From Akkermansia muciniphila (GTDB lineage: Bacteria > Verrucomicrobiota > Verrucomicrobiia > Verrucomicrobiales > V1-33): a DNA stretch of 64,000 nt. Shown here piece after piece: positions 1 to 64,000 of the stretch (position 1 is the first letter of the stretch; each line of letters begins with the position of its first letter). The position numbers were made by a program, and so were the translations under genes. The stretch lies in contig CAMAUV010000003.1 in the NCBI GenBank assembly GCA_945861415.1, positions 64,781-128,780 on the forward strand. The letters are read 5' to 3'. The notes under the pieces were generated by a model. The model saw nothing but the letters and a program-made list of their open reading frames with translations, was not told where the DNA came from and ran no database searches.

Positions 1-1
1 A

Positions 2-898
2 GGTAACAGCGTGGTGGGCGTGGCCTTCCAGGGTTATAGCGGCAGTGTCGCACAGAATACCGGCTACATGATTCCCACTCCGGTCATTCAGCGCTTCCTA
101 AAGGATGTGGAGGACGGAAGTTACGACCGTTATGTGGACCTGAGTATCGCTCATTTCGAACTGCTTAATCCCGCCCAGCGCAAGGCTCTGGGGCTGCCGG
201 ATGACAGCATCGGCGTGCTTGTGGCCAATGTGGATGCCGAAGGTTCCTGCGCCGGTGTGCTCAAGCACGGAGATGTAATGCTGGCGATTGATGGCCACGC
301 GATAAAAAGCAACGGCATGATCGAAATTGAAGGTGAGGAAGTGGAAATGGCCGAAGTGGTGGAGCGGAAGTTTTCCGGCGATAAACTCAAGCTCCGCTTC
401 TGGCGCGACAAGCAGCAGCAGGAGGCGGAAATTACTCTCAAAAATGTCGAGCATCACCTCATGACCGCCACTAAGTATGAGTACAGGCCAAACTATGTGA
501 CCTTTGCCGGGCTGGTCTTCCAGCCCATGGGTGCAGGGATGATGGGAGCACACAACATCACCAATCTGCGGACCCGCTACTTCTACCAGTATTTCGCCAG
601 CGACGAACTCTATAAAGTGAAGCCCCAGCCTGTGGTGCTAACGAACATCATGCCGGACAGCATCAACACCCACATCCGGGAATACACCGGTCAGATCGTG
701 GACGAGATCAACGGCGTGAAGATCAAGAAGCTCAAAGATGTGACCGAAGCGCTGGCCAAAGACCCGGAGGGAGGGTGCATCACCATCCGCCTGCTCGGCG
801 AGGGACGACCAATTGCGCTCGACAAAAAGGAGGCCGCAGCAGCGCAGCAGCGCATCCTGAAAAAGTATCTCATCGGGGAGCCTGCCTTCATCGAATAA
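2..898 (+). CDS. HtrA/Deg-family (Deg9-like) trypsin-type serine protease, C-terminal part including PDZ; 5' end lies outside the window
   Basis: The frame is open from the window edge, with the first stop at 896-898. VGVAFQG...NTGYMIPTPVIQRFLKDVEDG is the block that follows the catalytic Ser in Deg9/Do-like S1C proteases. A PDZ-like segment GVLVANVD...GDVMLAIDGHAI follows. Confidence 0.7.
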   Translation, partial: GNSVVGVAFQGYSGSVAQNTGYMIPTPVIQRFLKDVEDGSYDRYVDLSIAHFELLNPAQRKALGLPDDSIGVLVANVDAEGSCAGVLKHGDVMLAIDGHAIKSNGMIEIEGEEVEMAEVVERKFSGDKLKLRFWRDKQQQEAEITLKNVEHHLMTATKYEYRPNYVTFAGLVFQPMGAGMMGAHNITNLRTRYFYQYFASDELYKVKPQPVVLTNIMPDSINTHIREYTGQIVDEINGVKIKKLKDVTEALAKDPEGGCITIRLLGEGRPIALDKKEAAAAQQRILKKYLIGEPAFIE

Positions 899-933
899 GC
901 CCTGTGCCCGCAACTAGCTCATTTTTGACACCC

Positions 934-2421
934 ATGTTCGTCACCCGTTTCCTCATCGCCGCTGCTCTTGCCGCCGCGTTCTGTTTTACCTCTACCGCCG
1001 CAGCCCATGGCCCCTCCCCAGAGAAGTCCATGCTGCGCGTGAATATCACCAGCCAGGCTTGGAACTTTGCTCTGCCATGGCAGAAAATGAATCCCAGCAC
1101 CCGCCGCGGACTTGGTGCGCTGTTGTCCGAAAATCGCGTGCTCGTCACCGCAGAACTCGCGCAGGACGCCAGCTACCTAGAACTAGAAATCGCCTCCAGC
1201 GGCCGCAAGCTTGTGAGCAGAGTCGAAGCCGTCGACTATGAGTTGAACCTCGCCACAATCGTGCCCGTAGAAGATCCCGGTGATTTCTTCGCCGGCATGG
1301 TGCCGCTAGAAGTGGACACCTCGCTCAAGCCCAAAGCCCCCCTGACAATCTGGCAGTTTGAAGCCAACGGGGCGCCCGTCTCCTCGACGGCGGAACTTTC
1401 CCGCGCGGATCTCGCCCCTTACTTCCTCGAAGACACCAGCCTTCTGATCTTCCAGGCCAATGGCGCCGTGCAATACCGCGCCGGCACCTTTACCCTGCCC
1501 GTCGTGCATGAAGGAAAACTCGCTGGTATGCTCATCCGCTACAACAGCCGCGATCAGGTCAGTGACATCATCCCGCCATCGATCATCGACCGGTTCCTGA
1601 AGGACGTAGAGACCGCGCCCTACGATGGCGTGCCTAATTTCGGCGCCAAAACCGCGCAGACCCTTGACCCCCAGTTGCGCCGGCTACTCAAAATCGACTC
1701 ACTGGAAGGCGGTATACTTATCACCAGCGTTACACCTGGATTTTCCGCTGAGAAGTCCGGACTCAAGGAAAACGATGTAATTCTGGAAGTCGCCGGTCAC
1801 AAGATCGATAGCCGCGGTAACTACACCGATCCCGACCTAGGCCTACTTTCGGCGGGCCATCTGATCCGCAGTGCTCCGGTTGGCGGCATCGTCAAAATGA
1901 AGATCCACCGCGACGGTAAACCGGTGGACGTGGATGTCAAAATGGAGCGCCGCCCGGCGTCCGACTACCTTGTCGATCCCTACATGTTCGACCGCGGCCC
2001 GCGTTACCTGCTACTGGGAGGTCTGCTGTTTCAGGAACTTACTCAGCCGTATCTCCAACTGGGCGGCCGCGAGTGGCGCGAACGTTCGCCGTTCCGTCTG
2101 CTTTTTGCCCGTGAAAACCAGGAGGACTTCCTCCGTGAAGGTCGCCGCAAGCTCGTCTTCCTCAGCGGCGTCCTCCCCAGTCCCAGCATTCAGGGCTACG
2201 AGAGTCTGCGCAGTCTCATCGTGACCAAAGTGAACGACGTTCCCGTGAACGATATCAAAGACCTCGCCGGAGCCTTTGCGGCTCCTATCAATGGCGTGCA
2301 CAAGATCGAGTTCAGCGACTTCCCGAAACTCATCCATGTGGACGCCGCCGCCGCGGAACAGGATAACAAGGAATTCCTGCCCGCCCGCTACCGCATCAAC
2401 AAGCTCCAGCGCCTAGAGTGA
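934..2421 (+). CDS. Secreted HtrA/Deg-like paralog with PDZ; catalytic triad apparently lost
   Basis: ATG at 934 gives a Sec signal (MFVTRFLIAAALAAAFCFTSTAAA). The tracked start at 775 overlaps the upstream gene. It shares IIPPSIIDRFLKDVE and a PDZ (GGILITSV..NDVILEVAGHKI) with the upstream protease. It reads VTAELA / ELNLATI / QANGAV where the His, Asp and GNSGGP motifs are expected. Confidence 0.6.
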   Translation: MFVTRFLIAAALAAAFCFTSTAAAHGPSPEKSMLRVNITSQAWNFALPWQKMNPSTRRGLGALLSENRVLVTAELAQDASYLELEIASSGRKLVSRVEAVDYELNLATIVPVEDPGDFFAGMVPLEVDTSLKPKAPLTIWQFEANGAPVSSTAELSRADLAPYFLEDTSLLIFQANGAVQYRAGTFTLPVVHEGKLAGMLIRYNSRDQVSDIIPPSIIDRFLKDVETAPYDGVPNFGAKTAQTLDPQLRRLLKIDSLEGGILITSVTPGFSAEKSGLKENDVILEVAGHKIDSRGNYTDPDLGLLSAGHLIRSAPVGGIVKMKIHRDGKPVDVDVKMERRPASDYLVDPYMFDRGPRYLLLGGLLFQELTQPYLQLGGREWRERSPFRLLFARENQEDFLREGRRKLVFLSGVLPSPSIQGYESLRSLIVTKVNDVPVNDIKDLAGAFAAPINGVHKIEFSDFPKLIHVDAAAAEQDNKEFLPARYRINKLQRLE

Positions 2422-2501
2422 GGACCGGTGGCACTTCGCGCGGCTTTTAGCTCGACTAAGGAGAATCCGCCGGATAACTGGACAGAAAACCGGACCGACC
2501 A

Positions 2502-3083
2502 ATGAACTGTCCCTACTGCCAAAGTCCCGTGCACGAAGACTCCCCCGCCTGCCCCCGCTGCGGGCTAACGATGGAGAAGGCATCAGCATTTTTCGGCGCA
2601 CCACCGAGGCTCGATTCGGGAGTAAGCGACAACGCGGGCGTGCTCTCCGGCACTGACGCGCGCCGCCTGAATCGCGCCATCAAGAGCTTTGAGCGGAAGT
2701 TTCCACAGGCCGGATTTACCGCCGCCTTTATAGCTCTGCCCGGAGACACTCTTGGCCCGGCCTATACCATGTGGGTCTTCAATCGTTGCCATCCGGGCGC
2801 AGGCGAAATATCCGGCAGCGGCAACCGCCACGTGCTTCTGCTGGTCGACGTATCCGGCGGCGGCGCGTGGATGACACTGGGCTACGGCCTTGAGCCCTTC
2901 GTCGGCGCCCGCCATCTCCAGCGCTGCCTTGATGCCGCCTATCTGCACTTCGCCACCGGACGCTGGGCGGAGGGTGCCCATGCGGCAATCGCTGAACTGA
3001 ATGGGCTGCTTCGTGAAATTCACACTTCCCTGCCCCGCATCTTCGGACTGACCACGGAATCGAGCCCATCCGCCACCAGATAA
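2502..3083 (+). CDS. Zinc-ribbon plus TPM (TLP18.3/Psb32/MOLO-1-like) domain protein
   Basis: N-terminal CPYC...CPRC zinc ribbon. It is followed by VSDNAGVLSGTDARRLNRAIKSFERKFPQAGF, which resembles the start of TPM domains. Confidence 0.55.
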   Translation: MNCPYCQSPVHEDSPACPRCGLTMEKASAFFGAPPRLDSGVSDNAGVLSGTDARRLNRAIKSFERKFPQAGFTAAFIALPGDTLGPAYTMWVFNRCHPGAGEISGSGNRHVLLLVDVSGGGAWMTLGYGLEPFVGARHLQRCLDAAYLHFATGRWAEGAHAAIAELNGLLREIHTSLPRIFGLTTESSPSATR

Positions 3084-3086
3084 ACC

Positions 3087-3578
3087 ATGAGTAACACCGA
3101 TCCCAATCGCCCCGAACGCCAGCGTATCCTTGCCGCAGTGGAAGGCTACGCCGATCTCGGGCTGCACGACATGGCGTGGGAGCAATTTGCCACGCTGAAC
3201 GCGGCGGATCGTAACAGACCAGAGGTCCACGAAATGGAGCTTTGTCTCTTCATCCGGGAGCGACGCTGGGACGAAGCTATTCCCTTGGGGCTGCGACTTT
3301 GCGAGGCTCCCGGCGAGCGCCCCGCCGTCTTCATTCACACAGCCTACGCACTGCACGAGTCCCGTCGCACGGAGGAAGCCCGCACCCTGCTCACCCGGGC
3401 CCCCGTTTCCCTTCAGACCGACCCGCTTTTTCACTACAATATGGCCTGCTACCTCGCGGTCCTCGGGCAGCCTAGGGATGCGGAACCCCTGCTCAAAAAA
3501 GCGCTTAAGATGGATGAAAAACTCCGCCGCTACGCACGAACAGACCCGGATCTCAAGGACCTGCGCAGCATCCTGTGA
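3087..3578 (+). CDS. TPR-like helical repeat protein
   Basis: 163-aa ORF starting 3 nt after the previous stop. It has helical-repeat character (..FHYNMACYLAVLGQPRDAEPLLKKALKMD..). No specific family recognised. Confidence 0.5.
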   Translation: MSNTDPNRPERQRILAAVEGYADLGLHDMAWEQFATLNAADRNRPEVHEMELCLFIRERRWDEAIPLGLRLCEAPGERPAVFIHTAYALHESRRTEEARTLLTRAPVSLQTDPLFHYNMACYLAVLGQPRDAEPLLKKALKMDEKLRRYARTDPDLKDLRSIL

Positions 3579-3698
3579 CGCCGCAAAGCGCAGCGGGCCT
3601 GAATTGAGAGAGCCCCAAATTTTTGTTTAGCGAGTGTAAAGGTGATTGCTCACCACCCCAGAAACGGCTTTGATGGCGCCAACACCTTATATCATCTT

Positions 3699-4790
3699 AT
3701 GCACCGAGACATTCTTGATTACCTCTCTGCCACGCGCGAACATGGCGGCTCTGACCTTCACATGACAGTGGGCGCGCCGCCGGCGGCCCGTATCGACGGC
3801 AAGTTAGTGCCGCTGGAAGACTACGACGTGGAACCGCAACGCTGCCGGGAACTGATCATGGCTATCCTCACGGACACGCAGCGCGCCAAACTGGAGAAGG
3901 ACTGGGAGCTGGATTTCGCGCTCAATGTGGAAAATGTGGGCAGGTTCCGAGGAAACGCCCACATTGTGCGGGGCAACGTGGAGGCCGCCTTCCGCTATAT
4001 TCCGTCGGAAGCCCCGGAACTGGAGAGCCTCGGGCACTCAGAAACAGTGGCGAATTTCTGCAAAGCCACGCATGGCCTGCTGCTGCTGACGGGGGTGACC
4101 GGCACGGGCAAAAGCACGACGCTGGCCGCCATGACGCGCCGCATTCTCGAAACACGCTCGAACATCGTGGTGACCGTCGAGGACCCCATCGAATACGCGT
4201 TCGAGCACAAATACGGGCTCATTAAACAGCGTCAGATCGGGCACGATACCCACAGTTTCCCCGCGGCCATCCGTGCAGCCCTGCGGCAGGATGTGGATGT
4301 GCTTATCATTTCCGAAATGCGGGATCAGGACAGCATCGCCGCGGCGCTTACGGCTGCGGAGACCGGACACCTTGTTATTTCCACGCTGCATACGCGCAGC
4401 TGTGTGGGAGCGCTGGACCGCATCGTGGACGTGTTCTCCTCAAACCAACAGGCGCAAATCGTCACGCAGATGGCGGGGGCTCTCATCGGGGTCGTGTCCC
4501 AGAGGCTTTTCCCGCGCGCGGACGCACCGGGCCGGGTAATGGCGACCGAGGTGATGGTGGTGAACGATGGCATCCGGGCCGCGATCCACGATCACCGGTT
4601 TGAGCAGGTCTACAGTCTGATGCAGGTGGGAGCGTCCTCCGGCATGCACACCTTTGACGACAGCCTGCTGCACCTTTGCTGTAACGGCTACATGACGCTG
4701 GATGAGGCCATGCTCAACGCTCGCAATCCCCCAACACTTCAGTCCGAGTTTCAAGAGTACCTGCGAAAACAGGCCGCACGCAGCAAGTGA
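3699..4790 (+). CDS. pilT: Type IV pilus retraction ATPase PilT
   Basis: Walker A GVTGTGKSTTL, Asp box DVLIISEMRD, His box TGHLVISTLHT, and N-terminal GGSDLHMTVGAPPAARIDGKL. ATG 3699 is preferred over the tracked GTG 3642, but this is not certain. Confidence 0.85.
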   Translation: MHRDILDYLSATREHGGSDLHMTVGAPPAARIDGKLVPLEDYDVEPQRCRELIMAILTDTQRAKLEKDWELDFALNVENVGRFRGNAHIVRGNVEAAFRYIPSEAPELESLGHSETVANFCKATHGLLLLTGVTGTGKSTTLAAMTRRILETRSNIVVTVEDPIEYAFEHKYGLIKQRQIGHDTHSFPAAIRAALRQDVDVLIISEMRDQDSIAAALTAAETGHLVISTLHTRSCVGALDRIVDVFSSNQQAQIVTQMAGALIGVVSQRLFPRADAPGRVMATEVMVVNDGIRAAIHDHRFEQVYSLMQVGASSGMHTFDDSLLHLCCNGYMTLDEAMLNARNPPTLQSEFQEYLRKQAARSK

Positions 4791-5218
4791 ACTTCAGCCT
4801 TTAGCCTTTCCCCGCCCCATGCCCGACCTAGCCGGATGACCCGCCGTTGATTGCGGGGTTCATCATGGGCCTGCTCACCGTCGCGCAGGAGAGCAAGGGT
4901 TCGCTACAATTCCACACAGATGTCTCGGCCTACTGGATTCTGGTCTAAGGGCTCGCACTGCTGGCCACGGGATCATTCTTACCACGCTCCATACAGGCGC
5001 TGGGCGGAGGATTTTTTTGCTTTCGGCATTCTGACTTTCCTGCCATCCGTGCGTGAATGGTATGGCACGCATTACCCCAAAGAGTGACAGTATCCTGCGG
5101 CGGTCCTGCATATGGCGTTCTCGTTTAGCTTGCTGCACATTATTTACGCCGCGGCAGTCTGATCCGAGTCCCACCGCGACTCCGCCGCAGGCACCAACCC
5201 GTCGCTTCCGACCGCAGA

Positions 5219-5574
5219 ATGATCGACTTTTCACAACTCGATAAAACCATCCACGAAAAAAGCCGACTCGCCATCATGACCCTGCTCGCGGCGCAGACCT
5301 CATGGCCTTATCAGGACCTGAAATCCCAGTTCGGCATGAGTAGCGGCGGCCGCTTTCTCAGGCGCGCACGCTGGTCAAAGCCGGGCTGCTGAGCGAGTCG
5401 CGAGAAATCAAAGGACGCCAGCAAACCAACTACACACTGACTCCGGAGGGACGCGAGGCCTTCCGGAAATACCTCGAAGTGCTGGACGCCATCGTGGCCG
5501 CAGCGCGGCGGTATATTCGGGCCGGGGGGAGAGTGAAAGCGGATTTGCATCGGGCCGCATCTCTGCTCCTGTGA
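5219..5574 (+). pseudogene. Winged-helix (HTH_34-like) transcriptional regulator with a broken frame
   Basis: ATG 5219 reads MIDFSQLDKTIHEKSRLAIMTLLAAQTSWPYQDLKSQFGMSSGG and then runs into a stop. The -1 frame continues with LSQARTLVKAGLLSESREIKGRQQTNYTLTPEGREAFRKYLEVLDAIV up to TGA 5572-5574. Together these match the usual LD..IHE..RL.I...L....F..L......S.GNLS.H...L..AG layout. The break is near GGCGGCCGC at 5345-5353. Confidence 0.6.
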
Positions 5575-5581
5575 GCGCGCC

Positions 5582-6841
5582 ATGATCCGCTCAACCACTA
5601 TCTTTCTCGCTTCAATTCCCCTCTCACTCTTCGCCGCCGACTGGCCGCAATTTCGTGGGCCTGCCGGCGATGGTCACGCCAAAGTGAAAAACCTGCCGCT
5701 GGAGTGGAACGGGAAAAAGAACATCGCATGGCGCGCCGAAATTCCCGGACGCGGCTGGTCTTCACCAGTTCTGGTGGACGGCAGGATCTACCTCACCACT
5801 GCCGTGGTCACCGCAGGCGACGAAGCCAGTCCGAAAGCAGACCGGTCGTTACGTGCGCTTTGCCTCAGCGCTGCCGAGGGGAAGATTCTTTGGGATCAGG
5901 AAGTCTTCGCTCAGGAAGGGGCGACGGCTCCGGGTTCCATTCACCGCAAGAATGGACACGCCAGTCCCACAGCACTGGTTGCAGACGGGAAAGTGTATGT
6001 TCATTTTGGCCATCAGGGTACCGCCTGCCTCACGCTGGACGGCAAGAAGGTGTGGGAAAACCGCTCACTGTTTTATGAGCCGCAGCACGGCAACGGAGCC
6101 TCGCCCATCCTCGTAAACGGCAAGCTCATCTTCTCCTGTGACGGAAGCAAAGAGCAGTTCGTCGCGGCGCTCCAGGCAAGCAGTGGTGAACTGGCATGGA
6201 AGTTCACAAGGCCCACGGAGGCGAAGCGACCATTCGCTTTCGCCACCTCCTCGGTATTCACGGTGAACGGCAAGTTGCAGGTAGTCTCGCCCGGTGCGGA
6301 CATGGTGAACGCGCTGGATCCGGACTCCGGCAAGGAAATCTGGCGCGCGGCTTATGAAGGCTACTCCATCGTGCCCAAGCCGGTGATGGGCGACGGACTG
6401 ATCTATATCAGCAGTGCTTTCGACACACCTGAAGTGCTGGGCATCGACCCCACGGGCACAGACGACGTGACGGATACTCACGTGAAGTGGGTGGAGACGA
6501 AGTTCGCCCCCAAGACCCCGAGCATGATTTTTGATGACGGCCTGCTCTACCTTGTCACCGATAGCGGACTGGTCGCCTGCCGTGAAGCAAAAACCGGCAA
6601 ACTGCTTTGGGAGAGCGACCGCATCCTGCGCGATTGCTCCGCTTCCCCTATCCTCTGCGAAGACAGGCTCTACGTACTGGATGAGTTTGGGAAATGCGCT
6701 ATCTTCGCCGCAGGCCGGGAGTATAAGCACCTCGGCACCAGTGAAATCGCCGACGAAAAGACGCTGGCCAGCATTGCAGTCGATGACGGCACGATCTATC
6801 TCCGCGGAGAGTCGGCGCTTTACCGCATCAAGGCGCAGTAA
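5582..6841 (+). CDS. Secreted PQQ-like (BamB-like) beta-propeller repeat protein
   Basis: Signal peptide followed by ADWPQFRGPAGDGHA. There are repeated W-containing blades (GRGWSSPVLVDGRIYL, GKILWD, GELAWKF, GKEIWRA, GKLLWES). Confidence 0.75.
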   Translation: MIRSTTIFLASIPLSLFAADWPQFRGPAGDGHAKVKNLPLEWNGKKNIAWRAEIPGRGWSSPVLVDGRIYLTTAVVTAGDEASPKADRSLRALCLSAAEGKILWDQEVFAQEGATAPGSIHRKNGHASPTALVADGKVYVHFGHQGTACLTLDGKKVWENRSLFYEPQHGNGASPILVNGKLIFSCDGSKEQFVAALQASSGELAWKFTRPTEAKRPFAFATSSVFTVNGKLQVVSPGADMVNALDPDSGKEIWRAAYEGYSIVPKPVMGDGLIYISSAFDTPEVLGIDPTGTDDVTDTHVKWVETKFAPKTPSMIFDDGLLYLVTDSGLVACREAKTGKLLWESDRILRDCSASPILCEDRLYVLDEFGKCAIFAAGREYKHLGTSEIADEKTLASIAVDDGTIYLRGESALYRIKAQ

Positions 6842-6845
6842 GACT

Positions 6846-7904
6846 ATGCGCCGCATCCTCGCATTCCTCATGGCGCTCACCATCTCTGCTGCGGCTGCTC
6901 CGGGACTCACCCGCGAACAGGCCTCCCGATTCGCCGCACTGGCAATGAAGGGCATCGCGAAGGAATTCCCCAACAAAATGGACCATGTCATGGATCGTCC
7001 GGATGCGGTGAAGAGCCCGAAGCAGTTGCACCCCGCCTTCTACGGCTGCTTTGACTGGCATTCCTCTGTGCATGGCCACTGGATGCTCATCCGGCTGCTC
7101 AAGCTGCATGCGGAGTTGCCGGAAGCCGCCGCCATTCGCGCCGGGCTGCGGACGAATCTTACCAAAGAAAACCTCGCCGTGGAGACAGCCTATTTGAAGC
7201 GCCCCGGCACAGGCAGCTTTGAACGCACCTACGGATGGGCATGGCTACTCAAGCTGACAGAGGAACTCCATGGCTGGGACGATCCCGACGGCAAGGCATG
7301 GGCTGCGAACCTTGCTCCGCTGGCGGAGGCTTTCGTGCAGCGCTATCTTGAGTTCTTGCCTCGGCAGACCTATCCCATCCGTACCGGCGTGCATCCCAAT
7401 ACGGCTTTCGGGCTCGCCTTCGCGCTAGATTTTGCGCGCACCACCGGCCGCAAGGACCTCGAGAAACTGGTCGCGCAGCGTGCAAAGGATTACTTTTCTG
7501 CCGACAAAAACTACCCGGCCTCATGGGAGCCAGGTGGGGAGGACTTCTTCTCGGCCGCGCTGATGGAGGCGGACCTCATGCGCCGTATTCTGCCTGTCGA
7601 GGAATTCCGGGTCTGGTTCCGCGGCTTTCTTCCGGAAGTGCCCGCATCGCTGCTGACTCCGGCTATCGTCTCCGACCGCAGCGATCCCAAAATCGTGCAT
7701 CTCGACGGCCTCAATCTCTCCCGCGCCGCCTGTCTCTGGAGCATTGCCCGCGCCTATCCAAAAGGCGACCCTCTCCGCGCACTGCTGGGGGATTCCGCTC
7801 AGCGTCACGCGGACGACTCGCTGCCGCATGTGGCCAGCGGCGACTATGCGGGCGAGCACTGGCTGGCGAGCTTCGCGGTCTGGATGCTTTCAGCCCGGGA
7901 GTAG
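6846..7904 (+). CDS. Secreted DUF2891-like protein
   Basis: ATG 6846 gives the signal MRRILAFLMALTISAAAAPG. The tracked start 6531 overlaps the upstream gene. HPAFYGCFDWHSSVHGHWMLIRLL matches my recollection of the DUF2891 signature. Confidence 0.55.
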   Translation: MRRILAFLMALTISAAAAPGLTREQASRFAALAMKGIAKEFPNKMDHVMDRPDAVKSPKQLHPAFYGCFDWHSSVHGHWMLIRLLKLHAELPEAAAIRAGLRTNLTKENLAVETAYLKRPGTGSFERTYGWAWLLKLTEELHGWDDPDGKAWAANLAPLAEAFVQRYLEFLPRQTYPIRTGVHPNTAFGLAFALDFARTTGRKDLEKLVAQRAKDYFSADKNYPASWEPGGEDFFSAALMEADLMRRILPVEEFRVWFRGFLPEVPASLLTPAIVSDRSDPKIVHLDGLNLSRAACLWSIARAYPKGDPLRALLGDSAQRHADDSLPHVASGDYAGEHWLASFAVWMLSARE

Positions 7905-7959
7905 AAAACTCTTCATCGTTTCCTTTGGCATCCGGGAAAATCCGCGCCACTGACACGGC

Positions 7960-8745
7960 ATGAGCAGACCAGACGGACGTGCCACAGATCAGATGCGGCC
8001 TATCAAATTCATCCCTCACATCGCCCCCAACGCCACCGGCAGCGTGCTGTGCTGCTTCGGCAAAACGTGGGTTATTTGCACCGCCACGATCGAAGAGAAC
8101 GTGCCTCGTTGGATGAAAGAGCAGAATGTGTCCGGCGGTTGGTTAACTGCGGAGTATTCTATGCTGCCTGCCTCGACTCATGACCGCAAGGCGCGCGACA
8201 TCAGCAAGGGCCGCCTTGACGGTCGCAGTTCAGAGATTCAGCGCCTCATCGGCCGGTCACTACGGGCCGTAGTGGATCTCAAGGAACTGGGCCAGCGCAC
8301 GCTTTGCATCGACTGCGACGTGCTTCAGGCCGATGGCGGCACACGCACTGCCAGCATCACCGGCGCCTGCGTGGCCAGCGCACTGGCTTTCGACAAACTG
8401 GTCGGCGCAGGCAAAATTAAGAAGACCCCGCTGCGCCGCATGGTGGCCGCCGTCAGCGCCGGCATATGCAAGGATGAAGCCTTGCTGGATCTCAACTACC
8501 CCGAGGACAAAGATGCCGCTGTGGATGCGAATTTCGTCATGGATGAGGATGGCAACTTTGTTGAATTGCAGGGCAGCGGCGAGGAAAGCACCTACACTTC
8601 TGCGCAGTTCAACACCCTGCTCGCTCTCGGTCAAAAGGGCATCAAAGAACTTTGCGATCTCCAGCGGGCAGCTATTCGCGCCGCCGTAGAGTCCGCCAGC
8701 ACCGATGCGCTGCAGTCTCTCGCAACGATGTTTGGGAAGAGGTAA
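7960..8745 (+). CDS. rph: Ribonuclease PH
   Basis: MSRPDGRATDQMRPIKF...GSVLCCFGKTWVICTATIEENVPRWMK...WLTAEYSMLPASTHDRKARD is the canonical RNase PH N-terminus. It has a roughly 20-aa C-terminal tail. Confidence 0.9.
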   Translation: MSRPDGRATDQMRPIKFIPHIAPNATGSVLCCFGKTWVICTATIEENVPRWMKEQNVSGGWLTAEYSMLPASTHDRKARDISKGRLDGRSSEIQRLIGRSLRAVVDLKELGQRTLCIDCDVLQADGGTRTASITGACVASALAFDKLVGAGKIKKTPLRRMVAAVSAGICKDEALLDLNYPEDKDAAVDANFVMDEDGNFVELQGSGEESTYTSAQFNTLLALGQKGIKELCDLQRAAIRAAVESASTDALQSLATMFGKR

Positions 8746-8828
8746 GGTTGTTCCGGTTCAAACAACAAGATAGGAACCACTGACCTAAGTTCAGTCATTG
8801 AACGCAGCAGAGCACGCCCTGAAATTGA

Positions 8829-9995
8829 TCAGGCTCTGTCCCGCAGATGCTGAATAGCGCGCTCGACCGCAGCCCCGTCCATCTCATGAACCTCAAGGGC
8901 ACGGCCGGGCTCCGTGACGAGGGTGATGGTTAGCTCGCCGCCGAGGTGCTCGCGGAAGTCCTCCAGACCGCGTAAGACGCTGAGCTCGCCATCCGGTTCA
9001 CGGGCGGCCAGTGCTTCGTGCCACAGGCAAAATCCGGCAGCTTCAATCAATTTCAGGATTCGCGAGCAATTCTCCTCGCTTAGCCGGCCGGTGTGTTGTG
9101 CATATAAGAGATCAACAGCCATGCCAATGGCCACCGCTTTGCCGTGGCTGAGTGCAAAGGCGGTCATCGGCTCAAGCTTGTGGGCGATCCAGTGGCCGAA
9201 GTCGAGTGGCCGGGCGGACCCGAGCTCAAACGGATCGCCGCCAGTGCAAATGTGGCGCACGTGCAATTCCGCACTGCGGCGAATGAGCCGACGCAGCAGC
9301 GCATCGTCCAAGGCGCCGAGGGCCGCAGCGTTTTGCTCGAGCTCTCCGTAAAACTCAGCGTCCCGGATGAGGGCGACCTTGATGGCCTCAATGACGCCAT
9401 CCCGCTTGTCATCTGCGGGCAAAGTCTGGAGAAAGCGATGGTCGTTCACCACCGCCTGCGGAACGGCGAACGAGCCCACCCAGTTTTTCTTGGTAAAGAA
9501 ATTCACACCGTTCTTCACCCCCACTCCTCCATCGCCCTGGCTGAGTGTCGTCGTGGGCATTCGCACGTGCCGGATGCCCCGGTGGGCCGTGGCCGACGCA
9601 AATCCGGCGAGGTCGAGCAGGGCTCCCCCACCGATGGCGATGAGCGTACTATGCCGGTCAATGCCCGCCGCGTTGATGGCCGCCCACAACCGCTCCACAA
9701 GCGGCCAGTGGTTTTTGCACGCCTCGCCACCTTCGACCACCAGCGGAGCCCCGGAAAGCCGGTGGCTCCCTCCATTCTGAGCAAACCATGCAGAGATACT
9801 CTCAGCGAGCCCGGCGTGCGCCAGAGCCACGGCAGCCTCCAGCACCACCAGCACTTTGCGGGACCGGGTGGGCGATCCGGCACCCTCCAGCGCCCGGGTG
9901 ACTACGGAGTTTCCGGAGTCAAACGCCCCCTCAGTGAAGAACACACGGTGCGGGTATTGTAGCTGGACGGTCTCTTGGATGACGAATTCTGACAT
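8829..9995 (-). CDS. 3-dehydroquinate synthase family protein (sugar-phosphate cyclase superfamily; subtype unresolved)
   Basis: IAIGGGALLDLAGFASATAHRGIRHVRMPTTTLSQGDGGVGVKNGVNFFTKKNWVGSF and LDFGHWIAHKLE...SHGKAVAIGM align to the nucleotide- and metal-binding blocks of DHQS-type enzymes. Confidence 0.65.
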   Translation of the reverse strand: MSEFVIQETVQLQYPHRVFFTEGAFDSGNSVVTRALEGAGSPTRSRKVLVVLEAAVALAHAGLAESISAWFAQNGGSHRLSGAPLVVEGGEACKNHWPLVERLWAAINAAGIDRHSTLIAIGGGALLDLAGFASATAHRGIRHVRMPTTTLSQGDGGVGVKNGVNFFTKKNWVGSFAVPQAVVNDHRFLQTLPADDKRDGVIEAIKVALIRDAEFYGELEQNAAALGALDDALLRRLIRRSAELHVRHICTGGDPFELGSARPLDFGHWIAHKLEPMTAFALSHGKAVAIGMAVDLLYAQHTGRLSEENCSRILKLIEAAGFCLWHEALAAREPDGELSVLRGLEDFREHLGGELTITLVTEPGRALEVHEMDGAAVERAIQHLRDRA

Positions 9996-10058
9996 GAGCG
10001 GGCCGGAGGAAACGCAGCTGTGGCCCGGTTGCTTACGGGAAATGGAATTTTTCCCTCG

Positions 10059-11105
10059 TCAAGGCGACGGCTGACCGCACCTCATCTTCCCCCACTCCTG
10101 ACAATACGGAAATACTCCTCCATATCCCCGAAGTTGTTCTCCCATGTCGTATACATGGCGCCCTCCATCCCCCGGAAGACCTTCCCATGACCCGGCAAAA
10201 TCCCCGCAGGCGAGGCAGTAATGGTCGCGGGCATTGTGGTGAGGGGTGAACATATCACTCCAGACGTAAATTCTCGCCGCCGGATCGATCTCCCGCAGGA
10301 TGTTCACACACGTGCGGGCATTTTCGGCGAGCGGTTCCCCTGCGCTAAGGCCCCAAGCGCGACAGGAAGCACAGTGATTCCAGACACGCACCTCGTCATG
10401 GCTCATCATGGAGCCGGAAGGTTCCCCCAATGCGTTCACGCGTTTCGCCTGATCCCGCAACTGTAACACGGCACGAGGTTCGGAAGGGCAGATCACCGCC
10501 TGATCGTCGTGGACAGTCGCCGCACGGTAGTAGCTGGCGAGCAGCCGCGTGTCGTCCGGAAGCTTTTTCTCCAAAAGGGGCGGTTCATGCCAAACGATGA
10601 GCACACCGTTGTAGGGTTTTATGCCCATGAGAGGGTCGCTGAGCTTTGCAAAACCCCTCCCTTCTACCAGCGAATTGCCGGCCGCAGTCACAAGCAATGG
10701 TGCACCCTCCCGGCGGACCAGATTCAGAAACGCCACCTCTCCGAGCTTAGCGTCATCCCACCAGAGTTCGCCTGTCTTTCCGTCCCAGCATTCCAGATAA
10801 AGCGTCGCCTCTGCGCAGCCCTGACTGTTGAAGACCACGTGATAATCCGTCCAGCCCTGAGTCTTCGCCACTTTGAGGTAATCTGAGCAAAGCCAGCGCC
10901 CGTTGCCATCCATGAACTTCGGGTCGGGCGTTCCGGAAAACTCTTTCGTCTTCACGCGAATTGAAAGGTGATACTGCCGCCATGGCTGGGCCTTCACTCT
11001 CTGAGTGATGCGGGCGTTTTGACCGCTGGGGTCTTTGACATACGCGACACCATCTTTGGAAATCACGTTGTCGTCCTTCCAGCCCCACAGGGCCAGATCG
11101 CTCAT
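10059..11105 (-). CDS. CBM-like plus TIM-barrel glycosidase-like protein; both termini doubtful
   Basis: The N-terminal part has a CBM4/9-like pattern (RITQRVKAQPWRQYHLSIRVK...GWTDYHVVF...LYLECWDGKTGELWWDDAKLGE). Later MMSHDEVRVWNHCASC and YVWSDMFTPHHNA resemble hexosaminidase-like TIM barrels. There is no signal peptide. The C-terminal 30 codons look out of frame (see finding). Confidence 0.45.
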   Translation of the reverse strand: MSDLALWGWKDDNVISKDGVAYVKDPSGQNARITQRVKAQPWRQYHLSIRVKTKEFSGTPDPKFMDGNGRWLCSDYLKVAKTQGWTDYHVVFNSQGCAEATLYLECWDGKTGELWWDDAKLGEVAFLNLVRREGAPLLVTAAGNSLVEGRGFAKLSDPLMGIKPYNGVLIVWHEPPLLEKKLPDDTRLLASYYRAATVHDDQAVICPSEPRAVLQLRDQAKRVNALGEPSGSMMSHDEVRVWNHCASCRAWGLSAGEPLAENARTCVNILREIDPAARIYVWSDMFTPHHNARDHYCLACGDFAGSWEGLPGDGGRHVYDMGEQLRGYGGVFPYCQEWGKMRCGQPSP

Positions 11106-11252
11106 GTCGCCGCCTTCCAACGCAGGCTCAACGGCGGTGTTCGCGCGAGCAATGAGCGCCCGGAGTGTTCCTCTGTCGACCGCGATACTAAGGCGCGGTC
11201 CACCAACTTACTGCTTCCCTCGCATCTGAGACTGCCTTAAGGTGATACTAAC

Positions 11253-12191
11253 ATGAACCGCCGAAAACTTCTTGCCGCCGCCCCTCTCGCTCTCGCCGCC
11301 AGCCGCCTCACCGCTACCGATGCCCCGTCGGCAGCCGGGGTTGCCAAACCCAGTCACAAATACCGAATCGGTGTCAGCACTTACTCCTTCTGGCACTTTG
11401 ACCAAACCACCGACATATGGCGGGACATCAACAAGTGCCTTGAGGCCGCCTGCGAGATGGGCTTTGACGGCCTTGAAGTGCTTCAGGTGCAAATGACCAA
11501 CAGCAGCCCGGCCGCGCTGCGCAAAATCAAGAGCCGCGCCTTCACCCTCGGACTCGACCTCATGGGATTTTCGACCCACCAGTCATTTGTTTTTCCCGAG
11601 GAGCAGAAACGCACGGACAACATTCTCAAAACCACCCAATTTCTTGAACAGGCCTACGAACTCGGCATCCCGACCATCCGCGTGAACACCGGTCGATGGG
11701 GCACGAGTAAGAATTTCGACGCACTCATGGCAAACCGCGGCATCGAGCCCCGCCTCGAAGGTTTCACGGACAATGACGGCTTTAAGTGGGTTATCGACAG
11801 CTTCGAAAAACTCATCCCTGAAGCGGAAAAGCGCGGCGTGATCATGGGCCTCGAAAACCACTGGGGTCTCGGCATTGATGTGGCCGGCGTTAAGCGTGTG
11901 GTCGACGCGATCAAGAGCCCATGGCTGCAGGTCACCCTAGATACCGGCAATTTTCTCGAAGATCCCTATGACCGCCTAGCTCAGCTCGCGCCGCAAACCG
12001 TGCTCATGCAGGCCAAAACCTACTACGGCGGCGGACTTTGGTATTCGCTGGATCTGGACTACGACCGGATCGCCAAAATCATGCGCGACGCTGGCTACCG
12101 CGGCTACATTTCACTCGAAATGGAAGGCAAGGAAGACCCGCTCAAAGCAGTGCCAAGGAGCCTAGAGCTGCTGCGCAAGCATTTCTCCTGA
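11253..12191 (+). CDS. Tat-signal sugar phosphate isomerase/epimerase (xylose isomerase-like TIM barrel)
   Basis: MNRRKLLAAAPLALAASRL twin-arginine signal. TIM-barrel blocks FDGLEVL, GVIMGLENHWG and TLDTGNF. Confidence 0.75.
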   Translation: MNRRKLLAAAPLALAASRLTATDAPSAAGVAKPSHKYRIGVSTYSFWHFDQTTDIWRDINKCLEAACEMGFDGLEVLQVQMTNSSPAALRKIKSRAFTLGLDLMGFSTHQSFVFPEEQKRTDNILKTTQFLEQAYELGIPTIRVNTGRWGTSKNFDALMANRGIEPRLEGFTDNDGFKWVIDSFEKLIPEAEKRGVIMGLENHWGLGIDVAGVKRVVDAIKSPWLQVTLDTGNFLEDPYDRLAQLAPQTVLMQAKTYYGGGLWYSLDLDYDRIAKIMRDAGYRGYISLEMEGKEDPLKAVPRSLELLRKHFS

Positions 12192-12252
12192 ACCCGGGAA
12201 TACACCATGCCGCAGCCGGTCTGCCGAGCCGCGTTCCGGTTCAAATTGAGCC

Positions 12253-13845
12253 TCAAATTCTCAACTCGCGGGCGCTGAGGATTGCAGGGTGCCGTGTGAG
12301 ATCCGCAAGTACTGCATCGCCCACAGTTCCATCGACGTTGAGCACCGTCAGGGCTACGCCACCCGAACTGTCACGGCTGAGTGACATGTTGGCGATGTTC
12401 ACCTTATGCTGTCCCAGAAGCGTGCCTACGGCCCCGACGATGCCGGGCTGGTCACGATTCTCGTAGATGAGGAGTGTTCCTTCCGGATAGGCTTCAATGC
12501 GTCGGCCGTTGATGCCAACGATGCGCGGGCTCTTGCCGAAGAAGGTGCCGGCCACAGTGGCGCGCTGTTCGCCGCTACCGGCAGTGACTTCCACCAGTTC
12601 CGTAAATTCCGCTGGGGTGGCTAAGCGGCTTTCTGTAAGTCGCAGGCCCATGTTTTCGGCCACTGACGGAGCGTTCACCCAATTCACGCCCTCGCTGTAG
12701 GCGACTTCGAGGTAACCCTTGAGCACCGCGCGGGAAATTAGCGTGGTATCCATTTCGCTAACTTTGCCACTATAGTTTACGCGAAGTACTTCCGACTGCT
12801 TGGGCGCGAGTTGTGCGGCTAGGCGGCCGAGGGTTTCGGCGAAGGTGAGATAGGGCCCGATGGCGTCGAGCGTCTGGCGGTCGACACTTGGCATGTTCAC
12901 GGCATTTGCCACGATGCCGTCCACTAGCGCATCCTTCAGGAGTTGGGCGACTTCAATGCCCACATTTTCCTGCGCTTCTGCGGTGCTGGCACCAAGGTGA
13001 GGGGTGAGCACTACGTTCGGCAGCGCCAAAAGGGGATCGTCCTTGGCGGGCGGCTCGTTTTCAAACACGTCGAGCGCAGCACCGGCCACGTGACCACTTT
13101 GCAGTGCCTCCACCAGCGCGGCTTCCTCAACAAGGCCGCCCCGGGCGCAATTGATGATGCGCACGCCCTTCTTGCACTTCGCGATGCGCTCTCTGTTCAG
13201 GAGATACTTCGTCTCTTTAGTGAGCGGCATGTGCATGGTGATGAAGTCCGCATCTGCGATGGCCTCCTCTACCGTCTGCATGAGTTCGATGCGCAGGATC
13301 TGGGCTCGGCTCGGGCTGAGATAGGGGTCGTAGGCCACAACCTTCATTCCGAAGGCCATCGCGCGGCGGGCGAATTCGGTGCCGATGCGGCCCATGCCGA
13401 GAATGGCGAGCGTCTTACCGTTTAATTCTACTCCTTCAAAGCTCTTCCGTTCCCACTTTCCGATCACCATGCTGGCGTGTGCCTGCGGAATGTGCCGCGC
13501 AAGGCTCATCATCAAACTGAACGCATGCTCCGCAGTGCTCACGGTATTCCCGCCGGGCGTGTTCATAACAATGACGCCGTGTTTGGTAGCGGCCGCGAGA
13601 TCGATGTTGTCTACCCCCACACCGGCGCGGCCCACGGCTTTCAACTTCGTGGCCTTCTCAAGTACGGCGGCGTTGATTTTGGTCTGGCTGCGCACCGCGA
13701 TCCCGTCGTACTCGTGCGCTGTGGCCAGCAATTCATCCGGTTTGATGCCAATTTTCACCACCACCTCAAGTGACGGGCAGGCCTGAAGATCTGCGATACC
13801 TTTTTCTGAAATTGGGTCAGCGACGAGTACTTTCTTTTTATCCAT
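12253..13845 (-). CDS. serA: D-3-phosphoglycerate dehydrogenase (long form with ASB and ACT domains)
   Basis: NAD-binding GKTLAILGMGRIGTEFARRA, catalytic-region RIINCARGGLVEE and TPHLGAST, and a C-terminal ACT-like end. 530 aa. Confidence 0.9.
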   Translation of the reverse strand: MDKKKVLVADPISEKGIADLQACPSLEVVVKIGIKPDELLATAHEYDGIAVRSQTKINAAVLEKATKLKAVGRAGVGVDNIDLAAATKHGVIVMNTPGGNTVSTAEHAFSLMMSLARHIPQAHASMVIGKWERKSFEGVELNGKTLAILGMGRIGTEFARRAMAFGMKVVAYDPYLSPSRAQILRIELMQTVEEAIADADFITMHMPLTKETKYLLNRERIAKCKKGVRIINCARGGLVEEAALVEALQSGHVAGAALDVFENEPPAKDDPLLALPNVVLTPHLGASTAEAQENVGIEVAQLLKDALVDGIVANAVNMPSVDRQTLDAIGPYLTFAETLGRLAAQLAPKQSEVLRVNYSGKVSEMDTTLISRAVLKGYLEVAYSEGVNWVNAPSVAENMGLRLTESRLATPAEFTELVEVTAGSGEQRATVAGTFFGKSPRIVGINGRRIEAYPEGTLLIYENRDQPGIVGAVGTLLGQHKVNIANMSLSRDSSGGVALTVLNVDGTVGDAVLADLTRHPAILSARELRI

Positions 13846-13934
13846 GTAAAGTTGTTAGTAATGCACTATGGGCGTATGCTCGGTTACATTATGCAACCAA
13901 GCAGTTCTAATATACGCTAATTTATAAAAGTAAT

Positions 13935-13964
13935 GACCGCACTTGAGGCTACCCAAGTGCGGTC
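13935..13964 (-). terminator. Rho-independent terminator candidate after the PEP-CTERM gene
   Basis: Perfect 11-bp inverted repeat GACCGCACTTG-(8 nt)-CAAGTGCGGTC, 27 nt past the stop at 13992. On the minus strand it is followed by ATTACTTTTATAAA. Confidence 0.55.
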
Positions 13965-13991
13965 AAAAAGGTGTCAAAATTCGAGAACCGA

Positions 13992-14618
13992 CTAACGGCG
14001 GCGGCGCGCGAGACCAAGAACGCCCATCAATGCCAATACGGCACTTGTGGGTTCAGGAATTCCGTACAATTTAAGATAATCGTTTCCTGTCGCATTATCA
14101 ATTTCAGTGCCGACGATCGTATTGATTAATGCGGGGCTACCTGCAATAGCATTGACACTGCTTGCAGCAGTCACATCAGCAGGGAAGAGCCAGTTAGTTC
14201 CACTAGCGGTCGTGCCTGTGTAGAAAGCGTATTCTGTAGCATTATCAAGATTAGGAGTATTTCCGATGAGGACGTAAATCTGACGAGTATTGAAATCATC
14301 TACAGTTGTGCCCGCGGCTCCGGCGGTAGCAGTCATTGCTGTGCCGTTAGTAATCTTAGCTCCAGCGGCATCACCATTTGCGGTAGTTCTTGCAAACTCC
14401 TTGAAGCCAGACCTGATTTCTGCAAAAGTGGCAGTGCTAGAGGGCAGCTGGCCAGAGAATGAACCGACAGCATATTGAACAGTAGTTGTAATCAAACTTC
14501 CTGAAAGACTCTGGAGGCGAACCCCAGCAGCGAATCCAGTGCCAGTAACGATTGAAGCACCTTGTGCAGAGCAAAGCATCGCTGCAAAAGCAGCTGCGAT
14601 AGTTAGTTTTTTATGCAT
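13992..14618 (-). CDS. PEP-CTERM sorting-signal protein, Thr/Gly/Ala-rich
   Basis: Sec signal MHKKLTIAAAFAAMLCSAQG. The C-terminus is GIPEPTSAVLALMGVLGLARRRR (PEP motif, hydrophobic helix, Arg cluster). Confidence 0.8.
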   Translation of the reverse strand: MHKKLTIAAAFAAMLCSAQGASIVTGTGFAAGVRLQSLSGSLITTTVQYAVGSFSGQLPSSTATFAEIRSGFKEFARTTANGDAAGAKITNGTAMTATAGAAGTTVDDFNTRQIYVLIGNTPNLDNATEYAFYTGTTASGTNWLFPADVTAASSVNAIAGSPALINTIVGTEIDNATGNDYLKLYGIPEPTSAVLALMGVLGLARRRR

Positions 14619-14656
14619 AGTGTAGTAAATGATTGAATGTTGATTGAATAACGAAT

Positions 14657-15694
14657 TTATGGAGCAATTGTGACAGCCGGCACCGTAAGGATCGCTGCAG
14701 TTGGCGATTTACGGCTGAGGATCACGCCTTCATACTCAGGGACGTTTTTGTCGTCTTGCGAATTAGTTCCGGGGTCAAAAAAGCCCGAGGCGCCCGTAGC
14801 CGCAGCGTCGGCGGCAAAGAATGTGAGGAGAGCTTGGGAACCTCCGGAGGGAGCGAGGAGGAACTGAATTTCGTCAGCGTCAGCAGTGCTAGTCCCCTGC
14901 AATACTCCAGTTGTGGTGACTCCAGTGTTGAACCCGGAAGCCCCGAGAGTGACGCCAGTGGCGCGCATAGGGGCAATCCAGTTGGTTCCAGTGAAGACGT
15001 CAATTTGCGTCTTCGTAGTTTTGACGTGACCAACTGATATCATGGAGGCACCAGACGTCAACTTACGAACAACTTGCACTGCAGTGCCGGGGACGATAGC
15101 CACATTGTCGGCAGAGCCACCACCCGGATCAAACCAACCGTCAGTGGGAGCTCCATCGGCACCGGTTGCATAGAAATAGCTACGCACAGCCTGCGGGGTA
15201 GAGCCTGAATCAAGAATCTGAACTTCGTCCGCATTGTCGGTACCCGTACCCGTATCGAGGCCAGCGGCATTTGCCCCCATCAACCCGAGGATAGTCATGT
15301 GTTTGCGGACAATAAATGATGTGCCAGCACCGGCACTGGCAGGCAAAGCATCTTTCGTTGTGATAGTGCCAGCGGTTGAACTCTGAATAGTGCTCCACCA
15401 ACCTTCATTAGGTCCGGACTTAATTTCTAAATAACTTGATTCATCAAGTCCCGCAGTTGCGCCAGTGGCTTCTACGCTAGCGGTGCCGCCAGCATTGACA
15501 GTAACTGCAGCGAAGTCAGTTTTGTTGACCAAAGTCGCGGCGACAAGAGTAACCGAGGGAATGGTAGCAGAGACCGCAGCATTGATCGGATGAGTGATGT
15601 AGCCTACGGGATCAGTGACAGCGGTTTGGGCATAGGAACCCGAGACTGCCGCGAGCGTGGTCGCACTAATGATGAGGGAGAGTTTGGTTTTCAT
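14657..15694 (-). CDS. Secreted Thr/Gly/Ala-rich protein built from repeated modules
   Basis: Sec signal MKTKLSLIISATTLAAVSGSYA. It has internal repeats (ADEVQILDS..RSYFYATGADGAPTDGWFDPGG / ADEIQFLLA..LTFFAADAAATGASGFFDPGT). There is no PEP-CTERM and no prepilin signal. Confidence 0.7.
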   Translation of the reverse strand: MKTKLSLIISATTLAAVSGSYAQTAVTDPVGYITHPINAAVSATIPSVTLVAATLVNKTDFAAVTVNAGGTASVEATGATAGLDESSYLEIKSGPNEGWWSTIQSSTAGTITTKDALPASAGAGTSFIVRKHMTILGLMGANAAGLDTGTGTDNADEVQILDSGSTPQAVRSYFYATGADGAPTDGWFDPGGGSADNVAIVPGTAVQVVRKLTSGASMISVGHVKTTKTQIDVFTGTNWIAPMRATGVTLGASGFNTGVTTTGVLQGTSTADADEIQFLLAPSGGSQALLTFFAADAAATGASGFFDPGTNSQDDKNVPEYEGVILSRKSPTAAILTVPAVTIAP

Positions 15695-15950
15695 TGGTTT
15701 GGTGGGTGGAATTTGGCGGAATATAGTGCGATATTAGAAGAAAATTGGCGGATTGTAAAGGATTTCGTGCGGAATTCCCGCATTTTTTTGCGAAGGGTTC
15801 AATCCTTGCCGTGATTTACATCGCAGTAAACTTACCGTGAGCAAGTTACACGAACCGTTTCGGGGAAAGGAAAGGGTAAATCCTGTAAAAGTTTAGTTCA
15901 AATTCGCAATTCTGAATGATGGAGGGGTAGGCCCTCATTAGCTTTCGAGG

Positions 15951-18626
15951 CTACTTGCGCCCCTTATTTTTCCGCGGTGTTGCGCTTTGGACCTCTACGG
16001 GAAGGCCGGCATCAGGAGTGTCGAAGGGGACATCTTTCTCATAAGTGGGGAGGACGACGTCTTTGGTGATGCGTTCGGGCTTGGCAAATTCGATGGCTTC
16101 GGATCCGACAACGGTGCGCTGAAGCTCACTGACATTCACATCCACCATGTCATCCGCAGTCTCGATAATGCGGGCCTGCAGGAGGACAACGAGTTCTCGG
16201 CGGCGCTTATCGCGGTTGTTAGAGCCGGTGAGATATTTGAGCACCGGAACCTTGCTCAGGAAGGGTAGTCCGGACTGGGATTTGGAATCGGAGTCCGAGA
16301 TTAATCCGCCAAGGACAAGGATTGCTCCATTGGGCACAGTGATACGAGTATTGAGTTCTTGGGTGGCAATGTTAGGAATGGCATTTCCATTGATGACGGT
16401 TTCGCCGTTTATAGTGTCGTTAAGCTGATCAACCGTCAGGGTGATTTCGTTCTTGGAGTTGATGAGGGGCGTCACACCCAAAGACAGAACAACGTTTTCG
16501 TATTCGATGCTGCTGTTGAGCGACTGAGTGCCGCCGGTCACGATAGTGGACTGCTGGTTGCTGGGGATCGGTACGCGTTCACCGCTGGAGATGGTGCCGA
16601 GTTCGTTGTTAGCGATGGTGATGTGGGGCTTGGCGAGAAGCTTGGAATTGCTTGATGTTTCCAGCGCCCTAACATACGCATTGAACAGGTCTCCTGCGGC
16701 GGCATAGAGGTTGAAACCGCTACCGGTAGCAGGGAAAGCGGCGAGGGTGGAGAGGGTGGAGGGGTCGATGAATGCGCCATTGGGGCCGGAGCGGAAGAAT
16801 CCGGCGGCATTGACGCTCTCTCCTCCGATGTCTAGGGTCTCCACTTTGCGCAGGAAGTCGATGGAGGTGTCCATGTTGTCGCCGATGGACATCTGAGCAA
16901 TGACCGCATTGATGTGCACTTGGAAAGGCCGCCGATCCATTTCCTTAACGAGGTCGCTGACTCGCTGAATGGAATCAGGAGGGCCGGAGACGATGAGGCT
17001 GTTGGTGCGGGGGTCGGAGATGAGGAGCGTTTTGCCGACTGTCTGGGCACGGGGAGGGTCGGTAGTGCCACCCCCGGCTCCACCGGCGCTGCCCACGCTC
17101 TGGCGCGTTGAGCGGCCGCCACTGCTACCACCTCTAGCGCTGCTGGAGGAACTGCCGCGGTTGGCGATGCTGCTGCGGGCATTACCGCCAGCCGTTCCGC
17201 TGCCAAAGTCTCCGGCTTCACTGCGGCCACCGGTGGTCCGGGCACTGCCGCCGCCACTGCTGCTGGCACCGCCTCCTGAACCTGCCTGACCGGCACCGGT
17301 GGCTTCGAGGGAGGTCACGGCGAGGTCAAAAAATTCGGCTACGGGGATGTAGCGCAACTGCTGGGTGAGCAGATTCTTTACACGGCTGGGCTCATCGAAT
17401 TCGCGGATGAGTTTCCTAAGGTATTCGACGTGCTCCTCAGGGCCGTTAAGGAAAACACGGTTGGTGCGGGGATCGGCTTTTACGATCATGTTGCTGCCAT
17501 CCGGCATTTGTCCGCTGGCGGCACCGGGAGCGGCTTGCGCAACGACAGGCTGGGCTACAGCTCCTGGCTGCAGATTGACGGCAGCGGCGGCGGGGGATAT
17601 GCTGCGGAATCCGGTCGAGCCGCTTCTGCCTTTACCTTGCGCCTGGGCTTGCAGGATCTGGTCAAGAATGGACTGCACATCCTCAGCGGAAGCGCGCTCA
17701 AGCTCCACCCACTGATGCACCAACTTGACAGGCGGGAGGTCCATCTTTTCCACCGCTCTAACGAGGGTGCGGACATTAGAGACACTCTCGTGAACAAAAA
17801 GGGAGTTGGAGGAAGGAACAGCAATGAGCTTCGTCCACTGGTGGTTGGGGATGGCTTGGGCCAAGACTTGGGAGGCCTCGTCCACAGGAAGATGCTTCAA
17901 GGTCAGCAGGTAGCTAACGGGCTGCTCCTCTTCGGGTAAGTCTGCCAGTTTCGTGTAGATGATCCCGCCGTCCTTGGGCGGCTCAGTTAGCGGGGAGTTA
18001 CCCTGCCCCTGCAGCATGAGCGCCTTGTCTATATTTTTGCTGTAGGGCTGAATGACCACGCCCTGGAGCAGAAGACCGGCTTTAAGGAACTCGATCGCTT
18101 CCGCCGGCGCCAAAGGAGACTGTGGATTGGAAGCGAAAGTTAACTGGGCCTGCAGGTTGGGCCCGCGGAGCACGTGGCGGCCGGAGATTTCCTCATACTT
18201 CCCGATCACTTCTTCGATAGTGGCGTCCTTGAAAGCGATTTCCCACATCCCGTTTTCCTCCGTGGCCTCAGCAGTGCCCGTGGCAGCGCCGGGAGCGGGA
18301 GCAAGGCCGGGGCCGTTGCGAGCCCGTCCGCCCGGGGGCGAAGTCCGTCCCGGTATCGTCACCGGGGGCCGGGGAGTAGTGCCGGGGGCTAGGCCGGGAG
18401 TCGCAGGGGCGGGGGTAGCCGCCGGCGGGGCGGGAGCGGCGGCTGTGGGCGGCACCACGGTTTGCTTGGGAGCGGTAACTGCAGGGGCTCCGACTGACTG
18501 GCCGGTGGCATCTTGGGCTAACGGTTTGCCGCGGAGAGATGGCGAAAGGTTTGCGGAGCCCTGACCGGGAGCGGTCATCGGGAAGGCGAGCAGCAGTAGC
18601 GGAAGAAGGCGAGTGGGGCGTGACAT
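15951..18626 (-). CDS. Secretin (GspD/PilQ family) with long low-complexity inserts
   Basis: C-terminal secretin core: LLAKPHITIANNELGTISSGERVPIP...NTRITVPNGAILVLGGLISDSDSKSQSGLPFLSKVPVLKYL...RRRELVVLLQARII. It has N-domains of the ..DPRTN.L.V.G.. type and a signal peptide. Confidence 0.9.
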   Translation of the reverse strand: MSRPTRLLPLLLLAFPMTAPGQGSANLSPSLRGKPLAQDATGQSVGAPAVTAPKQTVVPPTAAAPAPPAATPAPATPGLAPGTTPRPPVTIPGRTSPPGGRARNGPGLAPAPGAATGTAEATEENGMWEIAFKDATIEEVIGKYEEISGRHVLRGPNLQAQLTFASNPQSPLAPAEAIEFLKAGLLLQGVVIQPYSKNIDKALMLQGQGNSPLTEPPKDGGIIYTKLADLPEEEQPVSYLLTLKHLPVDEASQVLAQAIPNHQWTKLIAVPSSNSLFVHESVSNVRTLVRAVEKMDLPPVKLVHQWVELERASAEDVQSILDQILQAQAQGKGRSGSTGFRSISPAAAAVNLQPGAVAQPVVAQAAPGAASGQMPDGSNMIVKADPRTNRVFLNGPEEHVEYLRKLIREFDEPSRVKNLLTQQLRYIPVAEFFDLAVTSLEATGAGQAGSGGGASSSGGGSARTTGGRSEAGDFGSGTAGGNARSSIANRGSSSSSARGGSSGGRSTRQSVGSAGGAGGGTTDPPRAQTVGKTLLISDPRTNSLIVSGPPDSIQRVSDLVKEMDRRPFQVHINAVIAQMSIGDNMDTSIDFLRKVETLDIGGESVNAAGFFRSGPNGAFIDPSTLSTLAAFPATGSGFNLYAAAGDLFNAYVRALETSSNSKLLAKPHITIANNELGTISSGERVPIPSNQQSTIVTGGTQSLNSSIEYENVVLSLGVTPLINSKNEITLTVDQLNDTINGETVINGNAIPNIATQELNTRITVPNGAILVLGGLISDSDSKSQSGLPFLSKVPVLKYLTGSNNRDKRRRELVVLLQARIIETADDMVDVNVSELQRTVVGSEAIEFAKPERITKDVVLPTYEKDVPFDTPDAGLPVEVQSATPRKNKGRK

Positions 18627-18706
18627 GATAAGTCGGATGGGGCAAAGTGGAGTGATTTCAGTGAAGGAACCGGTCAGGAAGTTGAGCGGAACCCGGAAGA
18701 CCTAAG

Positions 18707-19606
18707 CTATGGCTGAGTGGGCAGGACGACACGGCGGCGGCCTGTGCCGTTGGAGGATTTTCCGTCTCTGCTGCTACCGGGATTTGTTTGCGGAGGGGGC
18801 GGGACGTTGGGTTGCGTCACACTGGGCTGCCCCGTCATGTTATTGATACCCTGCTGGACATTGAGCGGATTGACCCCGCCGGGATTGGTCGCGTTGTTAT
18901 TGCCCGTATTCGCCGGAGTCCTGCCAGCAATTCCGTTCGCCTCTGCCCATTTCTGATAGGCGCCGTTGTTATTGCCCGTATTCTCCGGAGTCCTGCCAGG
19001 GATGAATGGGGCTGGAGGAGCAGCGTTGTTGGGAGCATTACCGCCCGGGCGCGGCATCACCGGCCGGGGGACCATGGTGCCGTTCGGGCCGGGCACCATT
19101 TGCACTCCTCCGCCACCACCGCCGGCAGAACCGCCTTTAGCATTTTTGAGGGTATCCTCTTCAAACTTGATAGGCTTTTGCTGGCCGTCCTTTTCCAGAA
19201 TCACTTCCGAGGAGGCGAGGGATTTTCCCTTTTTGAGCCCGATGATGCGGAATCCGCTGTCGTCGCTCTTTCTCATGGGAGACGCATCGCCCCAGACGGT
19301 GACGCGCTGCTTTTCCTTGCCAACAAAAAGGTAAACAGACATCATCTTGCCGCCACCGGCATACCCCGCGAGGGAGACGGCCTCAAAAGGATCTGCCGCA
19401 GCGGCCACTTCCTCTTTGGGAGCTTCGAACTCGAACGGGCTCTTTTTCCGCATGTGCGCGTAACGGGAAATGTCATACTGCTTTGGCAAATAGGGGGTGT
19501 AGCCATTTTCCGTGACGGCAGCAGGCGCGTTTTCATTGGCGAAAACGGGGGCAGCTATGCTGAGCAAGGCAACGTAGGGCAGAAGGGGAGTCAGTTTCGT
19601 TTTCAT
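18707..19606 (-). CDS. PilP / GspC-HR-like periplasmic protein with Gly/Pro/Asn-rich tail
   Basis: Signal peptide, then a beta-rich block (VSLAGYAGGGKMMSVYLFVGKEKQRVTVWGD...FRIIGLKKGKSLASSEVILEKDGQQKPIKF) like PilP/GspC HR domains. Its position is immediately upstream of the secretin. The start overlaps the upstream stop (ATGA). Confidence 0.5.
   Translation of the reverse strand: MKTKLTPLLPYVALLSIAAPVFANENAPAAVTENGYTPYLPKQYDISRYAHMRKKSPFEFEAPKEEVAAAADPFEAVSLAGYAGGGKMMSVYLFVGKEKQRVTVWGDASPMRKSDDSGFRIIGLKKGKSLASSEVILEKDGQQKPIKFEEDTLKNAKGGSAGGGGGGVQMVPGPNGTMVPRPVMPRPGGNAPNNAAPPAPFIPGRTPENTGNNNGAYQKWAEANGIAGRTPANTGNNNATNPGGVNPLNVQQGINNMTGQPSVTQPNVPPPPQTNPGSSRDGKSSNGTGRRRVVLPTQP
18893..18999. 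repeat. 35-bp direct repeat (1 mismatch), copies 72 bp apart, inside the pilP-like tail
   Basis: GTTGTTATTGCCCGTATTC(G/T)CCGGAGTCCTGCCAG occurs at 18893-18927 and 18965-18999. It encodes GRTPANTGNNN and GRTPENTGNNN. Confidence 0.85.
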
Positions 19607-20346
19607 GGAGTGGGCGGGGTGACGGGCGCCGCTTCAGCAGGAGTCGGGTCCGGCAAAGCGGGAGGCGCCAAGGGCACGACAGTAGCGTCAGCGGCTTTGT
19701 TTTCAGGAGCCGAAGTATCAGCCGACGGTTTGGAAGTTTGGACACCCGGGGCTTCGGGTTGTTCAACTCCTTCGGGAGTTTCTTCATTCGTGAAAACGGA
19801 GCCCTCTGGTTTCGCCCACCACTGCTCCAATTCCACAGTGACCTGCACACTTTGCTCGGCGTCATTGTTCTCGTTCTTGCGGGGCACGAGAGTAATGCGG
19901 GGCACAAAACGAAAATCCTTTGGCGACTGGAGACGATAGATAAAATCCATCACCCCAGTCCATTCCCCCTCCACAGTGGACTGGTAACGGCTCTTGTCGA
20001 AATGCTCGCCATCCCTGGGCGGCAGACGCTGGAATTTAGTAACATCCACACCAGTACCGTTGATCAACTGCCCCTGCACGAGATCGCCCAAGTGGGTCTC
20101 CCGCTGACCTTCGTCGGCATAAGTCCTTATGTTCCCGGCAATGAACTCCTCCACCTTCAGGGCCTCGCCGGCCTTGCCGCTCCACGCCTTGAGCTGCTGG
20201 ACACGACCATTCAGCCGACCCTTCTCCCGGTCCAGCTTCCCCTGGGCTCCCATGAGCCATGTGAAGCCGATGAAGTTGGCAAAAACAAAGGTGCCGATGC
20301 CGACAAAGGTCAGCATGCGTCTCTCGCGGTCATTGAGCTGGGGCAT
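19603..20346 (-). CDS. PilO / GspM-like bitopic protein
   Basis: ATG 20346 gives MPQLNDRERRMLTFVGIGTFVFANFIGFTWLMG (short cytoplasmic tail plus TM). This is followed by a coiled coil and an alpha/beta domain, then a Pro-rich tail. It overlaps the upstream gene by 17 nt. Confidence 0.5.
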   Translation of the reverse strand: MPQLNDRERRMLTFVGIGTFVFANFIGFTWLMGAQGKLDREKGRLNGRVQQLKAWSGKAGEALKVEEFIAGNIRTYADEGQRETHLGDLVQGQLINGTGVDVTKFQRLPPRDGEHFDKSRYQSTVEGEWTGVMDFIYRLQSPKDFRFVPRITLVPRKNENNDAEQSVQVTVELEQWWAKPEGSVFTNEETPEGVEQPEAPGVQTSKPSADTSAPENKAADATVVPLAPPALPDPTPAEAAPVTPPTP

Positions 20347-21607
20347 TGTCGTCAGGTTTGATGTTTCCGGTAATCTGGAATGGCACAACCGCCCCGCGGG
20401 CCGGCTCAACCTTGTAATCCCATTTAAAGTCCTTGAGTGCGTTGTTGCCCTTAATGCGGGTGTTGTAGAGAATGGCAGGACGGTCACTGGCGTTGGCCTC
20501 CCCCTTTATGGTGATGCCTGCCGTTTCCGCGCCATTGTCGTCCACCTTGCGCTCGATCTCTACATTCGTGACCCGCACGCCGATGCTCTGCTGGTAGAGC
20601 GGGGTCAAGGCCTGGTTGAGCAGCTCGATGGGGTAGTGGTCGGAGTTGGTCACGCCTTCCAGCACCTGTTTCTTGATAAGCGATTTCTCCACAGAACCGA
20701 ATTGCGCTTCCAATTGGTTTGCCTGGCCGCGCAGGTCGTCCACGTCACTTTTGGCCATGAAATAGCTGGCGGCGGAGAATGCCGGCACCGCGAGATATAG
20801 CAGTAGGCCGAGAAGAATGTAGTTCCGGATGCGCTTCATGCGCGCTGACCGGATCTTGGCCATGGCCACCGATACCGGCTCGATGCTGCTCACCTCCTGC
20901 GGCACGGCCGGAGCGGGTCGGCGCTCGCTACGTACACGGGCGCCAAACACCCGCTGCAATTCCTCCACCGCGCCGGGCTCAACCGCCTCGGTCCAGAGGA
21001 CAATACCCTTGATCTCCTCCACAATGCCCTGGGTGAAGAGCGGCATGAGCAGTTGCTCTAGTTCCTGCGCCGTTTCCATTCGCAGCATATCGCTCGTAAG
21101 CGCGTGGTAATAGACCGGCTGGTCCCCGCGGGTAATGCAAAAAACGAGGCGGCCCAACTCCCGCCAGATGACGAGGTGGTCATCTGGCAAATAATAGAGG
21201 TAGGGCGAAATCTCAAAGCGCTGCGGAGCCTCCTTAGGCAGCACGTCGGCCACCTGCGCGTTGAGCACGGAGGCAAGGATCAGCGTATTGGTCTCGTTGC
21301 GTTCCACTGTGCGGTAGTCCACCAAGCGGCCCACCGGGGTGTCCGGCTTCAGCCCCTGTTTTTCGAGCTGAAAATCCACAATATCGGGCAGTAGGTCGAC
21401 ATCGCCGGTAGCTGCCCGGACAGGCACGGCGAAAGCGGCGCTTATAGGATAGCCGAACACGCCGGCAGTCTTAAATGCGGCTGCGCCTTCATCCACCGGC
21501 AGGGTCTGCGCGATCTGCCAGCCCTCGGCGCTGTATTTCCACAACTCCCACGACTGTTCTCCCGGCAGACAAATGCCTGCCTCGGTATTGGCACTGGGTG
21601 ACTTCAT
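20330..21607 (-). CDS. GspL-like / fused PilM-PilN-like assembly protein
   Basis: About 265-aa cytoplasmic part, one TM (IRNYILLGLLLYLAVPAFSAASYF), then a coiled coil plus a PilN-like periplasmic domain (..ITIKGEANASDRPAILYNTRIKG..PFQITG). It starts directly after the gspK-like stop. Confidence 0.5.
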   Translation of the reverse strand: MKSPSANTEAGICLPGEQSWELWKYSAEGWQIAQTLPVDEGAAAFKTAGVFGYPISAAFAVPVRAATGDVDLLPDIVDFQLEKQGLKPDTPVGRLVDYRTVERNETNTLILASVLNAQVADVLPKEAPQRFEISPYLYYLPDDHLVIWRELGRLVFCITRGDQPVYYHALTSDMLRMETAQELEQLLMPLFTQGIVEEIKGIVLWTEAVEPGAVEELQRVFGARVRSERRPAPAVPQEVSSIEPVSVAMAKIRSARMKRIRNYILLGLLLYLAVPAFSAASYFMAKSDVDDLRGQANQLEAQFGSVEKSLIKKQVLEGVTNSDHYPIELLNQALTPLYQQSIGVRVTNVEIERKVDDNGAETAGITIKGEANASDRPAILYNTRIKGNNALKDFKWDYKVEPARGAVVPFQITGNIKPDDNAPAQ

Positions 21608-22660
21608 TTATTCAAACAAGGGGACTTCTTCACGAGTAAGTATTTGGGGAGTTCCGTTACGATTGCGCACGATCAAAACCACGCGTTTCCGGTATTCGCC
21701 GACCGTGGCCACGCTCTCGATGTGCACGGTCTGGTCATTGACGCCAAACACGGCGCTGACCATTGAGTCCGCGGGATCGAGGCCCAGCCCCTCAAGGGCT
21801 GCATTCATTTCTTCGGCACTTTGAAGCTTGATATCGTCCTCTGTTTCCTCAATGCCGTCAGAGCCCCATCGATCGGTGACCAGTTCCTGTGCCTCCACCA
21901 GCAAGTCTGGATAGTCCCGGGCAGGATCGGAGGTCCCTTTCACGGCCAAAGCCGCCGACGCGATAACCTTGGCCTCCGCTTCGTTCAGGTCGATCTTGCC
22001 GGCGCTGTAGATGGTGAAGAAATCCCGCCAGTCGGGAAGCAGCGCAGTGATTTCATCAAAACCGGGAACCAGCGTCATTTCGTCCAGATCATAAAACGGC
22101 CGGTTGAAGGGATATGGAGTATTTTCGCCGTACATGTCCACATAGTCATTCTTCTCCAGTCCATGGGTGAGATTGGAGCTGTCCGCATCCACCCAGTCGA
22201 CCAGACAGTCGAAGAGGACGGCCGCCTGATCATTGCTCATCCCCCAGATAGTGAACCACTTGGTTAGAAAGGTGCGGCTGGCTTCACCCTGCTGGAGCAG
22301 AAAGTTGATGTTCTGGCGCCCGCCCTCACCTTTGATCTTTACGGAGACCATTTCGCCATCCTCCAACTTTTGCGTCAACGGCAGCAACACGGCATCCGCC
22401 ACCCCGGGGCCTTGATTCAGCAGGCCAAAGTCGAATTCCTTCACCACCGGATTCATCGCGATGTTGATCCCCATTTCCGCCAGTTGCCGGGCGCGAAAGG
22501 CCTGCTTTTGGGCCATGGTCATGGTCAGGTCCTGACTGACGACCACATTGGCACTGTGAATGAGCATCATCATCATGCCAATGAGCCACATGACCAGCAG
22601 CAGCGACGAACCGCGCCGGGCATGGCGGCAGCGGAGGTCGGAGAGCGGGAGGAGTTTCAT
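21608..22660 (-). CDS. GspK-like minor pseudopilin
   Basis: RRGSSLLLVMWLIGMMMMLI pseudopilin-type N-terminal helix, central LVDWVDADS..GLEKNDY, and C-terminal LDEMTLVPGF...KIDLNEAEAKVI as in the T2SS protein K family. ATG 22660 is preferred over tracked 22711. Confidence 0.7.
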   Translation of the reverse strand: MKLLPLSDLRCRHARRGSSLLLVMWLIGMMMMLIHSANVVVSQDLTMTMAQKQAFRARQLAEMGINIAMNPVVKEFDFGLLNQGPGVADAVLLPLTQKLEDGEMVSVKIKGEGGRQNINFLLQQGEASRTFLTKWFTIWGMSNDQAAVLFDCLVDWVDADSSNLTHGLEKNDYVDMYGENTPYPFNRPFYDLDEMTLVPGFDEITALLPDWRDFFTIYSAGKIDLNEAEAKVIASAALAVKGTSDPARDYPDLLVEAQELVTDRWGSDGIEETEDDIKLQSAEEMNAALEGLGLDPADSMVSAVFGVNDQTVHIESVATVGEYRKRVVLIVRNRNGTPQILTREEVPLFE

Positions 22661-22857
22661 GGCGGAGGACGGGCCGGAAGGGGATAGTGGAAGGAAAGCG
22701 CCGGGGAGCAAATGGGAAGTAACTCCCTTGTCCCCTTTTTAGACCACCACCGCCCCTGCGGCGTTCAATACTGCCCATCCCGCGCCTAGCGGACGGATTT
22801 CCTTCACAACTTGCGCAGGATGCGTGCAGTCCCCTGCTTGACGGTCCTTGCCGCCCA

Positions 22858-24939
22858 TTAGCTCAGCGCGCTTAGGCTCTCGCTACTGATCAGTAGAGGC
22901 AGGAGCCGCGCATTTTCCGGTTTGGTCAGGGTGGGGTCGTTTTCAATGGTAACGGAGGCAAGTCGGCGCGCGGTGCGCACAAGTTTGCCGTCCCTCACAA
23001 GGTCACCCAGTCGCAGCCCGGGAAGTCCGCTCTGGGCCGTGCCGAGAATGTCGCCGGGGCCCCGCAGCAGGAGATCCGCCTCTGCCACAGCGAATCCGTC
23101 GGTGGTTTTCTCCAGTGTGCGCAACCGGTCCACCGCCTCCGGATTCTTGCCGCTGGCCACGAGGATGCAGTAGCTCTTGTGCTCACCGCGCCCTACACGC
23201 CCGCGCAACTGATGGAGTTGCGCGAGACCAAAGCGCTCGGCATCAAAAACGATCATTACCGTGGCGTTGGGAATATCGACGCCGACTTCGATAACACTGG
23301 TTGCGCAGAGTGCGTTCGTTTGGCCGCTGCGGAATTTTGCCATCACCGCTTCCTTTTCTTCCCCAGAAACGCGGCCGTGAATGAGCGCGAGTTCGTGTCC
23401 CGCCAGCCGCTTCTTCCACTTCTCAAACTCAACCGTGGCTGACCGCACCTGCAGGGTTTCGCTCTCCTCCACCAACGGGAACACAAGGAAGGCCTGACGC
23501 CCCGCGGCGAATTGTTCCTTGAGAAATCCCGCGACCTGCGCCGTGTCCGGCTCCTCCCGCACAGCAGTGAAAATAGGCTGGCGCCCGGCGGGCACTTCAT
23601 CAAGGACGGAGACATCAAGATCGCCGTAAGCTGTCAGGGTCAACGTGCGCGGAATGGGAGTAGCGGTCATCACCAGAACATGCGGAGCCCGGCCCTGACG
23701 CACCAGTTTCGCCCGCTGCTCGACACCGAACTTATGCTGCTCGTCAATGACCACAAATCCGAGGTCCGTGACAGCGGCATCTCCTGACAGCAAAGCATGT
23801 GTCCCGATAAGAATCTGCGGCGCGTCCGAGCCTTCGGAGAGCAGCGGGAGAAAGCTGTCCTCCTTGCGTGCGCCGGTGCGCAGTGCAATGCGCAGGCCCA
23901 GCGGCTCCAACCAGCGGCGGAAATTGAGATAATGCTGCTCAGCAAGAATCTGTGTCGGGGCCATGAGCGCCGCCTGGCACCCGCTTTCCACCGCGAAAAG
24001 CATGGCCGCGAGCGCTACAAAAGTTTTACCGCTGCCCACATCGCCCTGGAGCATCCGATTCATCGCGCACGGCTTTGCGAGGTCCGCCCGGACTTCTGAA
24101 ATGGAGCGCTCCTGCGCACCCGTCAGCGCGAACGGCAGCAGAGCACGCCACTGGGCATAAAGATCGCCATTGCCGCAACGGGGCTCACCGGCAAGCGCCT
24201 GCCAGTCCTGCCGACGGCGCAGCACATTGAGTTGCAGTACGAAAAATTCCTCCAGCGCCAGATACCTCCGCGCCGCCTCCATTTGCTCCATGCTTTCCGG
24301 AAAATGAATCCGCCGCAGCGCAAACGCCCGCGACTGCCCGGCAAAATCACCGGCATCCGACGGCGGGGGCAGCACATCCGGTAGAGCGGCATCGCTCAAG
24401 TTCTCAAGCAAAAGAAACATCGCCCGCCGCAGTTGCTTCTGCGGCACGCCCTCCCGGGCACGGTACACCGGCACGATGCGCCGCATGTGAATCCGCACGT
24501 CCTCCGGATCACCGTCCAGAATTTCATACTCCGGATGATCAATCACCAGCCGCCCATTTTTTGCACACTTCACCTTGCCATAAGCCACCACCTCCTGACC
24601 GGCAGCAAACTGCTTGTAGAGCCACGCGGCGTTGAAAAAACGCAGCACCACCGGTTCTGACAAGCCAGCTGCAGACTCCCGGTCGATCGTGATTTCGACA
24701 AAAGCTTTTTTGTAGCCGAACCGCTTCAACTGCGTGTCCGTAACATTGCCATGGAGGCACAGTGGCTCTTTGTCCTCGCCATGCGGCCAGGCACTGAACT
24801 GCCGCCGGTCCTCCCAGCGAAATGGAAAGTGCAGCAACAACTGCTGAACGGTGACAAAGCCCCCGGATGCCAGCACCTTTTGCGTGCGCGCATCAAGAAA
24901 AGCCAAATCCGCAAGCCGGCTGCTTAAATCGAAAGTCAT
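22858..24939 (-). CDS. recG: ATP-dependent DNA helicase RecG
   Basis: Wedge domain, helicase motifs MLQGDVGSGKT, VIDEQHKFGV, MTATPIPRTL and QLHQLRGRVGRG. ATG 24939 is preferred. Confidence 0.9.
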   Translation of the reverse strand: MTFDLSSRLADLAFLDARTQKVLASGGFVTVQQLLLHFPFRWEDRRQFSAWPHGEDKEPLCLHGNVTDTQLKRFGYKKAFVEITIDRESAAGLSEPVVLRFFNAAWLYKQFAAGQEVVAYGKVKCAKNGRLVIDHPEYEILDGDPEDVRIHMRRIVPVYRAREGVPQKQLRRAMFLLLENLSDAALPDVLPPPSDAGDFAGQSRAFALRRIHFPESMEQMEAARRYLALEEFFVLQLNVLRRRQDWQALAGEPRCGNGDLYAQWRALLPFALTGAQERSISEVRADLAKPCAMNRMLQGDVGSGKTFVALAAMLFAVESGCQAALMAPTQILAEQHYLNFRRWLEPLGLRIALRTGARKEDSFLPLLSEGSDAPQILIGTHALLSGDAAVTDLGFVVIDEQHKFGVEQRAKLVRQGRAPHVLVMTATPIPRTLTLTAYGDLDVSVLDEVPAGRQPIFTAVREEPDTAQVAGFLKEQFAAGRQAFLVFPLVEESETLQVRSATVEFEKWKKRLAGHELALIHGRVSGEEKEAVMAKFRSGQTNALCATSVIEVGVDIPNATVMIVFDAERFGLAQLHQLRGRVGRGEHKSYCILVASGKNPEAVDRLRTLEKTTDGFAVAEADLLLRGPGDILGTAQSGLPGLRLGDLVRDGKLVRTARRLASVTIENDPTLTKPENARLLPLLISSESLSALS

Positions 24940-25014
24940 CCCCGCTAAAAAGCGCAGGCACGCACCCGCGGCAACTTGAAAGCATCGCCCGGCTACGGAC
25001 AAGCAACGGAATTC

Positions 25015-25791
25015 TCAGCCAATGGGCTGCGTCAGCCTAGGACGTGGAGTCAGAATTTCGGCCCCATCCGCAGTGACGACCACCGTGTGCTCGAAGTGAG
25101 CACTGGGCTTGTGATCGCGCGTGACTGCAGTCCACCGGTCGCCCAGCACATTCACTTCGCTGACTCCCATGTTTACCATCGGCTCAATAGCGAGCACCAT
25201 GCCCGGCTCAAGACGCAGCTTGATCTTGCCGTTGTCGAAGTTCGGAACTTCCGGCTTTTCGTGAAGCTTGCGGCCCACTCCGTGACCCACGAATTGCTCG
25301 ACCACAGTGTAGCCGTAGCGCCTCACGAGCTTGTCCACACTGCCGCACAGATTGCGGAGCGGTTCCCCGGGGCGGGCATGACTGATGGCCACCTGCAGCG
25401 ACTCCTCCGTAACACGAATGAGCTGGTGCACCTCAGGACGGATCATGCCCACGGGCACAGTCGTCGCGTTATCCCCAATCCAGCCGTTCTTGATGATACC
25501 GACGTCAATTTTGACGATATCCCCGTGCTGGATCAGCCGGTCTGATCGGCCAATACCGTGCACCACCTCATGATTCAGCGAGATGCAAATCTGGCCGGGA
25601 AAGCTGCGGTAGCCAAGAAAAGCGCTCCGGCAGCCGAGATCACTCATGAACTGGGCGGCTCCGCGGTCGACCTCCAGGGTGCTGACCCCCGGCCGCACGA
25701 GCGCGGCGGTCAGACGCAAAACCTCCGCTGCGGTGTGGCCCGCCTCCCGAAGTCCATCAAGTTCGGCTCCCTTCCGGATGGGGACCTTCAT
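25015..25791 (-). CDS. map: Type I methionine aminopeptidase
   Basis: CISLNHEVVHGIG, DIVKIDVG, FVGHGVG, LAIEPM and HFEHTV metal-ligand blocks. The start overlaps the secY stop (ATGA). Confidence 0.9.
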   Translation of the reverse strand: MKVPIRKGAELDGLREAGHTAAEVLRLTAALVRPGVSTLEVDRGAAQFMSDLGCRSAFLGYRSFPGQICISLNHEVVHGIGRSDRLIQHGDIVKIDVGIIKNGWIGDNATTVPVGMIRPEVHQLIRVTEESLQVAISHARPGEPLRNLCGSVDKLVRRYGYTVVEQFVGHGVGRKLHEKPEVPNFDNGKIKLRLEPGMVLAIEPMVNMGVSEVNVLGDRWTAVTRDHKPSAHFEHTVVVTADGAEILTPRPRLTQPIG

Positions 25792-27332
25792 TTACTCTGC
25801 TCAGCGTTAGCAGCCCTCTTCTCTTTGACGGTTACCTGCTTATAAATGGCGGCAGAAATGCCCACGAGAATCAGCAGCGCGAGAACTGCGTAGAGCAGAA
25901 CCACACGGCTCGTATTGGCAGTGATGGACTCACGGGAGGTCCCGTCTCCTTCATAACGCCCGCGGATCCGGCCTTTGCGGAGGAATCCGTCATAATTCCG
26001 CTGGATCAGGTGAGTCTCAACCTGACGCATCAGATCCAGAAGCACGCCCACCAGAATCAAAATACTCGTACCGCCGAAGAATTGGGATGCCTGCGGGGGC
26101 AAAATATCGCGCCAGTAATACGTCATGACCTGAGGAATGATAGCGACGAAAGAGAGGAAGGAAGCGCCTGCAAATGTCAGGCGGCTCATTGTATGGTCAA
26201 GGAAGTCAGCTGTAGGCTTACCGGGCCGGATCCCCGGCACATAACCACCGCTCGATTTGAGATCTTCAGAAATTTGCGTAGGCTGAAACATGGTCGCCAC
26301 CCAAAAATACGCGAAGAAGAAAATCAGAACCAGTTCAATTCCCCAATAAATAGGTCCAGCACTGCCCATCAGGCTCTGGAAACTCATGACCCAGTCGGCA
26401 TCTGGCCAGAAGAGGCCAAGAATCATCGGGGGAAATCCAATAATGGCGGAGGCAAAAATGATCGGCATGACGCCGGAATAGTTCAGGCGAATAGGCAGGT
26501 GGGTGGATTGTCCCCCCATTACTTTTCGTCCGACCATACGCTTGGCATAGTTGATCGCGATCTTGCGTGTAGCTTGGGTGATGACGATAATGCCAGCAAC
26601 GCTGATGACGAAGAGACAAATCAAGCCCACAAGGATCATCGCCTTGGTCGGATCGCCTTCACGAATCAGATTCTTGAAGGTGTTCACCAGCGCGAAAGGC
26701 AACTCGGAGAGAATGTTGATCGAAATGATCAGTGAAGTTCCATTGCCAATTCCGCGTTCGGTAATCTGCTCACCCAGCCACATCAGGAACAGGGTGCCGG
26801 TGGTCATGATAATGACCGCCATGGTATAAAAGCCCCACGAGGGATTGCTTACCAGTTCCACGCCGGCCTTTTTGACATAAGCATCCATTCCTCCGAGGAA
26901 GAAGTTGCCCTCTGGGTTTACAAGGCCTTTGGCCATCATATAGCCCTGAACGATACAGAGCAGAATGGTGACATACCGGGTGTATTGCGTAATCTTTTGC
27001 CTGCCGCCGGCTTCCCTAGAGAGTTTGCTCAGCTTGGGCACCACCGCGGTTAGCAACTGCACCATGATGGAGGCGCTAATATAAGGCATGATGCCGAGAG
27101 CGAGGATGGAGCAAGAGGCGACCACGCCACCCGAGAACGCGGTGATCAGGCTGTTGAGCGCATTTCCGGCACCACGGTCCACATCGTCTAGGTAACCTTG
27201 CACCACAGCCGGATCAACGCCCGGCATAGTAATGGCCGCGCCAATGCGCACCACCGCCAGCATGGCGAGAGTGAAGAGCACACGGTGGCGAAGTTCGGGG
27301 ACCTTGAAGATATTGGCGAAGGCGGAAATCAT
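25788..27332 (-). CDS. secY: Preprotein translocase subunit SecY with a C-terminal extension
   Basis: Canonical SecY from MISAFANIFKVPELRHRVLFTL to ..LIQRNYDGFLRKGRIRGR, followed by about 55 extra residues. Sits in the spc-operon position. Confidence 0.95.
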   Translation of the reverse strand: MISAFANIFKVPELRHRVLFTLAMLAVVRIGAAITMPGVDPAVVQGYLDDVDRGAGNALNSLITAFSGGVVASCSILALGIMPYISASIMVQLLTAVVPKLSKLSREAGGRQKITQYTRYVTILLCIVQGYMMAKGLVNPEGNFFLGGMDAYVKKAGVELVSNPSWGFYTMAVIIMTTGTLFLMWLGEQITERGIGNGTSLIISINILSELPFALVNTFKNLIREGDPTKAMILVGLICLFVISVAGIIVITQATRKIAINYAKRMVGRKVMGGQSTHLPIRLNYSGVMPIIFASAIIGFPPMILGLFWPDADWVMSFQSLMGSAGPIYWGIELVLIFFFAYFWVATMFQPTQISEDLKSSGGYVPGIRPGKPTADFLDHTMSRLTFAGASFLSFVAIIPQVMTYYWRDILPPQASQFFGGTSILILVGVLLDLMRQVETHLIQRNYDGFLRKGRIRGRYEGDGTSRESITANTSRVVLLYAVLALLILVGISAAIYKQVTVKEKRAANAEQSK

Positions 27333-27384
27333 GATACTGTCGGGAAATAGTCGGTGCCGTTAAAAAGTGTCCTCAGTGATAAAA

Positions 27385-27414
27385 GGACGGGCGCAACATG
27401 AGTTGCGCCCGTCC
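27385..27414 (-). terminator. Terminator/attenuator-like hairpin between rplO and secY
   Basis: Perfect 13-bp inverted repeat GGACGGGCGCAAC-ATGA-GTTGCGCCCGTCC, 17 nt after the rplO stop. On the minus strand it is followed by TTTTATCACT. It lies 52 nt upstream of the secY start. Confidence 0.5.
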
Positions 27415-27431
27415 GCTCAAAGGTTGTCTGG

Positions 27432-27893
27432 TTATTTCGCGACCGGAGCGGGATCGACCACTTCCCCCCCCGCTTTCTCGATCTTTTCTCGGGCGGAGGC
27501 ACTTACTTTATTCACGTTTACCGTGAGCTTTTTCTTTAGTTCCCCGTTTCCGAGAATTTTGACGCCGTCATGAGCGCCCTTCACCAGTTTCAGCGCGCGC
27601 AAGGCGGCTTCGTTGACTTCGGCGCCATCTTCAAAGCGCTCATTCAAAGTAGAGACGTTGATGACAGCGTAACGAATTGCGAAGTCGATGTTGTTAAAGC
27701 CCTTCTTGGGAAGGCGCCGGTAGATTGGCATCTGGCCGCCTTCGAAGCCGTGACGGACGTTGGTGCCGGCGCGGGACTTTTGTCCTTTGTGGCCCTTGCC
27801 AGAGGTCTTGCCGTGACCGGAGCTTTCGCCGCAGCCAAGGCGCTTTACGCGGTGCTTAGCACCGGGGCGAGGAGCGAGTGTAGAGAGGTTCAT
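27432..27893 (-). CDS. rplO: 50S ribosomal protein L15
   Basis: MNLSTLAPRPGAKHRVKRLGCGESSGHGKTSGKGHKGQKSR. Operon position. ATG 27893 is preferred. Confidence 0.95.
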   Translation of the reverse strand: MNLSTLAPRPGAKHRVKRLGCGESSGHGKTSGKGHKGQKSRAGTNVRHGFEGGQMPIYRRLPKKGFNNIDFAIRYAVINVSTLNERFEDGAEVNEAALRALKLVKGAHDGVKILGNGELKKKLTVNVNKVSASAREKIEKAGGEVVDPAPVAK

Positions 27894-28020
27894 GGGTAAA
27901 TGGATTATTGATGGTTTGACTGACAATCCCGAGGGGACCGGAGGCTGCAAAGGGGAAAGGAATTCTTTTAACTTTCGCGCTTTAGAGGGTTCAGGCCATG
28001 AATGCGGCCAGTCCGGCGGT

Positions 28021-28551
28021 TTAGGGCTTGTCTGATTTGAGCTTTCCGCGGGCGCTCAGGAACTGCTCGCGGGTGCGGAGTTGAAGAAGCGCATCCAATG
28101 TAGCTTTCACCACATTGGCCGGGTTCTTAGACCCGAGGCTCTTAGCGAGGATATCCTTGACCCCGGCGGCTTCCACCACAGCACGGACGGCGCCGCCGGC
28201 GATGATTCCTGTTCCGGGGCTGGCTGGCTTGAGGAGCACGTGGCCGCCCCCAAACTCGCCCGTCACCTGATGGGGGATTGTGTTGTTGCGAAGGCTCACG
28301 CTCTGCAGCGCCTTGCGGGCGGCCTCGCTGGCTTTCTTGATGGCGTCGGATACTTCATTGGCTTTGCCGAAGCCGTAGCCAACGCGCCCCTGACGGTCGC
28401 CGGCAACAACCAGCGCCGAAAAGCTGAAACGGCGTCCGCCCTTCACAACTTTGGCGCACCGGTTGATGTGCACGACCTTCTCGGCCATGTCAGGACGGTC
28501 AGAGCCGGAGAAGCCCTGAACGGTATCGGTAGTAACTGTTTCTGTGGACAT
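28021..28551 (-). CDS. rpsE: 30S ribosomal protein S5
   Basis: [42 protein letters not shown]. Operon position. Confidence 0.95.
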
Positions 28552-28561
28552 GGTGAGATGA

Positions 28562-28912
28562 TTAGAATTGGAGACCGGCAGTACGGGCAGCGTCGGCCAG
28601 AGCCTTCACTTTGCCATGATAGATATGGCCGCCACGGTCGAACACAACGTTCTCGATGCCTGCCGATTTCGCACGTTCTGCGACAATCTGGCCGACTTTG
28701 ATGGCGCTGGCGATGGTGGCTCCACTGCCCACGCCTTCGACGTGAGTGCTGGCACTGGCTACGGTGACTCCCTTTACGTCGTCAATCACCTGAGCATAGA
28801 CATGCTGATTCGAGAAGTGAACGGCGAGGCGGGGGCGGGCTTGAGTGCCCAGCACCTTGCGGCGAATACGTTTGTGGATCCGTTGACGGATTTCTTTGCG
28901 TTTAATGGTCAT
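28562..28912 (-). CDS. rplR: 50S ribosomal protein L18
   Basis: [20 protein letters not shown]...[23 protein letters not shown] 28912 is preferred over tracked 29050. Confidence 0.95.
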
Positions 28913-28943
28913 TTGCCAAAAAGAGGTTGGTGTTCTTAAGCGG

Positions 28944-29480
28944 TTACTTGACCTTCTTGCCTTCCTTGCGGCGGATCTGTTCACCAGCATAGCGGACTCC
29001 CTTCGCCTTGTAGGGCTCAGGACGATAGTAATTGCGGACGTCGGCGGCAAACTGGCCCACGCGCTGCTTGTCGATCCCCTCGACCTTGATCTTGGTGTTA
29101 TCCGTAACGGTCACCTTGATATCGGAAGGAATGGGGTGAAGCAGCGGGTGGCTGTATCCGAGCGAGAGGTCGAGGGCACTGCCCTTAACCGAAGCACGAA
29201 AGCCGGTGCCGTGAATTTCGAGATCTTTGACGTAGCCTTCGCTGACGCCCTTGATCATGTTGCCAACTAGGCGCTGGCTGGTGCCGTGGAGCGCCTTCTG
29301 GAAACGGTCTTCTCCGGAACGGCTGAAGGTCAATGTGCTGCCTTCCGTCTTCATGGTGATGCCGGCGGGCAATTTGTGGCTCAGATTGCCCTTAGGGCCT
29401 TCCACCGTGATGTTACCATCGTCGTTTTTGATGGTGACCTTGGCGGGGAGGATGATGGATTTGTTACCTACTCGAGACAT
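28944..29480 (-). CDS. rplF: 50S ribosomal protein L6
   Basis: [18 protein letters not shown]...[22 protein letters not shown] 29480 is preferred. Confidence 0.95.
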
Positions 29481-29502
29481 GGTGTCGATTTGCGTTGGGG
29501 GG

Positions 29503-29901
29503 TTACCAAACGATGGCGAGAAGCTCACCGCCTACGCGCTGCTTCTTGGCCTGCGAGCCGGACATCACGCCGCGGCTGGTGGAGAGAATGGCAATGCCGA
29601 GGCCACCCAGCACACGGGGGATTTCATCCACCTGCACATATTGACGGCGACCAGGCTTGCTGACGCGCTTCACTTCGGTGACGACGGCGCGGGTTCCTGT
29701 GAACTTGTTCTTCACCTTGATGACCGGGTGGGCACCAGTGGTGTCGACTTCGTAGGACCAGATATAACCCTCCTCTTGGAGGATTCGGGCGAGTTCCGCC
29801 TTGAGGCGGGAAAACGGTGCAGAGAACTCCTCTTTGCGTGCCCGGCTGGCATTCTTCCAGCGGGTGAGGAAATCGGAAACGGGATCGGAAAGTGCGGCCA
29901 T
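29503..29901 (-). CDS. rpsH: 30S ribosomal protein S8
   Basis: DPVSDFLTRWKNASRARK...ILSTSRGVMSGSQAKKQRVGGELLAIVW. Confidence 0.95.
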   Translation of the reverse strand: MAALSDPVSDFLTRWKNASRARKEEFSAPFSRLKAELARILQEEGYIWSYEVDTTGAHPVIKVKNKFTGTRAVVTEVKRVSKPGRRQYVQVDEIPRVLGGLGIAILSTSRGVMSGSQAKKQRVGGELLAIVW

Positions 29902-29933
29902 AGTCGCGGAGACGGATAGTTGTTCGGTAGGGT

Positions 29934-30515
29934 TTATGCGGCGGCCTGATCCAGCTTCGTCGATGCAGGCTTGCTATCGCGGAAGGGCATGCCCATAGCG
30001 CGCAGCAGTTCACGGCCGGCGTCATTGTCGTTAGCGGTGGTGACAATACAAATGTCGAAGCCCAACTGGCGCTTCACTTTGTCGATTTCGATTTCAGGGA
30101 AGATGGACTGATCGGAAATACCAAGGGTGTAGTTTCCGCTGCCGTCAAAGGCCTTTAGGCTGACGCCGCGGAAGTCACGAACCACGGGCAGCGCCATTTT
30201 GATCAGACGCTCGAGGAATTCCCACATCATCTTCCCGCGCAGTGTCACCTTGACGCCGAGAGGTTCACCCTGACGGAGCTTGAAGTTGGAAATCGCCTTG
30301 CGGGATTTGGTGATGATAGGCTTTTGTCCTGTAATGGTGCGGACGTCATTAACGGCGTCCTCGACAGCCTGCTTGCGGTCCGCAGCTTTACCGAAGGAGC
30401 AGTTCACGACAATCTTTTCGATCTTCGGCACCTGATGGATATTGGTGACACCAAGCTTCTCCTTGAGAACCGGAATCACGTTATTAAGATAGTGTATTTT
30501 GAGAGCGGGTTCCAT
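29934..30515 (-). CDS. rplE: 50S ribosomal protein L5
   Basis: NIHQVPKIEKIVVNCSFG...VRDFRGVS..FDGSGNYTLGI. Confidence 0.95.
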   Translation of the reverse strand: MEPALKIHYLNNVIPVLKEKLGVTNIHQVPKIEKIVVNCSFGKAADRKQAVEDAVNDVRTITGQKPIITKSRKAISNFKLRQGEPLGVKVTLRGKMMWEFLERLIKMALPVVRDFRGVSLKAFDGSGNYTLGISDQSIFPEIEIDKVKRQLGFDICIVTTANDNDAGRELLRAMGMPFRDSKPASTKLDQAAA

Positions 30516-30536
30516 AACCGGACGATGGGTGAGAGG

Positions 30537-30824
30537 TTAGGATTTATTTTTTTTGGCTCTGGCCGGCGCTTTTTTCTCCTTCGCAGGAGCTTCGGATAGG
30601 CGGACCTTGGAGAGATTGATGGGACCTTCGCTCTCAATAATTCCCCCCTGAGGGTTGTTTTGAGAAGCGCGTTTGTGCTTTTTGATCATTCGCAGTCCTT
30701 CGACAATCACGGTGCCCTTTTTCGGGGAAACCGCGAGTACTTTGCCGGACTTACCCTTGATGGACTCGTGACCGGAAATGACCGTCACATTGTCGCCTTT
30801 TTTGACGTGAGCTTTGCTTGGCAT
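30537..30824 (-). CDS. rplX: 50S ribosomal protein L24
   Basis: KOW motif [26 protein letters not shown]. Operon position. Confidence 0.95.
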
Positions 30825-30827
30825 GGC

Positions 30828-31193
30828 TTACAGAACCTCCGGTGCGAGGGAAATGATTTTCATGAAGTTCCTGTCACGCAGCTCGCGGGCCACCGGCCCA
30901 AAGATGCGTGTTCCTTTCGGATTCTGGTCCTTGTCGATCACAACGATGGCGTTGCTGTCGAACCTGAGGACACTTCCGTCATCACGGCGGATGGGGAATT
31001 TTGTGCGGACGACAACGGCTTTGACGACCTCTCCTTTTTTGACGCTGCCGGTGGGACTGGCTTCACGGATGTGTGCCGTGATGATATCGCCGATCACGGC
31101 AACGCGCGAGCGTTTACCGAGAACGCCAATCATCTTAGCAACACGGGCTCCCGTGTTGTCAGCCACCTGCACCTTGGATTCCATTTGAATCAT
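30828..31193 (-). CDS. rplN: 50S ribosomal protein L14
   Basis: [22 protein letters not shown]...[24 protein letters not shown]. Confidence 0.95.
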
Positions 31194-31238
31194 GGTAATA
31201 TATAGTTGGGATGTGGTTTGGCTTTCGAGTGAAAGAAA

Positions 31239-31517
31239 TTAGTGCTTCAGCACCTCGACGAGGCGCCAGCGTTTGAGTTTGCTGAGGGGACGGCATTCCA
31301 CGACGCGGACACGATCGCCGACTTTGGCTTCGTTTTTCTCGTCCTCGGCGTAAAGCTTGGTGGTCTTCTTGATGATTTTGCCGAATTTAGGGTGCGGCAC
31401 GCGGCGGACCACGCCAACGACGATGGTTTTGTCCATCTTGTCGGAGACGACAACGCCGACGCGGCTTTTGCGGCGGCCACGGTCAGCGGCGGGTGAATTG
31501 GAAGCGTTTTCGGACAT
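31239..31517 (-). CDS. rpsQ: 30S ribosomal protein S17
   Basis: [45 protein letters not shown]. Confidence 0.95.
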
Positions 31518-31550
31518 GGGAATGATTCCTTGGAAAAGTTAGCAGCGCGA

Positions 31551-31760
31551 TTATTTCGCAGCGGCCGCCTTCTTCGCAGCCAGTTCGTTGATGACAGTTT
31601 CAATGCGGGCGACCGAACGGCGGAGCACCCTGATGCGGGCAGGATTCTCTAACTGACCGCTCTTTTGCTGAATGCGGAGATTGAGCATCTCCTGCTTCAT
31701 GCTGCGGCGGGCGTCGGCGAGGTCCCCCACCGACTTGGCGCGAATGTCTTTGATCTTCAT
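31551..31760 (-). CDS. rpmC: 50S ribosomal protein L29
   Basis: 69 aa, MKIKDIRAKSVGDL..LNLRIQQKSGQLENPARIRVLRRSVARI. Confidence 0.95.
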   Translation of the reverse strand: MKIKDIRAKSVGDLADARRSMKQEMLNLRIQQKSGQLENPARIRVLRRSVARIETVINELAAKKAAAAK

Positions 31761-31781
31761 GGCAGTATCGGAAAGAGTGGG

Positions 31782-32201
31782 TTAGGCGTTAGCGGAACGG
31801 CGGACGAAGCGGCAGGGCACTCCGAGTTTGGCTGCCGCGAGTCGGAAGGATTCCTTGGCAAGGGATTCGGGCACACCGGCAACTTCGAAGAGCATATTGC
31901 CCGGACGCACCACGGCGACCCAGAACTCAGGAGCACCTTTTCCTTTGCCCATCCGGGTTTCCGGCGGTCGGGCCGTTACTGGCTTGTGAGGGAAAATACG
32001 GATGAAGACCTTGCCCTTACGCTTGAGGTTACGGGTGATGGCCACCCGGCAGGCCTCGATCTGGTTGTTTTTGATCCATCCGCGACCGAGGACTTGGAGT
32101 CCGTATTCGCCAAAGGCGACGGTTGTCCCGGTTTGGGCATTGCCGGAACGGCTGCCACGGTGGGACTTGCGGTATTTAACTCGACTGGGAAGCATCGCCA
32201 T
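31782..32201 (-). CDS. rplP: 50S ribosomal protein L16
   Basis: [18 protein letters not shown]...[21 protein letters not shown]. Confidence 0.95.
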
Positions 32202-32247
32202 AACTTATCGGACTGGCTTGAGATTAGATTGGAAGGGTGAGAATGAA

Positions 32248-33081
32248 TTATTGGGCTGAAGGCTCCTCGGCGGGCGCAGGGGCTGTTACTGCCGGTGCAG
32301 GGGCTGTTACTGCCGGTGCAGGGGCACCGGGACCACGGCCACGGCCGGGGCCACCGCGGCCTCTGCCGCCACCGGGACCGCCGCGACGGTCACCGTCTTT
32401 GCGATCGCCGCGCGGGGCGCGACGGGCTTGCTGGCTGGCCTGGACTTCGCCTTCCGCGTTAACCACACGATTGACCCAGCACTTGATGCCGATTCGACCA
32501 TAAACGGTATGTGCCTCGCAGAATCCGTAGTCAAGCGGCGTGCGCAGTGTTTGGAGAGGCACTTTGCCTTCGCGATACCACTCAGCACGGGCGATGTCTG
32601 CACCACCGAGCCGGCCGGCGACGCGGATCTTAATGCCGAGGGCTCCGAATTCCATGGAAGTCTGGACGGCGCGCTTCATGGCGCGGCGGAAGGAAATACG
32701 GCGCTCAAGCTGCACGGCCACGTTTTCAGCAACCAGTTGGGCGTCGAGTTCAGGGCTCTTGATTTCAAAAATATCGATTTTGACCACCTTGCCCCCGGAC
32801 ATTTTGCTGATGTCGGCGTTCATCACGTCGATTTCCGCGCCGCGCTTGCCAATCACCAGACCCGGACGGGCCGTGAAAAGGGTAACACGGATGCTGTTCC
32901 ATGCACGTTCAATGACGATCCGGGAAACTGCGGCAAACTGGAGTTTGCTCTTCAGATATTGACGAATCTTGATGTCGCTGTGCAGGTACTCGGGAAACTC
33001 CTGACGTCCTGCGAACCACTTCGAGCGCCAGTCTTTGTTAACGGCGAGGCGGAAACCAATCGGATTTACTTTTTGTCCCAT
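32248..33081 (-). CDS. rpsC: 30S ribosomal protein S3 with an RGG/Pro-Ala-rich C-terminal tail
   Basis: MGQKVNPIGFRLAVNKDWRSKWF, KH and S3-C domains, then a roughly 65-aa tail. Confidence 0.95.
   Translation of the reverse strand: MGQKVNPIGFRLAVNKDWRSKWFAGRQEFPEYLHSDIKIRQYLKSKLQFAAVSRIVIERAWNSIRVTLFTARPGLVIGKRGAEIDVMNADISKMSGGKVVKIDIFEIKSPELDAQLVAENVAVQLERRISFRRAMKRAVQTSMEFGALGIKIRVAGRLGGADIARAEWYREGKVPLQTLRTPLDYGFCEAHTVYGRIGIKCWVNRVVNAEGEVQASQQARRAPRGDRKDGDRRGGPGGGRGRGGPGRGRGPGAPAPAVTAPAPAVTAPAPAEEPSAQ
32276..32324. repeat. 21-bp tandem repeat (2 copies plus a partial third) inside the rpsC tail
   Basis: GCAGGGGCTGTTACTGCCGGT occurs at 32276-32296 and 32297-32317, then GCAGGGG. On the minus strand it encodes APAPAVT-APAPAVT-APAPA. 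Confidence 0.9.
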
Positions 33082-33113
33082 AAAGAAAATTGAGGCGGAT
33101 TGAAGGGGTCTGA

Positions 33114-33458
33114 TTACTCGGCGGATTTTCCGTCGGAGACGACCACAAGAATGTGGGAGGAAGGTTTGCGGATGGGGTTGGCGGAGCCGCGGGCCATCGG
33201 TTTGATGCGCTTTTGGACAGGACCGGTGTTGGCGACGGCTGTCTTTACGAAAAGGCTGTCGACACTAAGGTCGTGGTTGTGCTCAGCGTTGGCCACTGCG
33301 GACTTGAGTGTCTTGCTAAAGAGGTGGGCGGCCTTTTTCGGTGTGAAGTTCAGGATATTGAGAGCTGCCGAGACAGGCAAACCTTGGATTTCCATGGCTA
33401 CTTGGCGCGCTTTGAGCGGCGAGATGCGGGCGTATTTGGTAAGGGCTCGTACTTCCAT
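33114..33458 (-). CDS. rplV: 50S ribosomal protein L22
   Basis: MEVRALTKYARISPLKARQVAMEIQG...RIKPMARGSANPIRKPSSHILVVV. Confidence 0.95.
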   Translation of the reverse strand: MEVRALTKYARISPLKARQVAMEIQGLPVSAALNILNFTPKKAAHLFSKTLKSAVANAEHNHDLSVDSLFVKTAVANTGPVQKRIKPMARGSANPIRKPSSHILVVVSDGKSAE

Positions 33459-33476
33459 GATGTGCGGGCAGTAAAT

Positions 33477-34262
33477 TTACTGTTTAGGAGATGGGTTGGT
33501 AACTTCTGGCTTCACGGCGTCGCCTGCGCGCAGGGCGGTAGCGACTGAACCGGTAATGAGCAAACCGCTGATGCGGTCGCGGACATCGACGATAAGACCG
33601 TTGGCAATAGAACGGTCGGCACGGACAACGCGCAAAGGGATGCCCATGCGCACTCCAGACTGGCGCCCGACATTGATCACGGCCAGCCCAATGTCGGGCT
33701 TGTAGGAGACCACACGGGCGGCTTCAAGAGAAACTGCATCCCCGGAAGTACTCTTTTTAACGGAAACAACGTTTTTGATAGCCTCTTCCAAGCCACCTTT
33801 GAGAGGTGCAGAGCCAGGGTTGGACATATGGGCCGCCGCGGCTTCTGCCAGACGGCTACTTTTTTCTGCGAGATCGAGGCGATCTTTTTCAGTGGCCCGA
33901 AGATCGGCCACGGCTTTCAGTAAACGCTGCTGGAGAGAACGCTCGTCGCCTTTAATGGCGGCGACACCGATCGCTTCCATTTGCAGTTTCAGTTGTTCGT
34001 AGTGCTCGCGCAGTGTTTCCAGTTCAAGGTTGGATGTAGCCAGTGCTTCGCACACCGAAACGAAGCGCTTTTGCTCCTCACCGGAAACGGCCTGAGTTTC
34101 TACCGGCGTGGAGGCAGGTTTGGTCGTTACCTCGGCTGTCGGCAGGGGCGCTCCCGGAAGCAAAATCTCGTCCTTAGGCTGCTGCGCTATCGACAAATCA
34201 GCCCATGCCACTGCGAGAGCAGCGGAAACACAGATTGAGATTTTGACGATAGACGAACGCAT
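33477..34262 (-). CDS. Hypothetical exported coiled-coil protein inserted between rpsS and rplV
   Basis: 261-aa ORF on the same strand as the operon, with 12-nt and 18-nt spacers to its neighbours. It has N-terminal MRSSIVKISICVSAALAVAWA, a long L/E/A/K-rich helical segment and a C-terminal beta-rich block (AVINVGRQSGVRMGIPLRVVR..GLIVDVRDRISGLLI). No family recognised. Confidence 0.7.
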   Translation of the reverse strand: MRSSIVKISICVSAALAVAWADLSIAQQPKDEILLPGAPLPTAEVTTKPASTPVETQAVSGEEQKRFVSVCEALATSNLELETLREHYEQLKLQMEAIGVAAIKGDERSLQQRLLKAVADLRATEKDRLDLAEKSSRLAEAAAAHMSNPGSAPLKGGLEEAIKNVVSVKKSTSGDAVSLEAARVVSYKPDIGLAVINVGRQSGVRMGIPLRVVRADRSIANGLIVDVRDRISGLLITGSVATALRAGDAVKPEVTNPSPKQ

Positions 34263-34274
34263 GAAGGAAAAGTT

Positions 34275-34553
34275 TTACTTGGTAACCTTGGCGGTGTGAG
34301 CCCCGTGACCCTTGAAGATACGGGTAGGAGAGAACTCACCGAGTTTGTGACCGACCATGTTTTCAGTCACATAAACGTTCACGAAGTCCTTGCCATTGTG
34401 GACGAGGAAGTTGTGACCTACGAAGTCGGGCGTGATCATCGATGCGCGGGCCCACGTCTTGATCGGACGCTTTTGACCGGCTTCGTTGAGCTTGTCGATT
34501 TTGATCAGGAGCTTCTGATTGACGAAAGGTCCTTTTTTGAGGGAGCGGCCCAT
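34275..34553 (-). CDS. rpsS: 30S ribosomal protein S19
   Basis: [16 protein letters not shown]...[29 protein letters not shown]. Confidence 0.95.
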
Positions 34554-34587
34554 GAGGATAAGTGGTTAGTTCCTTGATTGAGGTGGA

Positions 34588-35433
34588 TTAGCCGTTCTTT
34601 TTGGCATTGCGGCGCTGAACGATGAATCGGTCAGTCTTGTGATGCTTTTTGCGGGTCTTTTGGCCCTTCGCGTGGCCCCATGGGCTGAGAAGGTGCTGGC
34701 GACCACCACCAGACTTCGAACGACCTTCACCACCGCCGTTGGGGTGGTCGACAGGGTTCATGGTCATACCGCGTACGGTTGGACGAATGCCCTTCCAGCG
34801 GGTACGGCCGGCTTTGCCAGAAACAACGTTCATGTGTTCGGAGTTTCCGATCACACCGACCGTGGCGTAGCACTTAATGTGCACGCGGCGTATTTCGCCG
34901 GAGGGCATCTTAAGCAGAGCATAGTCACCTTCGCGGTTATTCAGCATAGCGGACTGCCCGGCGGCGCGGGCGACACGGCCACCCTGGCCCGGTTTGAGTT
35001 CAACGCAGTGAATCGCGGTTCCGAGCGGAATGGAGGAAAGAGGGAGGGCGTTGCCAACGGCAGGAGCGGCTTTCTCTCCGGCGCTAACGGTAGCTCCAAC
35101 TTCAAGGCCCACGGGGGCAATGATATAGGCTTTGGTGCCATCCTTGTATTCCAGAAGTGCGATGCGCGCACTGCGGTTGGGATCATACTCTACGGAAACC
35201 ACTTTGGCCGCTTCGTCGCGCTTGAGACGCTTAAAGTCCACCATGCGGATCTTCTGCTTGTGACCGCCGCCGATGTGGCGGCAGGTAATCACGCCCGTGT
35301 TGTTTCGTCCGCCGGTCTTCTTCTTGGTGAAGAGAAGGGACTTCTCGGGTTTCTTCTTCGTCAGGCTGGAGTAGTCAGGCCACTCCTTGTAACGGTTGGA
35401 AGGGGTAATGGGATTGAAAGTCTTGAGTGCCAT
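34588..35433 (-). CDS. rplB: 50S ribosomal protein L2
   Basis: [22 protein letters not shown]...[15 protein letters not shown]. Confidence 0.95.
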
Positions 35434-35470
35434 AACGTTAGGTCAGCTCGGCGTTGAAAAGGAGTGGGCG

Positions 35471-35755
35471 TTAGGTGAGGTCGATTTTTTCACCGGGGGC
35501 GAGCCGGACGATAGCCTTTTTCCATGAGGAAGTGACGCCAGCCTGAGCAGTGCGCTTGCGGCGGGCTTTTCCGTCATATCGCATGGTGCGGACGTGATCC
35601 ACCTTCTTGCCAAAGATGGATTTCACCGCCTGAGCGATTTCCAGTTTGTTGGCCTTGGTATCGACTTCGAACACGTATTCGTTGTTCAGCTCGGTGGCCA
35701 GAGCGGCCTTCTCGCTGAGACGGATGTTGCGGATGATTTGATAGACGTCTTTCAT
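35471..35755 (-). CDS. rplW: 50S ribosomal protein L23
   Basis: 94 aa. IRNIRLSEKA...FEVDTKANKLEIAQAVKSIFG. Abuts the rplD stop. Confidence 0.95.
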   Translation of the reverse strand: MKDVYQIIRNIRLSEKAALATELNNEYVFEVDTKANKLEIAQAVKSIFGKKVDHVRTMRYDGKARRKRTAQAGVTSSWKKAIVRLAPGEKIDLT

Positions 35756-36366
35756 TAGGCGGTCCTCCGGGCGAGGGTTTCCATAGCGTCAGCGGTTACG
35801 ACGATCTTGCGGTAGTTGAGCAGATGAATTACGTTGGCCTCATCAGCAGTCATGAGCAGGGCGGCAGCATGATTGCGGGCGGCGCGATAGGTGAGTTCGT
35901 CAAAGGCAGCCGCGATGATCAGGACCTTGGAGGCCTCGCCAGCGAGGGCGGCCAACTCCTTCAAGAAGCTTGCGGTGCGGCCGTCTTTAACTGTAAAGGT
36001 ATTGACGGTGAGCACGTCTCCGGCCTTGATACGCTCGGAGAGGGCTTTGCGGAAGGCGAGTTTTTTCGTCTTCTTGGAAACTTTCTTCGAGTAATCGCGG
36101 GGCTTCGGGCCGTGAGCCGTGCCGCCGCCAACACGGGTTGGGGAGCGCTTTTCACCCATGCGGGCGTTACCGGTACCCTTCTGGCGATACATTTTCTTGT
36201 TGGAGCCCGCGACTTCGCCGCGGCGCTTGGTGCAGGCGGTGCCGCTGCGGCCGTTAGCACGGATGGCGGTCACGGCATCGTGAACGGCTTGGGTGCCGCG
36301 GCCGTTTTCAATCACACCAATTTTGGCGGATTTCGCGGCGTCTAGAGTAAGGACTTGAGCTGCCAT
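35755..36366 (-). CDS. rplD: 50S ribosomal protein L4
   Basis: ..[36 protein letters not shown].. Operon position. Confidence 0.95.
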
Positions 36367-36388
36367 GGTAGGTTACAAATCGTGAATG

Positions 36389-37036
36389 TTACTTGGCGGC
36401 GGGGGCCGGCTTTTTCTTGGCCGGACGAACGATCACAAGACCGCCTTTGGGGCCGGGAATACTGCCGCTGATGAGGAGGATTTGATCTTCCGGACGTGCG
36501 GCCACGACCTGAAGATTTTGCACCGTGCGATTGTCGACCCCCATGTGTCCGGGCATACGCTGGTTCTTCCAGACGCGGCCGGGAGTGAGTCGGCATCCGA
36601 TAGCGCCTGTGCGGCGGTGCATCATGGAACCGTGGGTCTGACGCTGACCGGAGAAGTTGTAACGCTTGACGACGCCAGCAAAACCGCGGCCCTTGGTAAC
36701 ACCAATGACGTCTACCCACTGTCCCTGGGCAAATTGGTCTACGTTGAGTTGGGTGCCGGCGGCGGGGGCGTCGGCTTCCACTCGGAACTCGCGAATATCA
36801 TACTTCGGAGTCGCGTTGTTCTTGGCGAAGTGGCCGGTTTGCGCCTTGTTGATTCGGCCGGGCTTCTTTTCACCGATGCCAACCTGCACAGCGGTGTAAC
36901 CGTCCTTGTCGGCGGTTTTAACCTGAATGATTTGATTGTCGCTGACATCGACGACGGTAACGGCGGTGGCCTTACCGGTGGCGTTGTCATACACATGGGT
37001 CATGCCCAGTTTTCTGCCGAGGAGTCCGAGGCTCAT
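36389..37036 (-). CDS. rplC: 50S ribosomal protein L3
   Basis: MSLGLLGRKLGMTHVY...GVTKGRGFAGVVKRYNFSGQRQTHGS. Confidence 0.95.
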   Translation of the reverse strand: MSLGLLGRKLGMTHVYDNATGKATAVTVVDVSDNQIIQVKTADKDGYTAVQVGIGEKKPGRINKAQTGHFAKNNATPKYDIREFRVEADAPAAGTQLNVDQFAQGQWVDVIGVTKGRGFAGVVKRYNFSGQRQTHGSMMHRRTGAIGCRLTPGRVWKNQRMPGHMGVDNRTVQNLQVVAARPEDQILLISGSIPGPKGGLVIVRPAKKKPAPAAK

Positions 37037-37077
37037 ATTCGGGTGACGAGTAAATTGTTAGGTGAAGGGAATGAAAA

Positions 37078-37386
37078 TCAGATCTTGATCTGAATATCCA
37101 CGCCGGCGGGAAGGTTGAGTTTTTTCAGTTCGTCGACAGTGCGGGCTGTGGGGTCAACGATGTCCATGAGGCGCTTATGAGTGCGCATCTCGAACTGGTC
37201 AGCGGATTTTTTGTCCGCGTGGACCGAGCGGTTGACGCTGAACTTTTCGATGCGGGTCGGCAGAGGGATAGGGCCTGCGACACGGGCACCAGTGCGTTTC
37301 GCTGTTTCCACGATTTCATGCACGCTCTTGTCGAGAACGCGGAAATCGAAGGCGCGGAGGCGGATGCGGATACGCTGATTTTGCAT
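37078..37386 (-). CDS. rpsJ: 30S ribosomal protein S10
   Basis: [47 protein letters not shown] 37386 is preferred over tracked 37422. Confidence 0.95.
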
Positions 37387-37408
37387 GGTAAAACGGTTGG
37401 GTTGAAAA

Positions 37409-39580
37409 TTATTGCTGGCCACCGCGACGATTGCCGCCGCGCTGTTCCACGATTTGTTCGACGATGTTGTTCGGGACCGGATCGAAGTGGCTGGGGGTCA
37501 TACTATAGTTGGCACGGCCCTGAGAAACAGTACGGATGGCAGTCGAATAACCGAACATTTCAGCCAGCGGCACGTCGGCGCGGATGATGGCTGCGTTGTC
37601 ACGGGACTCCAAACCGCTGATCTTTCCGCGGCGTTTGTTGAGGTCTCCCATGATATCACCTTGGTAGTCTTCCGGGGTCGTCACCTCCACAGCCATGATC
37701 GGCTCGAGCAACTGAGGTCCGCACTTTTTCATGGCTTCCTTGAAGGCAAAAATGCCCGCCATTTTAAATGCGTTTTCGTTGGAGTCCACATCGTGGAAGG
37801 ATCCATCGACGAGCTCAACATGAACATCGACAACAGGGTAACCGGCAACCACGCCATTTGTCATGGCATCCTCGATACCTTCGTAGGCTGGCTTCTGGAA
37901 TTCTTTAGGAATAGCCCCGCCCACGATCTTGTTTTCGTAGGTGAAACCCTTGCCCTTTTCGTTGGGCTTAACGTTGATCACGACATGCCCATACTGACCG
38001 CGTCCGCCGGACTGCTTGACCAGCTTTCCATGCACGTATTCGGCGGCCTTGGTGATCGTTTCACGGTAAGCGATCTGCGGCTTGCCGGAGGTCACTTCTA
38101 CTTTGAATTCACGCTTTAGGCGGTCGCAAATAATTTCGAGGTGCAACTCGCCCATACCGGCGATGATCGTCTGTCCCGTCTCCTCGTCTGTACGGACGAT
38201 GAAGGTAGGATCCTCGTCAGAGAGACGGGAGAGGGCGATGGCCATCTTCTCTTGGTCCGGCTTGCTGTTGGGCTCGACGGACATGCTGATCACTGGATCC
38301 GGGAAGGTCGGGGGCTCAAGCAGCATCTCGCGGTCTTCGTTACAGAGCGTATCACCGGTGCGGACGTCTTTGATACCCACGATAGCAGCGATGTCACCGG
38401 CGTAGCAGGTGTCGATATCTGTGTGTTGCGCGGCCTGAATCTGAATCAGACGGCCCACACGCTCACGTTTGCGGGTGCGGGGATTATAAATAGTGTCACC
38501 CTTGGTAACGGAACCGGAGTAAACTCGGAAGAAAACGAGTTTACCCACAAACTTGTCGGACCAGAGTTTGAAAGCTAGAGAACAGAACTTCTCATGATCG
38601 CTCGGCGCCGCCTCAATTTTGAGATTTTCATCGTCCGGGTCTTGACCCATCATCGGCTCTACGTCGAGAGGTCCCGGCAGGTAGTCCACCACTGAGTCCA
38701 TGAGGCCCTGCACGCCTTTATTCTTGAAGGCGGAACCACCGACGACGGGCACAATCTTGTTTGCGATGACCGCGCGGCGTAGACCGGCTTTCACGTCCTT
38801 CACATCAATGGGCTTCTCTTCGAGGAACATCATGCCGAGTTCATCGTCCACATCGCAGAGGGACTCTTTCAAATACTCGTAAGCGAGGTCCGCCTGAGCT
38901 TTCTGTTCTGGCGTGAGCGGTTGGCACTCGTAGGTCGAACCGAGTTTGTCGTTGTCGGAATATATGATGGCCTGCATGCCCACAACGTCGATTTGACCTT
39001 TGAGCTGGTCTTCAGCGCCGATGGGAATAAGGATCGGGCAGGCACGAGCACCGAGTTTGTTGCGGATGTCATCGACAACGCGGTCGAAGTTGGCGCCAGT
39101 TCGATCCATCTTGTTCACGAACGCCATCCGGGGCACCTTATATTTGGTGGCCTGACGCCAAACAGTCTCGGATTGAGGCTGAACACCGGCAACACCGCAA
39201 TACACAAGAATCACACCGTCGAGAACGCGAAGGGAGCGCTCCACCTCTGCCGTGAAGTCCACGTGCCCGGGGGTATCGATGATGTTGATCCGATGGTTGA
39301 TCCCCTCAAACATCTTAAACACACCGGGTGTAGGCAACTGCTTCCAGCTGGCGGTCACAGCAGCAGAAGTAATCGTGATGCCGCGTTCCTTTTCCTGCTC
39401 CATCCAGTCGGTGGTGGCGGCACCATCGTGCACCTCACCGATTTTGTGGATCATGCCGGTGTAGAACAGAATACGCTCCGTGAGAGTGGTCTTACCGGCG
39501 TCAATGTGCGCGGAAATACCAATGTTACGGGTGTGCTCCAGAGGAAACTGGCGCTTGGGGCTGTTCGGATTGACGGACAT
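37409..39580 (-). CDS. fusA: Elongation factor G
   Basis: [32 protein letters not shown] and NKMD. Full five-domain length (723 aa). Lies between rpsG and rpsJ. Confidence 0.95.
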
Positions 39581-39615
39581 TCTTCGGGAAAAGGTGAAAA
39601 AAGTTTTGGTAAGGA

Positions 39616-40089
39616 TTACCAGCGGAAGTGGGCAAAGGCGCGATTGGCCTGAGCGGTCTTGTGCATGTCATCACGCTTGCGGATGGCATTGCCCTGGTTA
39701 GAGGCGGCATCACGGATTTCGTTAGCCAGCGCTTGGTGCATCGGAGTGCCCTTCTTACTACGGGCAAAATTGATGATCCAGCGCATCGCAAGGGACTCGG
39801 ATCGGTCTGGCGCGACTTCCAGCGGCACCTGATACGTCGCACCGCCGACACGGCGGGCTTTCACTTCGAGGCGCGGTTTGGCATTTTCCACAGCGCGATT
39901 GATGACTTCCAGCGGGTCAACGGCTTCGGATTTTTCGTTCACCTTGTCGATGGCGGCGTAGAGGATGCGCTCCGCGATGGAACGCTTGCCGGAAGCCATG
40001 AGGCGGGTGATAAACTTGGCCACGAGGGCACTGTCGAAGCGTGAATCCCGCTGTTCGATTTTCTTATATACGCGCTTTCTGCGAGCCAT
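39616..40089 (-). CDS. rpsG: 30S ribosomal protein S7
   Basis: MARRKRV...[15 protein letters not shown]...NRAFAHFRW. Confidence 0.95.
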
Positions 40090-40126
40090 AAGCCTGTGAG
40101 TAAATTAGTTGGGTTAAAATGCGGGG

Positions 40127-40546
40127 TTACTTCTTCTTGGCCCCGCCCTTACCGGCGGCGGCGGCGGCTTGGCCCGGTTTCGGGCGTTTGGCACCATATT
40201 TAGAACGGCCACGGCGGCGCTTATCCACTCCGAGGCAGTCCAGAGAGCCACGAACGATATGATAGCGAACACCGGGAAGGTCCTTAACACGACCGCCGCG
40301 AACGAGGACGATGCTGTGCTCCTGGAGGTTGTGGCCTTCGCCGCCGATGTAGGCGATCACTTCAAAACCATTCGTCAGGCGCACCTTGGCGACTTTCCGG
40401 AGAGCCGAGTTGGGCTTTTTCGGCGTACGTGTCATCACCTGAAGGCAAACCCCGCGGCGCTGAGGGCAGTCTGCAAGAGCCGGCGATTTGGACTTCGTCG
40501 CTTTGTCACGACGGCCTTTATTGACGAGCTGATTGATGGTTGGCAT
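40127..40546 (-). CDS. rpsL: 30S ribosomal protein S12 (short Ala/Lys-rich C-terminal tail)
   Basis: [13 protein letters not shown]...[36 protein letters not shown]. Confidence 0.95.
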
Positions 40547-40911
40547 GGCTAGTTAAACTTTAAGGTATCTTCGTTGCATAAGAGATACCGGGCGAGCCAC
40601 AGCCATGCGCCAACCACACACTTGATGGGTAGGACAGCCTGTCACACATAGCAGCGTCTTTTCCGGTGCTGCTTCCGATAAATCCTATGCACCCTGGCAA
40701 AATGCGGCGGGCAGGAAGGAGGGGTGAGTCTGGCGCGTCAATTTCATCCCGCAACTGAAATTTCGATCTTTTTAGAAAAATTTTACCGCCCCACAGGATT
40801 GGGCCAAGGAGAGTGATAGCCCCAAAGATTGGGAGCACGCCGGTGCATCTTTGGATTCTGAGTCTCAACTTCGTCTCAAGCGGTAAACAGAGTCCAATTC
40901 GATCAACTGCC

Positions 40912-42888
40912 TCAGCCCAGCGCTGCCTTCACCGCATCCGCCGTCATTCCCAGTTCCTTCATTACGGTGTTGCCGGGGGCGCTGATGCCGAAGCGGTCGA
41001 TACCGAGGACTGCGCCTTGGGTGCCTACGTATTTCCACCAGAGGCAGGTGACGCCGGCTTCGATTGCGATGCGTTTGGTGCAGCTCGCGGGGAGGACTTC
41101 GTCTCTGTAAGACTGGGGCTGGCGGTCGAAACGCTCGAAGCACGGGAGGCTGACGACGCGGACGCCGGGATGGCCTTTGGCGGCTTCGACGGCCCACTGA
41201 ACTTCCGAGCCGGTGGCGAGGACAATGGCTGTAAGCGGGGCGGTTTCCTTGATCAGGATGTAGCCTCCTTTGAGTGTGCCATCCCGGCGGACGGCGGCAC
41301 TGGTGAAGCCCATGAGCGGCAGGTCCTGACGGCTGAGGGCGAGGAGCGTGGGGCCATCGGCGCGGCTGAAGGCGGCGGCAAAGGCGGCGGCGGTTTCCTC
41401 GGCATCGGCTGGGCGGATGACGTCGAGGTTGGGGATAACGCGGAGGCCGCTCACGGTCTCCACAGGCTGGTGCGTGGGGCCGTCTTCACCGACGCCGACG
41501 CTGTCGTGTGTGAAGATGTAGGTGACGGGTAGCTTGGCGAGGGCGGCGAGGCGGATACTGGGGCGGCAGTAGTCGGCGAAAACGAGAAAAGTCGCGCCGC
41601 TGGCGAGGAAGAGGCCGTCGTAGGCGATGCCGTTGCAGATGGCGCCCATGGCGTGCTCGCGGATGCCGAACCAGATATTGCGGCCCGTGGGGTTCGCTAC
41701 GGAGTAGTCGCCGCCGTCCTTGATGTAGTTTTTGGTGGAACCGAAGAGGTCGGCGCTGCCGGTGATGATCTGAGGGACGGCTTTGGCGATGTGGTTGAGG
41801 ATTTCGCCGCCGCAATTGCGCGTGGCGGATTTGCCCTCAGAGGGATATTCGGGGACGAGCTTGAGCAGGTCCTCGGCTTTCAGGCCACCAGTGCGTGCGG
41901 CATGCAGCTCAGCGGCCAGCGCGGGATTCGCGGCGGCCCATGCTTCGAAAGTCTTCTGCCATTCGGCGTGCGCGGCGGCGCGCTTGGATTTCACATCGGC
42001 GAAGTAGGCGCGCACATCGTCGCTGACGTGAAAATGCGTGCCCTCGGGAATGCCGAGCGCCTTTTTCGCTGCGTCAGCGAATTTCGCGCCGCCCTCACCG
42101 TGGCCCTTGGCGGTGCCAGCGACTTCCGGGATGCCTTTCGCGATGATCGTCTTCGCCACGATGATCTTCGGCTTGCCGTTGTCGTTCTTTTTCGCGGCCT
42201 CCACGGCGGCGGCGATAGCGCCAAGATCGTGGCCATCAATGGTAACAGCGTCCCAGCCGAGAGCTTCGTATACGGCGTGTGTGTTTTCGCTCTGCGTCAC
42301 ATTCGCCATGGCATCGAGCGTCACGTCGTTGCTGTCGAAGATCAGAATGAGGTTATCGAGCCCGCTGTGTGCGGCGAAGGCCACGGCTTCGCGCGCCACG
42401 CCTTCCTGGAGGCATCCATCGCCGGCAAGGGCGATGACGTGGTGGTCGATGATCGTGTGCTGCACGGTGTTGTATTTCGCCGCGGCCATCTTTCCGCTAA
42501 GCGCATAGCCCACGGCATTGCCCACGCCCTGACCCAGCGGGCCGGTGGTGCATTCCACGCCCTCGGTCTCATGGAACTCCGGGTGGCCCGGGGTGAGCGA
42601 GTGCAGCACACGGAAATTTTTCACCTCCTCCAGCGACAGATTATAGCCCGCGAGGTGCAGCCATGAGTAGATAAACATGGAGCCGTGGCCCGCGCTGAGG
42701 ATGAAGCGGTCGCGGTTCAGCCATTTCGCGTCGCCCGGGTCGCACTGGAGCGCGGAGCCGAAGAGCACTGCCCCGATTTCTGCCGAACCGAGCGGCAGGC
42801 CGAGGTGGCCAGACGAGCATTTGTGGACGGCGTCCATGGCGAGACCACGGGCTTCATTGGCGGCTTTGGCGAGGATGGCGGCGTTCAT
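40912..42888 (-). CDS. tkt: Transketolase
   Basis: [46 protein letters not shown] and [16 protein letters not shown]. Confidence 0.9.
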
Positions 42889-43050
42889 GTTAAAGTGAAT
42901 AGTTGGAGAGTTGGTTGGAAAATGCAGCCATCCCCACGACCATGCCAGCGGGAACCGGCTAGCGGGGATTAGCTAGCAGTTGGGAAGCAGGAGCTGCTAT
43001 TTCAAGCAACCGGCTTTTCCCCGGCGCAACAGGAATACAGCCAAGTCCTA

Positions 43051-43440
43051 CTAGCCACCACCGCCGCCGTCATCTTTTGATACACGAAGGAACTGGCGAC
43101 CCAGCGATGCTAAGGAATTGATGACGGCATGATTTGCTCCACCCCCGGTCCAAGGCTCCGCTGTGGACCAGTTCACGGGATCCTCCGAAAATTCCAATAA
43201 ATAGTCCTGATCGAGTTCAGTGGCCAACGTCGTGCTGATCTGACAAGTCACGGTGTTCTGAATGAAAGTGGCGATGGTGAGCGGTGTCGTGATGGCTGGT
43301 GCTGCTGGCCGTAGCCAGCGCGAGCCCACCCCCGGCGAGCGTGCAGGGGCCGTCGAAGGTGAGCGACTTCGCATTCTCCCCAGTGTTGAGCGTGAGCGAA
43401 CTGCTGAGGGCCGCCGGCAGGCTAGAATAGGGAGAGCCTC
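43051..43440 (-). pseudogene. 3' fragment of a large beta-strand-repeat surface protein gene (no 5' part, internal frame change)
   Basis: One frame reads ..LTLNTGENAKSLTFDGPCTLAGGGLALATASST, an autotransporter-associated beta-strand-repeat style. The next frame continues TIATFIQNTVTCQIS..DQDYLLEFSEDPVNWSTAEPW..GRQFLRV, the Y.LE.S.D...W...F.RV C-terminal pattern common in PVC surface proteins. Stops lie directly upstream of the first frame. Confidence 0.45.
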
Positions 43441-43614
43441 AATAATTTCATGGCGGTTAAGGTGGCGGAGCTAGTGTAACGGCTAATCTTTTCTAAAGAC
43501 CAAAAACGGGGACGGGATTTCAGTCATTTTTTGGACCGGAGCGACATTCGTGTCCTGTGTGTCTCCCTCCTTGACACCGATGCTGCCCTCCGCCCTCACT
43601 GCCGAACTTCAACG

Positions 43615-43689
43615 GCGCGGATAGCTCAGCGGTAGAGCGTCTGTCTTACACACAGATGGTCGGGGGTTCGAATCCCTCTCCGCGCACCA
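43615..43689 (+). tRNA. tRNA-Val (anticodon UAC), CCA encoded
   Basis: Hand-folded cloverleaf. Acceptor GCGCGGA/TCCGCGC. D arm GCTC-AGCGGTA-GAGC. Anticodon arm TCTGT-CTTACAC-ACAGA. Variable loop TGGTC. T arm GGGGG-TTCGAAT-CCCTC. Discriminator A plus CCA. Confidence 0.9.
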
Positions 43690-43754
43690 TTTCCTCCCGC
43701 ATCTGCGCGGGAGACAGCAATTGCCCTGCGGGCTCTGCTGGCGAAGTCGCGTCT

Positions 43755-45407
43755 ATGACATGGACGCAAATTTACGACCCTCTCGGCAGTTCCTTCCTCT
43801 CCACCGCCGCTGCGGCCCTGCCGGTGCTAGTGCTGCTAGGCGGCATTGCGCTGGGGAAAATGAAGATCCACACCGCCGCTCTGGCTGGCCTAGCGGCGGC
43901 GGTGCTTGTGGCGCTCGTAATTTACAAGATGCCGGTGGCGATGATCGCATCGGCTTCGGCTTATGGCGCGGCCTACGGACTGTTTCCCATTGGCTGGCTC
44001 ATCGTGAATTTGCTGTTCCTCTACGAGCTGACGGTACGGCGTGGACTATTCGAAGTATTGCAGCGCAGCCTTGCCGCCATTGCGCCGGACCCGCGGGTGC
44101 AGGTGATCCTCATCGCGTTCAGCTTCGGGGCCTTCTTTGAAGGCGCAGCGGGATTTGGCACGCCCGTGGCCGTGACAGCGGCGATCCTTATCCGGCTGGG
44201 CTTCCGGCCGCTCCAGGCGTGCTGCCTTTCGCTCATCGCAAACACCGCCCCTGTGGCGTTTGGTTCATTGGGCACGCCGATAATCGCCCTGGAAAAAGCG
44301 TCGGGCATTGACCTCATGACACTTTCAGCCATGGCCGGGCGGCAATTGCCGTTCTTTTCGCTGCTGGTGCCATTCTGGGTGGTGTGGGCATTCTGCGGCT
44401 GGCGGGGAATGCGCGGAGTGTGGCCTGCGGCGTTCACCGCGGGAGCCGCATTCGCCATACCGCAATATCTCGTGAGCAACTTCCACGGCCCGTGGCTCGT
44501 GGACATCGTGAGCAGTCTCGCCAGCATGGGCGCGCTGGTGCTGCTGCTTAAGCGCTGGCAGCCGCGGGACGGATGGCAGCCAACCGCGGGAGAAATGGAT
44601 GCGCGCAAAGAAACCACGGAGTGCCCCACCGTCGCCGAGCAGCGCCGTGCATGGACACCGTGGGTGCTGCTCGCCGTCATCGTCTTTGCGCTCGGCGCGC
44701 TGAAAGGCCCGCTGAAGAATCTCTGGTCGCCGTCGGTGAACATGCCGGCGCTGCATGAATCCGTCTATCGCAGCGCACCCGTGGCACCGACACCCACGCC
44801 GGAAAAACCCGCACAGCCGGAGAAGGCCTCGCTAGATCTCAACGTCCACAGCGCCACCGGCACGGGCATTCTTCTCGCCGCGATCATCAGCGGAATATGG
44901 CTGCGCTTCTCCATTGTCGAACTGCTCCGCATTTGGTTCTTCAGTCTGCACCGGGCGCGGTGGTCGCTGCTCACCATCGCCGCCATGCTGGGGCTGGGGC
45001 ACCTAACCAAATTCTGCGGCGCGGATGCCACCATGGGACTCGCCCTCGCAGCCACGGGACCACTCTATCCGTTCTTTGGAACGATGCTTGGCTGGCTGGG
45101 CGTGGCACTCACCGGCAGCGATACCGCTAGCAACGTCCTCTTCGGCAGCCTCCAGCGCATCACTGCAGAGCAGACCGGCATCAGTGCTCCGCTCATGTGT
45201 GCGGCAAACAGCACAGGCGGCGTGATGGGCAAAATGATCGACGCCCAGAGCATCGTCGTCGCGAGCACTGCGGCGGATTGCTACGGCATGGAGTCGCAGA
45301 TTCTCCGTCGCGTGTTCTTCCACAGCCTCGTGCTGGCCGCGCTCGTTTCTCTGCTGGTCACCCTCCAAGCCTACGTGTGGCCATTCACGCTGATGGTGAC
45401 GGAGTGA
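43755..45407 (+). CDS. lctP: L-lactate/glycolate permease (LctP family)
   Basis: MTWTQIYDPLGSSFLST...FSFGAFFEGAAGFGTPVAVTAAIL..L.ANTAPVAFGSLGTPI is closely parallel to LldP/GlcA. ATG 43755 is preferred because the tracked start 43656 overlaps the tRNA. Confidence 0.85.
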   Translation: MTWTQIYDPLGSSFLSTAAAALPVLVLLGGIALGKMKIHTAALAGLAAAVLVALVIYKMPVAMIASASAYGAAYGLFPIGWLIVNLLFLYELTVRRGLFEVLQRSLAAIAPDPRVQVILIAFSFGAFFEGAAGFGTPVAVTAAILIRLGFRPLQACCLSLIANTAPVAFGSLGTPIIALEKASGIDLMTLSAMAGRQLPFFSLLVPFWVVWAFCGWRGMRGVWPAAFTAGAAFAIPQYLVSNFHGPWLVDIVSSLASMGALVLLLKRWQPRDGWQPTAGEMDARKETTECPTVAEQRRAWTPWVLLAVIVFALGALKGPLKNLWSPSVNMPALHESVYRSAPVAPTPTPEKPAQPEKASLDLNVHSATGTGILLAAIISGIWLRFSIVELLRIWFFSLHRARWSLLTIAAMLGLGHLTKFCGADATMGLALAATGPLYPFFGTMLGWLGVALTGSDTASNVLFGSLQRITAEQTGISAPLMCAANSTGGVMGKMIDAQSIVVASTAADCYGMESQILRRVFFHSLVLAALVSLLVTLQAYVWPFTLMVTE

Positions 45408-45413
45408 TGAAAC

Positions 45414-46496
45414 TCACCGACGATGAAAAATCTCTGGCTGCTGCAAGCGCCAGCGTTCCACGGCGGAAACGAGGGTGGAATCCCGCAGCGTGCTGTCATG
45501 GATTGCGTTGGCCCATGCGGCGGCGCTGGCAGCGTCGTTGCGGATCGCAGGTGAGTCTGTCAGCGCCACAATGGCGGTGTCGCGGACAACCTCGCTAGCC
45601 AAGGTGTTCACCCACTGCGAGGCCGCAGCGGGATCGGCTAGCATCCACCACAGGACAACGCCTTCGACAGCGGCAAGGGCGGAATCGCCGGAAAGCGACC
45701 GCGCCCATGCGGCGGCCTGCTGCGGACTGGATTGCGCCCACTGCGCGGCAACGGCTCCGGCAGCAGAGCTGTGGTCTTCGCCGGTGAGGCTGTTCACCCA
45801 TGCCGTCGCCGTCGACGGATCTTCTATGGCAAGTGAGATGGCGAGAGCGGGCACGGCCTCTGCGCGCAGAGAATCGTCTTCCAGATTTTGCACCCATACG
45901 GCGGCGGCGGCAGGATTGTCCGCGGCCCATGCGGCGGTCACTACGCGTGCGGCTAGTGCAGCGGCGGCAGGGTCGAGCCCAAACCCGCCGGTTTCCTCCT
46001 CAAGATGAGCGGCAGCAGTCTGTGGATCGCGCGCGGCCCATGCGCTCATCACGGTGGCGGCGGAAAGGGTGCGTTCAGAACCCGGGAGCGTGTCTATGTA
46101 AGTAAGAGCCGTCTGCGGATCGAGTTCCCCATACCGTGCGAGAAAAATCTGCAGCGCCAGTCCGCCATCGGCCCCGGGTTGCAGATCGAGCGTTCTCAGT
46201 GCCGCCAGCGTGCCGCGGATATCCAGAGTGGCAGCGTGGTCGAGCAGTGCCGCGATTCTGCCTGCTGGCCCAGTGCGGGGAACTTCGGTGGGCGCACCAG
46301 CAGCCTCTATTTTGCCGGGCGCGCCCGCCATTTTCTCCACCGCCATGCCTCTGGTGACAGCGGCGGAAGCCGTAGTGCGGACGGCGGGGGAGATTGTCGG
46401 CACTGCAGGGCGCAGTGTCCATCCGAGGAGGAATGCCGCTGCGGGAATAGCGGCGCTGAGGATTACACAAAAGTGTTGGGGAAGAGAGAGGGGCAT
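45414..46496 (-). CDS. Signal-anchored repeat protein (six W..(D/S)P..AA.W units)
   Basis: N-terminal hydrophobic segment. Repeats: AWAARDPQTAAAHL, AWAADNPAAAAVWV, IEDPSTATAWV, QWAQSSPQQAAAWA, WWMLADPAAASQWV and RNDAASAAAWA. Confidence 0.6.
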   Translation of the reverse strand: MPLSLPQHFCVILSAAIPAAAFLLGWTLRPAVPTISPAVRTTASAAVTRGMAVEKMAGAPGKIEAAGAPTEVPRTGPAGRIAALLDHAATLDIRGTLAALRTLDLQPGADGGLALQIFLARYGELDPQTALTYIDTLPGSERTLSAATVMSAWAARDPQTAAAHLEEETGGFGLDPAAAALAARVVTAAWAADNPAAAAVWVQNLEDDSLRAEAVPALAISLAIEDPSTATAWVNSLTGEDHSSAAGAVAAQWAQSSPQQAAAWARSLSGDSALAAVEGVVLWWMLADPAAASQWVNTLASEVVRDTAIVALTDSPAIRNDAASAAAWANAIHDSTLRDSTLVSAVERWRLQQPEIFHRR

Positions 46497-46685
46497 AGAA
46501 TGAGAGGCGTGGAGTGCAATTGCTAAGGGCCTCGCCCGGGCCGGCCTTCACGACCGGCCCGGACTACTGTCTGTGGTTTGGAGTGCGGATGCAGTTACCG
46601 CAGAGTGGTAGAGGCAGCGAGAGTTGGCAGCATATCAATCTCTGCGCTCTTTACGGCTCAGCGGTTCAACTGCATCTGCGGGAGC

Positions 46686-47087
46686 CTACTTCCGCTTCGG
46701 CTTGCCGCCTTTTTTCGGGCGGGCGGCGAATTCCTCAGCAGTCACGCTGCCGTCGCTGTTGACGTCGAGCTTGGCGTAATGCACGGCTACCTTATTGGCA
46801 TCGGCGCCCTCGGGAGCACCGGCGGCGAATTCGGCTGCGGAGAGTCCGCCGCTGGAGTCGGTATCCAGTTCTTCGAACTTGGTAGTGATTTTCGCGGCGT
46901 GGGCGGCTTTCATCGCGGCCTTCTCGGCGTCGCTCAGCACGCCATCGCCGTCGGTGTCGAATTCAGCGAGCACTGCTGGGGGCACCGGGCGGTCGCCGCC
47001 GGCCGGAGCGCCGCCGCGTGGGCGGGCATAGGTGAAGCCAGTGGTGACGACGAGGGCGGCGAGGATCAATGTCAGTGTTGTTTTCAT
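46686..47087 (-). CDS. Secreted EF-hand calcium-binding protein
   Basis: ATG 47087 gives the signal MKTTLTLILAALVVTTGFTYA. Three EF loops: DTDGDGVLSDAE, DTDSSGGLSAAE and DVNSDGSVTAEE. Confidence 0.8.
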   Translation of the reverse strand: MKTTLTLILAALVVTTGFTYARPRGGAPAGGDRPVPPAVLAEFDTDGDGVLSDAEKAAMKAAHAAKITTKFEELDTDSSGGLSAAEFAAGAPEGADANKVAVHYAKLDVNSDGSVTAEEFAARPKKGGKPKRK

Positions 47088-47256
47088 GGTGGGTGTTTTC
47101 TTTGTTTGGTTGTGTTTGTTGTGACAGCCCGGTTTTTGGTTTGTGCCGGGCGTGAAATTGTTTTCAATTTCACGGGTAATAGAACACACTACTCTGTCGC
47201 TCCTGTGACACGCAGATGACACGCTTGTCATTTTCACTTCGGCCCTTCTTCACCTC

Positions 47257-49803
47257 ATGATCCGCTCGCTCGCTCTTCTGCTTCCTCTCACTGCCGTTGC
47301 CGCTCCGGTGCCGGTGGAATTGTTTCAATGCGCTGACCCCAACCTTGAGGTCACCGTCTGGGCCGCGCCGCCGCTGCTGCGCAATCCCACGAACATCGAC
47401 ATCGACCAGCACGGGCGCATCTGGGTCGCGGAGGGCGTGAATTACCGCAAGATGTTCGACCGCGAGCCCAAGGGCGACCGCATCATGGTGCTGGAAGACA
47501 CGGACAAGGACGGCAAGGCGGACAAGTCGTGGGCCTTCGTGCAAGAGCCGTTTCTCCGCACGCCGCTAGGCGTAGCGGTCATCGGAAACAAAGTCGTGGT
47601 CAGCATGGCGCCGGACCTCGTGGTCTATACCGACAAGGACGGCGATGCCGTGTTCGATCCTGCCAAAGGCGACACGCGCGAGGTGCTGCTCACGGGATTC
47701 AATGGACGCAATCATGACCACTCGCTGCACAGTGTGACCGTGGGGCCGGACGGGAAATGGTATTTCAGCGCGGGAAATTGCGGCGCGAAATTCACCGACA
47801 AGAGCGGCAAGACTTTCCGCATATCGGCAAAGCAGGACGCATCGCGCTGGCCGCAGGATCCGAAGCTCCCTGACTGGGATCCCAACGAAATCGCCGGTCA
47901 GAAAAGCGACGACGGGCGCGCCTATGTCGGCGGGTTCATCGCCCGTATGGATCCGGACGGCAGCAATGTGGAAATCCTCGCGCACAACCTGCGCAACTCG
48001 TATGAAAACTGCGTCACCAGCTTCGGCGACATCTTCGCCAGCGACAACGACGACCAGCCCGCGTGCCGTGTCTTCGCCGTGCTGGAGGGCGGGAACTACG
48101 GATTCGCCAGTGCCGACGGCGCGCGCACATGGCAGGCCGACCGCCGGCCGGGACAGAATATCCAAACCGCTACATGGCGTCAGGATGACCCGGGCGTGGC
48201 TCCCGCCGGCGATATCTATGGCGGTGGCGCGCCGACTGGCTGTGTGTTCTATGAAAACGGCGCGCTCGGTGAGAAGCACGAAGGCACCCTCCTCGTCTGC
48301 GCGTCCGCGCGGAACACCATCTTCGGCTATAAGCCGCAGCCGGATGGCGCGGGCTGGAAATTGGAGCGGTTCGATTTCCTCACGACGAACAAAGCGGGCG
48401 AATTCGCCGGCGCGGATTTCAAAGGCGGCAGCAAAGGCATCAAACCCGAAGACACCAAAACCCTCTTCCGCCCCAGCGACATCGCTGTCGGCCCGGATGG
48501 CGCGCTTTACATCTCCGACTGGCTCGATCCCCGCACCGGCGGCCACGCCACCATGGACGACGCCATGGAAGGCACCATCTACCGCATCGCGCCGAAGGGG
48601 TTTAAGAGTGTGGTGCCGAAGGTGGAATTCACGACGGTGGCTGGGGCCATTCAGGCAATGAAGAGTCACGCGGTGAATGTCCGGGGCCAGGCTCTAAACA
48701 CGCTGCAGCAGTTTGGGCAGAACACTGTGAGTGAGCTGTCCTCCGCCATGAAGGGGCAGCATAAAGACTACTGGGTTGCTCGGCTCGAGAACGCTCAAAA
48801 AGCCGTGCGCCACAAAAAACTTCAATCCCGTAAACTAGGTGATCTTAAAAAGCTGGTGGAAAAGGGAGACCAAACGGCTCAACATCTAGCTGCTAAGAAT
48901 TTTCGTGGAAAAGAGAACGAAGAGCTCCGACGCATGCTCGCAGACAAAGAGGAAAGCTCTAAGCCAGAAGGGTGGGGGAACTACGTTTCATCGCTGATGT
49001 TCCAGCTTCACCCGCCGCAAAGTATCCCCGCTTTCCAAACCCGCGCGCTCTTTTCGAAACTCCCTCTCAAGGCGCGGTTGGAGGCGCTGACGGCCATCGG
49101 ATTCAACGTGACGCCGGAGGCGGCGGCGGCGATGTTGGAGGTGGTAGTTGCGAAAGGAAAACAACCCCCGCCTCCCGGAAAGGCAGACCCGCCTTCCACG
49201 GCTAAAGCCGACGAAATGGTCCGCGAAACCGCCCTGTGGTGGTTGCTGAACCGGAAGGACAACACATGGAAGGTCCACAACCTGAACGCAGTGCTCAAGG
49301 AGCGCGGGATTTACGATCCGGAGAAGATCACCCTGCTCCCGGCCCCGCCGCCGGAACCGGTGGCGGCCACCTACACCGTGGCGGACGCGGCGAAACTCCC
49401 CGGCGATGCCAAACGCGGCGAGGCCGTGAGCGCGAAATGTTTTCTCTGTCACCAAATCGGCGAAGTGGGCGTGGACTACGGGCCGGACCTGACGACCTTC
49501 GGCCGCACGCAAACGACGGAGGCACTGCTGAAGAGCATCATTGAGCCGGAAGCGGACATCGCGCACGGATTCCACGGCATCCGGGTGGAGACGAAGGACG
49601 GTCAAATCATCGAAGGACTGCTTCTCACCGACAGCGACCCGCTCATCGTCCGCAGCCCCGGCGGCCTAACTCAAATGGTGCCGGTGGCGCGAGTGAAGGA
49701 GAAAACCGGTCTCCGAGGGCGCAGTCTGATGATGAGCGCAGTGCAAATGGGGCTCTCCGCGCAAGAAGCCGCGGATGTGGCGGCATATCTGCGCGCGAGG
49801 TGA
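47257..49803 (+). CDS. PVC-type heme-binding CxxCH protein (membrane-bound-dehydrogenase-like beta-propeller plus HEAT-like region plus C-terminal cytochrome c)
   Basis: Signal peptide. N-terminal ..PTNIDIDQHGRIWVAEGVNYR..DKDGKADK.. propeller-like part. C-terminal GEAVSAKCFLCHQIGEVGVDYGPDLT heme-binding site. Confidence 0.8.
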   Translation: MIRSLALLLPLTAVAAPVPVELFQCADPNLEVTVWAAPPLLRNPTNIDIDQHGRIWVAEGVNYRKMFDREPKGDRIMVLEDTDKDGKADKSWAFVQEPFLRTPLGVAVIGNKVVVSMAPDLVVYTDKDGDAVFDPAKGDTREVLLTGFNGRNHDHSLHSVTVGPDGKWYFSAGNCGAKFTDKSGKTFRISAKQDASRWPQDPKLPDWDPNEIAGQKSDDGRAYVGGFIARMDPDGSNVEILAHNLRNSYENCVTSFGDIFASDNDDQPACRVFAVLEGGNYGFASADGARTWQADRRPGQNIQTATWRQDDPGVAPAGDIYGGGAPTGCVFYENGALGEKHEGTLLVCASARNTIFGYKPQPDGAGWKLERFDFLTTNKAGEFAGADFKGGSKGIKPEDTKTLFRPSDIAVGPDGALYISDWLDPRTGGHATMDDAMEGTIYRIAPKGFKSVVPKVEFTTVAGAIQAMKSHAVNVRGQALNTLQQFGQNTVSELSSAMKGQHKDYWVARLENAQKAVRHKKLQSRKLGDLKKLVEKGDQTAQHLAAKNFRGKENEELRRMLADKEESSKPEGWGNYVSSLMFQLHPPQSIPAFQTRALFSKLPLKARLEALTAIGFNVTPEAAAAMLEVVVAKGKQPPPPGKADPPSTAKADEMVRETALWWLLNRKDNTWKVHNLNAVLKERGIYDPEKITLLPAPPPEPVAATYTVADAAKLPGDAKRGEAVSAKCFLCHQIGEVGVDYGPDLTTFGRTQTTEALLKSIIEPEADIAHGFHGIRVETKDGQIIEGLLLTDSDPLIVRSPGGLTQMVPVARVKEKTGLRGRSLMMSAVQMGLSAQEAADVAAYLRAR

Positions 49804-50053
49804 CAGAGATTCCCACAACACCACCGCCGGGCCATACTGTTTAGGGCCTACCGAGAGGCGCAGTGGGCGCAGAGATAAAAATAGTGTAATCGGGAGCGGT
49901 AGCCTTCGTCCTAAACTTGAGGATAAACGGAATCGCCTGCTCTATCCCAATCCTCCTCTGCGCTCTCTTCGCCTTAACGGTAACTTCAGGCCCCAGTCCT
50001 AACACCTTTTCCGCCCCTCCGGTATTCGTCTGCCCCCAAAAGTCCAACATTCC

Positions 50054-50081
50054 GATGACGCCTTGATGACACCTCTGTCAT
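50054..50081 (+). promoter_or_regulatory. Candidate response-regulator operator upstream of the two-component operon
   Basis: GATGAC occurs at 50054-50059 and 50065-50070 (11-bp phasing), followed by inverted GTCAT at 50077-50081. This is 53-80 nt upstream of the regulator ATG. Confidence 0.25.
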
Positions 50082-50133
50082 AATAGCTCACAGGACTTTC
50101 ATCGCGGCGAAGTTGTGCCATAGGTTTCGGCAT

Positions 50134-50811
50134 ATGCGCATTCTAGTCATCGAAGACCAAAAGAAGATCGCCGGCTTCATCGAGCAAGGATTGAAGGAGA
50201 ATGGGTTTGCCGTGGATGTGGTTCATACCGGCGAGGAAGGTTATCTGAACGCCACAACGGAGAGTTACGACGCGATGGTCCTCGATGTGATGCTGCCTGG
50301 TCGTGACGGCCTGAGCATTCTGCGCGCATTGCGGGGCAAGGGGCTCACGCTGCCAGTGCTGGTGCTCACGGCGCGCAGTGAGTTGAATGAACGCGTGGAG
50401 GGGCTGAATGCGGGCGCGGATGATTATCTCACGAAACCGTTCTATGTGGAAGAACTGGTGGCCCGGCTCCATGCACTGCTGCGGCGCACGGGCGGCACTC
50501 CAGCGAGCATTTTGAAGAACGGGCCGCTATCCATGAATCTGCTCACCCGCGAGGTGAAGCGGGGGGCGGATGCGCTGGAACTGAGTTCGCGCGAGTTTGC
50601 GCTGCTGGAGTATTTTATGCGTGCACCTAGCCGCGTGCTCACCCGCTCGCAGATTGGCCAGCATGTGTGGAATTTGCATTTCGACACCGGTACGAACATG
50701 GTGGATGTGGCCATCGGGCGGCTGCGGAGAAAGATCGAAGAGCCTAACGGGCCGCATCTTATCGAGACCGTGCGCGGCGCAGGCTACCGGTTCCGGGGAG
50801 GTGAGCGATGA
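50134..50811 (+). CDS. OmpR/PhoB-family response regulator
   Basis: Receiver domain MRILVIEDQ...MVLDVMLPGRDG...LTARS, then a winged-helix output LTREVKRGADALELSSREFALLEYFM..RGAGYRF. Confidence 0.9.
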   Translation: MRILVIEDQKKIAGFIEQGLKENGFAVDVVHTGEEGYLNATTESYDAMVLDVMLPGRDGLSILRALRGKGLTLPVLVLTARSELNERVEGLNAGADDYLTKPFYVEELVARLHALLRRTGGTPASILKNGPLSMNLLTREVKRGADALELSSREFALLEYFMRAPSRVLTRSQIGQHVWNLHFDTGTNMVDVAIGRLRRKIEEPNGPHLIETVRGAGYRFRGGER

Positions 50812-52406
50812 AGCTGGTAAGCTCGGCGCGGGCAAGGGTGGCGCTCATCACGGCATTGGTATGTGCGGTGGTGCTGGGGGCGTTCGCCGTGGCGGCATGG
50901 ACCCGGCTGAAAGCGGCGCGCATGGAGGCGCTGGACCGGGAGCTGGAAAGCGCGGGGCTACCGCTCGCCCTCGCCGCGAGGATGAATCTTTCAGCAGCTA
51001 AGGCGGAGCACATGCTCAATCAGAGGTTTGGCACGGATCGGCAGATGGGGCGGGCCTTTGCAGTCCATCAGCCCGGCGAGAAGCCGGTGCTTTCCTCGCA
51101 GTGGCCGAAAGGTCTGGCTCCCGAAAGTCTTCCGCACAACACGGAGACGGTGGAGCGCGAACCTACCGCGCCGCCCGATGACAACGGCGGCCCGCGCTCC
51201 CGGGCAGTGCCGCCGGACGATTTTGGACCAAGTCCACCCGGGGAGGGCCCGGGCTCGCCGCGACGGGGAAGGCCGCGGGAATTTGAAGACAAGCCGCCGC
51301 CTTCGGACGCAAACCCGCAGGACCGCCCGCGGCGTCCGCTTATTTTCAAGCCTCAGTTTTCGACCGTAGAGACCGGAGGAAAGACATGGCGTGCCGGGGT
51401 ATTCGGCCACGCAGGCAGCGGGGTTTTCGTGCGCGTGCTGCTCGACCAGTCGGTGTATGCCGCAGATTTGCAGGAGACCGCGCGCGCTTTTATGCTCACC
51501 GTCCCGGGCGCGCTGCTGCTGATCGCGGCGGGGGCATGGTTTGCCGCGTGGCGCAGTCTGGCGCCGGTGCAACAGCTCACGCAGCGCATCGAAACGGTCT
51601 CGCCGGGGAAAAGCAATGAACGTCTCGACCCCGCGGGGGCCGACACGGAATTCCGCCGTATCATCGCTTCGTGGAATGAAATGCTGGAGCGCATGGAGCG
51701 GAGCTATCAGCAGGCTACAAGGTTCAGCGCCGATGCCTCTCACGAATTGAAGACGCCGCTCGCAGTGATGCGCGCCACCGTGGAAAGCGGACTGTCGCAC
51801 TGCGCCGACGGCTCGAACGAGCAGCGCACGTATGCGGGCCTGCTGGATGAACTGGATGAAATCCAGGCGATCATCGAAGGTCTGCTGCTACTTTCCCGTG
51901 CGGATGCAGGACTGCTGGCGGCGAACCGGGAGACGCTGGATCTCTCCACATGGCTGCAGCCGCTGCTGGAGGACGCAGGGCTGATGGCTGAAGAACGGGA
52001 CATCACGATAGAAGCCGAAATCACCGAGGGCATCCATGTGCAGGCGGACCCCGTGCTGCTCACACGCGCAGTGCACAACCTCCTCCGCAATGCCGTGGCG
52101 TATAATCACCGTGGCGGACAGATCACGGCCGGCCTCAGTCGGGAAGGAAATTTCGCGGTGCTCAGAATCGGCAATACCGGCACGCCCATTGCCGAGGATG
52201 AGCGCGCGGACATTTTCGACCGCTTCAAGCGCGGCACCAACGCGGGCGGCACCGGTCAGGGCAAAGGACTAGGCATTGGACTCAGTCTTGCGCGCGAAAT
52301 CGCGTTAGCCCATGGCGGCACGCTCACGCTGGAGGCGAAGGGAAACAATATCTTTCGACTGAGCATTCCCCTCGCGGCCTCCGCGGCGGAGGCCGTGCGA
52401 CGTTAG
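50808..52406 (+). CDS. Sensor histidine kinase (HAMP plus HisKA plus HATPase_c)
   Basis: Two TMs, H-box FSADASHELKTPL, N box LLRNAVAYN, and G boxes DRFKRG / GKGLGIGLSL. The start overlaps the regulator stop (ATGA). Confidence 0.9.
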   Translation: MKLVSSARARVALITALVCAVVLGAFAVAAWTRLKAARMEALDRELESAGLPLALAARMNLSAAKAEHMLNQRFGTDRQMGRAFAVHQPGEKPVLSSQWPKGLAPESLPHNTETVEREPTAPPDDNGGPRSRAVPPDDFGPSPPGEGPGSPRRGRPREFEDKPPPSDANPQDRPRRPLIFKPQFSTVETGGKTWRAGVFGHAGSGVFVRVLLDQSVYAADLQETARAFMLTVPGALLLIAAGAWFAAWRSLAPVQQLTQRIETVSPGKSNERLDPAGADTEFRRIIASWNEMLERMERSYQQATRFSADASHELKTPLAVMRATVESGLSHCADGSNEQRTYAGLLDELDEIQAIIEGLLLLSRADAGLLAANRETLDLSTWLQPLLEDAGLMAEERDITIEAEITEGIHVQADPVLLTRAVHNLLRNAVAYNHRGGQITAGLSREGNFAVLRIGNTGTPIAEDERADIFDRFKRGTNAGGTGQGKGLGIGLSLAREIALAHGGTLTLEAKGNNIFRLSIPLAASAAEAVRR

Positions 52407-52680
52407 CTCCAGCATCCCTCGGTGGTGTAGGCCATGGCTTCGTTCTGGCTGATGCTCACAAAGCGGTAGCGGCTACCGGGTAACAAGGAGCCTGTGTAAC
52501 GGCCGCGCTTGTCCTGACAGCGGACACGGGTGTTGGCCGGATCGCTGGGAATGGTGTCATAGCCGGGATAGTTGGGCCCGAAAGGCTGGCTTAGGGAATG
52601 ATGCTGTTGCCACTCGGGTCAACGATGCATACGGTGCGCAGGGAGCAGGCGGTAAGAGTCACGGTGGGAGATTTTCTCAC
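52403..52680 (-). pseudogene. Small Cys-containing ORF interrupted by a stop/frameshift (possible lipoprotein)
   Basis: GTG 52680 reads VRKSPTVTLTACSLRTVCIVDPSGNSIIP and then TAA at 52591-52593. The -1 frame continues SQPFGPNYPGYDTIPSDPANTRVRCQDKRGRYTGSLLPGSRYRFVSISQNEAMAYTTEGCWS to TAA 52403-52405. The junction is at a CCC run. The start assignment is weak. Confidence 0.35.
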
Positions 52681-52885
52681 AACAAAACTTGCGTGACGTG
52701 GGCCGGCAAATTGGCAAGAAACCAAAATCGCGCCCGGGAGCGCTGCCGGGGAGGCTAGCCGTCAGATTTTTCTGCGGGCCATCTTTTTGCTTGAGTGCAG
52801 CGAAGAAATCCGGGACATATCATACAAACCCGCAGACGGCATTGGCAAAACCCAGAGGCTGCTCTAGGGAGCAACCATCACCCCC

Positions 52886-53983
52886 ATGCAAAACACCTCC
52901 ATGAAAAAACTGCTCTTCACTCTTCTCGCCGCCGCCATCGGCAGTTCCACCTTCGCTGATACCATTACATTGAAGGACGGCACCGTGTGGGAAGGCACCA
53001 TCCTAGAGGAAACCCCCACGCAGGTGATCATCGAAGTCCAGTTCTCCGCCACCATAAAATCCAAAGAAGAGGTCAAGGTATCCGAAATCAAGGAAATAAA
53101 GAGGCTGCCGGTTGATGAAAAGGAAGCCGCCGCATTGATGGCGAAGTTGAAGGTTACGGAAGACGGCATGACCGCGGCCAACTACGAATTAGCAATCAAA
53201 CTGAGTATCCAGCCATGGCTGGACAAGTATAAGACCAGCAAGAAGCGCGCAGATGTGGAGGCGCTGCTGAAGCTTTACACAGAGGAACTGGCCAAAGTGA
53301 AAGCCGGCGGCACCAAGGTGCGCGGCTCATGGATCACAGCAGATGAACTGAAGTGGGACGAATACAACATCGCTGCCCGCCGCCTGCGTGTGCAAATGGA
53401 GGCCCAACTCAAGAAGCGCGAGTATGTGGCAATGCACAACGCCTTCGCCAAAATGGATGCAAAGTATTCCGCCGCTGTGGATTACGTACCTTCACTGGAA
53501 CTGATGAAAAAAAGCATGGCCGCAGTTGAGGGCACCATCGCCCGAGCCGTTGAGGAGCAAAAAGGCTACGACGCTGAGCGCAAACGCCTGCTGGGCAGCC
53601 AGACTCCGGAAAAGAAGAAGGAACTGGAGGACAAGATCAAAGCCGAACAGTTGGAATTCCGCAAGAAAGTCGCACAGGAGAAGAAAGAAAAGATCCGTCT
53701 CACCAGCTACGATAAGCACGACCTGAAGAGCGTTCAGGATGCGCTCTCTCAGGCCAAAAAAGAGACGGAATACCTCAACAAAATCGACACCAAAGGTCAG
53801 GCCGAGGCAGCCAAAAAATATCAGGAAGCCCTGCGTCACATCTATGAAAAGCAGTGGCTATCCGCCAAGTCTAAGCTGGAGTATGCGATAAAGGTTTTCG
53901 CTAAAGATCCCGCCGTGAAAAAATCGCTCGACGATGCTACCCGACAGGCTGCTGCCGCCGGCAACAAGACTGGAGCCAAATAA
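52886..53983 (+). CDS. Secreted Lys/Glu-rich helical protein
   Basis: Signal MKKLLFTLLAAAIGSSTFA (ATG 52886 or 52901). N-terminal DTITLKDGTVWEGTILEETPTQVIIEV, then long K/E-rich helical sequence. No family recognised. Confidence 0.7.
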   Translation: MQNTSMKKLLFTLLAAAIGSSTFADTITLKDGTVWEGTILEETPTQVIIEVQFSATIKSKEEVKVSEIKEIKRLPVDEKEAAALMAKLKVTEDGMTAANYELAIKLSIQPWLDKYKTSKKRADVEALLKLYTEELAKVKAGGTKVRGSWITADELKWDEYNIAARRLRVQMEAQLKKREYVAMHNAFAKMDAKYSAAVDYVPSLELMKKSMAAVEGTIARAVEEQKGYDAERKRLLGSQTPEKKKELEDKIKAEQLEFRKKVAQEKKEKIRLTSYDKHDLKSVQDALSQAKKETEYLNKIDTKGQAEAAKKYQEALRHIYEKQWLSAKSKLEYAIKVFAKDPAVKKSLDDATRQAAAAGNKTGAK

Positions 53984-53986
53984 ATT

Positions 53987-54580
53987 ATGAACACTGCGCG
54001 CACTGCTGAAATCGCCCGCCGCACAGCGGAAACAGACATTACTCTCTCGCTGACCATCGACGGCCAGGGCCGTGCGGACGTGAGCACGGGCATCGGGTTC
54101 TTCGACCACATGCTCACGCTTTTTGCGAAGCACAGCCTCATCGACCTTAAAGTCGTGGCCAAAGGCGACCTGCACGTGGATTACCACCACACCGTGGAGG
54201 ATATCGGTATCGTAATGGGGCAGGCTCTGCGTCAGGCGCTGGGCGACAAAAAGGGCCTCGTGCGCTACGGCTGGGCTTATCTGCCCATGGATGAGACGCT
54301 GGCCCGGGTGGCGGTGGACCTCAGCGGGCGCTCGTATCTGGAGCACCGCGTGCCAGAGCGGGTGGAGAACATTGGGGCGTTTCCGTTTCAGCTGGTGGAG
54401 GAGTTCCTCCGCGGACTGGCCCACAACCTTCTCGCCAATGTCCACGTCGAAATCCTCTACGGACGCGACGCCCACCATATGGCCGAGGCAATATTCAAGG
54501 GCCTCGCCCGGGCGCTGGATGCCGCCATGCGCATCGATCCGCGGGTAACCGGGGTGCCGAGTACGAAGGAGATGCTGTAA
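53987..54580 (+). CDS. hisB: Imidazoleglycerol-phosphate dehydratase
   Basis: RRTAETDITLSL..DG.G...VSTGIGFFDHMLTLFAKHS...HHTVEDIGIVMGQAL...GRDAHHMAEAIFKGLARAL. Confidence 0.95.
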   Translation: MNTARTAEIARRTAETDITLSLTIDGQGRADVSTGIGFFDHMLTLFAKHSLIDLKVVAKGDLHVDYHHTVEDIGIVMGQALRQALGDKKGLVRYGWAYLPMDETLARVAVDLSGRSYLEHRVPERVENIGAFPFQLVEEFLRGLAHNLLANVHVEILYGRDAHHMAEAIFKGLARALDAAMRIDPRVTGVPSTKEML

Positions 54581-54679
54581 AGAAGTGCTTTAGTGGCTGG
54601 TGTCGTAGTGCTTAGTGATGGCCCCCACACCATTCGATACTGAGCACTAGGGCACTAAAAACTAAACACTACCACCACC

Positions 54680-55297
54680 ATGACCGGTATCATCGACTAC
54701 GGCGGCGGAAACCTGCAGAGCGTGCGCAATGCCGTGCGAGCATTGGGCCATGAGCCGGTGCTCGTGCATGATGCGGACGCGCTGGAGGGAGTGTCTTCGC
54801 TTATCTTTCCTGGGCAGGGCGCCTTTTCGGATTGTATGACGGCTCTTGAGCAACGCGGTCTCACCGGACCGCTACGCGACTGGATCATGGCGGACCGGCC
54901 GTTTTTCGGCATCTGTATCGGATATCAGGTGCTCTTTGAAGGCGGGGAGGAAAACCCAGGTGTGCCAGGCTTGGGCATTTTGCGCGGTCAGGTGGTGCGC
55001 TTTGCGCAACAGCCAGGAGTGAAGATCCCGCACATGGGCTGGAATACGGCGCACGTGGTTCATCCGGGGCATCCGGCATGGGCCAGTCTGGGGAACGATC
55101 CTTTTTTCTACTATGTGCACAGCTACTACCCGCAGCCGGAAGAGGAGGAAGTGATCGCGGCCACTACTCCGTATGCCGGACTGGAATTTGCCGCCGCCGT
55201 AGAGCGCGGCCGCATGTTCGCCACCCAGTTTCACCCGGAGAAAAGTCAAGCAACCGGTCTGCAACTCATGGGGAATTTCCTGTCCGCCCGGGACTGA
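54680..55297 (+). CDS. hisH: Imidazole glycerol phosphate synthase, glutamine amidotransferase subunit
   Basis: IIDYGGGNLQSVRNA...IFPGQGAF...FFGICIGYQVLFE...IPHMGWN...FATQFHPEKS. Confidence 0.95.
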   Translation: MTGIIDYGGGNLQSVRNAVRALGHEPVLVHDADALEGVSSLIFPGQGAFSDCMTALEQRGLTGPLRDWIMADRPFFGICIGYQVLFEGGEENPGVPGLGILRGQVVRFAQQPGVKIPHMGWNTAHVVHPGHPAWASLGNDPFFYYVHSYYPQPEEEEVIAATTPYAGLEFAAAVERGRMFATQFHPEKSQATGLQLMGNFLSARD

Positions 55298-55818
55298 TTA
55301 ACCAACTGGTATTTTTCGCACCCCGCCCGATGGTGAGCGCATTGCCTCATAACTCTTGTCAAAACGCAGGTAAACTGCGGACTAGTTAGAAAGGGCTTGT
55401 GTATGTCGCGCGCGCGCCTGTGTCCACACCGCCATTCATGTAACCTAGAGATTCCTCGCTGGTGTGTTCGCCGACGAAAACGAGATGACCGCCGAGTTCC
55501 GCAGTCACGGATCATACCGCACTACTGACCTGTGCCGGTGAAACTGGAACTTCCGCCCGGAAATTCGAAGTGCGTCGATTCCATGGCGGCGGCGTGGCCT
55601 TCGTTTGCCACTTTTGCGCTTAGGAAGTAATGCGTCAGTTCGTCCAGATAACGCGGTGCCGATCCGCAGGAGAAACGCTGTGCGCCGTGACTGCCGATGT
55701 AGCAGGTAAGCATGGCGCGGTGTTTCGCCGCGCTGAGAGCCAGACGGCGCACGCCGGAGATGCGGCGCAGGGCGCAGCGTTTTACGGCGGCTCCGGCGGC
55801 CGCTAACATCCCGCTACC

Positions 55819-56390
55819 ATGATGAGTAAAACCGTGCAGCGCCAACTTGGAGATGCCATTTGCGATCCGGCTGCGTCGCCGTCTGCTATTTATGCTATCC
55901 TTGATGGCGCTGTAGTGCGGCAGTTGCCGGATGCTTTTGAAAGCATGAATCTCCGTCACGCCTGCCTCTTTCGCAGCGAGACGGGCCCTCCGGTGCTCAC
56001 CCATACGCCTTGGCTGGTCAAGGCGGAGGCGGAGAGTGAGGTGCTGGGTTGTATCCTGCGTGAATTCTGGGGGCACAACCGGGGCATGTTCGCTGGGGTT
56101 CCATGCGATACAAAGTTCGGTGCTGTGCTGGGTCACTTCCAGTAGTTCATTCAGGCGCGGTTGCCGGACGGGCGCATTGTCTCCTTCCGGTTTTACGATC
56201 CCCGGGTGCAGCGGTTCTTCGTTCCCTCGAGCTATGCCCACAGGCGGGGCAGTTGTGTAGCCTGCCGCTCATGTGGGTGTGTGAAAGTGAAGAGGGAGCC
56301 GCGTTCATCACCTGCACGGAGAAGGACGGCGAAGTGATCCGTGCGGAGCGGCCCCTCCGTTCCGTCCGCGATGCCATTCAGGTGAGGTGA
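55819..56390 (+). pseudogene. DUF4123-like (T6SS effector adaptor family) gene with an in-frame TAG and a frameshift
   Basis: AIYAILDGAVVRQLPDAF...CLFRSETGPPVLTHTPWLVKAE...GAVLGHFQ then TAG (56143-56145), then FIQARLPDGRIVSFRFYDPRVQRFFVP. The frame then changes at CCC (about 56224-56226) to ..ELCPQAGQLCSLPLMWVCESEEGAAF..., ending at TGA 56388-56390. The YA.LDGA / PWLV / FRFYDPRV blocks match my recollection of DUF4123. Confidence 0.5.
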
Positions 56391-56439
56391 GGAGAATTCT
56401 CCACTGGCGCGGGCATCACGGCTGTGTCATTCGCGACCC

Positions 56440-56625
56440 ATGAAAAAGTACGGTATCAAATTGAACTCAGGCAAAATCATGTGGGTCCATGCGGACTGGG
56501 TGGAGGTGCGGGATGGCGCGCTCCTTTTCTACCGGCGACCGGAGGGACAGGCGGAGTTGATTGCCGGGTTTACACTCGCTCAGGTCAATCACTGGGGCGT
56601 GCCGGATGCCTTTGTGCAGGACTAA
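56440..56625 (+). CDS. Small hypothetical protein (61 aa)
   Basis: ATG-initiated ORF MKKYGIKLNSGKIMWVHADWVEVRDGALLFYRRPEGQAELIAGF.. downstream of the DUF4123 relic. No family recognised, and it may not be expressed. Confidence 0.3.
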   Translation: MKKYGIKLNSGKIMWVHADWVEVRDGALLFYRRPEGQAELIAGFTLAQVNHWGVPDAFVQD

Positions 56626-56692
56626 TCTGGAGCCTGCGCGACTCCGCGTTTTTCAGCTTTCCTGCGGAAAAGCCCGGCAGTAGGCGCAAGTC

Positions 56693-57763
56693 ATGCTTTC
56701 CACATCCAGACGCTCGTTTATGAAGACCACTGCCGCTGCTGCTGCTGCCACTGCTGTTCCTGTTTCGGCCAACGCCGATGCTCCAGTGAAGCTGGAACTT
56801 GGCTTCGACAACTTCTCCGTCCGTGCCCTTGGACTCAAGGCTCCGGCGCTCATCGACTATGCCGCCAAACTCAAGGTGGACTGCCTGCTCATGTCGGACC
56901 TTGATGTCTATGAGAAGATGGATGACGTGTATCTTCAGGACATCGCCCAGCGTGCGAAAGACAAAGGTTTAAAGCTCTATGCCGGCACTGGCGGCATCTG
57001 TCCGTCGGCGAAGAATTTTCCAACGAAATGGGGCACAGCGGAGGAGCATTTGAAGCTGACCATCCGCGTGGCGAAGGCTCTGGGTTCTCCAGTGGCGCGC
57101 TGTTATCAGGGCTTCATGGAGGACCGAAAAAGCCCGGGCGGCATCAACGCACGGCAAAAAGATACCATCGCAGTATTTAAAAATGTGCGCAGTTACGCAC
57201 TCGATAACGGTGTGAAAATCGCGATCGAAAATCACGCCGGCGGCGAGACCGCAGCGGAACTCCAGCGCCTCATCGAAGAGGCGGGAAAAGACTTTTTGGG
57301 CTGCACGATCGACAGCGGGAACGCTACGTGGACACTTGAAGACCCCATGCAGAATCTGGAAATTCTCGGCCCCTACACCGTCTGCTCTGGCATTCGTGAC
57401 AGCATGATCTGGGAGGATGCAGACGGCGCTCAGGTGGCGTGGACTGCGGTGGGCGAGGGCATGATCGACATGAAGGCCTACGCCCGGCGCTTTTCCGAGC
57501 TGGCACCCGGCGCACCGTTCATCATGGAAATCATCAGCGGGTTTTCGAAGGGTTTCAGTTACCTGAAGCCGGAGTTTTGGAAGGGCTACGAGGAGATCCG
57601 CCCGCCAGACTTTGCAAGATTCCTTGCGCTGGCCAAACGCGGGAAAGCCATCCCTTCCTTCAAGCCGGAGGGGGACCGCAAGAAGGCGGAACAGGATTAC
57701 CAGAAGGCCGAACTGGAGCGTAGCCTGAAGTATTGTCGCGAAGTCATCGGTGTCAGGAACTAG
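56693..57763 (+). CDS. Tat-signal sugar phosphate isomerase/epimerase (xylose isomerase-like TIM barrel)
   Basis: [26 protein letters not shown] twin-arginine signal. TIM-barrel blocks [10 protein letters not shown] and TIDSGNATW. Confidence 0.75.
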
Positions 57764-58060
57764 GCTCCGCGCTTCAGTTGAGCGGGCGCCAGCCGGTATC
57801 GAATCCGGTGAGCCGGTTGGGTTTTTCACCACTGCCCAGCTTCCACGGCCGGTTAGCGGGCTGCGAATCCTCCGGGCGGCAAGCTCAGGGCCTCACTACA
57901 ACAGCGCGGAAGTCTCTATGGGGCACGGCTTACGACGGTAATCCGCAGAACCCTTGACCCTGCTGCTGTTCACCGGGGTAATGATTTACGGACTTGGCAA
58001 AGGACGTGGGGACATGGAAATGAACGCTTGCCTGCCCGCGGAGGCTGTTAGTTTCCGCTG

Positions 58061-58918
58061 ATGAAAACGGTGCTCGAAACCCTGCGCAGCGGAACGCCCT
58101 GGCTCGAAAAGGCCGGGGTGGAAAACGCGCGGCTGAACATGGAGCACCTGCTCGCTAAGGTTCTCGGCTGCCGGCGCATGCAGCTCTACATGGACTTTGA
58201 TCGTCCGCTGGCTGAGGAGCAACTGGCACCGCTGCGGGACTTGCTGAAGCGCAGGGGAAAAGGGGAGCCACTCCAGCACCTGCTGGGCACCGTGGAGTTT
58301 ATGGGGCGCGAATTTCTATGTGATGCCCGGGCGCTCATCCCGAGGCCCGAGACCGAGGAGCTCGTGGAGCGCATTCTCGCGGAGCATAAGCACGAAGGCT
58401 CGACGAAACCGGCTGACATTCTCGACATGGGCACGGGCTCGGGAATCATCGGGCTGTCCCTAGCCGTGGCATTTCCGGAGGCCCGCGTGGTGCTGGCGGA
58501 TATCTCCCCCGATGCGCTGGCGCTGGCGCTGGCCAATGCGGAGAGACTCGGATTACCGGCAGAGCGCGTGGAGTTTATTCAGTCCAATTTGTTCTCTGCT
58601 CTGGGTGGCAGGAGATTCGACCTGATCGCCGCCAACCTTCCATACATCGCCGCAGAGGAAATTCACGAATTGAGCCGGGAGGTCCGGCACGATCCCGTGC
58701 TCGCGCTCGACGGCGGCCCCCGTGGCACTGAAATCATTGAGGCATTCATCAGCGCATTGCCGCAGTATCTCACGCTGAACGGCTTTGCGGCTCTGGAAGT
58801 GGGCGCCGGCCAGACTGCCGCACTGGCGCAGGATATGCGGCGCGCCATCCTGCGCGATGTGGTAGCGGCGGATGACTTGTCGCGCCGAGACCGTTTTCTC
58901 TTTTGCCGTGCGCAGTAG
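58061..58918 (+). CDS. prmC: Release-factor glutamine N5-methyltransferase PrmC/HemK
   Basis: GEPLQHLLGTVEFMGREFLCD..ALIPRPETE, SAM motif ILDMGTGSGIIG, and catalytic IAANLPYI (NPPY variant). Confidence 0.85.
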   Translation: MKTVLETLRSGTPWLEKAGVENARLNMEHLLAKVLGCRRMQLYMDFDRPLAEEQLAPLRDLLKRRGKGEPLQHLLGTVEFMGREFLCDARALIPRPETEELVERILAEHKHEGSTKPADILDMGTGSGIIGLSLAVAFPEARVVLADISPDALALALANAERLGLPAERVEFIQSNLFSALGGRRFDLIAANLPYIAAEEIHELSREVRHDPVLALDGGPRGTEIIEAFISALPQYLTLNGFAALEVGAGQTAALAQDMRRAILRDVVAADDLSRRDRFLFCRAQ

Positions 58919-59164
58919 GACCCGGGCCGCCATGCGCTTCCTGTAACTTGTGGCATCGGTCCATGCGTCCGGTAGGGTAATATTCAGTCCAGAAGTTTAT
59001 GGACCTCGCTCACTCCAGTCTCCGCCAGCGATGCTGCAAACTTGCTCCGCCGCGCGCAGAGGGGTGCCAGTTCGGGAGAAAGATTGCGCGTCACGCTTCC
59101 GTTGCTGTTCACCCTTCCCGAGTATCAGTTAGCGTAGCTGCAGACGTGACCGCCACCGACCCGA

Positions 59165-61591
59165 CTAATGCACAAGGGCCTCGCGGAGCACGTCGTCCAC
59201 GGTTTTCACCATGACGATGCGCACGCTTTTCTTCACCTCGGCGGGAATGTCAGGAAGATCCTTTTTGTTCGCTTCCGGAATGAGCACGGTATTGATGCCG
59301 GCGCGCAGGGCAGCGAGCGTTTTCTCCCTCAGCCCGCCAATGGGCAGCACGCCTCCGCGCAGTGATATCTCACCAGTCATGGCAATATCGGCACGCACGG
59401 GTGTATTGGTGAACAGACTGGCGAGCGAGGTGAACATGGCCACGCCGGCGCTGGGACCATCCTTCGGGACGGCACCGGCGGGGACATGCACATGCACATC
59501 CATGGACGCAAAGGCGCGCGGAGCGATGCCAAGCGTGGCGGCGCGGTTGCGGACAAGGCTCATGGCGGTCTGCACGCTTTCCTTCATCACATCGCCCAAC
59601 TGACCGGTGAGCTGCGCGGTGCCTTTGCCGGGATAGCTCAGTGCTTCGATGTGCAGAATTTCCCCGCCGACGGGTGTCCACGCCAGACCGGTGACAACGC
59701 CGGGGCGGGCGATGTCGAGTTTTTCGTCGTGCTGGAACTTGGGAGGGCCGAGGTATTCCTCCACGGCAGCGGGAGTGATGGCAGGGTTGGATTTCTCCTC
59801 AGCAGCCACTTTGGCGGCGATGGCGCGGCAGAGGCTGGCGATTTGGCGCTCCAGTTCCCGCACGCCCGCTTCGCGGGTATATTCGGAAATGAGCAGGTCG
59901 AGCGCGGGCAGGCTGAGCGTGATCTGGTTCACCTTGAGCCCATGTTCCTTCCGCTGGCGGGGGAAGAGATACTTGCTCGCGATACTGCGCTTCTCGGTCG
60001 CCGTGTAGCTGCTCAGTTCGATGATTTCCATCCGGTCGCGCAAGGCGGCAGGGATGGTATCGAGCGAGTTGGCCGTGGCGATGAATATTACGCGGCTGAG
60101 GTCGAACGGCGTGTCGAGATAGTGATCGGTGAAAGTGTGGTTCTGCGCGGGGTCGAGCACTTCCAGCAGGGCGCTGGCGGGGTCGCCGCGGAAGTCGTTG
60201 CCGAGCTTGTCCACTTCATCGAGGAGGATGACCGGATTGGCCGCTCCGCTGCGGCGCACCTCATTGACGAGGCGTCCGGGCATGGCCCCGATGTAGGTCC
60301 GGCGGTGGCCGCGGATATCTGCTTCATCGCGAACGCCGCCAAGGCTGATGCGGGCGAACTTGCGCCCCAGCGCACGTGCTACGCTCTGGCCGAGGCTGGT
60401 CTTGCCCACGCCCGGCGGTCCCAGCAGCAGCAGGATGGGGCTGCGGCCCTTGGGGTTGAGCTTGCGTACGGCAAGATACTCCACCAGACGGCGCTTCACC
60501 TTCTCAAGACCGAAGTGGTCTTTGTCCAGCACTTGCCGGGCGTGCTTCAGGTCAAGGTTGTCCTCCGTGGTTTTGGCCCACGGCATTTCCGCCAGCGTCT
60601 CCAGATAGGTCATGATCACACTGGCTTCCGGACTGCCGGACGGCACGTGATTGAGACGCTTCAATTCCCGGTCCGCCTGTGTGCGCGCGGCCTTCGGGAG
60701 CTTGGCTTCGTCCAGCTTTATTTTGAGTTTGGTCAAATCATCCGCGTCGTCGCCTCCCTCGCCCAGTTCCTTCTCAATCACTTTCTTCTGCTCGCTGAGC
60801 CACGCACGGCGCTGCATTTCCCCAAACTGAGACTGGACGTCCTTCTGAATCTTCTCCTGCAGCTCTGCAATGTGTAGTTGTGACGCGACTTTGACCTGCA
60901 GAAATTTCACACGCTGCTCCACACTCAGTTCCTCAAGCAGCTTCTGGCGCTCCTCCAGTTCCATGTCGATGCCGCCGGCGATAAAATCCGTGAGCTTGCC
61001 GGGATCGTCAATGTTGCGGATAAAGACGCTCACCTGATCCGGCACGTCTTCCTTATGCTCCAGCAGCGAGAGCGCGCTCTGGCGCAACGAAGCGATCTCT
61101 GCCGTCCATTCCGGAGTCTGAATCGGTTCTGCGCAGTGCAGTTTCTGCACTTTTGCTTTGAGGTAAGGAGAGGGCACCCCGGCGGAAACGAGGGCCACCC
61201 GTTCCTTAACATTCAGGATGGCCACCAGCGTGTCAGCACTTTGCTTTATGATTCGCATGACCTGCCCGGTGACACCCACGCTGTGCAAGTCGGCGGCGGC
61301 GGGCTCCTCATCCGTGTCCGACTTTTGGGTAAAGACCCCCAGCTTACCGCCTTTAAGATCTTCAATGAGCTTGCGGGAGGCCTTCCGTCCGATCGTGAGC
61401 GGCACGACCATTCCCGGAAACAGTACAGCATTGCGGATCGGCAAAATGGGCATGAGCCCGCCAGCGGCGGTTGTCGGCTTCTTGCGGGACTTCACCGGCC
61501 CGTTGCCGGTGCCTTTCATGGTGACTACAGTCGCAGCCTCGGCAGTTTTGGCTTCCGGGGATACTTTGGCCGGGGGATTGGATCGTTTCAT
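59165..61591 (-). CDS. lon: ATP-dependent Lon protease
   Basis: LON N-domain (MPILPIRNAVLFPGMVVPL), Walker A GPPGVGKTSLGQS, and protease site PKDGPSAGVAMFTSLASL. ATG 61591 is preferred over tracked 61780. About 45 aa of Lys/Ala-rich sequence precede the N-domain. Confidence 0.9.
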   Translation of the reverse strand: MKRSNPPAKVSPEAKTAEAATVVTMKGTGNGPVKSRKKPTTAAGGLMPILPIRNAVLFPGMVVPLTIGRKASRKLIEDLKGGKLGVFTQKSDTDEEPAAADLHSVGVTGQVMRIIKQSADTLVAILNVKERVALVSAGVPSPYLKAKVQKLHCAEPIQTPEWTAEIASLRQSALSLLEHKEDVPDQVSVFIRNIDDPGKLTDFIAGGIDMELEERQKLLEELSVEQRVKFLQVKVASQLHIAELQEKIQKDVQSQFGEMQRRAWLSEQKKVIEKELGEGGDDADDLTKLKIKLDEAKLPKAARTQADRELKRLNHVPSGSPEASVIMTYLETLAEMPWAKTTEDNLDLKHARQVLDKDHFGLEKVKRRLVEYLAVRKLNPKGRSPILLLLGPPGVGKTSLGQSVARALGRKFARISLGGVRDEADIRGHRRTYIGAMPGRLVNEVRRSGAANPVILLDEVDKLGNDFRGDPASALLEVLDPAQNHTFTDHYLDTPFDLSRVIFIATANSLDTIPAALRDRMEIIELSSYTATEKRSIASKYLFPRQRKEHGLKVNQITLSLPALDLLISEYTREAGVRELERQIASLCRAIAAKVAAEEKSNPAITPAAVEEYLGPPKFQHDEKLDIARPGVVTGLAWTPVGGEILHIEALSYPGKGTAQLTGQLGDVMKESVQTAMSLVRNRAATLGIAPRAFASMDVHVHVPAGAVPKDGPSAGVAMFTSLASLFTNTPVRADIAMTGEISLRGGVLPIGGLREKTLAALRAGINTVLIPEANKKDLPDIPAEVKKSVRIVMVKTVDDVLREALVH

Positions 61592-62234
61592 GGAGGTGGA
61601 TGGGGGGAATGAAACCGTAGGATGCAAAGCCCGCCAGGGAAAAGGCTGAATCCTTGCACATGATACGGGATTTTCCCTTCCGGGGAAGCACAATATCACG
61701 AAGCGTGCCCCCCTCTTCCAACCGGCCGGCCACAGGTTACCGCCGACGGCCCGTCCTCCATGATGGCCGGAGTGTCCCATAACGAGACAATTTGGCAGTT
61801 AGAGCCCTCACCTCATCCGGATGGCGCACGGGCTGAAGGCGGCTCGACCGGAGAACGGAGTGGTCAGGGCTGTGAAGAATAGTCCCATGCAGGCGACGGG
61901 GAAGCCGCCGTGTTCAGCAAAGACAGCGAACCAGTCGGGACTCGGCAGTTCGTAGCTGGATGAGGCAGGATAGACCAAACATAGGGCGTGCCGCCCATGC
62001 CCAAGCACCAGCCGATCTCGGCGAGAACCTGATTGCGCCGCAGGAGCGCCAGCCCGCAAATGACTGAGGGCCAGTCGCAGAGGTAGAACGGCCACGCGGT
62101 TTCGCGCACTTTTCGCCACACCAGTTCCGAATCTTCCACGCGGTATCACAGCCACTTGATAACCGGGGCCGCTACAACAGCCGCGAAGAGATTGCCTCCA
62201 CCGCCGATACGGGGCTTCAGGTGGCGCGAGCCTT

Positions 62235-64000
62235 TTACTTTTTCTTCTGCTGATCGCGGAAGGCGCTGCCTCCGCCGCCGCCGGTGCGGGGCTGGGATTT
62301 TTTGGCCTGCTGGGCCATCTTGGCCTGCTGGGCGGCCATGGCGCGTTCCATGAAAGAGGGGCGCGGCGGGACCTTCTTGAGCTCAGGCTCGGGGAAACGC
62401 TGAAGAAGCATCGTCTGGCCAATCGAGATGATGTTCTGCACCGTCCAGTAGAGCGCGAGAGCGCTGGCGTAGCTGTAGCAGAAGAACATGAACAAGAACG
62501 GCATGATCTTGAAAATCTTCATCTGCATCTGCATCTGCGGATTGTCCGCGAGGGACGGTTGTGGGGAGACCTTCATCTGGATATACATCGTGATGGTCAT
62601 CACGATGGGCAGGAGGTTAATTGGAAAGCCTGCGATGTGCGCAACGGTATCTGGCAGCGAAAGATCAGGCACCCAGAGAAAGGAGTGGCCTCGCATTTCT
62701 ACGGCACACTTCATCATGGCGAAGTAGCCGAGGAAGATGGGGAACTGAAAGAGGAGAGGGAGGCAGCCGCCGAGCGGGTTCACTCCGTACTCACGATAGA
62801 GTTTCATAACCTCGACGTTCATTTTCTGGGGCTCATCCTTGTGCTTCTCGCGGATGTCCTTCATCAGGGGAGCCAGCAGGCTCATGCGCTTCATGGCGCG
62901 GGTGGCTTTGATGTGCAGAGGCCAAATACAGATCCGCACGAAGAGGGTGAGTAGGACAATGGCGATACCGTAGCTGTTCGTGTGGATGAAGAACCAGTTG
63001 AGAATGCCGAGAAAGGCACGGCCGAGCATACGGAACATGCCGTAGTGCATGGACTGACGGAGTTCGCCGCCAAGTTTGTTGAGTACAGTGCCGGAGCGGG
63101 GACCAACATAGACGCGGCCCTTCCAAGTGTAGCTCTGATCTTTGGCGAGATTGAAGCTGTCGAATCCTACGCCGCCTTCGATGCCGTGGCCGGAGAATTT
63201 TCCATCCTCGTCTTGGGTAATCCACTGGCGCTGGAACCACGTTTTCGTCTTCGCACCGACTTTTACCTCATCGGGCTGCACCAGCACGGTATAATACTCA
63301 TTGTGGATGCCGGTGAAGGTCATCTCCTCAAGGTTTTCCTCGATGATCGGGGTCGGGGCGCGTTCGCCCATTCCCATGAAACCGGAGTTGTCGAATTCTG
63401 AATAGGGAAGTTCGACGGCGTCACCGTCGGCATACCACGAACCGGCTGGCGGGAGGCTGTTGGGGTTGGACGTGAGGCGTCCGATGAGGCCAGAATAGAG
63501 ATAATACTGACCCGTTTTCGGCTGATCCAAAGTATTGGTCAGCGTGACGGTCAGGTTCCAGAGATAGCCGTAGCCTTCTTCGGTCAACTTGCTGCCAGAC
63601 GGCACTTTCTCCAGTTGCCATATTTTGGTGATCTTGAGGCCGTTGTCGATCGCGGAGTAGGTGATCGACTTGTCTGTCTTGGCCTCCATGGTATACGCTA
63701 GGGTCTCCACGCTGCCGGGAGCCGTGCTCAGGGCCCCGATGGGCTGGAGCTTTCCGTAATTCGGCGCGTAGTTGATCGTCTGCTCGGTTTTTCCGGCGAA
63801 TTGTCCGCTCAAAATTTTCACCTGCTTAAGCCCGCCGCCGATGTCGGTGAAAGTATACTCCGCCGATTTATTGCCCTCCCCGTCCTGGCTGGTAATGTCG
63901 TTGGTCTCTTCCTTCACCGGGGGAGTGGTGGGGGTGGCGGGGGTGGCGGGGGTGGCGGGGGCGGCCGGAGCATCACCGGGCTTGATCTCCGGAGTGGTGG
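62235..64000 (-). CDS. yidC: Membrane protein insertase YidC (5' end outside the window)
   Basis: Periplasmic beta-sandwich part plus the C-terminal insertase core (GIAIVLLTLFVRICIWPL..., MKLYREYGVNPLGGCLPLLFQFPIFLGYF). The frame remains open upstream of the tracked GTG 63917 to the window edge. Confidence 0.9.
   Translation of the reverse strand, partial: TTPEIKPGDAPAAPATPATPATPTTPPVKEETNDITSQDGEGNKSAEYTFTDIGGGLKQVKILSGQFAGKTEQTINYAPNYGKLQPIGALSTAPGSVETLAYTMEAKTDKSITYSAIDNGLKITKIWQLEKVPSGSKLTEEGYGYLWNLTVTLTNTLDQPKTGQYYLYSGLIGRLTSNPNSLPPAGSWYADGDAVELPYSEFDNSGFMGMGERAPTPIIEENLEEMTFTGIHNEYYTVLVQPDEVKVGAKTKTWFQRQWITQDEDGKFSGHGIEGGVGFDSFNLAKDQSYTWKGRVYVGPRSGTVLNKLGGELRQSMHYGMFRMLGRAFLGILNWFFIHTNSYGIAIVLLTLFVRICIWPLHIKATRAMKRMSLLAPLMKDIREKHKDEPQKMNVEVMKLYREYGVNPLGGCLPLLFQFPIFLGYFAMMKCAVEMRGHSFLWVPDLSLPDTVAHIAGFPINLLPIVMTITMYIQMKVSPQPSLADNPQMQMQMKIFKIMPFLFMFFCYSYASALALYWTVQNIISIGQTMLLQRFPEPELKKVPPRPSFMERAMAAQQAKMAQQAKKSQPRTGGGGGSAFRDQQKKK
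63931..63957. repeat. 9-bp tandem repeat x3 in the yidC Pro/Ala/Thr linker
   Basis: GGGGTGGCG x3. On the minus strand it encodes the ATP triplets within AAPATPATPATPTTPP. Confidence 0.85.

Follow-up and report, generated by a model that had tools for sequence, protein, structure and literature searches.

A secreted protein and its PEP-CTERM partner form a conserved gene pair that is often placed downstream of a GspD-like secretin in Verrucomicrobiales

Gene organization of the locus

The window, i.e., the whole 64,000-nucleotide stretch of verrucomicrobial DNA analyzed here, carries two adjacent genes, termed A and B, whose products of 345 and 208 amino acids correspond to real ORFs on the minus strand, at the positions given in the first-pass annotation (Table 1). 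As that annotation also stated, the pair lies directly after a secretin gene on the same strand, and the start of A was located 256 nt downstream of it. The best match of the secretin in NCBIfam was the GspD model TIGR02517 (270 bits, which is below the cutoff of 351), and its N0 domain gave a weak Pfam match (17.6 bits against a cutoff of 27). In the block of T2SS-like genes upstream, the GspM-like product matched T2SSM_b (5.8e-4) and the GspK-like product matched T2SSK_1st (4.1e-9) and the NCBIfam GspK model (1.3e-18), both genes scoring below the family cutoffs. No GspE, GspF, GspG or pseudopilin gene was found within the 64-kb window. B is the only PEP-CTERM ORF of the window, and the statement that no exosortase is encoded there was borne out, the multi-TM ORFs being lactate permease, YidC and SecY.

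Table 1. Coordinates of the genes and sequence features of the A-B locus and its neighborhood.
Feature	Positions	Strand	Description
Terminator after B	13934..13965	minus	Intrinsic; 14-bp stem (8 GC pairs), 4-nt loop, U-rich tail
Gene B	13992..14618	minus	ORF; 208-aa secreted beta-sandwich protein with PEP-CTERM tail
PEP-CTERM sorting signal of B	13995..14060	minus	aa 187-208, IPEPTSAVLALMGVLGLARRRR; Pfam PF07589
Gene A	14657..15694	minus	ORF; 345-aa secreted all-beta protein, diverged TIGR02597 relative
Module M3 of A	14660..14911	minus	aa ~262-345; second copy; ends in the conserved WTVPAxTIAP tail
Module M2 of A	14960..15253	minus	aa ~148-245; first copy; small beta-barrel-like
Signal peptide of A	15629..15694	minus	aa 1-22; predicted cleavage SYA↓QT
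Promoter of A-B	15731..15759	minus	Conserved; sigma-70-type; -35 TTTACA (15759-15754), 17-nt spacer, -10 TAATAT (15736-15731)
A-tract	15783..15789	minus	UP-element-like; upstream of the -35 hexamer
GspD-like secretin	15951..18626	minus	891 aa; Pfam Secretin 2.4e-41; Secretin_N x3
T2SS-like genes (p299, GspM-like, p425, GspK-like)	18707..22711	minus	Upstream; kept with the secretin in relatives

Export signals of A and B and the C-terminal tail of B

Read from the sequence, the N-terminus of A (MKTKLSLIISATTLAAVSGSYA↓Q) has the appearance of a Sec type-I signal peptide, and that of B (MHKKLTIAAAFAAMLCSAQG↓A) displays the n-, h- and c-regions of one. Both termini therefore agree with the earlier proposal of Sec rather than prepilin signals; the prepilin motif G-F-T-L-x-E was absent from A and B in a regular-expression scan of the six frames, and the matches elsewhere in the window were irrelevant chance hits. 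Directly after its signal peptide, mature A starts with the near-invariant AVTDPVGYIT sequence, and V30, G31 and Y32 are invariant in the alignment of the A family (alignment A1), the termini being the best-conserved parts of the protein. A is a secreted protein with three beta-rich regions; its AF2 model has a pLDDT of 90.4 and a pTM of 0.86, with residues 1-26 below a pLDDT of 50. The mature forms of A and B both lack Cys and have an acidic pI of 4.4-4.5 and a high content of Ala, Thr and Gly.

The PEP-CTERM end that had been noted in B was upheld: its tail scored 21.4 bits with PF07589 (gathering score 20.7) and 12.6 with TIGR02595, below the cutoff of 16, and 18 of 30 members of the B family matched the latter model at E ≤ 0.1. 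B has the layout of such proteins, its PEP motif preceding a hydrophobic helix and a terminal basic cluster. P188, E189, R206 and R207 are invariant among the 30 B sequences of alignment A2, and in the AF2 model of B (pLDDT 78.6) a C-terminal helix spans residues 193-206. The mature part of B matched no named family, a sequence-profile search of the PDB with B returned nothing, and Foldseek against the PDB yielded generic transthyretin-like sandwiches only (E ≥ 0.17).

Family and fold of A

An HMM search for paralog families had been suggested in the first-pass annotation, and its outcome was divided: homologs of A reach the TIGR02597 model, and the A of the window itself matches none. The window A had no NCBIfam match at E ≤ 1, so that the 50-bit cutoff of TIGR02597.1 was not reached, and no Pfam match; its close homologs P0002 and P0005 do not match TIGR02597 either, and the Pfam search of the 24 full-length A homologs gave sub-threshold noise only (Phage_BR0599, 0.049; NfeD, 0.075). 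Nevertheless, 17 of these 24 homologs match TIGR02597, and three, P0011 (60.4 bits), P0020 (57.5 bits) and P0024 (56.5 bits), exceed its cutoff. The window A aligns to these three with E values of 2.2e-42, 1.0e-34 and 6.8e-27, respectively, over 96-100% of its length. On these matches A is assigned to the wider TIGR02597 family as a diverged relative, its lack of a direct match placing it in a diverged branch. The A family comprises 2753 representatives at E ≤ 1e-3 (more than 2700 at 50% identity), and some members bear fn3, Big_7 or PKD extensions, which are typical of surface proteins. One fused member carries an fn3-Big_7-TIGR02597 domain and has Exosortase_EpsH, Poly_export and PrsK/R/T-like genes as neighbors.

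When the A model was compared by Foldseek with the PDB, no match at E ≤ 1e-3 was obtained (best TM 0.21), and viral models matched at TM ~0.2, with a few domain matches of 73-81 columns to unnamed phage proteins. Since neither the A nor the B fold matched a solved structure, no biochemical activity can be assigned. The pair is a new member of families that are known but uncharacterised.

The internal duplication of A and the disputed repeat copies

Two clear copies of one module had been reported in A, the first of them placed at residues 155-211, and the duplication proved genuine, with the copies now delimited at residues ~148-245 (M2) and ~262-345 (M3). Their Smith-Waterman score of 69 compares with 23.7 +/- 5.0 for shuffled sequences, and none of 1000 shuffles reached 69. 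When family sub-alignments of the two modules were compared with hhalign, the probability was 98.3% (E 1.4e-14) with 24 sequences and 99.1% (E 8.8e-19) with 151. In the AF2 model both copies share the order strand-strand-(short helix)-strand. Hence, the last two regions of A are an ancient tandem duplication of an ~80-residue, small beta-barrel-like module. A PDB profile search also gave a weak match of A-profile positions 156-211, in M2, to the OB-fold of RPA32 (E 0.005), which we regard as no more than a pointer to a small-barrel topology.

The further copies that had been claimed did not withstand the same comparisons. For the weaker third copy in A (residues 86-131), 157 and 909 of 1000 shuffles scored as high, and the profile comparison gave probabilities of 0.7-3.9%, the match being a short ...IVRK strand only. 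For the copy proposed in B (residues 112-148), 40 of 1000 shuffles reached the score against one A module, a marginal result (p ~0.04), and 555 of 1000 did so against the other, a null result. Profiles of the B family (30 sequences) matched those of the A family or its modules with a probability of at most 4.8% in comparisons that used 30- and 151-sequence profiles, and in the whole-family comparison the signal peptide was the sole aligned stretch. A and B therefore have no repeat module in common.

Promoter, terminator and codon usage of the A-B unit

The first-pass annotation implied that A and B belong to the operon of the secretin. This was contradicted by the finding of a sigma-70-type promoter of their own, conserved ~36-41 nt before the start of A. 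In the window its -10 hexamer lies 36 nt before the ATG of A, and in related loci a TAATnT-like -10 is found 36-41 nt from this codon. In a comparison that took in 17 secretin-linked loci together with L004, L009, L036 and L042, the -35 hexamer was present in 21 of 22 loci and the exact 17-nt spacer in all 22, and relocated copies of A-B keep the promoter. The A-tract upstream, a putative UP element, has its counterpart in A-runs at the equivalent position of most related loci. At the other end of the unit, the strong terminator that had been noted after B was corroborated (-24.5 to -27.2 kcal/mol, z = -5.4). An Rfam search of positions 13700-16100 returned nothing. A and B thus form a separate transcription unit that is not co-transcribed with the secretin.

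The codon usage of the pair also sets it apart. GC3 is 0.51 in A and 0.38 in B, compared with 0.60-0.74 in 18 other genes of the window, and in 15 of 15 loci the GC3 of A and B is below that of the secretin. Ordinary codon bias of the ribosomal type is only partly supported as the source of this low GC3: ribosomal genes likewise shun G-ending codons, which A and B avoid even more than they do, but the GC3 of the ribosomal genes in the window is 0.60-0.72. Judged from promoter and codon usage alone, the cassette is probably highly expressed; alternatively, horizontal exchange could account for the low GC3.

The A-B cassette across genomes

A B-type ORF (173-231 aa, ending in PEP-CTERM or a PEVSS variant) was found directly after A in all 34 loci with downstream sequence, and the pairing extends to P0017 and the distant member P0174. 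All B proteins can be aligned with one another. The distant member P0150 (L041) has no B-like ORF downstream, but its contig is of low coverage and visibly frameshifted, so it was given no weight. Relatives keep the order A then B practically without exception. The cassette was also seen in cultured genera, e.g., Luteolibacter (L. marinus NBU1238, locus L035) and Prosthecobacter.

Synteny with the secretin had been named beforehand as the observation by which a link between the two could be refuted. The link persisted: among 32 Verrucomicrobiota genomes retrieved with A as the seed, 18 carry the cassette ~250 nt after a GspK-L?-M-x-GspD block, in the order p425-GspM-p299-secretin-(193-304 nt)-A-B, as traced by tblastn, and the same holds for L042 and for both loci that the secretin C-domain retrieved from metagenomes, which at n = 2 are too few for an estimate of frequency. 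The secretin-linked loci all belong to a single phylum, most of them to a single order, and their copies group together in a NJ tree. One subfamily of the cassette is thus habitually placed after this block in Verrucomicrobiales. The linkage is not obligate, since in the other 14 of the 32 loci paralogous A-B cassettes lie far from any secretin, and A and B evolve independently of it. Pairwise distances of A and B correlate at r = 0.79, against r = 0.31 for A and the secretin (0.31 and 0.35 for the two comparisons with the adjacent secretin). The mean distances of A and B (0.54 and 0.61) against that of the secretin (0.33) indicate that the pair evolves about twice as fast. The gene beyond B varies between loci, and none of the 32 has the serA of the window in its flanks.

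Discussion

Systems of the PEP-CTERM/exosortase type occur widely among environmental diderms. To our knowledge, neither the outer-membrane route of their substrates nor the role of most of these is known, and we know of no sequence signature for T2SS substrates as a class. The signal peptides, the PEP-CTERM tail and the synteny sustain the earlier view of the pair as secreted or surface-directed and linked to a secretin. The reading that we favor, and to which we give about even credence, is that promoter, A, B and terminator form a self-contained surface cassette that is linked to an exosortase and for which a secretin route is plausible. Both proteins would be exported by Sec, the C-terminal helix would hold B in the inner membrane, and an exosortase whose gene lies in another part of the genome would process it. 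A, which has no anchor, would bind B, and together they would form an abundant, fast-evolving complex at the cell surface. To cross the outer membrane, folded A and B might plausibly pass through the adjacent type II-type secretin, in the manner of MYXO-CTERM and GlyGly-CTERM proteins from other phyla.

The pair might instead be an autonomous exosortase-dependent surface module without a functional tie to the secretin, which uses the generic PEP-CTERM route and owes its place after gspD to gene order inherited within Verrucomicrobiales; we consider this quite possible, although below even chances. The cassette brings its own promoter and terminator, its distances barely follow those of the secretin, and the unlinked loci include three of the genome loci whose A is closest to that of the window (L009, L010 and L001, 48% identity). 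Since the history of the cassette is decoupled from that of the secretin and 14 loci are remote from it, the adjacency could be synteny inherited within the one order to which most linked loci are confined. However, the adjacency, with its constant spacing of 193-304 nt, has been kept despite a divergence of the secretin C-domains to 55-73% identity and a changing gene beyond B, and the two loci that were found by their secretin alone both carry A.

A structural role is improbable but deserves mention: copies of A could build up a surface fibre or lattice, with B as its exosortase-anchored base, and it is no more probable that AVTDPVGYIT and WTVPAxTIAP, the two ends of A, would mediate subunit contacts in an abundant filament or coat. 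The conservation of these termini, a composition and codon bias like those of structural surface proteins, the strong promoter, the fn3, Big_7 and PKD extensions of some relatives and the weak fold matches, the majority of which are to phage tail or fibre proteins, would all fit. Those matches, however, reach a TM of ~0.2 only, the AF2 model of A is a compact monomer with packed termini (pLDDT >90, except residues 341-345, which average 78), neither a polymer nor a donor-strand signature turned up, and no pair-specific gene for an assembly machine is conserved alongside. The remaining suggestion, that A and/or B act as a secretin accessory factor (a pilotin, a tether to peptidoglycan or the outer membrane, or a gate cap), fits their envelope nature and the position right after gspD in 18 of 32 loci, but it is very improbable, because the pair is a separate and apparently much stronger transcription unit, has paralogous copies without a nearby secretin, evolves about twice as fast as the secretin and independently of it, and lacks both a lipobox and any resemblance to known pilotins in either protein.

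A bolder reading, which we hold to be less likely than not, is that in Verrucomicrobiales a PEP-CTERM protein and an obligate untagged partner of the TIGR02597 type build a two-component surface structure, whose anchor subunit would be processed by an exosortase and which a type II secretin would carry across the outer membrane. If true, the passage of PEP-CTERM proteins through this membrane would for the first time be open to genetics, and two folds without solved relatives would make up a new heteromeric module for surface display. A functional secretin link would extend the T2SS rule from MYXO-CTERM and GlyGly-CTERM to PEP-CTERM proteins; without it, a cleaner account of a large uncharacterised family (its duplication, partner and promoter) would still stand. 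With one tagged and one untagged protein, a defined promoter and a repeated placement after the secretin, the cassette is a compact test case.

Our searches of the literature on TIGR02597, on exosortase-dependent surface proteins and on PEP-CTERM, Verrucomicrobia and secretins found no description of the A-B pair, nor of a duplication, PEP-CTERM partner, promoter or secretin linkage for TIGR02597, all of which are worked out here for a TIGR02597-type A. With this NCBIfam entry, a paralog-type model of uncharacterised function, A shares the length of ~340 aa, the signal peptide and full-length homology, and it differs in being so diverged that it has no match at E ≤ 1. Akkermansia offers another secretin operon from a verrucomicrobium, the Amuc_1098-1102 pilus-like cluster (PilQ-type secretin, Amuc_1100), in which small envelope proteins are again poorly characterised; the secretin encoded there is highly abundant in the outer membrane (PMC4960237). 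The secretin of the window is GspD-like instead, scoring 34.8 bits with the Amuc_1098 family model (cutoff 750), and p299 and the GspM-like protein match no Amuc family.

The closest parallel for B is the PEP-CTERM/exosortase (EpsH, XrtA) protein-sorting system (Haft et al. 2006, PMC1569441), with which it shares the signal peptide and the tripartite tail of PEP motif, hydrophobic helix and Arg cluster. The host is a diderm of a phylum rich in PEP-CTERM proteins, and a related A-type domain adjoins an exosortase/EPS locus. B departs from typical PEP-CTERM proteins in its strict pairing with the untagged A, in the absence of an exosortase from the window, and in that one subfamily of the pair has its place behind a T2SS secretin instead of within an EPS locus. 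No paper showing that PEP-CTERM proteins use a T2SS was found in the literature searched. Surface delivery of MYXO-CTERM and GlyGly-CTERM proteins depends on the T2SS (PMC11980579), and these systems (MYXO-CTERM/myxosortase and GlyGly-CTERM/rhombosortase, e.g., VesB) combine a type II secretin conduit with the same kind of tripartite C-terminal tag on a Sec-exported protein. They differ from B in tag, in processing enzyme and in anchor chemistry, and for B it is the gene linkage alone that suggests a comparable passage through the secretin.

Organization of the A-B locus

The genes for the 345-aa secreted protein (A) and the 208-aa PEP-CTERM protein (B) were found as adjacent ORFs where the first-pass annotation had placed them, on the minus strand and after the secretin gene, which they follow on the same strand at a distance of 256 nt. 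In addition to the Secretin domain, Pfam recognized three Secretin_N domains and a sub-threshold N0 match in the secretin, and its top NCBIfam model was GspD (270 bits, under the cutoff). The N-terminus of this protein is Pro/Ala-rich, and its N domains are separated from the secretin domain by a long insert of low complexity, rich in Gly and Ser (about aa 440-525). Upstream, on the same strand and running towards the secretin, lie a GspK-like gene, a 425-aa gene (p425), a GspM-like gene and a 299-aa gene (p299), and further out, past the GspK-like gene, RecG, map, secY and ribosomal protein genes. No family was matched by p299, the C-terminal half of which is Gly/Asn/Pro-rich. The GspM-like ORF has a GTG as its listed start and overlaps the end of p425 by 158 nt; because most tblastn matches in relatives start at residues 35-51 (some already at 5-19), translation may in fact start at a downstream ATG (MPQLNDRER...).

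Coordinates of features in the window and in related loci (L handles)
Feature	Coordinates	Strand	Basis
B, 208 aa	13992-14618	minus	ORF
A, 345 aa	14657-15694	minus	ORF
A promoter element	15731-15790	minus	conserved in related loci
Promoter hexamers	15759-15754 and 15736-15731	minus	read in window sequence
Palindrome GCGGGAATTCCGC	15767-15783		perfect palindrome
Secretin, 891 aa	15951-18626	same as A and B	Pfam Secretin 2.4e-41
p299	18707-19606		
GspM-like ORF	19603-20487		
B homologs with variant motif	L011 7063-7674 and 8167-8820; L013 7069-7683; L014 7034-7669		
Second PEP-CTERM-like protein, ~211 aa	L020 8808-9443; L021 6815-7456; L024 8806-9444		
Locus of the 720-aa A-family member	L046 1-12163		

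Repeats and family membership of A

Two clear copies of a module, a weaker third copy and a further copy in B had been described. The two clear copies are indeed related: the local alignment of residues 155-211 with 273-329 scored 69, which none of 1000 shuffles reached (23.7 +/- 5.0), and profile-profile comparison of the A-family sub-alignments 148-245 and 262-345 gave 98.3% (E 1.4e-14) with 24 sequences and 99.1% (E 8.8e-19, 72 columns) with 151 sequences. Furthermore, a strand-strand-(short helix)-strand order is common to both modules in the AF2 model (pLDDT 90.4, pTM 0.86). The third copy (residues 86-131) gained no support, its score being matched by 157/1000 and 909/1000 shuffles, and the profile comparison gave a probability of 0.7-3.9%, confined to the ...IVRK strand. 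The copy in B was not upheld either: shuffles equaled its pairwise score against the A modules in 40/1000 (marginal) and 555/1000 cases, a 30-sequence B profile reached at most 4.8% against the A family or the A modules, and the signal peptide was the sole part of the B family that aligned with the whole A family. These shuffle and profile tests argue that A, which has no anchor, carries one internal duplication, and that B is unrelated to A. As predicted, both proteins begin with an ordinary Sec-type signal peptide and neither has a prepilin motif; the mature forms are acidic (pI 4.4-4.5) and Cys-free, with a high content of Ala, Thr and Gly.

A word-indexed search yielded 24 full-length A homologs (E down to 1e-91), and a profile search of 1.84 billion representatives yielded 2753 matches at E<=1e-3, 371 of them at E<=1e-30. 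The window's A itself matched nothing in Pfam or NCBIfam, and 17 of its 24 homologs matched TIGR02597, an uncharacterised 'paralog'-type NCBIfam model (3 exceeded the 50-bit cutoff), which argues that A is a diverged relative of that family. Conservation of A is highest at the mature N-terminus (AVTDPVGYIT) and in the C-terminal WTVPAxTIAP. Foldseek comparison of the A model gave nothing meaningful against the PDB (best TM 0.21) or against viral models (TM ~0.2, mostly tail or fibre proteins). Module 148-245 weakly matched the RPA32 OB fold at the sequence-profile level (E 0.005), which hints at a small-barrel topology and no more. In one 572-aa protein from the profile search (P0099), residues 203-226 form a PEP-CTERM motif and residues 231-571 a TIGR02597-type domain; here B and then A have apparently been read as a single gene, by fusion or a missed stop codon.

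The sorting tail of B and the exosortase link

B ends in IPEPTSAVLALMGVLGLARRRR, which Pfam scored as PEP-CTERM with 21.4 bits, barely over the 20.7 threshold, so that the proposed PEP-CTERM ending was retained and B bears a predicted exosortase sorting signal. The window has no other PEP-CTERM ORF. Known models match the B family in this tail alone, and the mature part has no named family; its model is a beta-sandwich with a C-terminal helix (pLDDT 78.6), with no match in the PDB. In some B homologs IPEVSS or VPEASS replaces the PEP motif, and one locus (L011) carries two tandem B-type genes behind A. Three related loci encode, two genes past B, a second PEP-CTERM-like protein (tail VPEVGVSG...RRRRRG).

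In agreement with the first-pass annotation, no exosortase was found among the multi-TM ORFs of the window. A 720-aa A-family member with the domain order fn3-Big_7-TIGR02597 has as neighbours Exosortase_EpsH, a Poly_export protein and UDP-glucose dehydrogenase, and a PrsK/PrsR/PrsT-like kinase, a sigma-54 regulator and a TPR protein, i.e., the classical PEP-CTERM/EPS surroundings (PMC1569441). This locus is an independent tie of the A family to exosortase/EPS loci.

A-B pairing and linkage to the secretin

The ORF following the A homolog was of the B type in all 34 related loci with downstream sequence. These partners (173-231 aa) have a signal peptide and a PEP-CTERM tail or the IPEVSS variant, and all are mutually alignable; the pairing is kept in the distant A-family members P0174 and P0100 (the latter truncated), and also in P0017. 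A and B have a common history, in part separate from that of their genomic context: in 13 secretin-linked cassettes, the pairwise distances for A and those for B correlated with r = 0.79, and A or B distances correlated with those of the neighbouring secretin with r of just 0.31-0.35. Both diverge faster than the secretin (mean distances of 0.54, 0.61 and 0.33 for A, B and secretin).

A scan with the A N-terminal motif, one genome per species, gave 32 loci, in Verrucomicrobiota only, and the proposed synteny with the secretin held in part. The order p425-GspM-p299-secretin-A was found in 18 loci, with B next wherever the sequence goes on, so that one cassette subfamily sits after a T2SS-type secretin block; the other 14 were not secretin-linked (in one of these the upstream sequence is too short to judge). 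Among the genome loci, those nearest to the window's A (L009, L010 and L001) all belong to this unlinked set. In the NJ tree, most unlinked copies form one paralog clade, and linked copies make up the rest, with a few relocations. A search seeded with the secretin C-domain alone detected two metagenome loci, both with A about 300 nt downstream. Within this order, then, linkage of the cassette to the secretin is common and ancient without being obligatory. The gene past B differs from locus to locus, and the window's serA was present in none of the 32 locus flanks.

A conserved promoter and terminator delimit the cassette

The AT-rich spacer that leads from the secretin stop codon to the start of A measures 193-304 nt in 17 of the 18 linked loci, and its final ~100 nt are occupied by a conserved promoter. 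This consists of A-tracts, then CACGAAATCC, a -35 element (TTTACA in 21/22 loci), a spacing of 17 nt without exception (22/22), a -10 hexamer of the TAATnT type and a C/A-rich leader (36-41 nt), whose AGCC(C/T)AC motif may be the site of a regulator or act as an initial-transcribed-sequence signal. The promoter is shared by L011-L016, L018-L021, L024, L026, L029, L033, L034, L038, L040, L004, L009, L036 and L042; the relocated subfamily copies L004, L009 and L036 thus keep it, and the upstream region of the second paralog clade differs. A palindrome between the A-tract and the -35 of the window is not conserved in related loci. After B, the terminator that had been noted was confirmed: a hairpin of 14 bp runs into a U-rich tail (-24.5 to -27.2 kcal/mol, z = -5.4). 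The promoter-A-B-terminator cassette is conserved and makes up a separate transcription unit.

The GC3 of A (0.51) and B (0.38) lies below that of 18 other window genes (0.60-0.74), and it was under that of the adjacent secretin in 15/15 related loci. G-ending codons are avoided in A and B even more than in ribosomal genes, and U-ending Ala and Thr codons are preferred. Promoter, codon pattern and composition are read as signs of high expression; alternatively, the low GC3 might stem from horizontal exchange of the cassette instead of expression-linked codon bias.

Discussion

A and B belong to known, uncharacterised kinds, the wider TIGR02597 family and the PEP-CTERM proteins, and represent no new kind. 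Their obligate pairing, the domain duplication of A, the conserved promoter and the recurrent placement of the cassette after gspD appear undescribed in the literature searched. We propose that A and B would both be exported by Sec, that an exosortase would process B, and that A would dock onto B, the two making up an abundant and rapidly evolving complex at the surface, which would cross the outer membrane through the adjacent secretin.

The main rival is that secretin adjacency is inherited gene order and nothing more; the independent promoter of the cassette, the existence of unlinked paralogs and the decoupling of A/B evolution from that of the secretin all speak for it. A fibre or lattice role of A and B, or one as secretin accessories, is less likely.

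The cassette provides a specific lead, open to testing, on how PEP-CTERM proteins pass the outer membrane. MYXO-CTERM and GlyGly-CTERM proteins depend on the T2SS (PMC11980579), whereas for B, a PEP-CTERM protein, the secretin route is suggested by analogy with them.

Follow-up and report, generated by a model that had tools for sequence, protein, structure and literature searches.

Five intact open reading frames on the minus strand, spanning positions 22660–15951 of the window (the whole 64-kb stretch of DNA that was analysed), very probably make up the distal half of a type II secretion system (T2SS) of the ordinary kind, carried by a Verrucomicrobiales bacterium that has not been cultured. 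Their order is gspK-gspL-gspM-(gspC/pilP-like)-gspD. The locus is a poorly annotated representative of a known kind of machine, neither a novel pilus apparatus nor a hybrid one. The initial annotation had left the system type unresolved between T2SS, type IV pilus (T4P) and a hybrid; the assignment to the T2SS is based on the secretin type, the fused GspL architecture, the presence of GspK and, most importantly, the gene order in relatives.

Reading of the sequence confirmed the junctions described in the initial annotation. The TAA stop codon of gene 1 abuts the ATG of gene 2, genes 2 and 3 overlap by 17 nt, genes 3 and 4 share an ATGA overlap, and a gap of 80 nt separates gene 4 from gene 5. 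The 17-nt overlap depends on the start chosen for gene 3, which is placed 10 codons downstream in some public gene calls. The longer reading frame is supported by conservation, across 20 homologues, of residues preceding the alternative methionine, among them an invariant E8. The end of recG (Pfam RecG_wedge, DEAD, Helicase_C and RecG_dom3_C) was found 197 nt upstream of the locus, as annotated. This gene order is found again in about 28 loci of other Verrucomicrobiales genomes; the arrangement is not due to chance.

The calls for the two outer genes were upheld by profile searches. Gene 1 (22660–21608, minus strand, 350 aa) matched Pfam T2SSK_1st above threshold (37.7 bits; cut-off 26.2) and aligned with NCBIfam T2SS_GspK over 2–306 of 307 (E = 1.1e-18), with a score below the equivalog cut-off. 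The protein has a single N-terminal hydrophobic segment (aa 16–42) and a prepilin-type segment, RRG/SSLLLV, without a glutamate at position +5. GspK is the T2SS-specific tip pseudopilin and has no Glu5. In 11–12 related loci the homologues of gene 1 directly follow gspJ. On these sequence features, gene 1 is assigned as GspK, a minor pseudopilin. Gene 5 (18626–15951, minus strand, 891 aa) encodes, in order, a signal peptide, a P/A-rich stretch (aa 33–126), an N0 domain, three Secretin_N domains with a G/S-rich insert among them (aa 439–528), and a C-terminal secretin domain. The Pfam matches were strong for Secretin (E = 2.4e-41) and the three Secretin_N domains (E = 5.5e-33) and weak for N0; neither an AMIN domain nor a TPR was reported by the Pfam scan. 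The protein aligned end to end with the GspD model TIGR02517 (270 bits, model positions 2–598 of 600; below the equivalog cut-off of 351), whereas the PilQ model (163 bits) covered the C-terminal part only, as did the MshL and SctC models for the C-terminal domain, and the GspD score was well above all three. Judged by these alignments, gene 5 is an outer-membrane secretin of the GspD type.

The same searches were less informative for the middle genes: gene 3 gave matches below threshold, and no Pfam, NCBIfam or PDB sequence match was obtained for genes 2 and 4. Gene 2 (21607–20330, minus strand, 425 aa) was modelled with confidence by AF2 (pLDDT 85.7). The model comprises a cytoplasmic actin-like domain, one transmembrane helix (aa 262–284), a coiled coil and a periplasmic ferredoxin-like domain. 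Foldseek matched it to PilM, cyto-EpsL (1yf5, 1w97), PulL (5tkw) and the GspL chain of 4pht, a GspL-GspE complex, with E-values of 1e-5 to 2e-7, and the C-terminal domain to XcpY (GspL; 5n7l and 6ghu, TMt 0.73–0.76). A counterpart of gene 2 follows gspK in the canonical clusters L031–L034. The modelled architecture is that of GspL, for which binding to GspE is predicted.

Gene 3 (20346–19603, minus strand, 247 aa) has a bitopic inner-membrane topology (transmembrane segment aa 11–32) with a P/A-rich C-terminal tail, which together with its position is compatible with GspM, the small bitopic partner of GspL. The Pfam T2SSM_b match fell just below the cut-off (E = 4e-4, 20.6 bits versus 21.7), and this model was matched by 3 of 23 members of the gene 3 family; the best NCBIfam match, GspM_XpsM, was weak and also sub-threshold (E = 8e-5), and no PDB sequence match was found. 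The family profile aligned over its full length with the gene following gspL in two distant clusters (hhalign, 97.5% for L033 and 96.5% for L032). The sub-threshold matches, the position and the homology to the post-gspL gene mark gene 3 as gspM-like.

Gene 4 (19606–18707, minus strand, 299 aa) encodes a divergent protein. Its N-terminus carries a signal peptide or anchor (aa 5–23), apparently a cleavable signal peptide and not the membrane anchor of GspC, and is accompanied by an RYxxMxKKSPFEFE motif, a beta domain (aa ~70–150), a long disordered region rich in P, Q, G and N, and a C-terminus, RRRVVLPT, that is invariant in the family alignment. No PDZ or coiled-coil domain and no lipobox cysteine were found in the protein. 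The AF2 model was confident for aa 70–150 only, and the Foldseek matches were all non-significant (E ≥ 0.13), with the GspC-HR structure 3oss_C (prob 0.69), 2lnv and PilP (2lc4, 2y4y) among the top 32. The protein aligned with the product of the reading frame after gspM in L032 (hhalign, 97.5%, E = 6e-12). A profile search placed 825 representative clusters in its family, and ten distant members that were scanned gave no significant Pfam match. The non-significant fold matches, the motif pattern and the position make gene 4 GspC/PilP-like. Structure prediction thus gave a confident GspL fold for gene 2, but for gene 4 it was confident over the beta domain only. The families named in the initial annotation for the middle proteins probably stand; its topology-based guesses were right in kind, since GspL corresponds to PilM plus PilN, GspM to PilO, and GspC to PilP.

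The initial annotation described a compact operon lacking ATPase, platform and pilin genes. The absence from the window stood: Pfam scans of the larger open reading frames of the 64 kb turned up neither GspE/PilB nor GspF/PilC, and no gene for a prepilin peptidase or a pilin; the prepilin motif G-F-[ST]-L-x-E, sought in all six frames, revealed no pilin gene either. GspG, H, I and J are likewise absent from the window, and none of these ATPase, platform, peptidase and pilin genes was found in a further 7.5 kb on the left side of the same contig. The pilT gene noted earlier (3642–4790, plus strand) is a genuine PilT/PilU (TIGR01420, 397.7 bits; cut-off 319); it lies about 11 kb away on the opposite strand, with unrelated housekeeping genes in between. 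Directly upstream of gspK, G-H-I-J are present in 11–12 related loci (L003, L004, L006, L015–L018, L020, L021, L023 and L030); these pseudopilin genes are best matched by the GspG/H/I/J models, and Pfam T2SSJ and N_methyl domains are present in the J family. The five genes are the downstream half of such a T2SS operon, and the compact-operon description is not supported. Three sibling MAGs share the truncated layout of this locus, and in each of them G-H-I-J lies on a different contig of that assembly, flanked by unrelated genes, having been separated by rearrangement (CAZFZN, L007 and L037; JAIXPK, L009 and L041; CAZSDE, L014 and L054). No G-H-I-J was present upstream of gspK in L007 and L014, where 8.9 and 4.8 kb were checked directly; only 488 nt lie upstream of gspK in L009, and its split is therefore read from the G-H-I-J block ending at unrelated genes.

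Distant Verrucomicrobia carry complete gspD-E-F-G-H-I-J-K-L-M clusters, whose NCBIfam scores were higher for GspE than for PilB (526 versus 477 bits) and for GspF than for PilC (300 versus 204), with GspG as the best match for the pseudopilin. GspE and GspF are present in L031–L034, and L032 also has a secretin upstream. In the close relatives, gspE, gspF and the peptidase gene were found neither beside the pseudopilin genes nor in the 10-kb flanks. The missing half of the window's own genome, MAG GCA_947484705.1, was not located, and five further candidate GspJ sequences came from other samples. The novelty initially attached to the layout is nonetheless essentially lost, as the split cluster was found in the three sibling MAGs.

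Downstream of the secretin, a conserved secreted protein of 345 aa without an assigned function is encoded at 14657–15694 (minus strand), preceded by a promoter-like site (15759–15731, minus strand). At least 12 related loci have its gene behind that of the secretin, and the family alignment shows an invariant N-terminus, AQT/AVTDPVGYIT; searches of Pfam, NCBIfam and the PDB gave no match. As its synteny suggests, the protein may be a cargo or accessory component of the system. A PEP-CTERM (exosortase-sorted) surface protein of 208 aa (13992–14618, minus strand; Pfam PEP-CTERM 21.4 bits, cut-off 20.7) is encoded 38 nt further downstream and is syntenic in L015, L017, L018, L021 and L023; its tie to the secretion system is uncertain. 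A terminator-like hairpin found by a consensus scan (13934–13965, minus strand), with a 14-bp stem followed by a T-rich tail, likely marks where the transcription unit, or units, end. The GspC-like family, which has no Pfam match and ends in RRRVVLPT, and the two conserved downstream genes are minor curiosities. A wider joint reading, which we consider unlikely, would make gene 4 a member of an undescribed, Verrucomicrobia-wide class of soluble periplasmic connectors between the T2SS secretin and platform, and the post-secretin genes a dedicated cargo or surface structure. If so, an N-terminal linear motif of gene 4 (RYxxLWxxSPF) would bind GspL/M as PilP binds PilN/O, the HR-like beta domain would bind the secretin, and the basic RRRVVLP C-terminus, on its disordered tether, would make some third contact. 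T2SS export would then be linked to exosortase sorting, for which the link between the T2SS and rhombosortase (GlyGly-CTERM) is an analogue.

By analogy with established T2SS biology, GspK would cap the tip of the pseudopilus, while the actin-like domain of GspL would be placed in the cytoplasm to dock the GspE ATPase. GspL would pair with GspM in the inner membrane and periplasm, and the small beta domain of the divergent GspC/PilP-like protein would connect this platform with the secretin's N0 domain. GspD would form the channel in the outer membrane, and the growing pseudopilus would push folded periplasmic proteins out through it. The major pseudopilin GspG, the minor ones GspH, GspI and GspJ, the ATPase GspE, the platform protein GspF and the prepilin peptidase are expected to be encoded elsewhere in the genome. 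The ancestral arrangement in the clade was probably a single gene string, G-H-I-J-K-L-M-C-D. Rearrangement cut it between gspJ and gspK in the lineage of the window as well as in at least two more; in the present case the cut put recG upstream.

A T4P alignment subcomplex (PilM/N-PilO-PilP-PilQ), or a true T2SS/T4P hybrid forming a retractile pilus with the nearby PilT and T4P assembly genes elsewhere, is very unlikely. In its favour, PilM and PilO structures are among the fold matches of gene 2 and PilP among the weak ones of gene 4, a bona fide pilT lies 11 kb off, and the fold alone cannot separate the two systems, because GspL/M/C/D and PilMN/O/P/Q are homologous families. Against it, the first gene is the T2SS-specific GspK, relatives carry gspG-H-I-J upstream, the distant E and F proteins score as GspE and GspF, the secretin aligns with GspD over its full length, and the PilM and PilN parts are fused as in GspL. 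Moreover, pilT is on the other strand beyond unrelated housekeeping genes, and none of the related K-L-M-C-D loci was found to contain a PilT/GspE-type ATPase gene.

It is highly unlikely that the locus is a decaying or orphaned T2SS half that has lost its pseudopilin, ATPase and platform genes and, with them, its secretion function. The partner genes are missing from the 64 kb and the extra 7.5 kb, and the G-H-I-J, E and F genes belonging to this genome were not located; against this, the five tightly packed reading frames are full length relative to the ~28 homologous loci and share many invariant residues with them at an overall identity of 40–85%, identical copies of the locus occur in at least eight independent samples, and the three sibling MAGs retain G-H-I-J on separate contigs. 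Orthology to the pili-like cluster Amuc_1098–1102 of Akkermansia muciniphila, with construction of the same surface structure, is extremely unlikely. The general layout is similar, in that genes for an FtsA/PilM-like protein and for small proteins with signal peptides come before the secretin (PMC5332112), and some MAGs with the operon are labelled Akkermansia in the records, but these names, given to bins from lakes and soil, are unverified. Gene 5 scored 34.8 bits against the NCBIfam family Amuc_1098_fam (NF042912; cut-off 750), over model positions 713–799, the last ~85 residues, and it has GspD-type N0–N3 domains, whereas Amuc_1098 is described with an N-terminal TPR/BAM-like domain (PMC4960237). 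Genes 1–4 matched no Amuc-family model at E ≤ 1, and GspK is missing from the Akkermansia cluster as described. The analogy drawn in the initial annotation thus reduces to a generic secretin and alignment-complex resemblance.

One of the known systems most similar to the locus is the Xanthomonas-type (Xps) T2SS, whose gene order is xpsE-F-G-H-I-J-K-L-M-N-D. Both have the order K-L-M-(C-equivalent)-D, with the secretin last and the GspC equivalent just before it, and they share GspK, the GspL architecture and the domain organisation of GspD; the best NCBIfam match of gene 3 is the GspM_XpsM model. In contrast to the Xps cluster, the string is cut here between J and K, the E-F genes do not lie next to G in close relatives, the L, M and C-equivalent proteins are too divergent for curated HMMs, and gene 4 has a signal-peptide-like N-terminus, a disordered P/Q/G-rich region and RRRVVLPT in place of an anchor with PDZ or coiled-coil domain. 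The T4aP operon PilM-PilN-PilO-PilP-PilQ of P. aeruginosa and M. xanthus also ends in a secretin; the N-domain of gene 2 matches PilM (5eou, 3jc8), its C-domain matches ferredoxin folds like those of PilO/PilN, and a weak resemblance to PilP is seen in the beta domain of gene 4. The T4aP complex, however, has separate PilM and PilN, a PilP lipoprotein, a PilQ with AMIN domains and no GspK, whereas the locus has one fused PilM/PilN-like protein of 425 aa, a GspD-type secretin, a gene 4 product without a lipobox cysteine, and GspK in front, with GspG–J in relatives.

Among verrucomicrobial secretin clusters, Amuc_1098–1102 likewise encodes an actin-like (FtsA/PilM-type) protein and small exported proteins (PMC4960237, PMC5332112), but its secretin is of another family and the cluster has been interpreted as T4P-like, whereas the present locus is read as a T2SS. 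According to Denise et al. 2019 (PMC6668835), neither minor pseudopilins nor GspL/M can be recognised in the chlamydial T2SS. This, too, is a T2SS of the PVC superphylum whose assembly-platform components escape standard profiles; here, in contrast, K, L, M and the C-like component are recognisable by structure and synteny, and G–J are recognisable in relatives.

ORF analysis of the window bore out the five minus-strand genes of the initial annotation: the gspK-like g1 (22660..21608, 350 aa), the gspL-like g2 (21607..20330, 425 aa), the gspM-like g3 (20346..19603, 247 aa), g4, a candidate GspC/PilP-like connector (19606..18707, 299 aa), and the secretin gene g5 (18626..15951, 891 aa). The junctions, read from the sequence, were also as claimed: the TAA of g1 directly abuts the ATG of g2, the g2-g3 overlap is 17 nt long, an ATGA overlap joins g3 to g4, and a gap of 80 nt separates g4 from g5. 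In some public gene calls the start of g3 lies ten codons further in; conservation across the family of the residues ahead of that later methionine, among them an invariant Glu8, favours the 17-nt overlap. The upstream neighbour is indeed recG, which ends 197 nt upstream of g1. No promoter-like site was found in the recG-gspK gap by a sigma-70 consensus scan, a result that is uninformative for this phylum. Identical copies of the locus sequence are present in at least eight samples, and the window sequence is contained in contig CANKPW010000003.1 (GCA_947484705.1). The length of the secretin differs among public gene calls (891 vs 903 aa).

The calls for the first and last genes were upheld by profile searches. 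The product of g1 matched Pfam T2SSK_1st (37.7 bits, above the gathering score of 26.2) and its alignment with NCBIfam GspK spanned the full model at E = 1.1e-18, with a score under the equivalog cut-off. At its N-terminus (RRG|SSLLLV) there is a pseudopilin-type hydrophobic segment that lacks Glu5. The g5 protein contains a Secretin domain, three Secretin_N domains and a weak N0, and it aligned nearly end to end with the GspD model (positions 2-598 of 600, 270 bits), whereas matches to the PilQ, MshL, SctC and HofQ models were confined to its C-terminal part. A P/A-rich stretch (aa 33-126) lies ahead of N0, and a G/S-rich insert of about 90 residues (aa 439-528) is found among the periplasmic N domains.

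The three middle genes had been described as pilMN-, pilO- and pilP-like. For g2, no Pfam, NCBIfam or PDB-sequence match was obtained, and the 66 relatives retrieved from databases, all from Verrucomicrobiales metagenome bins, are either unnamed or annotated as 'hypothetical'. An AlphaFold2 model built on 37 of these relatives was confident (pLDDT 85.7). Its alpha/beta domain at the N-terminus (aa 1-240) leads into a single long helix that crosses the membrane (hydrophobic core 262-284), and a coiled coil is followed by a C-terminal ferredoxin-like domain. In Foldseek searches of the PDB, the N-terminal domain matched PilM, FtsA and cytoplasmic EpsL/PulL/GspL, including GspL in complex with GspE (E = 2e-7 to 1e-4), and the C-terminal domain matched the periplasmic domain of XcpY/GspL (TM-score of 0.73-0.76 on the target) as well as PilO. 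The architecture predicted for g2 is that of GspL, the equivalent of a PilM-PilN fusion, and the earlier description holds for g2 in this form.

The g3 protein has a single N-terminal TM helix and sub-threshold matches to T2SSM_b (E = 4e-4) and GspM_XpsM (E = 8e-5); T2SSM_b was matched, weakly, by 3 of 23 family members in a Pfam scan. For g4 no HMM match was found, and profiles of the g2, g3 and g4 families, and of the family of the downstream gene d1, gave nothing significant against PDB sequences. The g4 family (relatives P0068-P0123 and P0245-P0342) has a signal-peptide-like N-terminus followed by a RYxxLxxKSPFEFE motif, a beta domain (aa ~70-150) that is the sole part modelled confidently by AlphaFold2, a low-complexity region of about 130 residues rich in P/Q/G/N, and RRRVVLPT, which is invariant, at the C-terminus (codons near 18710..18733, minus strand). 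Because two thirds of the g4 model are disordered, its Foldseek matches were non-significant; GspC-HR (3oss_C, 2lnv) and PilP (2lc4, 2y4y) were among the top 32. The family profile of g3 aligned over its full length with the gene after gspL in two distant relatives (hhalign probability of 97.5% in L033 and 96.5% in L032), and that of g4 aligned with the ORF after the gspM-position gene in L032 (97.5%, E = 6e-12). On the basis of these alignments, g3 and g4 correspond to the genes conserved at the M and C positions of a canonical T2SS cluster. A profile search with the g4 family returned 825 representative clusters; its distant members (180-250 aa) keep an R-R-V-x-x-P C-terminus, and ten of them that were scanned gave no significant Pfam match.

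The g2 profile was scanned against one genome per GTDB species and identified 32 loci, all in MAGs labelled Verrucomicrobiales or Akkermansiaceae, whose layouts were defined by tblastn and ORF analysis. An unbroken gspG-H-I-J-K-L-M-g4-D cluster (layout A) was found in L003, L004, L006, L015-L018, L020, L021, L023 and L030, and partly in L019. Its GspJ family carries Pfam T2SSJ and N_methyl, and the G, H, I and J genes of one representative matched best as GspG (1.3e-18), GspH, GspI and GspJ. The window shares the shorter K-L-M-g4-D arrangement (layout B) with L007, L008, L010-L014 and L029; no pseudopilin genes were found within 4.8-10 kb upstream of the layout B loci. The distant relatives L031-L034 (g2 identity 23-28%) have (D-)E-F-G-H-I-J-K-L-M(-g4-like) (layout C), in which the E gene scored 526 bits as GspE vs 477 as PilB, and the F gene 300 bits as GspF vs 204 as PilC. 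A neighbour-joining tree of g2 suggests that layout A is ancestral and that the cut between gspJ and gspK arose at least two or three times. Four environmental MAG records (L007, L014, L022 and L024) bear the title 'Akkermansia muciniphila' or 'uncultured Akkermansia sp.', yet by their g2 proteins they group with the Verrucomicrobiales MAGs; the names are probably placeholders that could mislead a synteny comparison with true Akkermansia.

The initial annotation reported no ATPase, platform, peptidase or pilin gene in 64 kb. Pfam scans of the other sizeable ORFs, a prepilin-motif search in all six frames, and tblastn queries with the GspE/F/G/H/I/J of relatives all agreed, and a further 7.5 kb of contig to the left contains housekeeping genes only. 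The whereabouts of the pseudopilin genes in relatives were traced with GspJ of L020, the closest relative bearing G-J, by examining the genomic location of seven matches. In three sibling MAGs, G-H-I-J lies on another contig of the same assembly and is followed by unrelated genes, not gspK: GCA_964523105.1 (L007 and L037; followed by obg), GCA_027486335.1 (L009 and L041; followed by PIN/HTH genes) and GCA_964605435.1 (L014 and L054; a separate contig). No pseudopilin genes are present in 8.9 kb (L007) or 4.8 kb (L014) upstream of K-L-M-C-D; in L009, where only 488 nt precede gspK, the split was judged from the G-H-I-J side. Additional detached blocks were found in L040, L053 and L056. The neighbours of the six detached blocks differ (obg, PIN/HTH, SASA and others), which suggests that the recurrent cut reflects repeated independent rearrangements at one operon boundary. 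A T2SS cluster split in two, as had been considered, was demonstrated in the sibling MAGs; for the window genome itself the other half was not among the seven GspJ matches, none of which came from ERZ27280287, ERR5863101, SRR15198247 or GCA_947484705.1.

The system type had been left undecided between T2SS, T4P and a hybrid. The locus has its homologous machine in the T4aP alignment complex, with PilM and PilO among the structural matches of g2 and PilP among the non-significant ones of g4. That complex is excluded as the identity of the locus by four features: GspK, a secretin of GspD type, the fusion in the L protein and, in relatives, the G-J pseudopilins. A hybrid or novel system is not supported. 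A likeness to Akkermansia Amuc_1098-1102, a cluster described as encoding three hypothetical proteins, an FtsA-like protein and a PilQ whose N-terminus is TPR/BAM-like (PMC4960237, PMC5332112), did not hold: g5 scored 34.8 bits against the Amuc_1098 family model (cut-off 750), so the resemblance is generic. The orphan pilT on the other strand (3642..4790, plus strand) is a genuine PilT/PilU ATPase gene (TIGR01420, 397.7 bits vs a cut-off of 319.1), but a functional tie to the locus was rejected because it lies on the opposite strand with unrelated genes intervening, and no PilT/GspE-type ATPase gene was found in any related K-L-M-C-D locus. Membership of a Verru_Chthon cassette was rejected on a 10.9-bit match restricted to the N-terminus. 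We conclude that the locus is half of an ordinary T2SS operon, in a lineage whose annotation is poor.

Other genes of the window were also inspected. The isolated pilT belongs to a gene group (11..2421, 2502..3083 and 3642..4790, plus strand) with two tandem HtrA-like PDZ proteases, a TPM-domain protein and a small TPR protein, and no other pilus gene accompanies it within 64 kb. Three ORFs of 350-365 aa (45414..46496, minus; 52886..53983, plus; 10059..11120, minus) had no Pfam match at E≤0.001. Downstream of the secretin, d1 (14657..15694, minus) encodes a 345-aa secreted protein of a family without Pfam, NCBIfam or PDB match, and its place after the secretin is kept in at least 12 of the related loci; the protein has an invariant N-terminus after the signal peptide (AQT|AVTDPVGYIT) and two internal repeats of ~110 aa (ADEVxxL...GW[YF]D...PG). 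The gene d2 (13992..14618, minus), 38 nt 3' of d1 and syntenic in five related loci, encodes a 208-aa PEP-CTERM (exosortase-sorted) protein, which raises the possibility of a link between the T2SS and exosortase sorting. A consensus scan placed a strong terminator-like hairpin with a 14-bp stem 3' of d1-d2 (13934..13965, minus).

Taken together with what is established for T2SS, these gene identities suggest the following roles: GspK would cap the pseudopilus jointly with I and J; the cytoplasmic domain of GspL would dock the GspE hexamer, GspL pairing with GspM; the small beta domain of g4 would bridge the platform to the N0 ring of the secretin; and GspD would form the outer-membrane channel for folded exoproteins. 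The g4 protein differs from classical GspC in that its N-terminus resembles a cleavable signal peptide (VFA|NE), PDZ and coiled-coil domains are missing, and two motifs are conserved, a linear one near the N-terminus and a basic one at the C-terminus, on a disordered tether. The first of these motifs may, by analogy, act as does the N-terminus of PilP, which binds PilN/O. The g4-type connector and the conserved surface proteins d1 and d2 offer modest leads on T2SS diversity outside Proteobacteria.

The recurrent cut between gspJ and gspK shows multi-locus T2SS to be common in these Verrucomicrobiales, and genes 'missing' from a window should therefore not be read as a reduced machine. The clade is known to degrade polysaccharides, a trait for which secreted enzymes are important, and recognition of g2-g4 as GspL, a putative GspM and a putative GspC/PilP-like connector would complete its T2SS parts list. 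Xanthomonas-type xps operons have the same gene order, K-L-M-(C-equivalent)-D, and likewise end in the secretin. In dozens of Verrucomicrobiales genomes g2-g4 and their relatives are annotated as 'hypothetical protein' without a Pfam domain, so that tools for automated detection of secretion systems will class such T2SS as incomplete or generic. The same annotation problem is met in chlamydial T2SS, which seem to be without recognisable minor pilins and GspL/M and have been classed as generic (Denise et al. 2019, PMC6668835); unlike there, the components of the Verrucomicrobia family are present and can be recognised by structure and synteny.

Follow-up and report, generated by a model that had tools for sequence, protein, structure and literature searches.

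Introduction

The genes for the ribosomal proteins S19 and L22 make up one of the most stable gene adjacencies in bacterial genomes. Genes for non-ribosomal proteins and membrane proteins are well known inside ribosomal operons, for example secY, which has a known function and ends the spc operon in nearly all bacteria. Of the small beta-barrel domains considered here, one belongs to FlgT, a flagellar H-ring protein of Vibrio and a feature of the Vibrio-type sheathed flagella; others, the N-terminal "crown" barrels of F1, V1 and T3SS ATPase subunits, are packed side by side into rings. In TsaP, two beta-rolls of the FlgT-C kind, the CI and CII domains, are arranged as spokes around the PilQ secretin (bioRxiv 10.1101/2020.05.29.123786).

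Here we analyse a gene, termed X, that lies between rpsS (S19) and rplV (L22) in a 64-kb stretch of DNA (the whole of which we call the window). Its barrel type and the occurrence of membrane protein genes in ribosomal operons are already known; what is new is the X family with its architecture, and a lineage-wide interruption of the S19-L22 pair that goes with a strict linkage to rplV. We found no description of the arrangement or of the family in the literature on Verrucomicrobia, on S10 operon gene order and on the S19/L22 interval. The PVC "signature protein" of the literature is a different, small protein.

Results

Gene X lies within the S10 cluster

On the minus strand of the window, the genes run in the order fusA, S10, L3, L4, L23, L2, S19, X, L22, S3, L16, L29, S17, L14, L24, L5, S8, L6, L18, S5, L15, SecY and Map (Table 1). 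The initial annotation of this DNA had noted a 261-aa ORF between rpsS and rplV, on the same strand and separated from them by 12 and 18 nt; these gaps are exact, and the N-terminal sequence that it quoted for the product is indeed that of the ORF. Scans for sigma-70-like promoters and intrinsic terminators found zero sites in 32900..34800 on both strands, and an Rfam scan of 28000..42000 found no RNA family. Because the gaps are tiny, promoter- and terminator-like signals are absent from the scanned region and the gene order is conserved (see below), we infer from the sequence, in agreement with the initial annotation, that X and the ribosomal protein genes almost certainly share a transcript.

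Table 1. Gene X, its protein segments and its neighbours in the window (positions are those of the window).
Feature	Position	Strand	Basis or remark
Gene X, 261-aa precursor	33477..34262	minus	ATG-initiated ORF; homologues; dN/dS 0.14-0.30
Predicted signal peptide, residues 1-26	34185..34262	minus	MRSSIVK, then hydrophobic core ISICVSAALAVAWA, then predicted SPase I site between SIA and QQ
Acidic Pro/Thr/Ala-rich linker, residues 27-60	34083..34184	minus	variable; predicted disordered
Helical region, residues 61-171	33750..34082	minus	AlphaFold, block-averaged pLDDT 74-93
C-terminal six-stranded beta-barrel, residues 176-256	33495..33737	minus	domain model, Foldseek, profile
rpsS (S19), upstream neighbour of X	34275..34553	minus	Pfam Ribosomal_S19, E=1.3e-36
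rplV (L22), invariant downstream partner of X	33114..33458	minus	Pfam Ribosomal_L22, E=3.9e-36
rpsS-X spacer AACTTTTCCTTC	34263..34274	minus	12 nt; without Shine-Dalgarno, promoter or terminator
X-rplV spacer	33459..33476	minus	18 nt
SecY	25788..27332	minus	end of the ribosomal cluster holding X
Map	25015..25791	minus	end of the ribosomal cluster holding X

X is a genuine, conserved gene

A first protein search with X returned 37 close homologues, every one of them "hypothetical" or unnamed. When 1.84 billion cluster representatives were searched with a profile, we obtained 639 matches at E<=1e-3 and 328 at E<=1e-10, each match being the representative of a 50%-identity cluster; the best 150 of the 639 were mostly 230-340 aa long, and the family members that were read whole or at the N-terminus share a common layout with X. 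Single-protein searches of Pfam, NCBIfam and PDB sequences gave nothing above threshold, and thus no clear match to a characterised family; as initially annotated, the product is not a ribosomal protein.

In ortholog pairs with unsaturated dS, dN/dS was 0.14-0.30 for X vs 0.02-0.13 for L22, and the differences between X and its orthologs at codon positions 1/2/3 (2440/1863/3299) show a third-position bias. X is therefore under purifying selection, and this coding signature, together with its conservation in relatives, upholds its status as a coding gene. Over 100 independent contigs carry the S19-X-L22 arrangement, one being a 6.3-Mb chromosome (L013) and another 1.36 Mb long (L007), which rules out an assembly artefact.

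A non-functional ORF (one present by chance, a decaying insertion or an artefact of assembly) is a reading with practically negligible probability. It could draw on the homologues of X, all unnamed or "hypothetical" and without database annotation, and on the absence of a Shine-Dalgarno sequence at X. This absence is, however, uninformative, since none of the 16 cluster genes examined (16/16) carries a Shine-Dalgarno sequence, which also suggests that initiation proceeds by another route in the source organism; short-range re-initiation after the upstream stop codon is possible in this cluster. The reading is refuted by a family of hundreds of members with invariant residues, by a dN/dS far under 1, by a very confident model of the barrel domain (pLDDT 94.8) and by the occurrence of one and the same arrangement in more than 100 independent assemblies, complete chromosomes among them.

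A protein search with the C-terminal profile returned short products only. Of these, P0221, P0230 and P0223 turned out to be the S19-X-L22 gene called in truncated or split form; in two of the three cases, fragmentation affects the other ribosomal genes of the contig as well. No stand-alone barrel form of X was seen among the three.

X combines a predicted signal peptide, a linker, a helical hairpin and a barrel

A full-length AlphaFold model of X was built on 37 homologues (mean pLDDT 78.6). It shows an N-terminal helix (residues 9-24), a stretch of pLDDT <50 over residues 20-57, two helices that form a hairpin (61-104 and 107-147), a third helix (152-171) and beta strands over residues 183-252 (pLDDT >90). 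The sequence and this model agree with the signal-like N-terminus, the Pro/Thr-rich linker and the helical region of about 110 aa that had been proposed for the protein.

The most conserved parts of X are the hairpin tip and the barrel. Among the helical segments, the tip (residues 91-117, LKLQMEAiGvAAiKGDERSLQQRLLKA) is the best conserved: at least 80% of 139 members retain each of E96, L98, G99, R113, L114 and A117. Alignment A1 of the family has invariant columns in the helical region. In the barrel, more than 90% of members retain each of G199, G203, G207, P209, R214, R228, G233 and D248. The linker varies in length among family members and has an acidic pI of 4.4, and the pI of the basic barrel is 10.7 (net charge +3.8).

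The N-terminus of X has the layout of a Sec signal with an SPase I site, that is, a positive n-region, a hydrophobic h-region and small residues at positions -3 and -1, and a signal-like pattern was detected heuristically in 117/139 members. Both the signal segment and the linker drift, with mean top-residue frequencies of 0.25 and 0.22, respectively, across 139 non-redundant members. Position -1 is Ala in 95/139 members and Gly in 19/139 (Ala, Gly or Ser together in 118/139), and position +1 is Gln in 80/139 and Glu in 15/139 (together 95/139). An SPase I site is predicted at this point because positions -1 and +1 are conserved while the surrounding segment drifts; the signal peptide would thus be cleaved after the conserved Ala and the protein exported. 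We also considered X as a lipoprotein (an SPase II substrate) and rejected this possibility for want of a conserved Cys: Cys11 is not conserved, and a lipobox-like pattern occurs in only 6/168 members.

The barrel resembles the FlgT-C/TsaP ring domain

Modelled as a separate domain, the barrel reached a pLDDT of 94.8 and a pTM of 0.83. With this domain model, Foldseek placed the FlgT structures 3w1e and 8z5n at ranks 1-2 (TM 0.71-0.73), F1-type barrels next (TM 0.65-0.70) and MreC (2j5u) at rank 26 (TM 0.54 over 57 columns); with the full model, it returned FlgT (8z5n and 3w1e) and F1-ATPase N-terminal barrels at E ~1e-4. FlgT_C was also the commonest Pfam match in the family, found in 16/52 members at E<=1 (best E=5.5e-4). 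The gathering threshold of this Pfam family (PF16538) is 27 bits, which none of the 52 members was seen to reach and under which the window protein also falls (13.5 bits, E=0.1); for ten distant members, Pfam yielded nothing beyond coiled-coil noise and faint matches to FlgT_C. When the C-terminal profile was compared with the PDB, TsaP (3jc8 chain Ta) was matched at E=4.2e-6 (29.5 bits) over its residues 319-356 and 367-401, in its second FlgT-C-like domain. MreC was not significant in the profile comparisons with the PDB (E=0.64 with the C-terminal profile, and 1.9). MreC was absent from the 25 most frequent Pfam families listed for the 52 members, and the window protein had no match to Pfam MreC at E<=1.

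Pfam, the profile search against the PDB and the fold search, three independent lines that are each weak, agree with one another, and on this basis sequence and model indicate that the barrel of X is remotely related to the periplasmic ring domain of the FlgT-C/TsaP type. Judged from its sequence, X as a whole protein is neither FlgT nor TsaP, because it is without LysM and without the FlgT N and M domains (LysM, FlgT_N and FlgT_M gave no Pfam match in X or in the members tested). The C-terminal beta block had been likened to the small barrel of MreC-type envelope proteins: a small beta-barrel it appears to be, but not one of the MreC type, given the ranks of FlgT and MreC in the fold search (1 and 26) and the profile E-values of TsaP and MreC (4.2e-6 vs 0.64). 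The X profile also aligned locally, over 33 residues, with the first lipoyl strands of a MexC-like adaptor (E=7.7e-5) and more weakly with AcrA and MexA (E ~0.4); this is a shared strand-turn-strand motif (vR..isG.v....G..V..GD), not adaptor architecture.

X is fixed upstream of rplV

We examined 109 loci from genome and metagenome collections, a few of which are redundant; the metagenome scan used the tighter subgroup alignment A4. Ribosomal protein genes flank X in all 109 loci. L22 lies directly downstream in 95/95 loci with enough downstream sequence, S19 lies directly upstream in 69/73 assessable loci, and the gap between the stop codon of X and the start of L22 was 0-22 nt in the 26/26 loci measured. 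The S19-X-L22 order holds from ~100% down to ~22% protein identity, and members that are 22-35% identical to the window protein keep it. At these loci, X is tied to rplV more tightly than to rpsS.

Taxonomy was taken from submitter labels, chiefly on the adjoining S19 proteins; these read Verrucomicrobiales, Verrucomicrobiaceae, Chthoniobacteraceae and "Spartobacteria", and by these sequences the X family has so far been found only in Verrucomicrobiota. One locus, on a 2.3-kb contig, carries a Pyrinomonadaceae label and is probably mis-binned. The placement of X is old and fixed across at least two orders. The ORF had been described as inserted; it does interrupt the S19-L22 pair, but it is not a local insertion, being ancient and fixed in at least two orders.

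The four exceptions to the S19 neighbourhood (L001, L015, L016 and L020) belong to one clade with a split operon. No S19 or L2 gene was found upstream of X within the ~2.3-4 kb examined at these loci, and X heads a unit that continues with L22, S3, L16 and onward. A fifth locus, L011, groups with them, and its contig ends ~230 nt upstream of X. The five X proteins are 52-71% identical to one another and 35-42% identical to the rest; because they form one clade by identity, the S10 cluster was probably split in a single event. The break fell between S19 and X, leaving X with L22. An invariant promoter-like motif (cTTGCG-N17-cTA(T/G)ATT) lies upstream of X in all five clade loci; it is absent from the window, which therefore provides no evidence for an internal promoter here.

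X is probably less abundant than ribosomal proteins

Codon adaptation, scored against the ribosomal genes of the window, was 0.555 for X vs 0.625-0.825 for 15 ribosomal and EF-G genes (leave-one-out), and SecY and Map (both 0.59) were close to X. In almost all of the listed pairs, X also had a higher dS than L22. With the lowest codon adaptation in the cluster and a dS exceeding that of L22, X is probably made in smaller amounts than the ribosomal proteins. These two observations speak against the stoichiometric coupling of X to ribosome synthesis that had been suggested. The accompanying idea of an unusual regulatory arrangement was overstated, as secY and map also lie in the ribosomal cluster of the window.

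Discussion

With moderate confidence, we propose that X, a representative of an undescribed family whose gene is fixed directly upstream of rplV, serves a housekeeping function in the periplasm or envelope after export by Sec. X would be transcribed together with the ribosomal genes from the operon promoter, so that its mRNA level would track growth rate, as for secY, and it would be translated less than the ribosomal proteins. Removal of the signal peptide after the conserved Ala would leave Gln as the mature N-terminus, and the mature protein may be an elongated periplasmic scaffold in which the barrel acts like those of FlgT and TsaP and the conserved hairpin tip provides a second binding surface. 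The scaffold role is suggested by analogy, because FlgT and TsaP, the two characterised proteins with such a barrel, build the rings or spokes that encircle outer-membrane channels.

The strict linkage to rplV could also mean that X is a cytoplasmic factor for ribosomes, for ribosome assembly or for L22, with an uncleaved hydrophobic N-terminus that serves as a cytoplasm-facing membrane anchor or interaction helix and a basic barrel that binds RNA or a ribosomal protein. Genes in ribosomal operons usually act in translation, X precedes rplV in all 95 loci, including those where the operon is split, the charge of the barrel (pI 10.7, +3.8) would suit such binding, and the fold is also found in the cytoplasmic F1-type and T3SS ATPases. 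Nevertheless, we consider this unlikely: the N-terminus of X is laid out as a complete Sec signal in which the -1 Ala and +1 Gln persist amid drift, as selection for a cleavage site would give, the only significant sequence relative of its barrel is periplasmic (TsaP), as is its best fold match (FlgT), its codon adaptation is under that of every ribosomal protein gene, and secY and map illustrate that non-ribosomal and membrane protein genes do occur in such clusters. A different account of the linkage keeps X as a new periplasmic scaffold protein and gives a function to the placement itself, through which L22-operon synthesis would be coupled to the membrane in its translation or its location. 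In these genomes without Shine-Dalgarno sequences, ribosomes that complete X could start again on rplV after the 0-22 nt gap. Co-translational Sec targeting of nascent X would tether the polycistronic mRNA to the membrane, and X would be a lineage-specific device by which the site or rate of L22, S3 and L16 synthesis is coupled to envelope growth. We regard this further proposal as quite unlikely.

Among envelope proteins, a membrane-fusion-type periplasmic adaptor (of the AcrA, MexA or HlyD type), whose hairpin would dock on an outer-membrane channel while its barrel contacts an inner-membrane transporter, is suggested by the alpha-helical hairpin with its conserved tip and by the MexC-like match (33 residues, E=7.7e-5; AcrA and MexA ~0.4). 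That match spans a single strand-turn-strand motif, however, and the hairpin of X precedes a single barrel, whereas adaptors have the hairpin inside a lipoyl domain and carry further domains. HlyD-type Pfam families are absent from the 25 most frequent for 52 members, FlgT and F1-type barrels rather than adaptors lead the domain fold search, and a transporter gene adjoins X in no locus examined, making an adaptor very improbable. The resemblance to MreC, a cell-shape protein with an anchor, a coiled coil and beta-barrels, lies in the general outline (a small barrel with a G..GV..G pattern that follows a coiled coil and an N-terminal hydrophobic segment), to which can be added an automatic JGI label "MreC" on P0223 and P0229 and the appearance of 2j5u in the fold search, at rank 26. 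Both labelled proteins are short products, though, and P0223 comes from a split call of the S19-X-L22 gene, of which it represents the downstream half; the fold overlap covers only 57 columns at TM 0.54, Pfam MreC is unmatched, and the PDB profile gives E=0.64 and 1.9 for MreC vs 4.2e-6 for TsaP. MreC has two barrels and X has one; mreC normally resides in the mreBCD operon and not in the S10 operon, and the ribosomal flanks in 109/109 loci place X outside any mreB-mreC-mreD cluster. A divergent MreC is thus contradicted by Pfam, PDB profile, fold and gene context alike and is extremely improbable.

Whatever its role, the S19-X-L22 order can be used as a clean marker of synteny in some of the Verrucomicrobiota, a group whose envelope biology is poorly known and to which X adds a new family (predicted signal peptide, hairpin and FlgT-C/TsaP-type barrel), probably with a housekeeping function and expressed in step with growth. 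The lock between X and rplV poses a concrete question as to its cause. If translational coupling or membrane tethering of the mRNA proved true, it would constitute a new connection from ribosome production to the envelope; if the linkage is not functional, X would be a secY-like passenger, useful for annotation and unsurprising.

Compared with known systems, X shares most with FlgT and TsaP. The C-domain of FlgT (PF16538; 3w1e, 8z5n) appears to have the same small beta-barrel fold as X, and FlgT is exported to the periplasm, as is predicted for X; yet the two are only 14-16% identical, the Pfam scores of X are below the gathering cut-off, X has a helical hairpin instead of the N and M domains, and it is not linked to flagellar genes. 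TsaP (chain Ta, 3jc8/3jc9) is the only significant sequence-level relative of X among solved structures, and it is a periplasmic protein whose FlgT-C-like domains surround the PilQ secretin as spokes or rings. TsaP carries an N-terminal LysM peptidoglycan-binding domain and two such domains, whereas X has no LysM, a single barrel and a hairpin, and neither a pilus nor a secretin gene adjoins it.

The crown barrels of the F1, V1 and T3SS ATPases superimpose on the modelled X barrel with TM 0.65-0.70 and an rmsd of 2.3-3.4 A over 70-81 residues, but they are cytoplasmic and fused to an ATPase core, while X has no nucleotide-binding domain and carries a predicted signal peptide; going by the models, the likeness is at the level of the fold only. 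MreC is similar in its hydrophobic N-terminus, its coiled coil and its small periplasmic beta-barrel, and differs from X in barrel number and genomic context, the fold overlap being partial. In gene context, the closest parallel is secY (with adk/map) of the spc operon, which like X is a non-ribosomal membrane or export gene within ribosomal genes, and secY and Map share with X a lower codon adaptation (0.59). X differs from secY in that it is lineage-restricted and interrupts the near-universal S19-L22 pair.

Signals upstream of X and at the ribosomal gene starts

We found an invariant promoter-like motif, cTTGCG-N17-cTA(T/G)ATT, that is common to all five loci of the split-operon clade, in which the S10 cluster is broken up (X being the 261-aa gene between rpsS and rplV in the window). 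In alignment A5 (L001, L011, L015, L016 and L020; positions L001:3820-3870 and L011:40-100), the motif is flanked on its 5' side by an A-tract and on its 3' side by a conserved CCGCCTCCCTT tract. Some 130-250 nt separate it from the start codon of X, implying a long 5' leader in this clade. The same motif was searched for in the window and is absent there.

Translation starts were examined across the fusA-L5 cluster. None of the 16 genes is preceded by a Shine-Dalgarno-like sequence, and so initiation in this organism seems, from sequence, to be independent of Shine-Dalgarno pairing; the leaders are short and C/T/A-rich. The longest S10 ORF (114 aa) opens with a GTG and shares its first 14 nt with the 3' end of fusA. 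Because S10 is 102-104 aa long in related loci, translation may really begin at an ATG inside this ORF.

Coordinates of features in the window
Feature	Position	Strand	Description
ORF with signal-peptide-like N-terminus	14657..15694	-	SYA|QTA at end of signal-like segment
Type II secretion protein K (pseudopilin) domain ORF	21608..22711	-	domain match E=4e-9
RecG	22858..25002	-	next on strand after Map
Map	25015..25791	-	after SecY, 4-nt overlap
SecY	25788..27332	-	514 aa, Pfam match
fusA to L5	29934..39580	-	16 genes
S3	32248..33081	-	277 aa
S3 C-terminal tail	~32248..32440	-	low-complexity
L22	33114..33458		114 aa
S10-fusA overlap	37409..37422	-	14 nt

Length variation in ribosomal proteins and short homologs of X

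S3 is just 224-234 aa long in Chthoniobacterales-type loci, against 277 aa in the window. The tail of the window S3 is Gly/Arg-rich (GGRGRGGPGRGRG) and then runs into APAPAVT repeats. Both the split-operon clade and the Chthoniobacterales-type loci have a longer L22, of 150-183 aa, than the window clade, where it has 114 aa (L001 and L022-L029 compared); its extension is, on these comparisons, lineage-specific.

Homologs of X at L027, L028 and L029 measure only 78-157 aa and look like stand-alone barrels, one of them labelled 'MreC' by JGI. We see no such form of X at these loci: the short products represent the full-length gene in truncated or split calls, and at L027 and L028 further ribosomal genes are likewise broken up or missing.

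Secretion-related genes in the window

SecY carries an N-terminal extension, as its Pfam match begins only at residue 75. The ORF with a signal-peptide-like N-terminus shows the same Ala-Gln junction as X, the exported proteins of the window being too small a sample to judge a Bacteroidetes-like 'Q-rule' from such junctions. The pseudopilin-domain ORF is ~11 kb away from X, and its nearness to a protein with a TsaP-like barrel is probably a coincidence.
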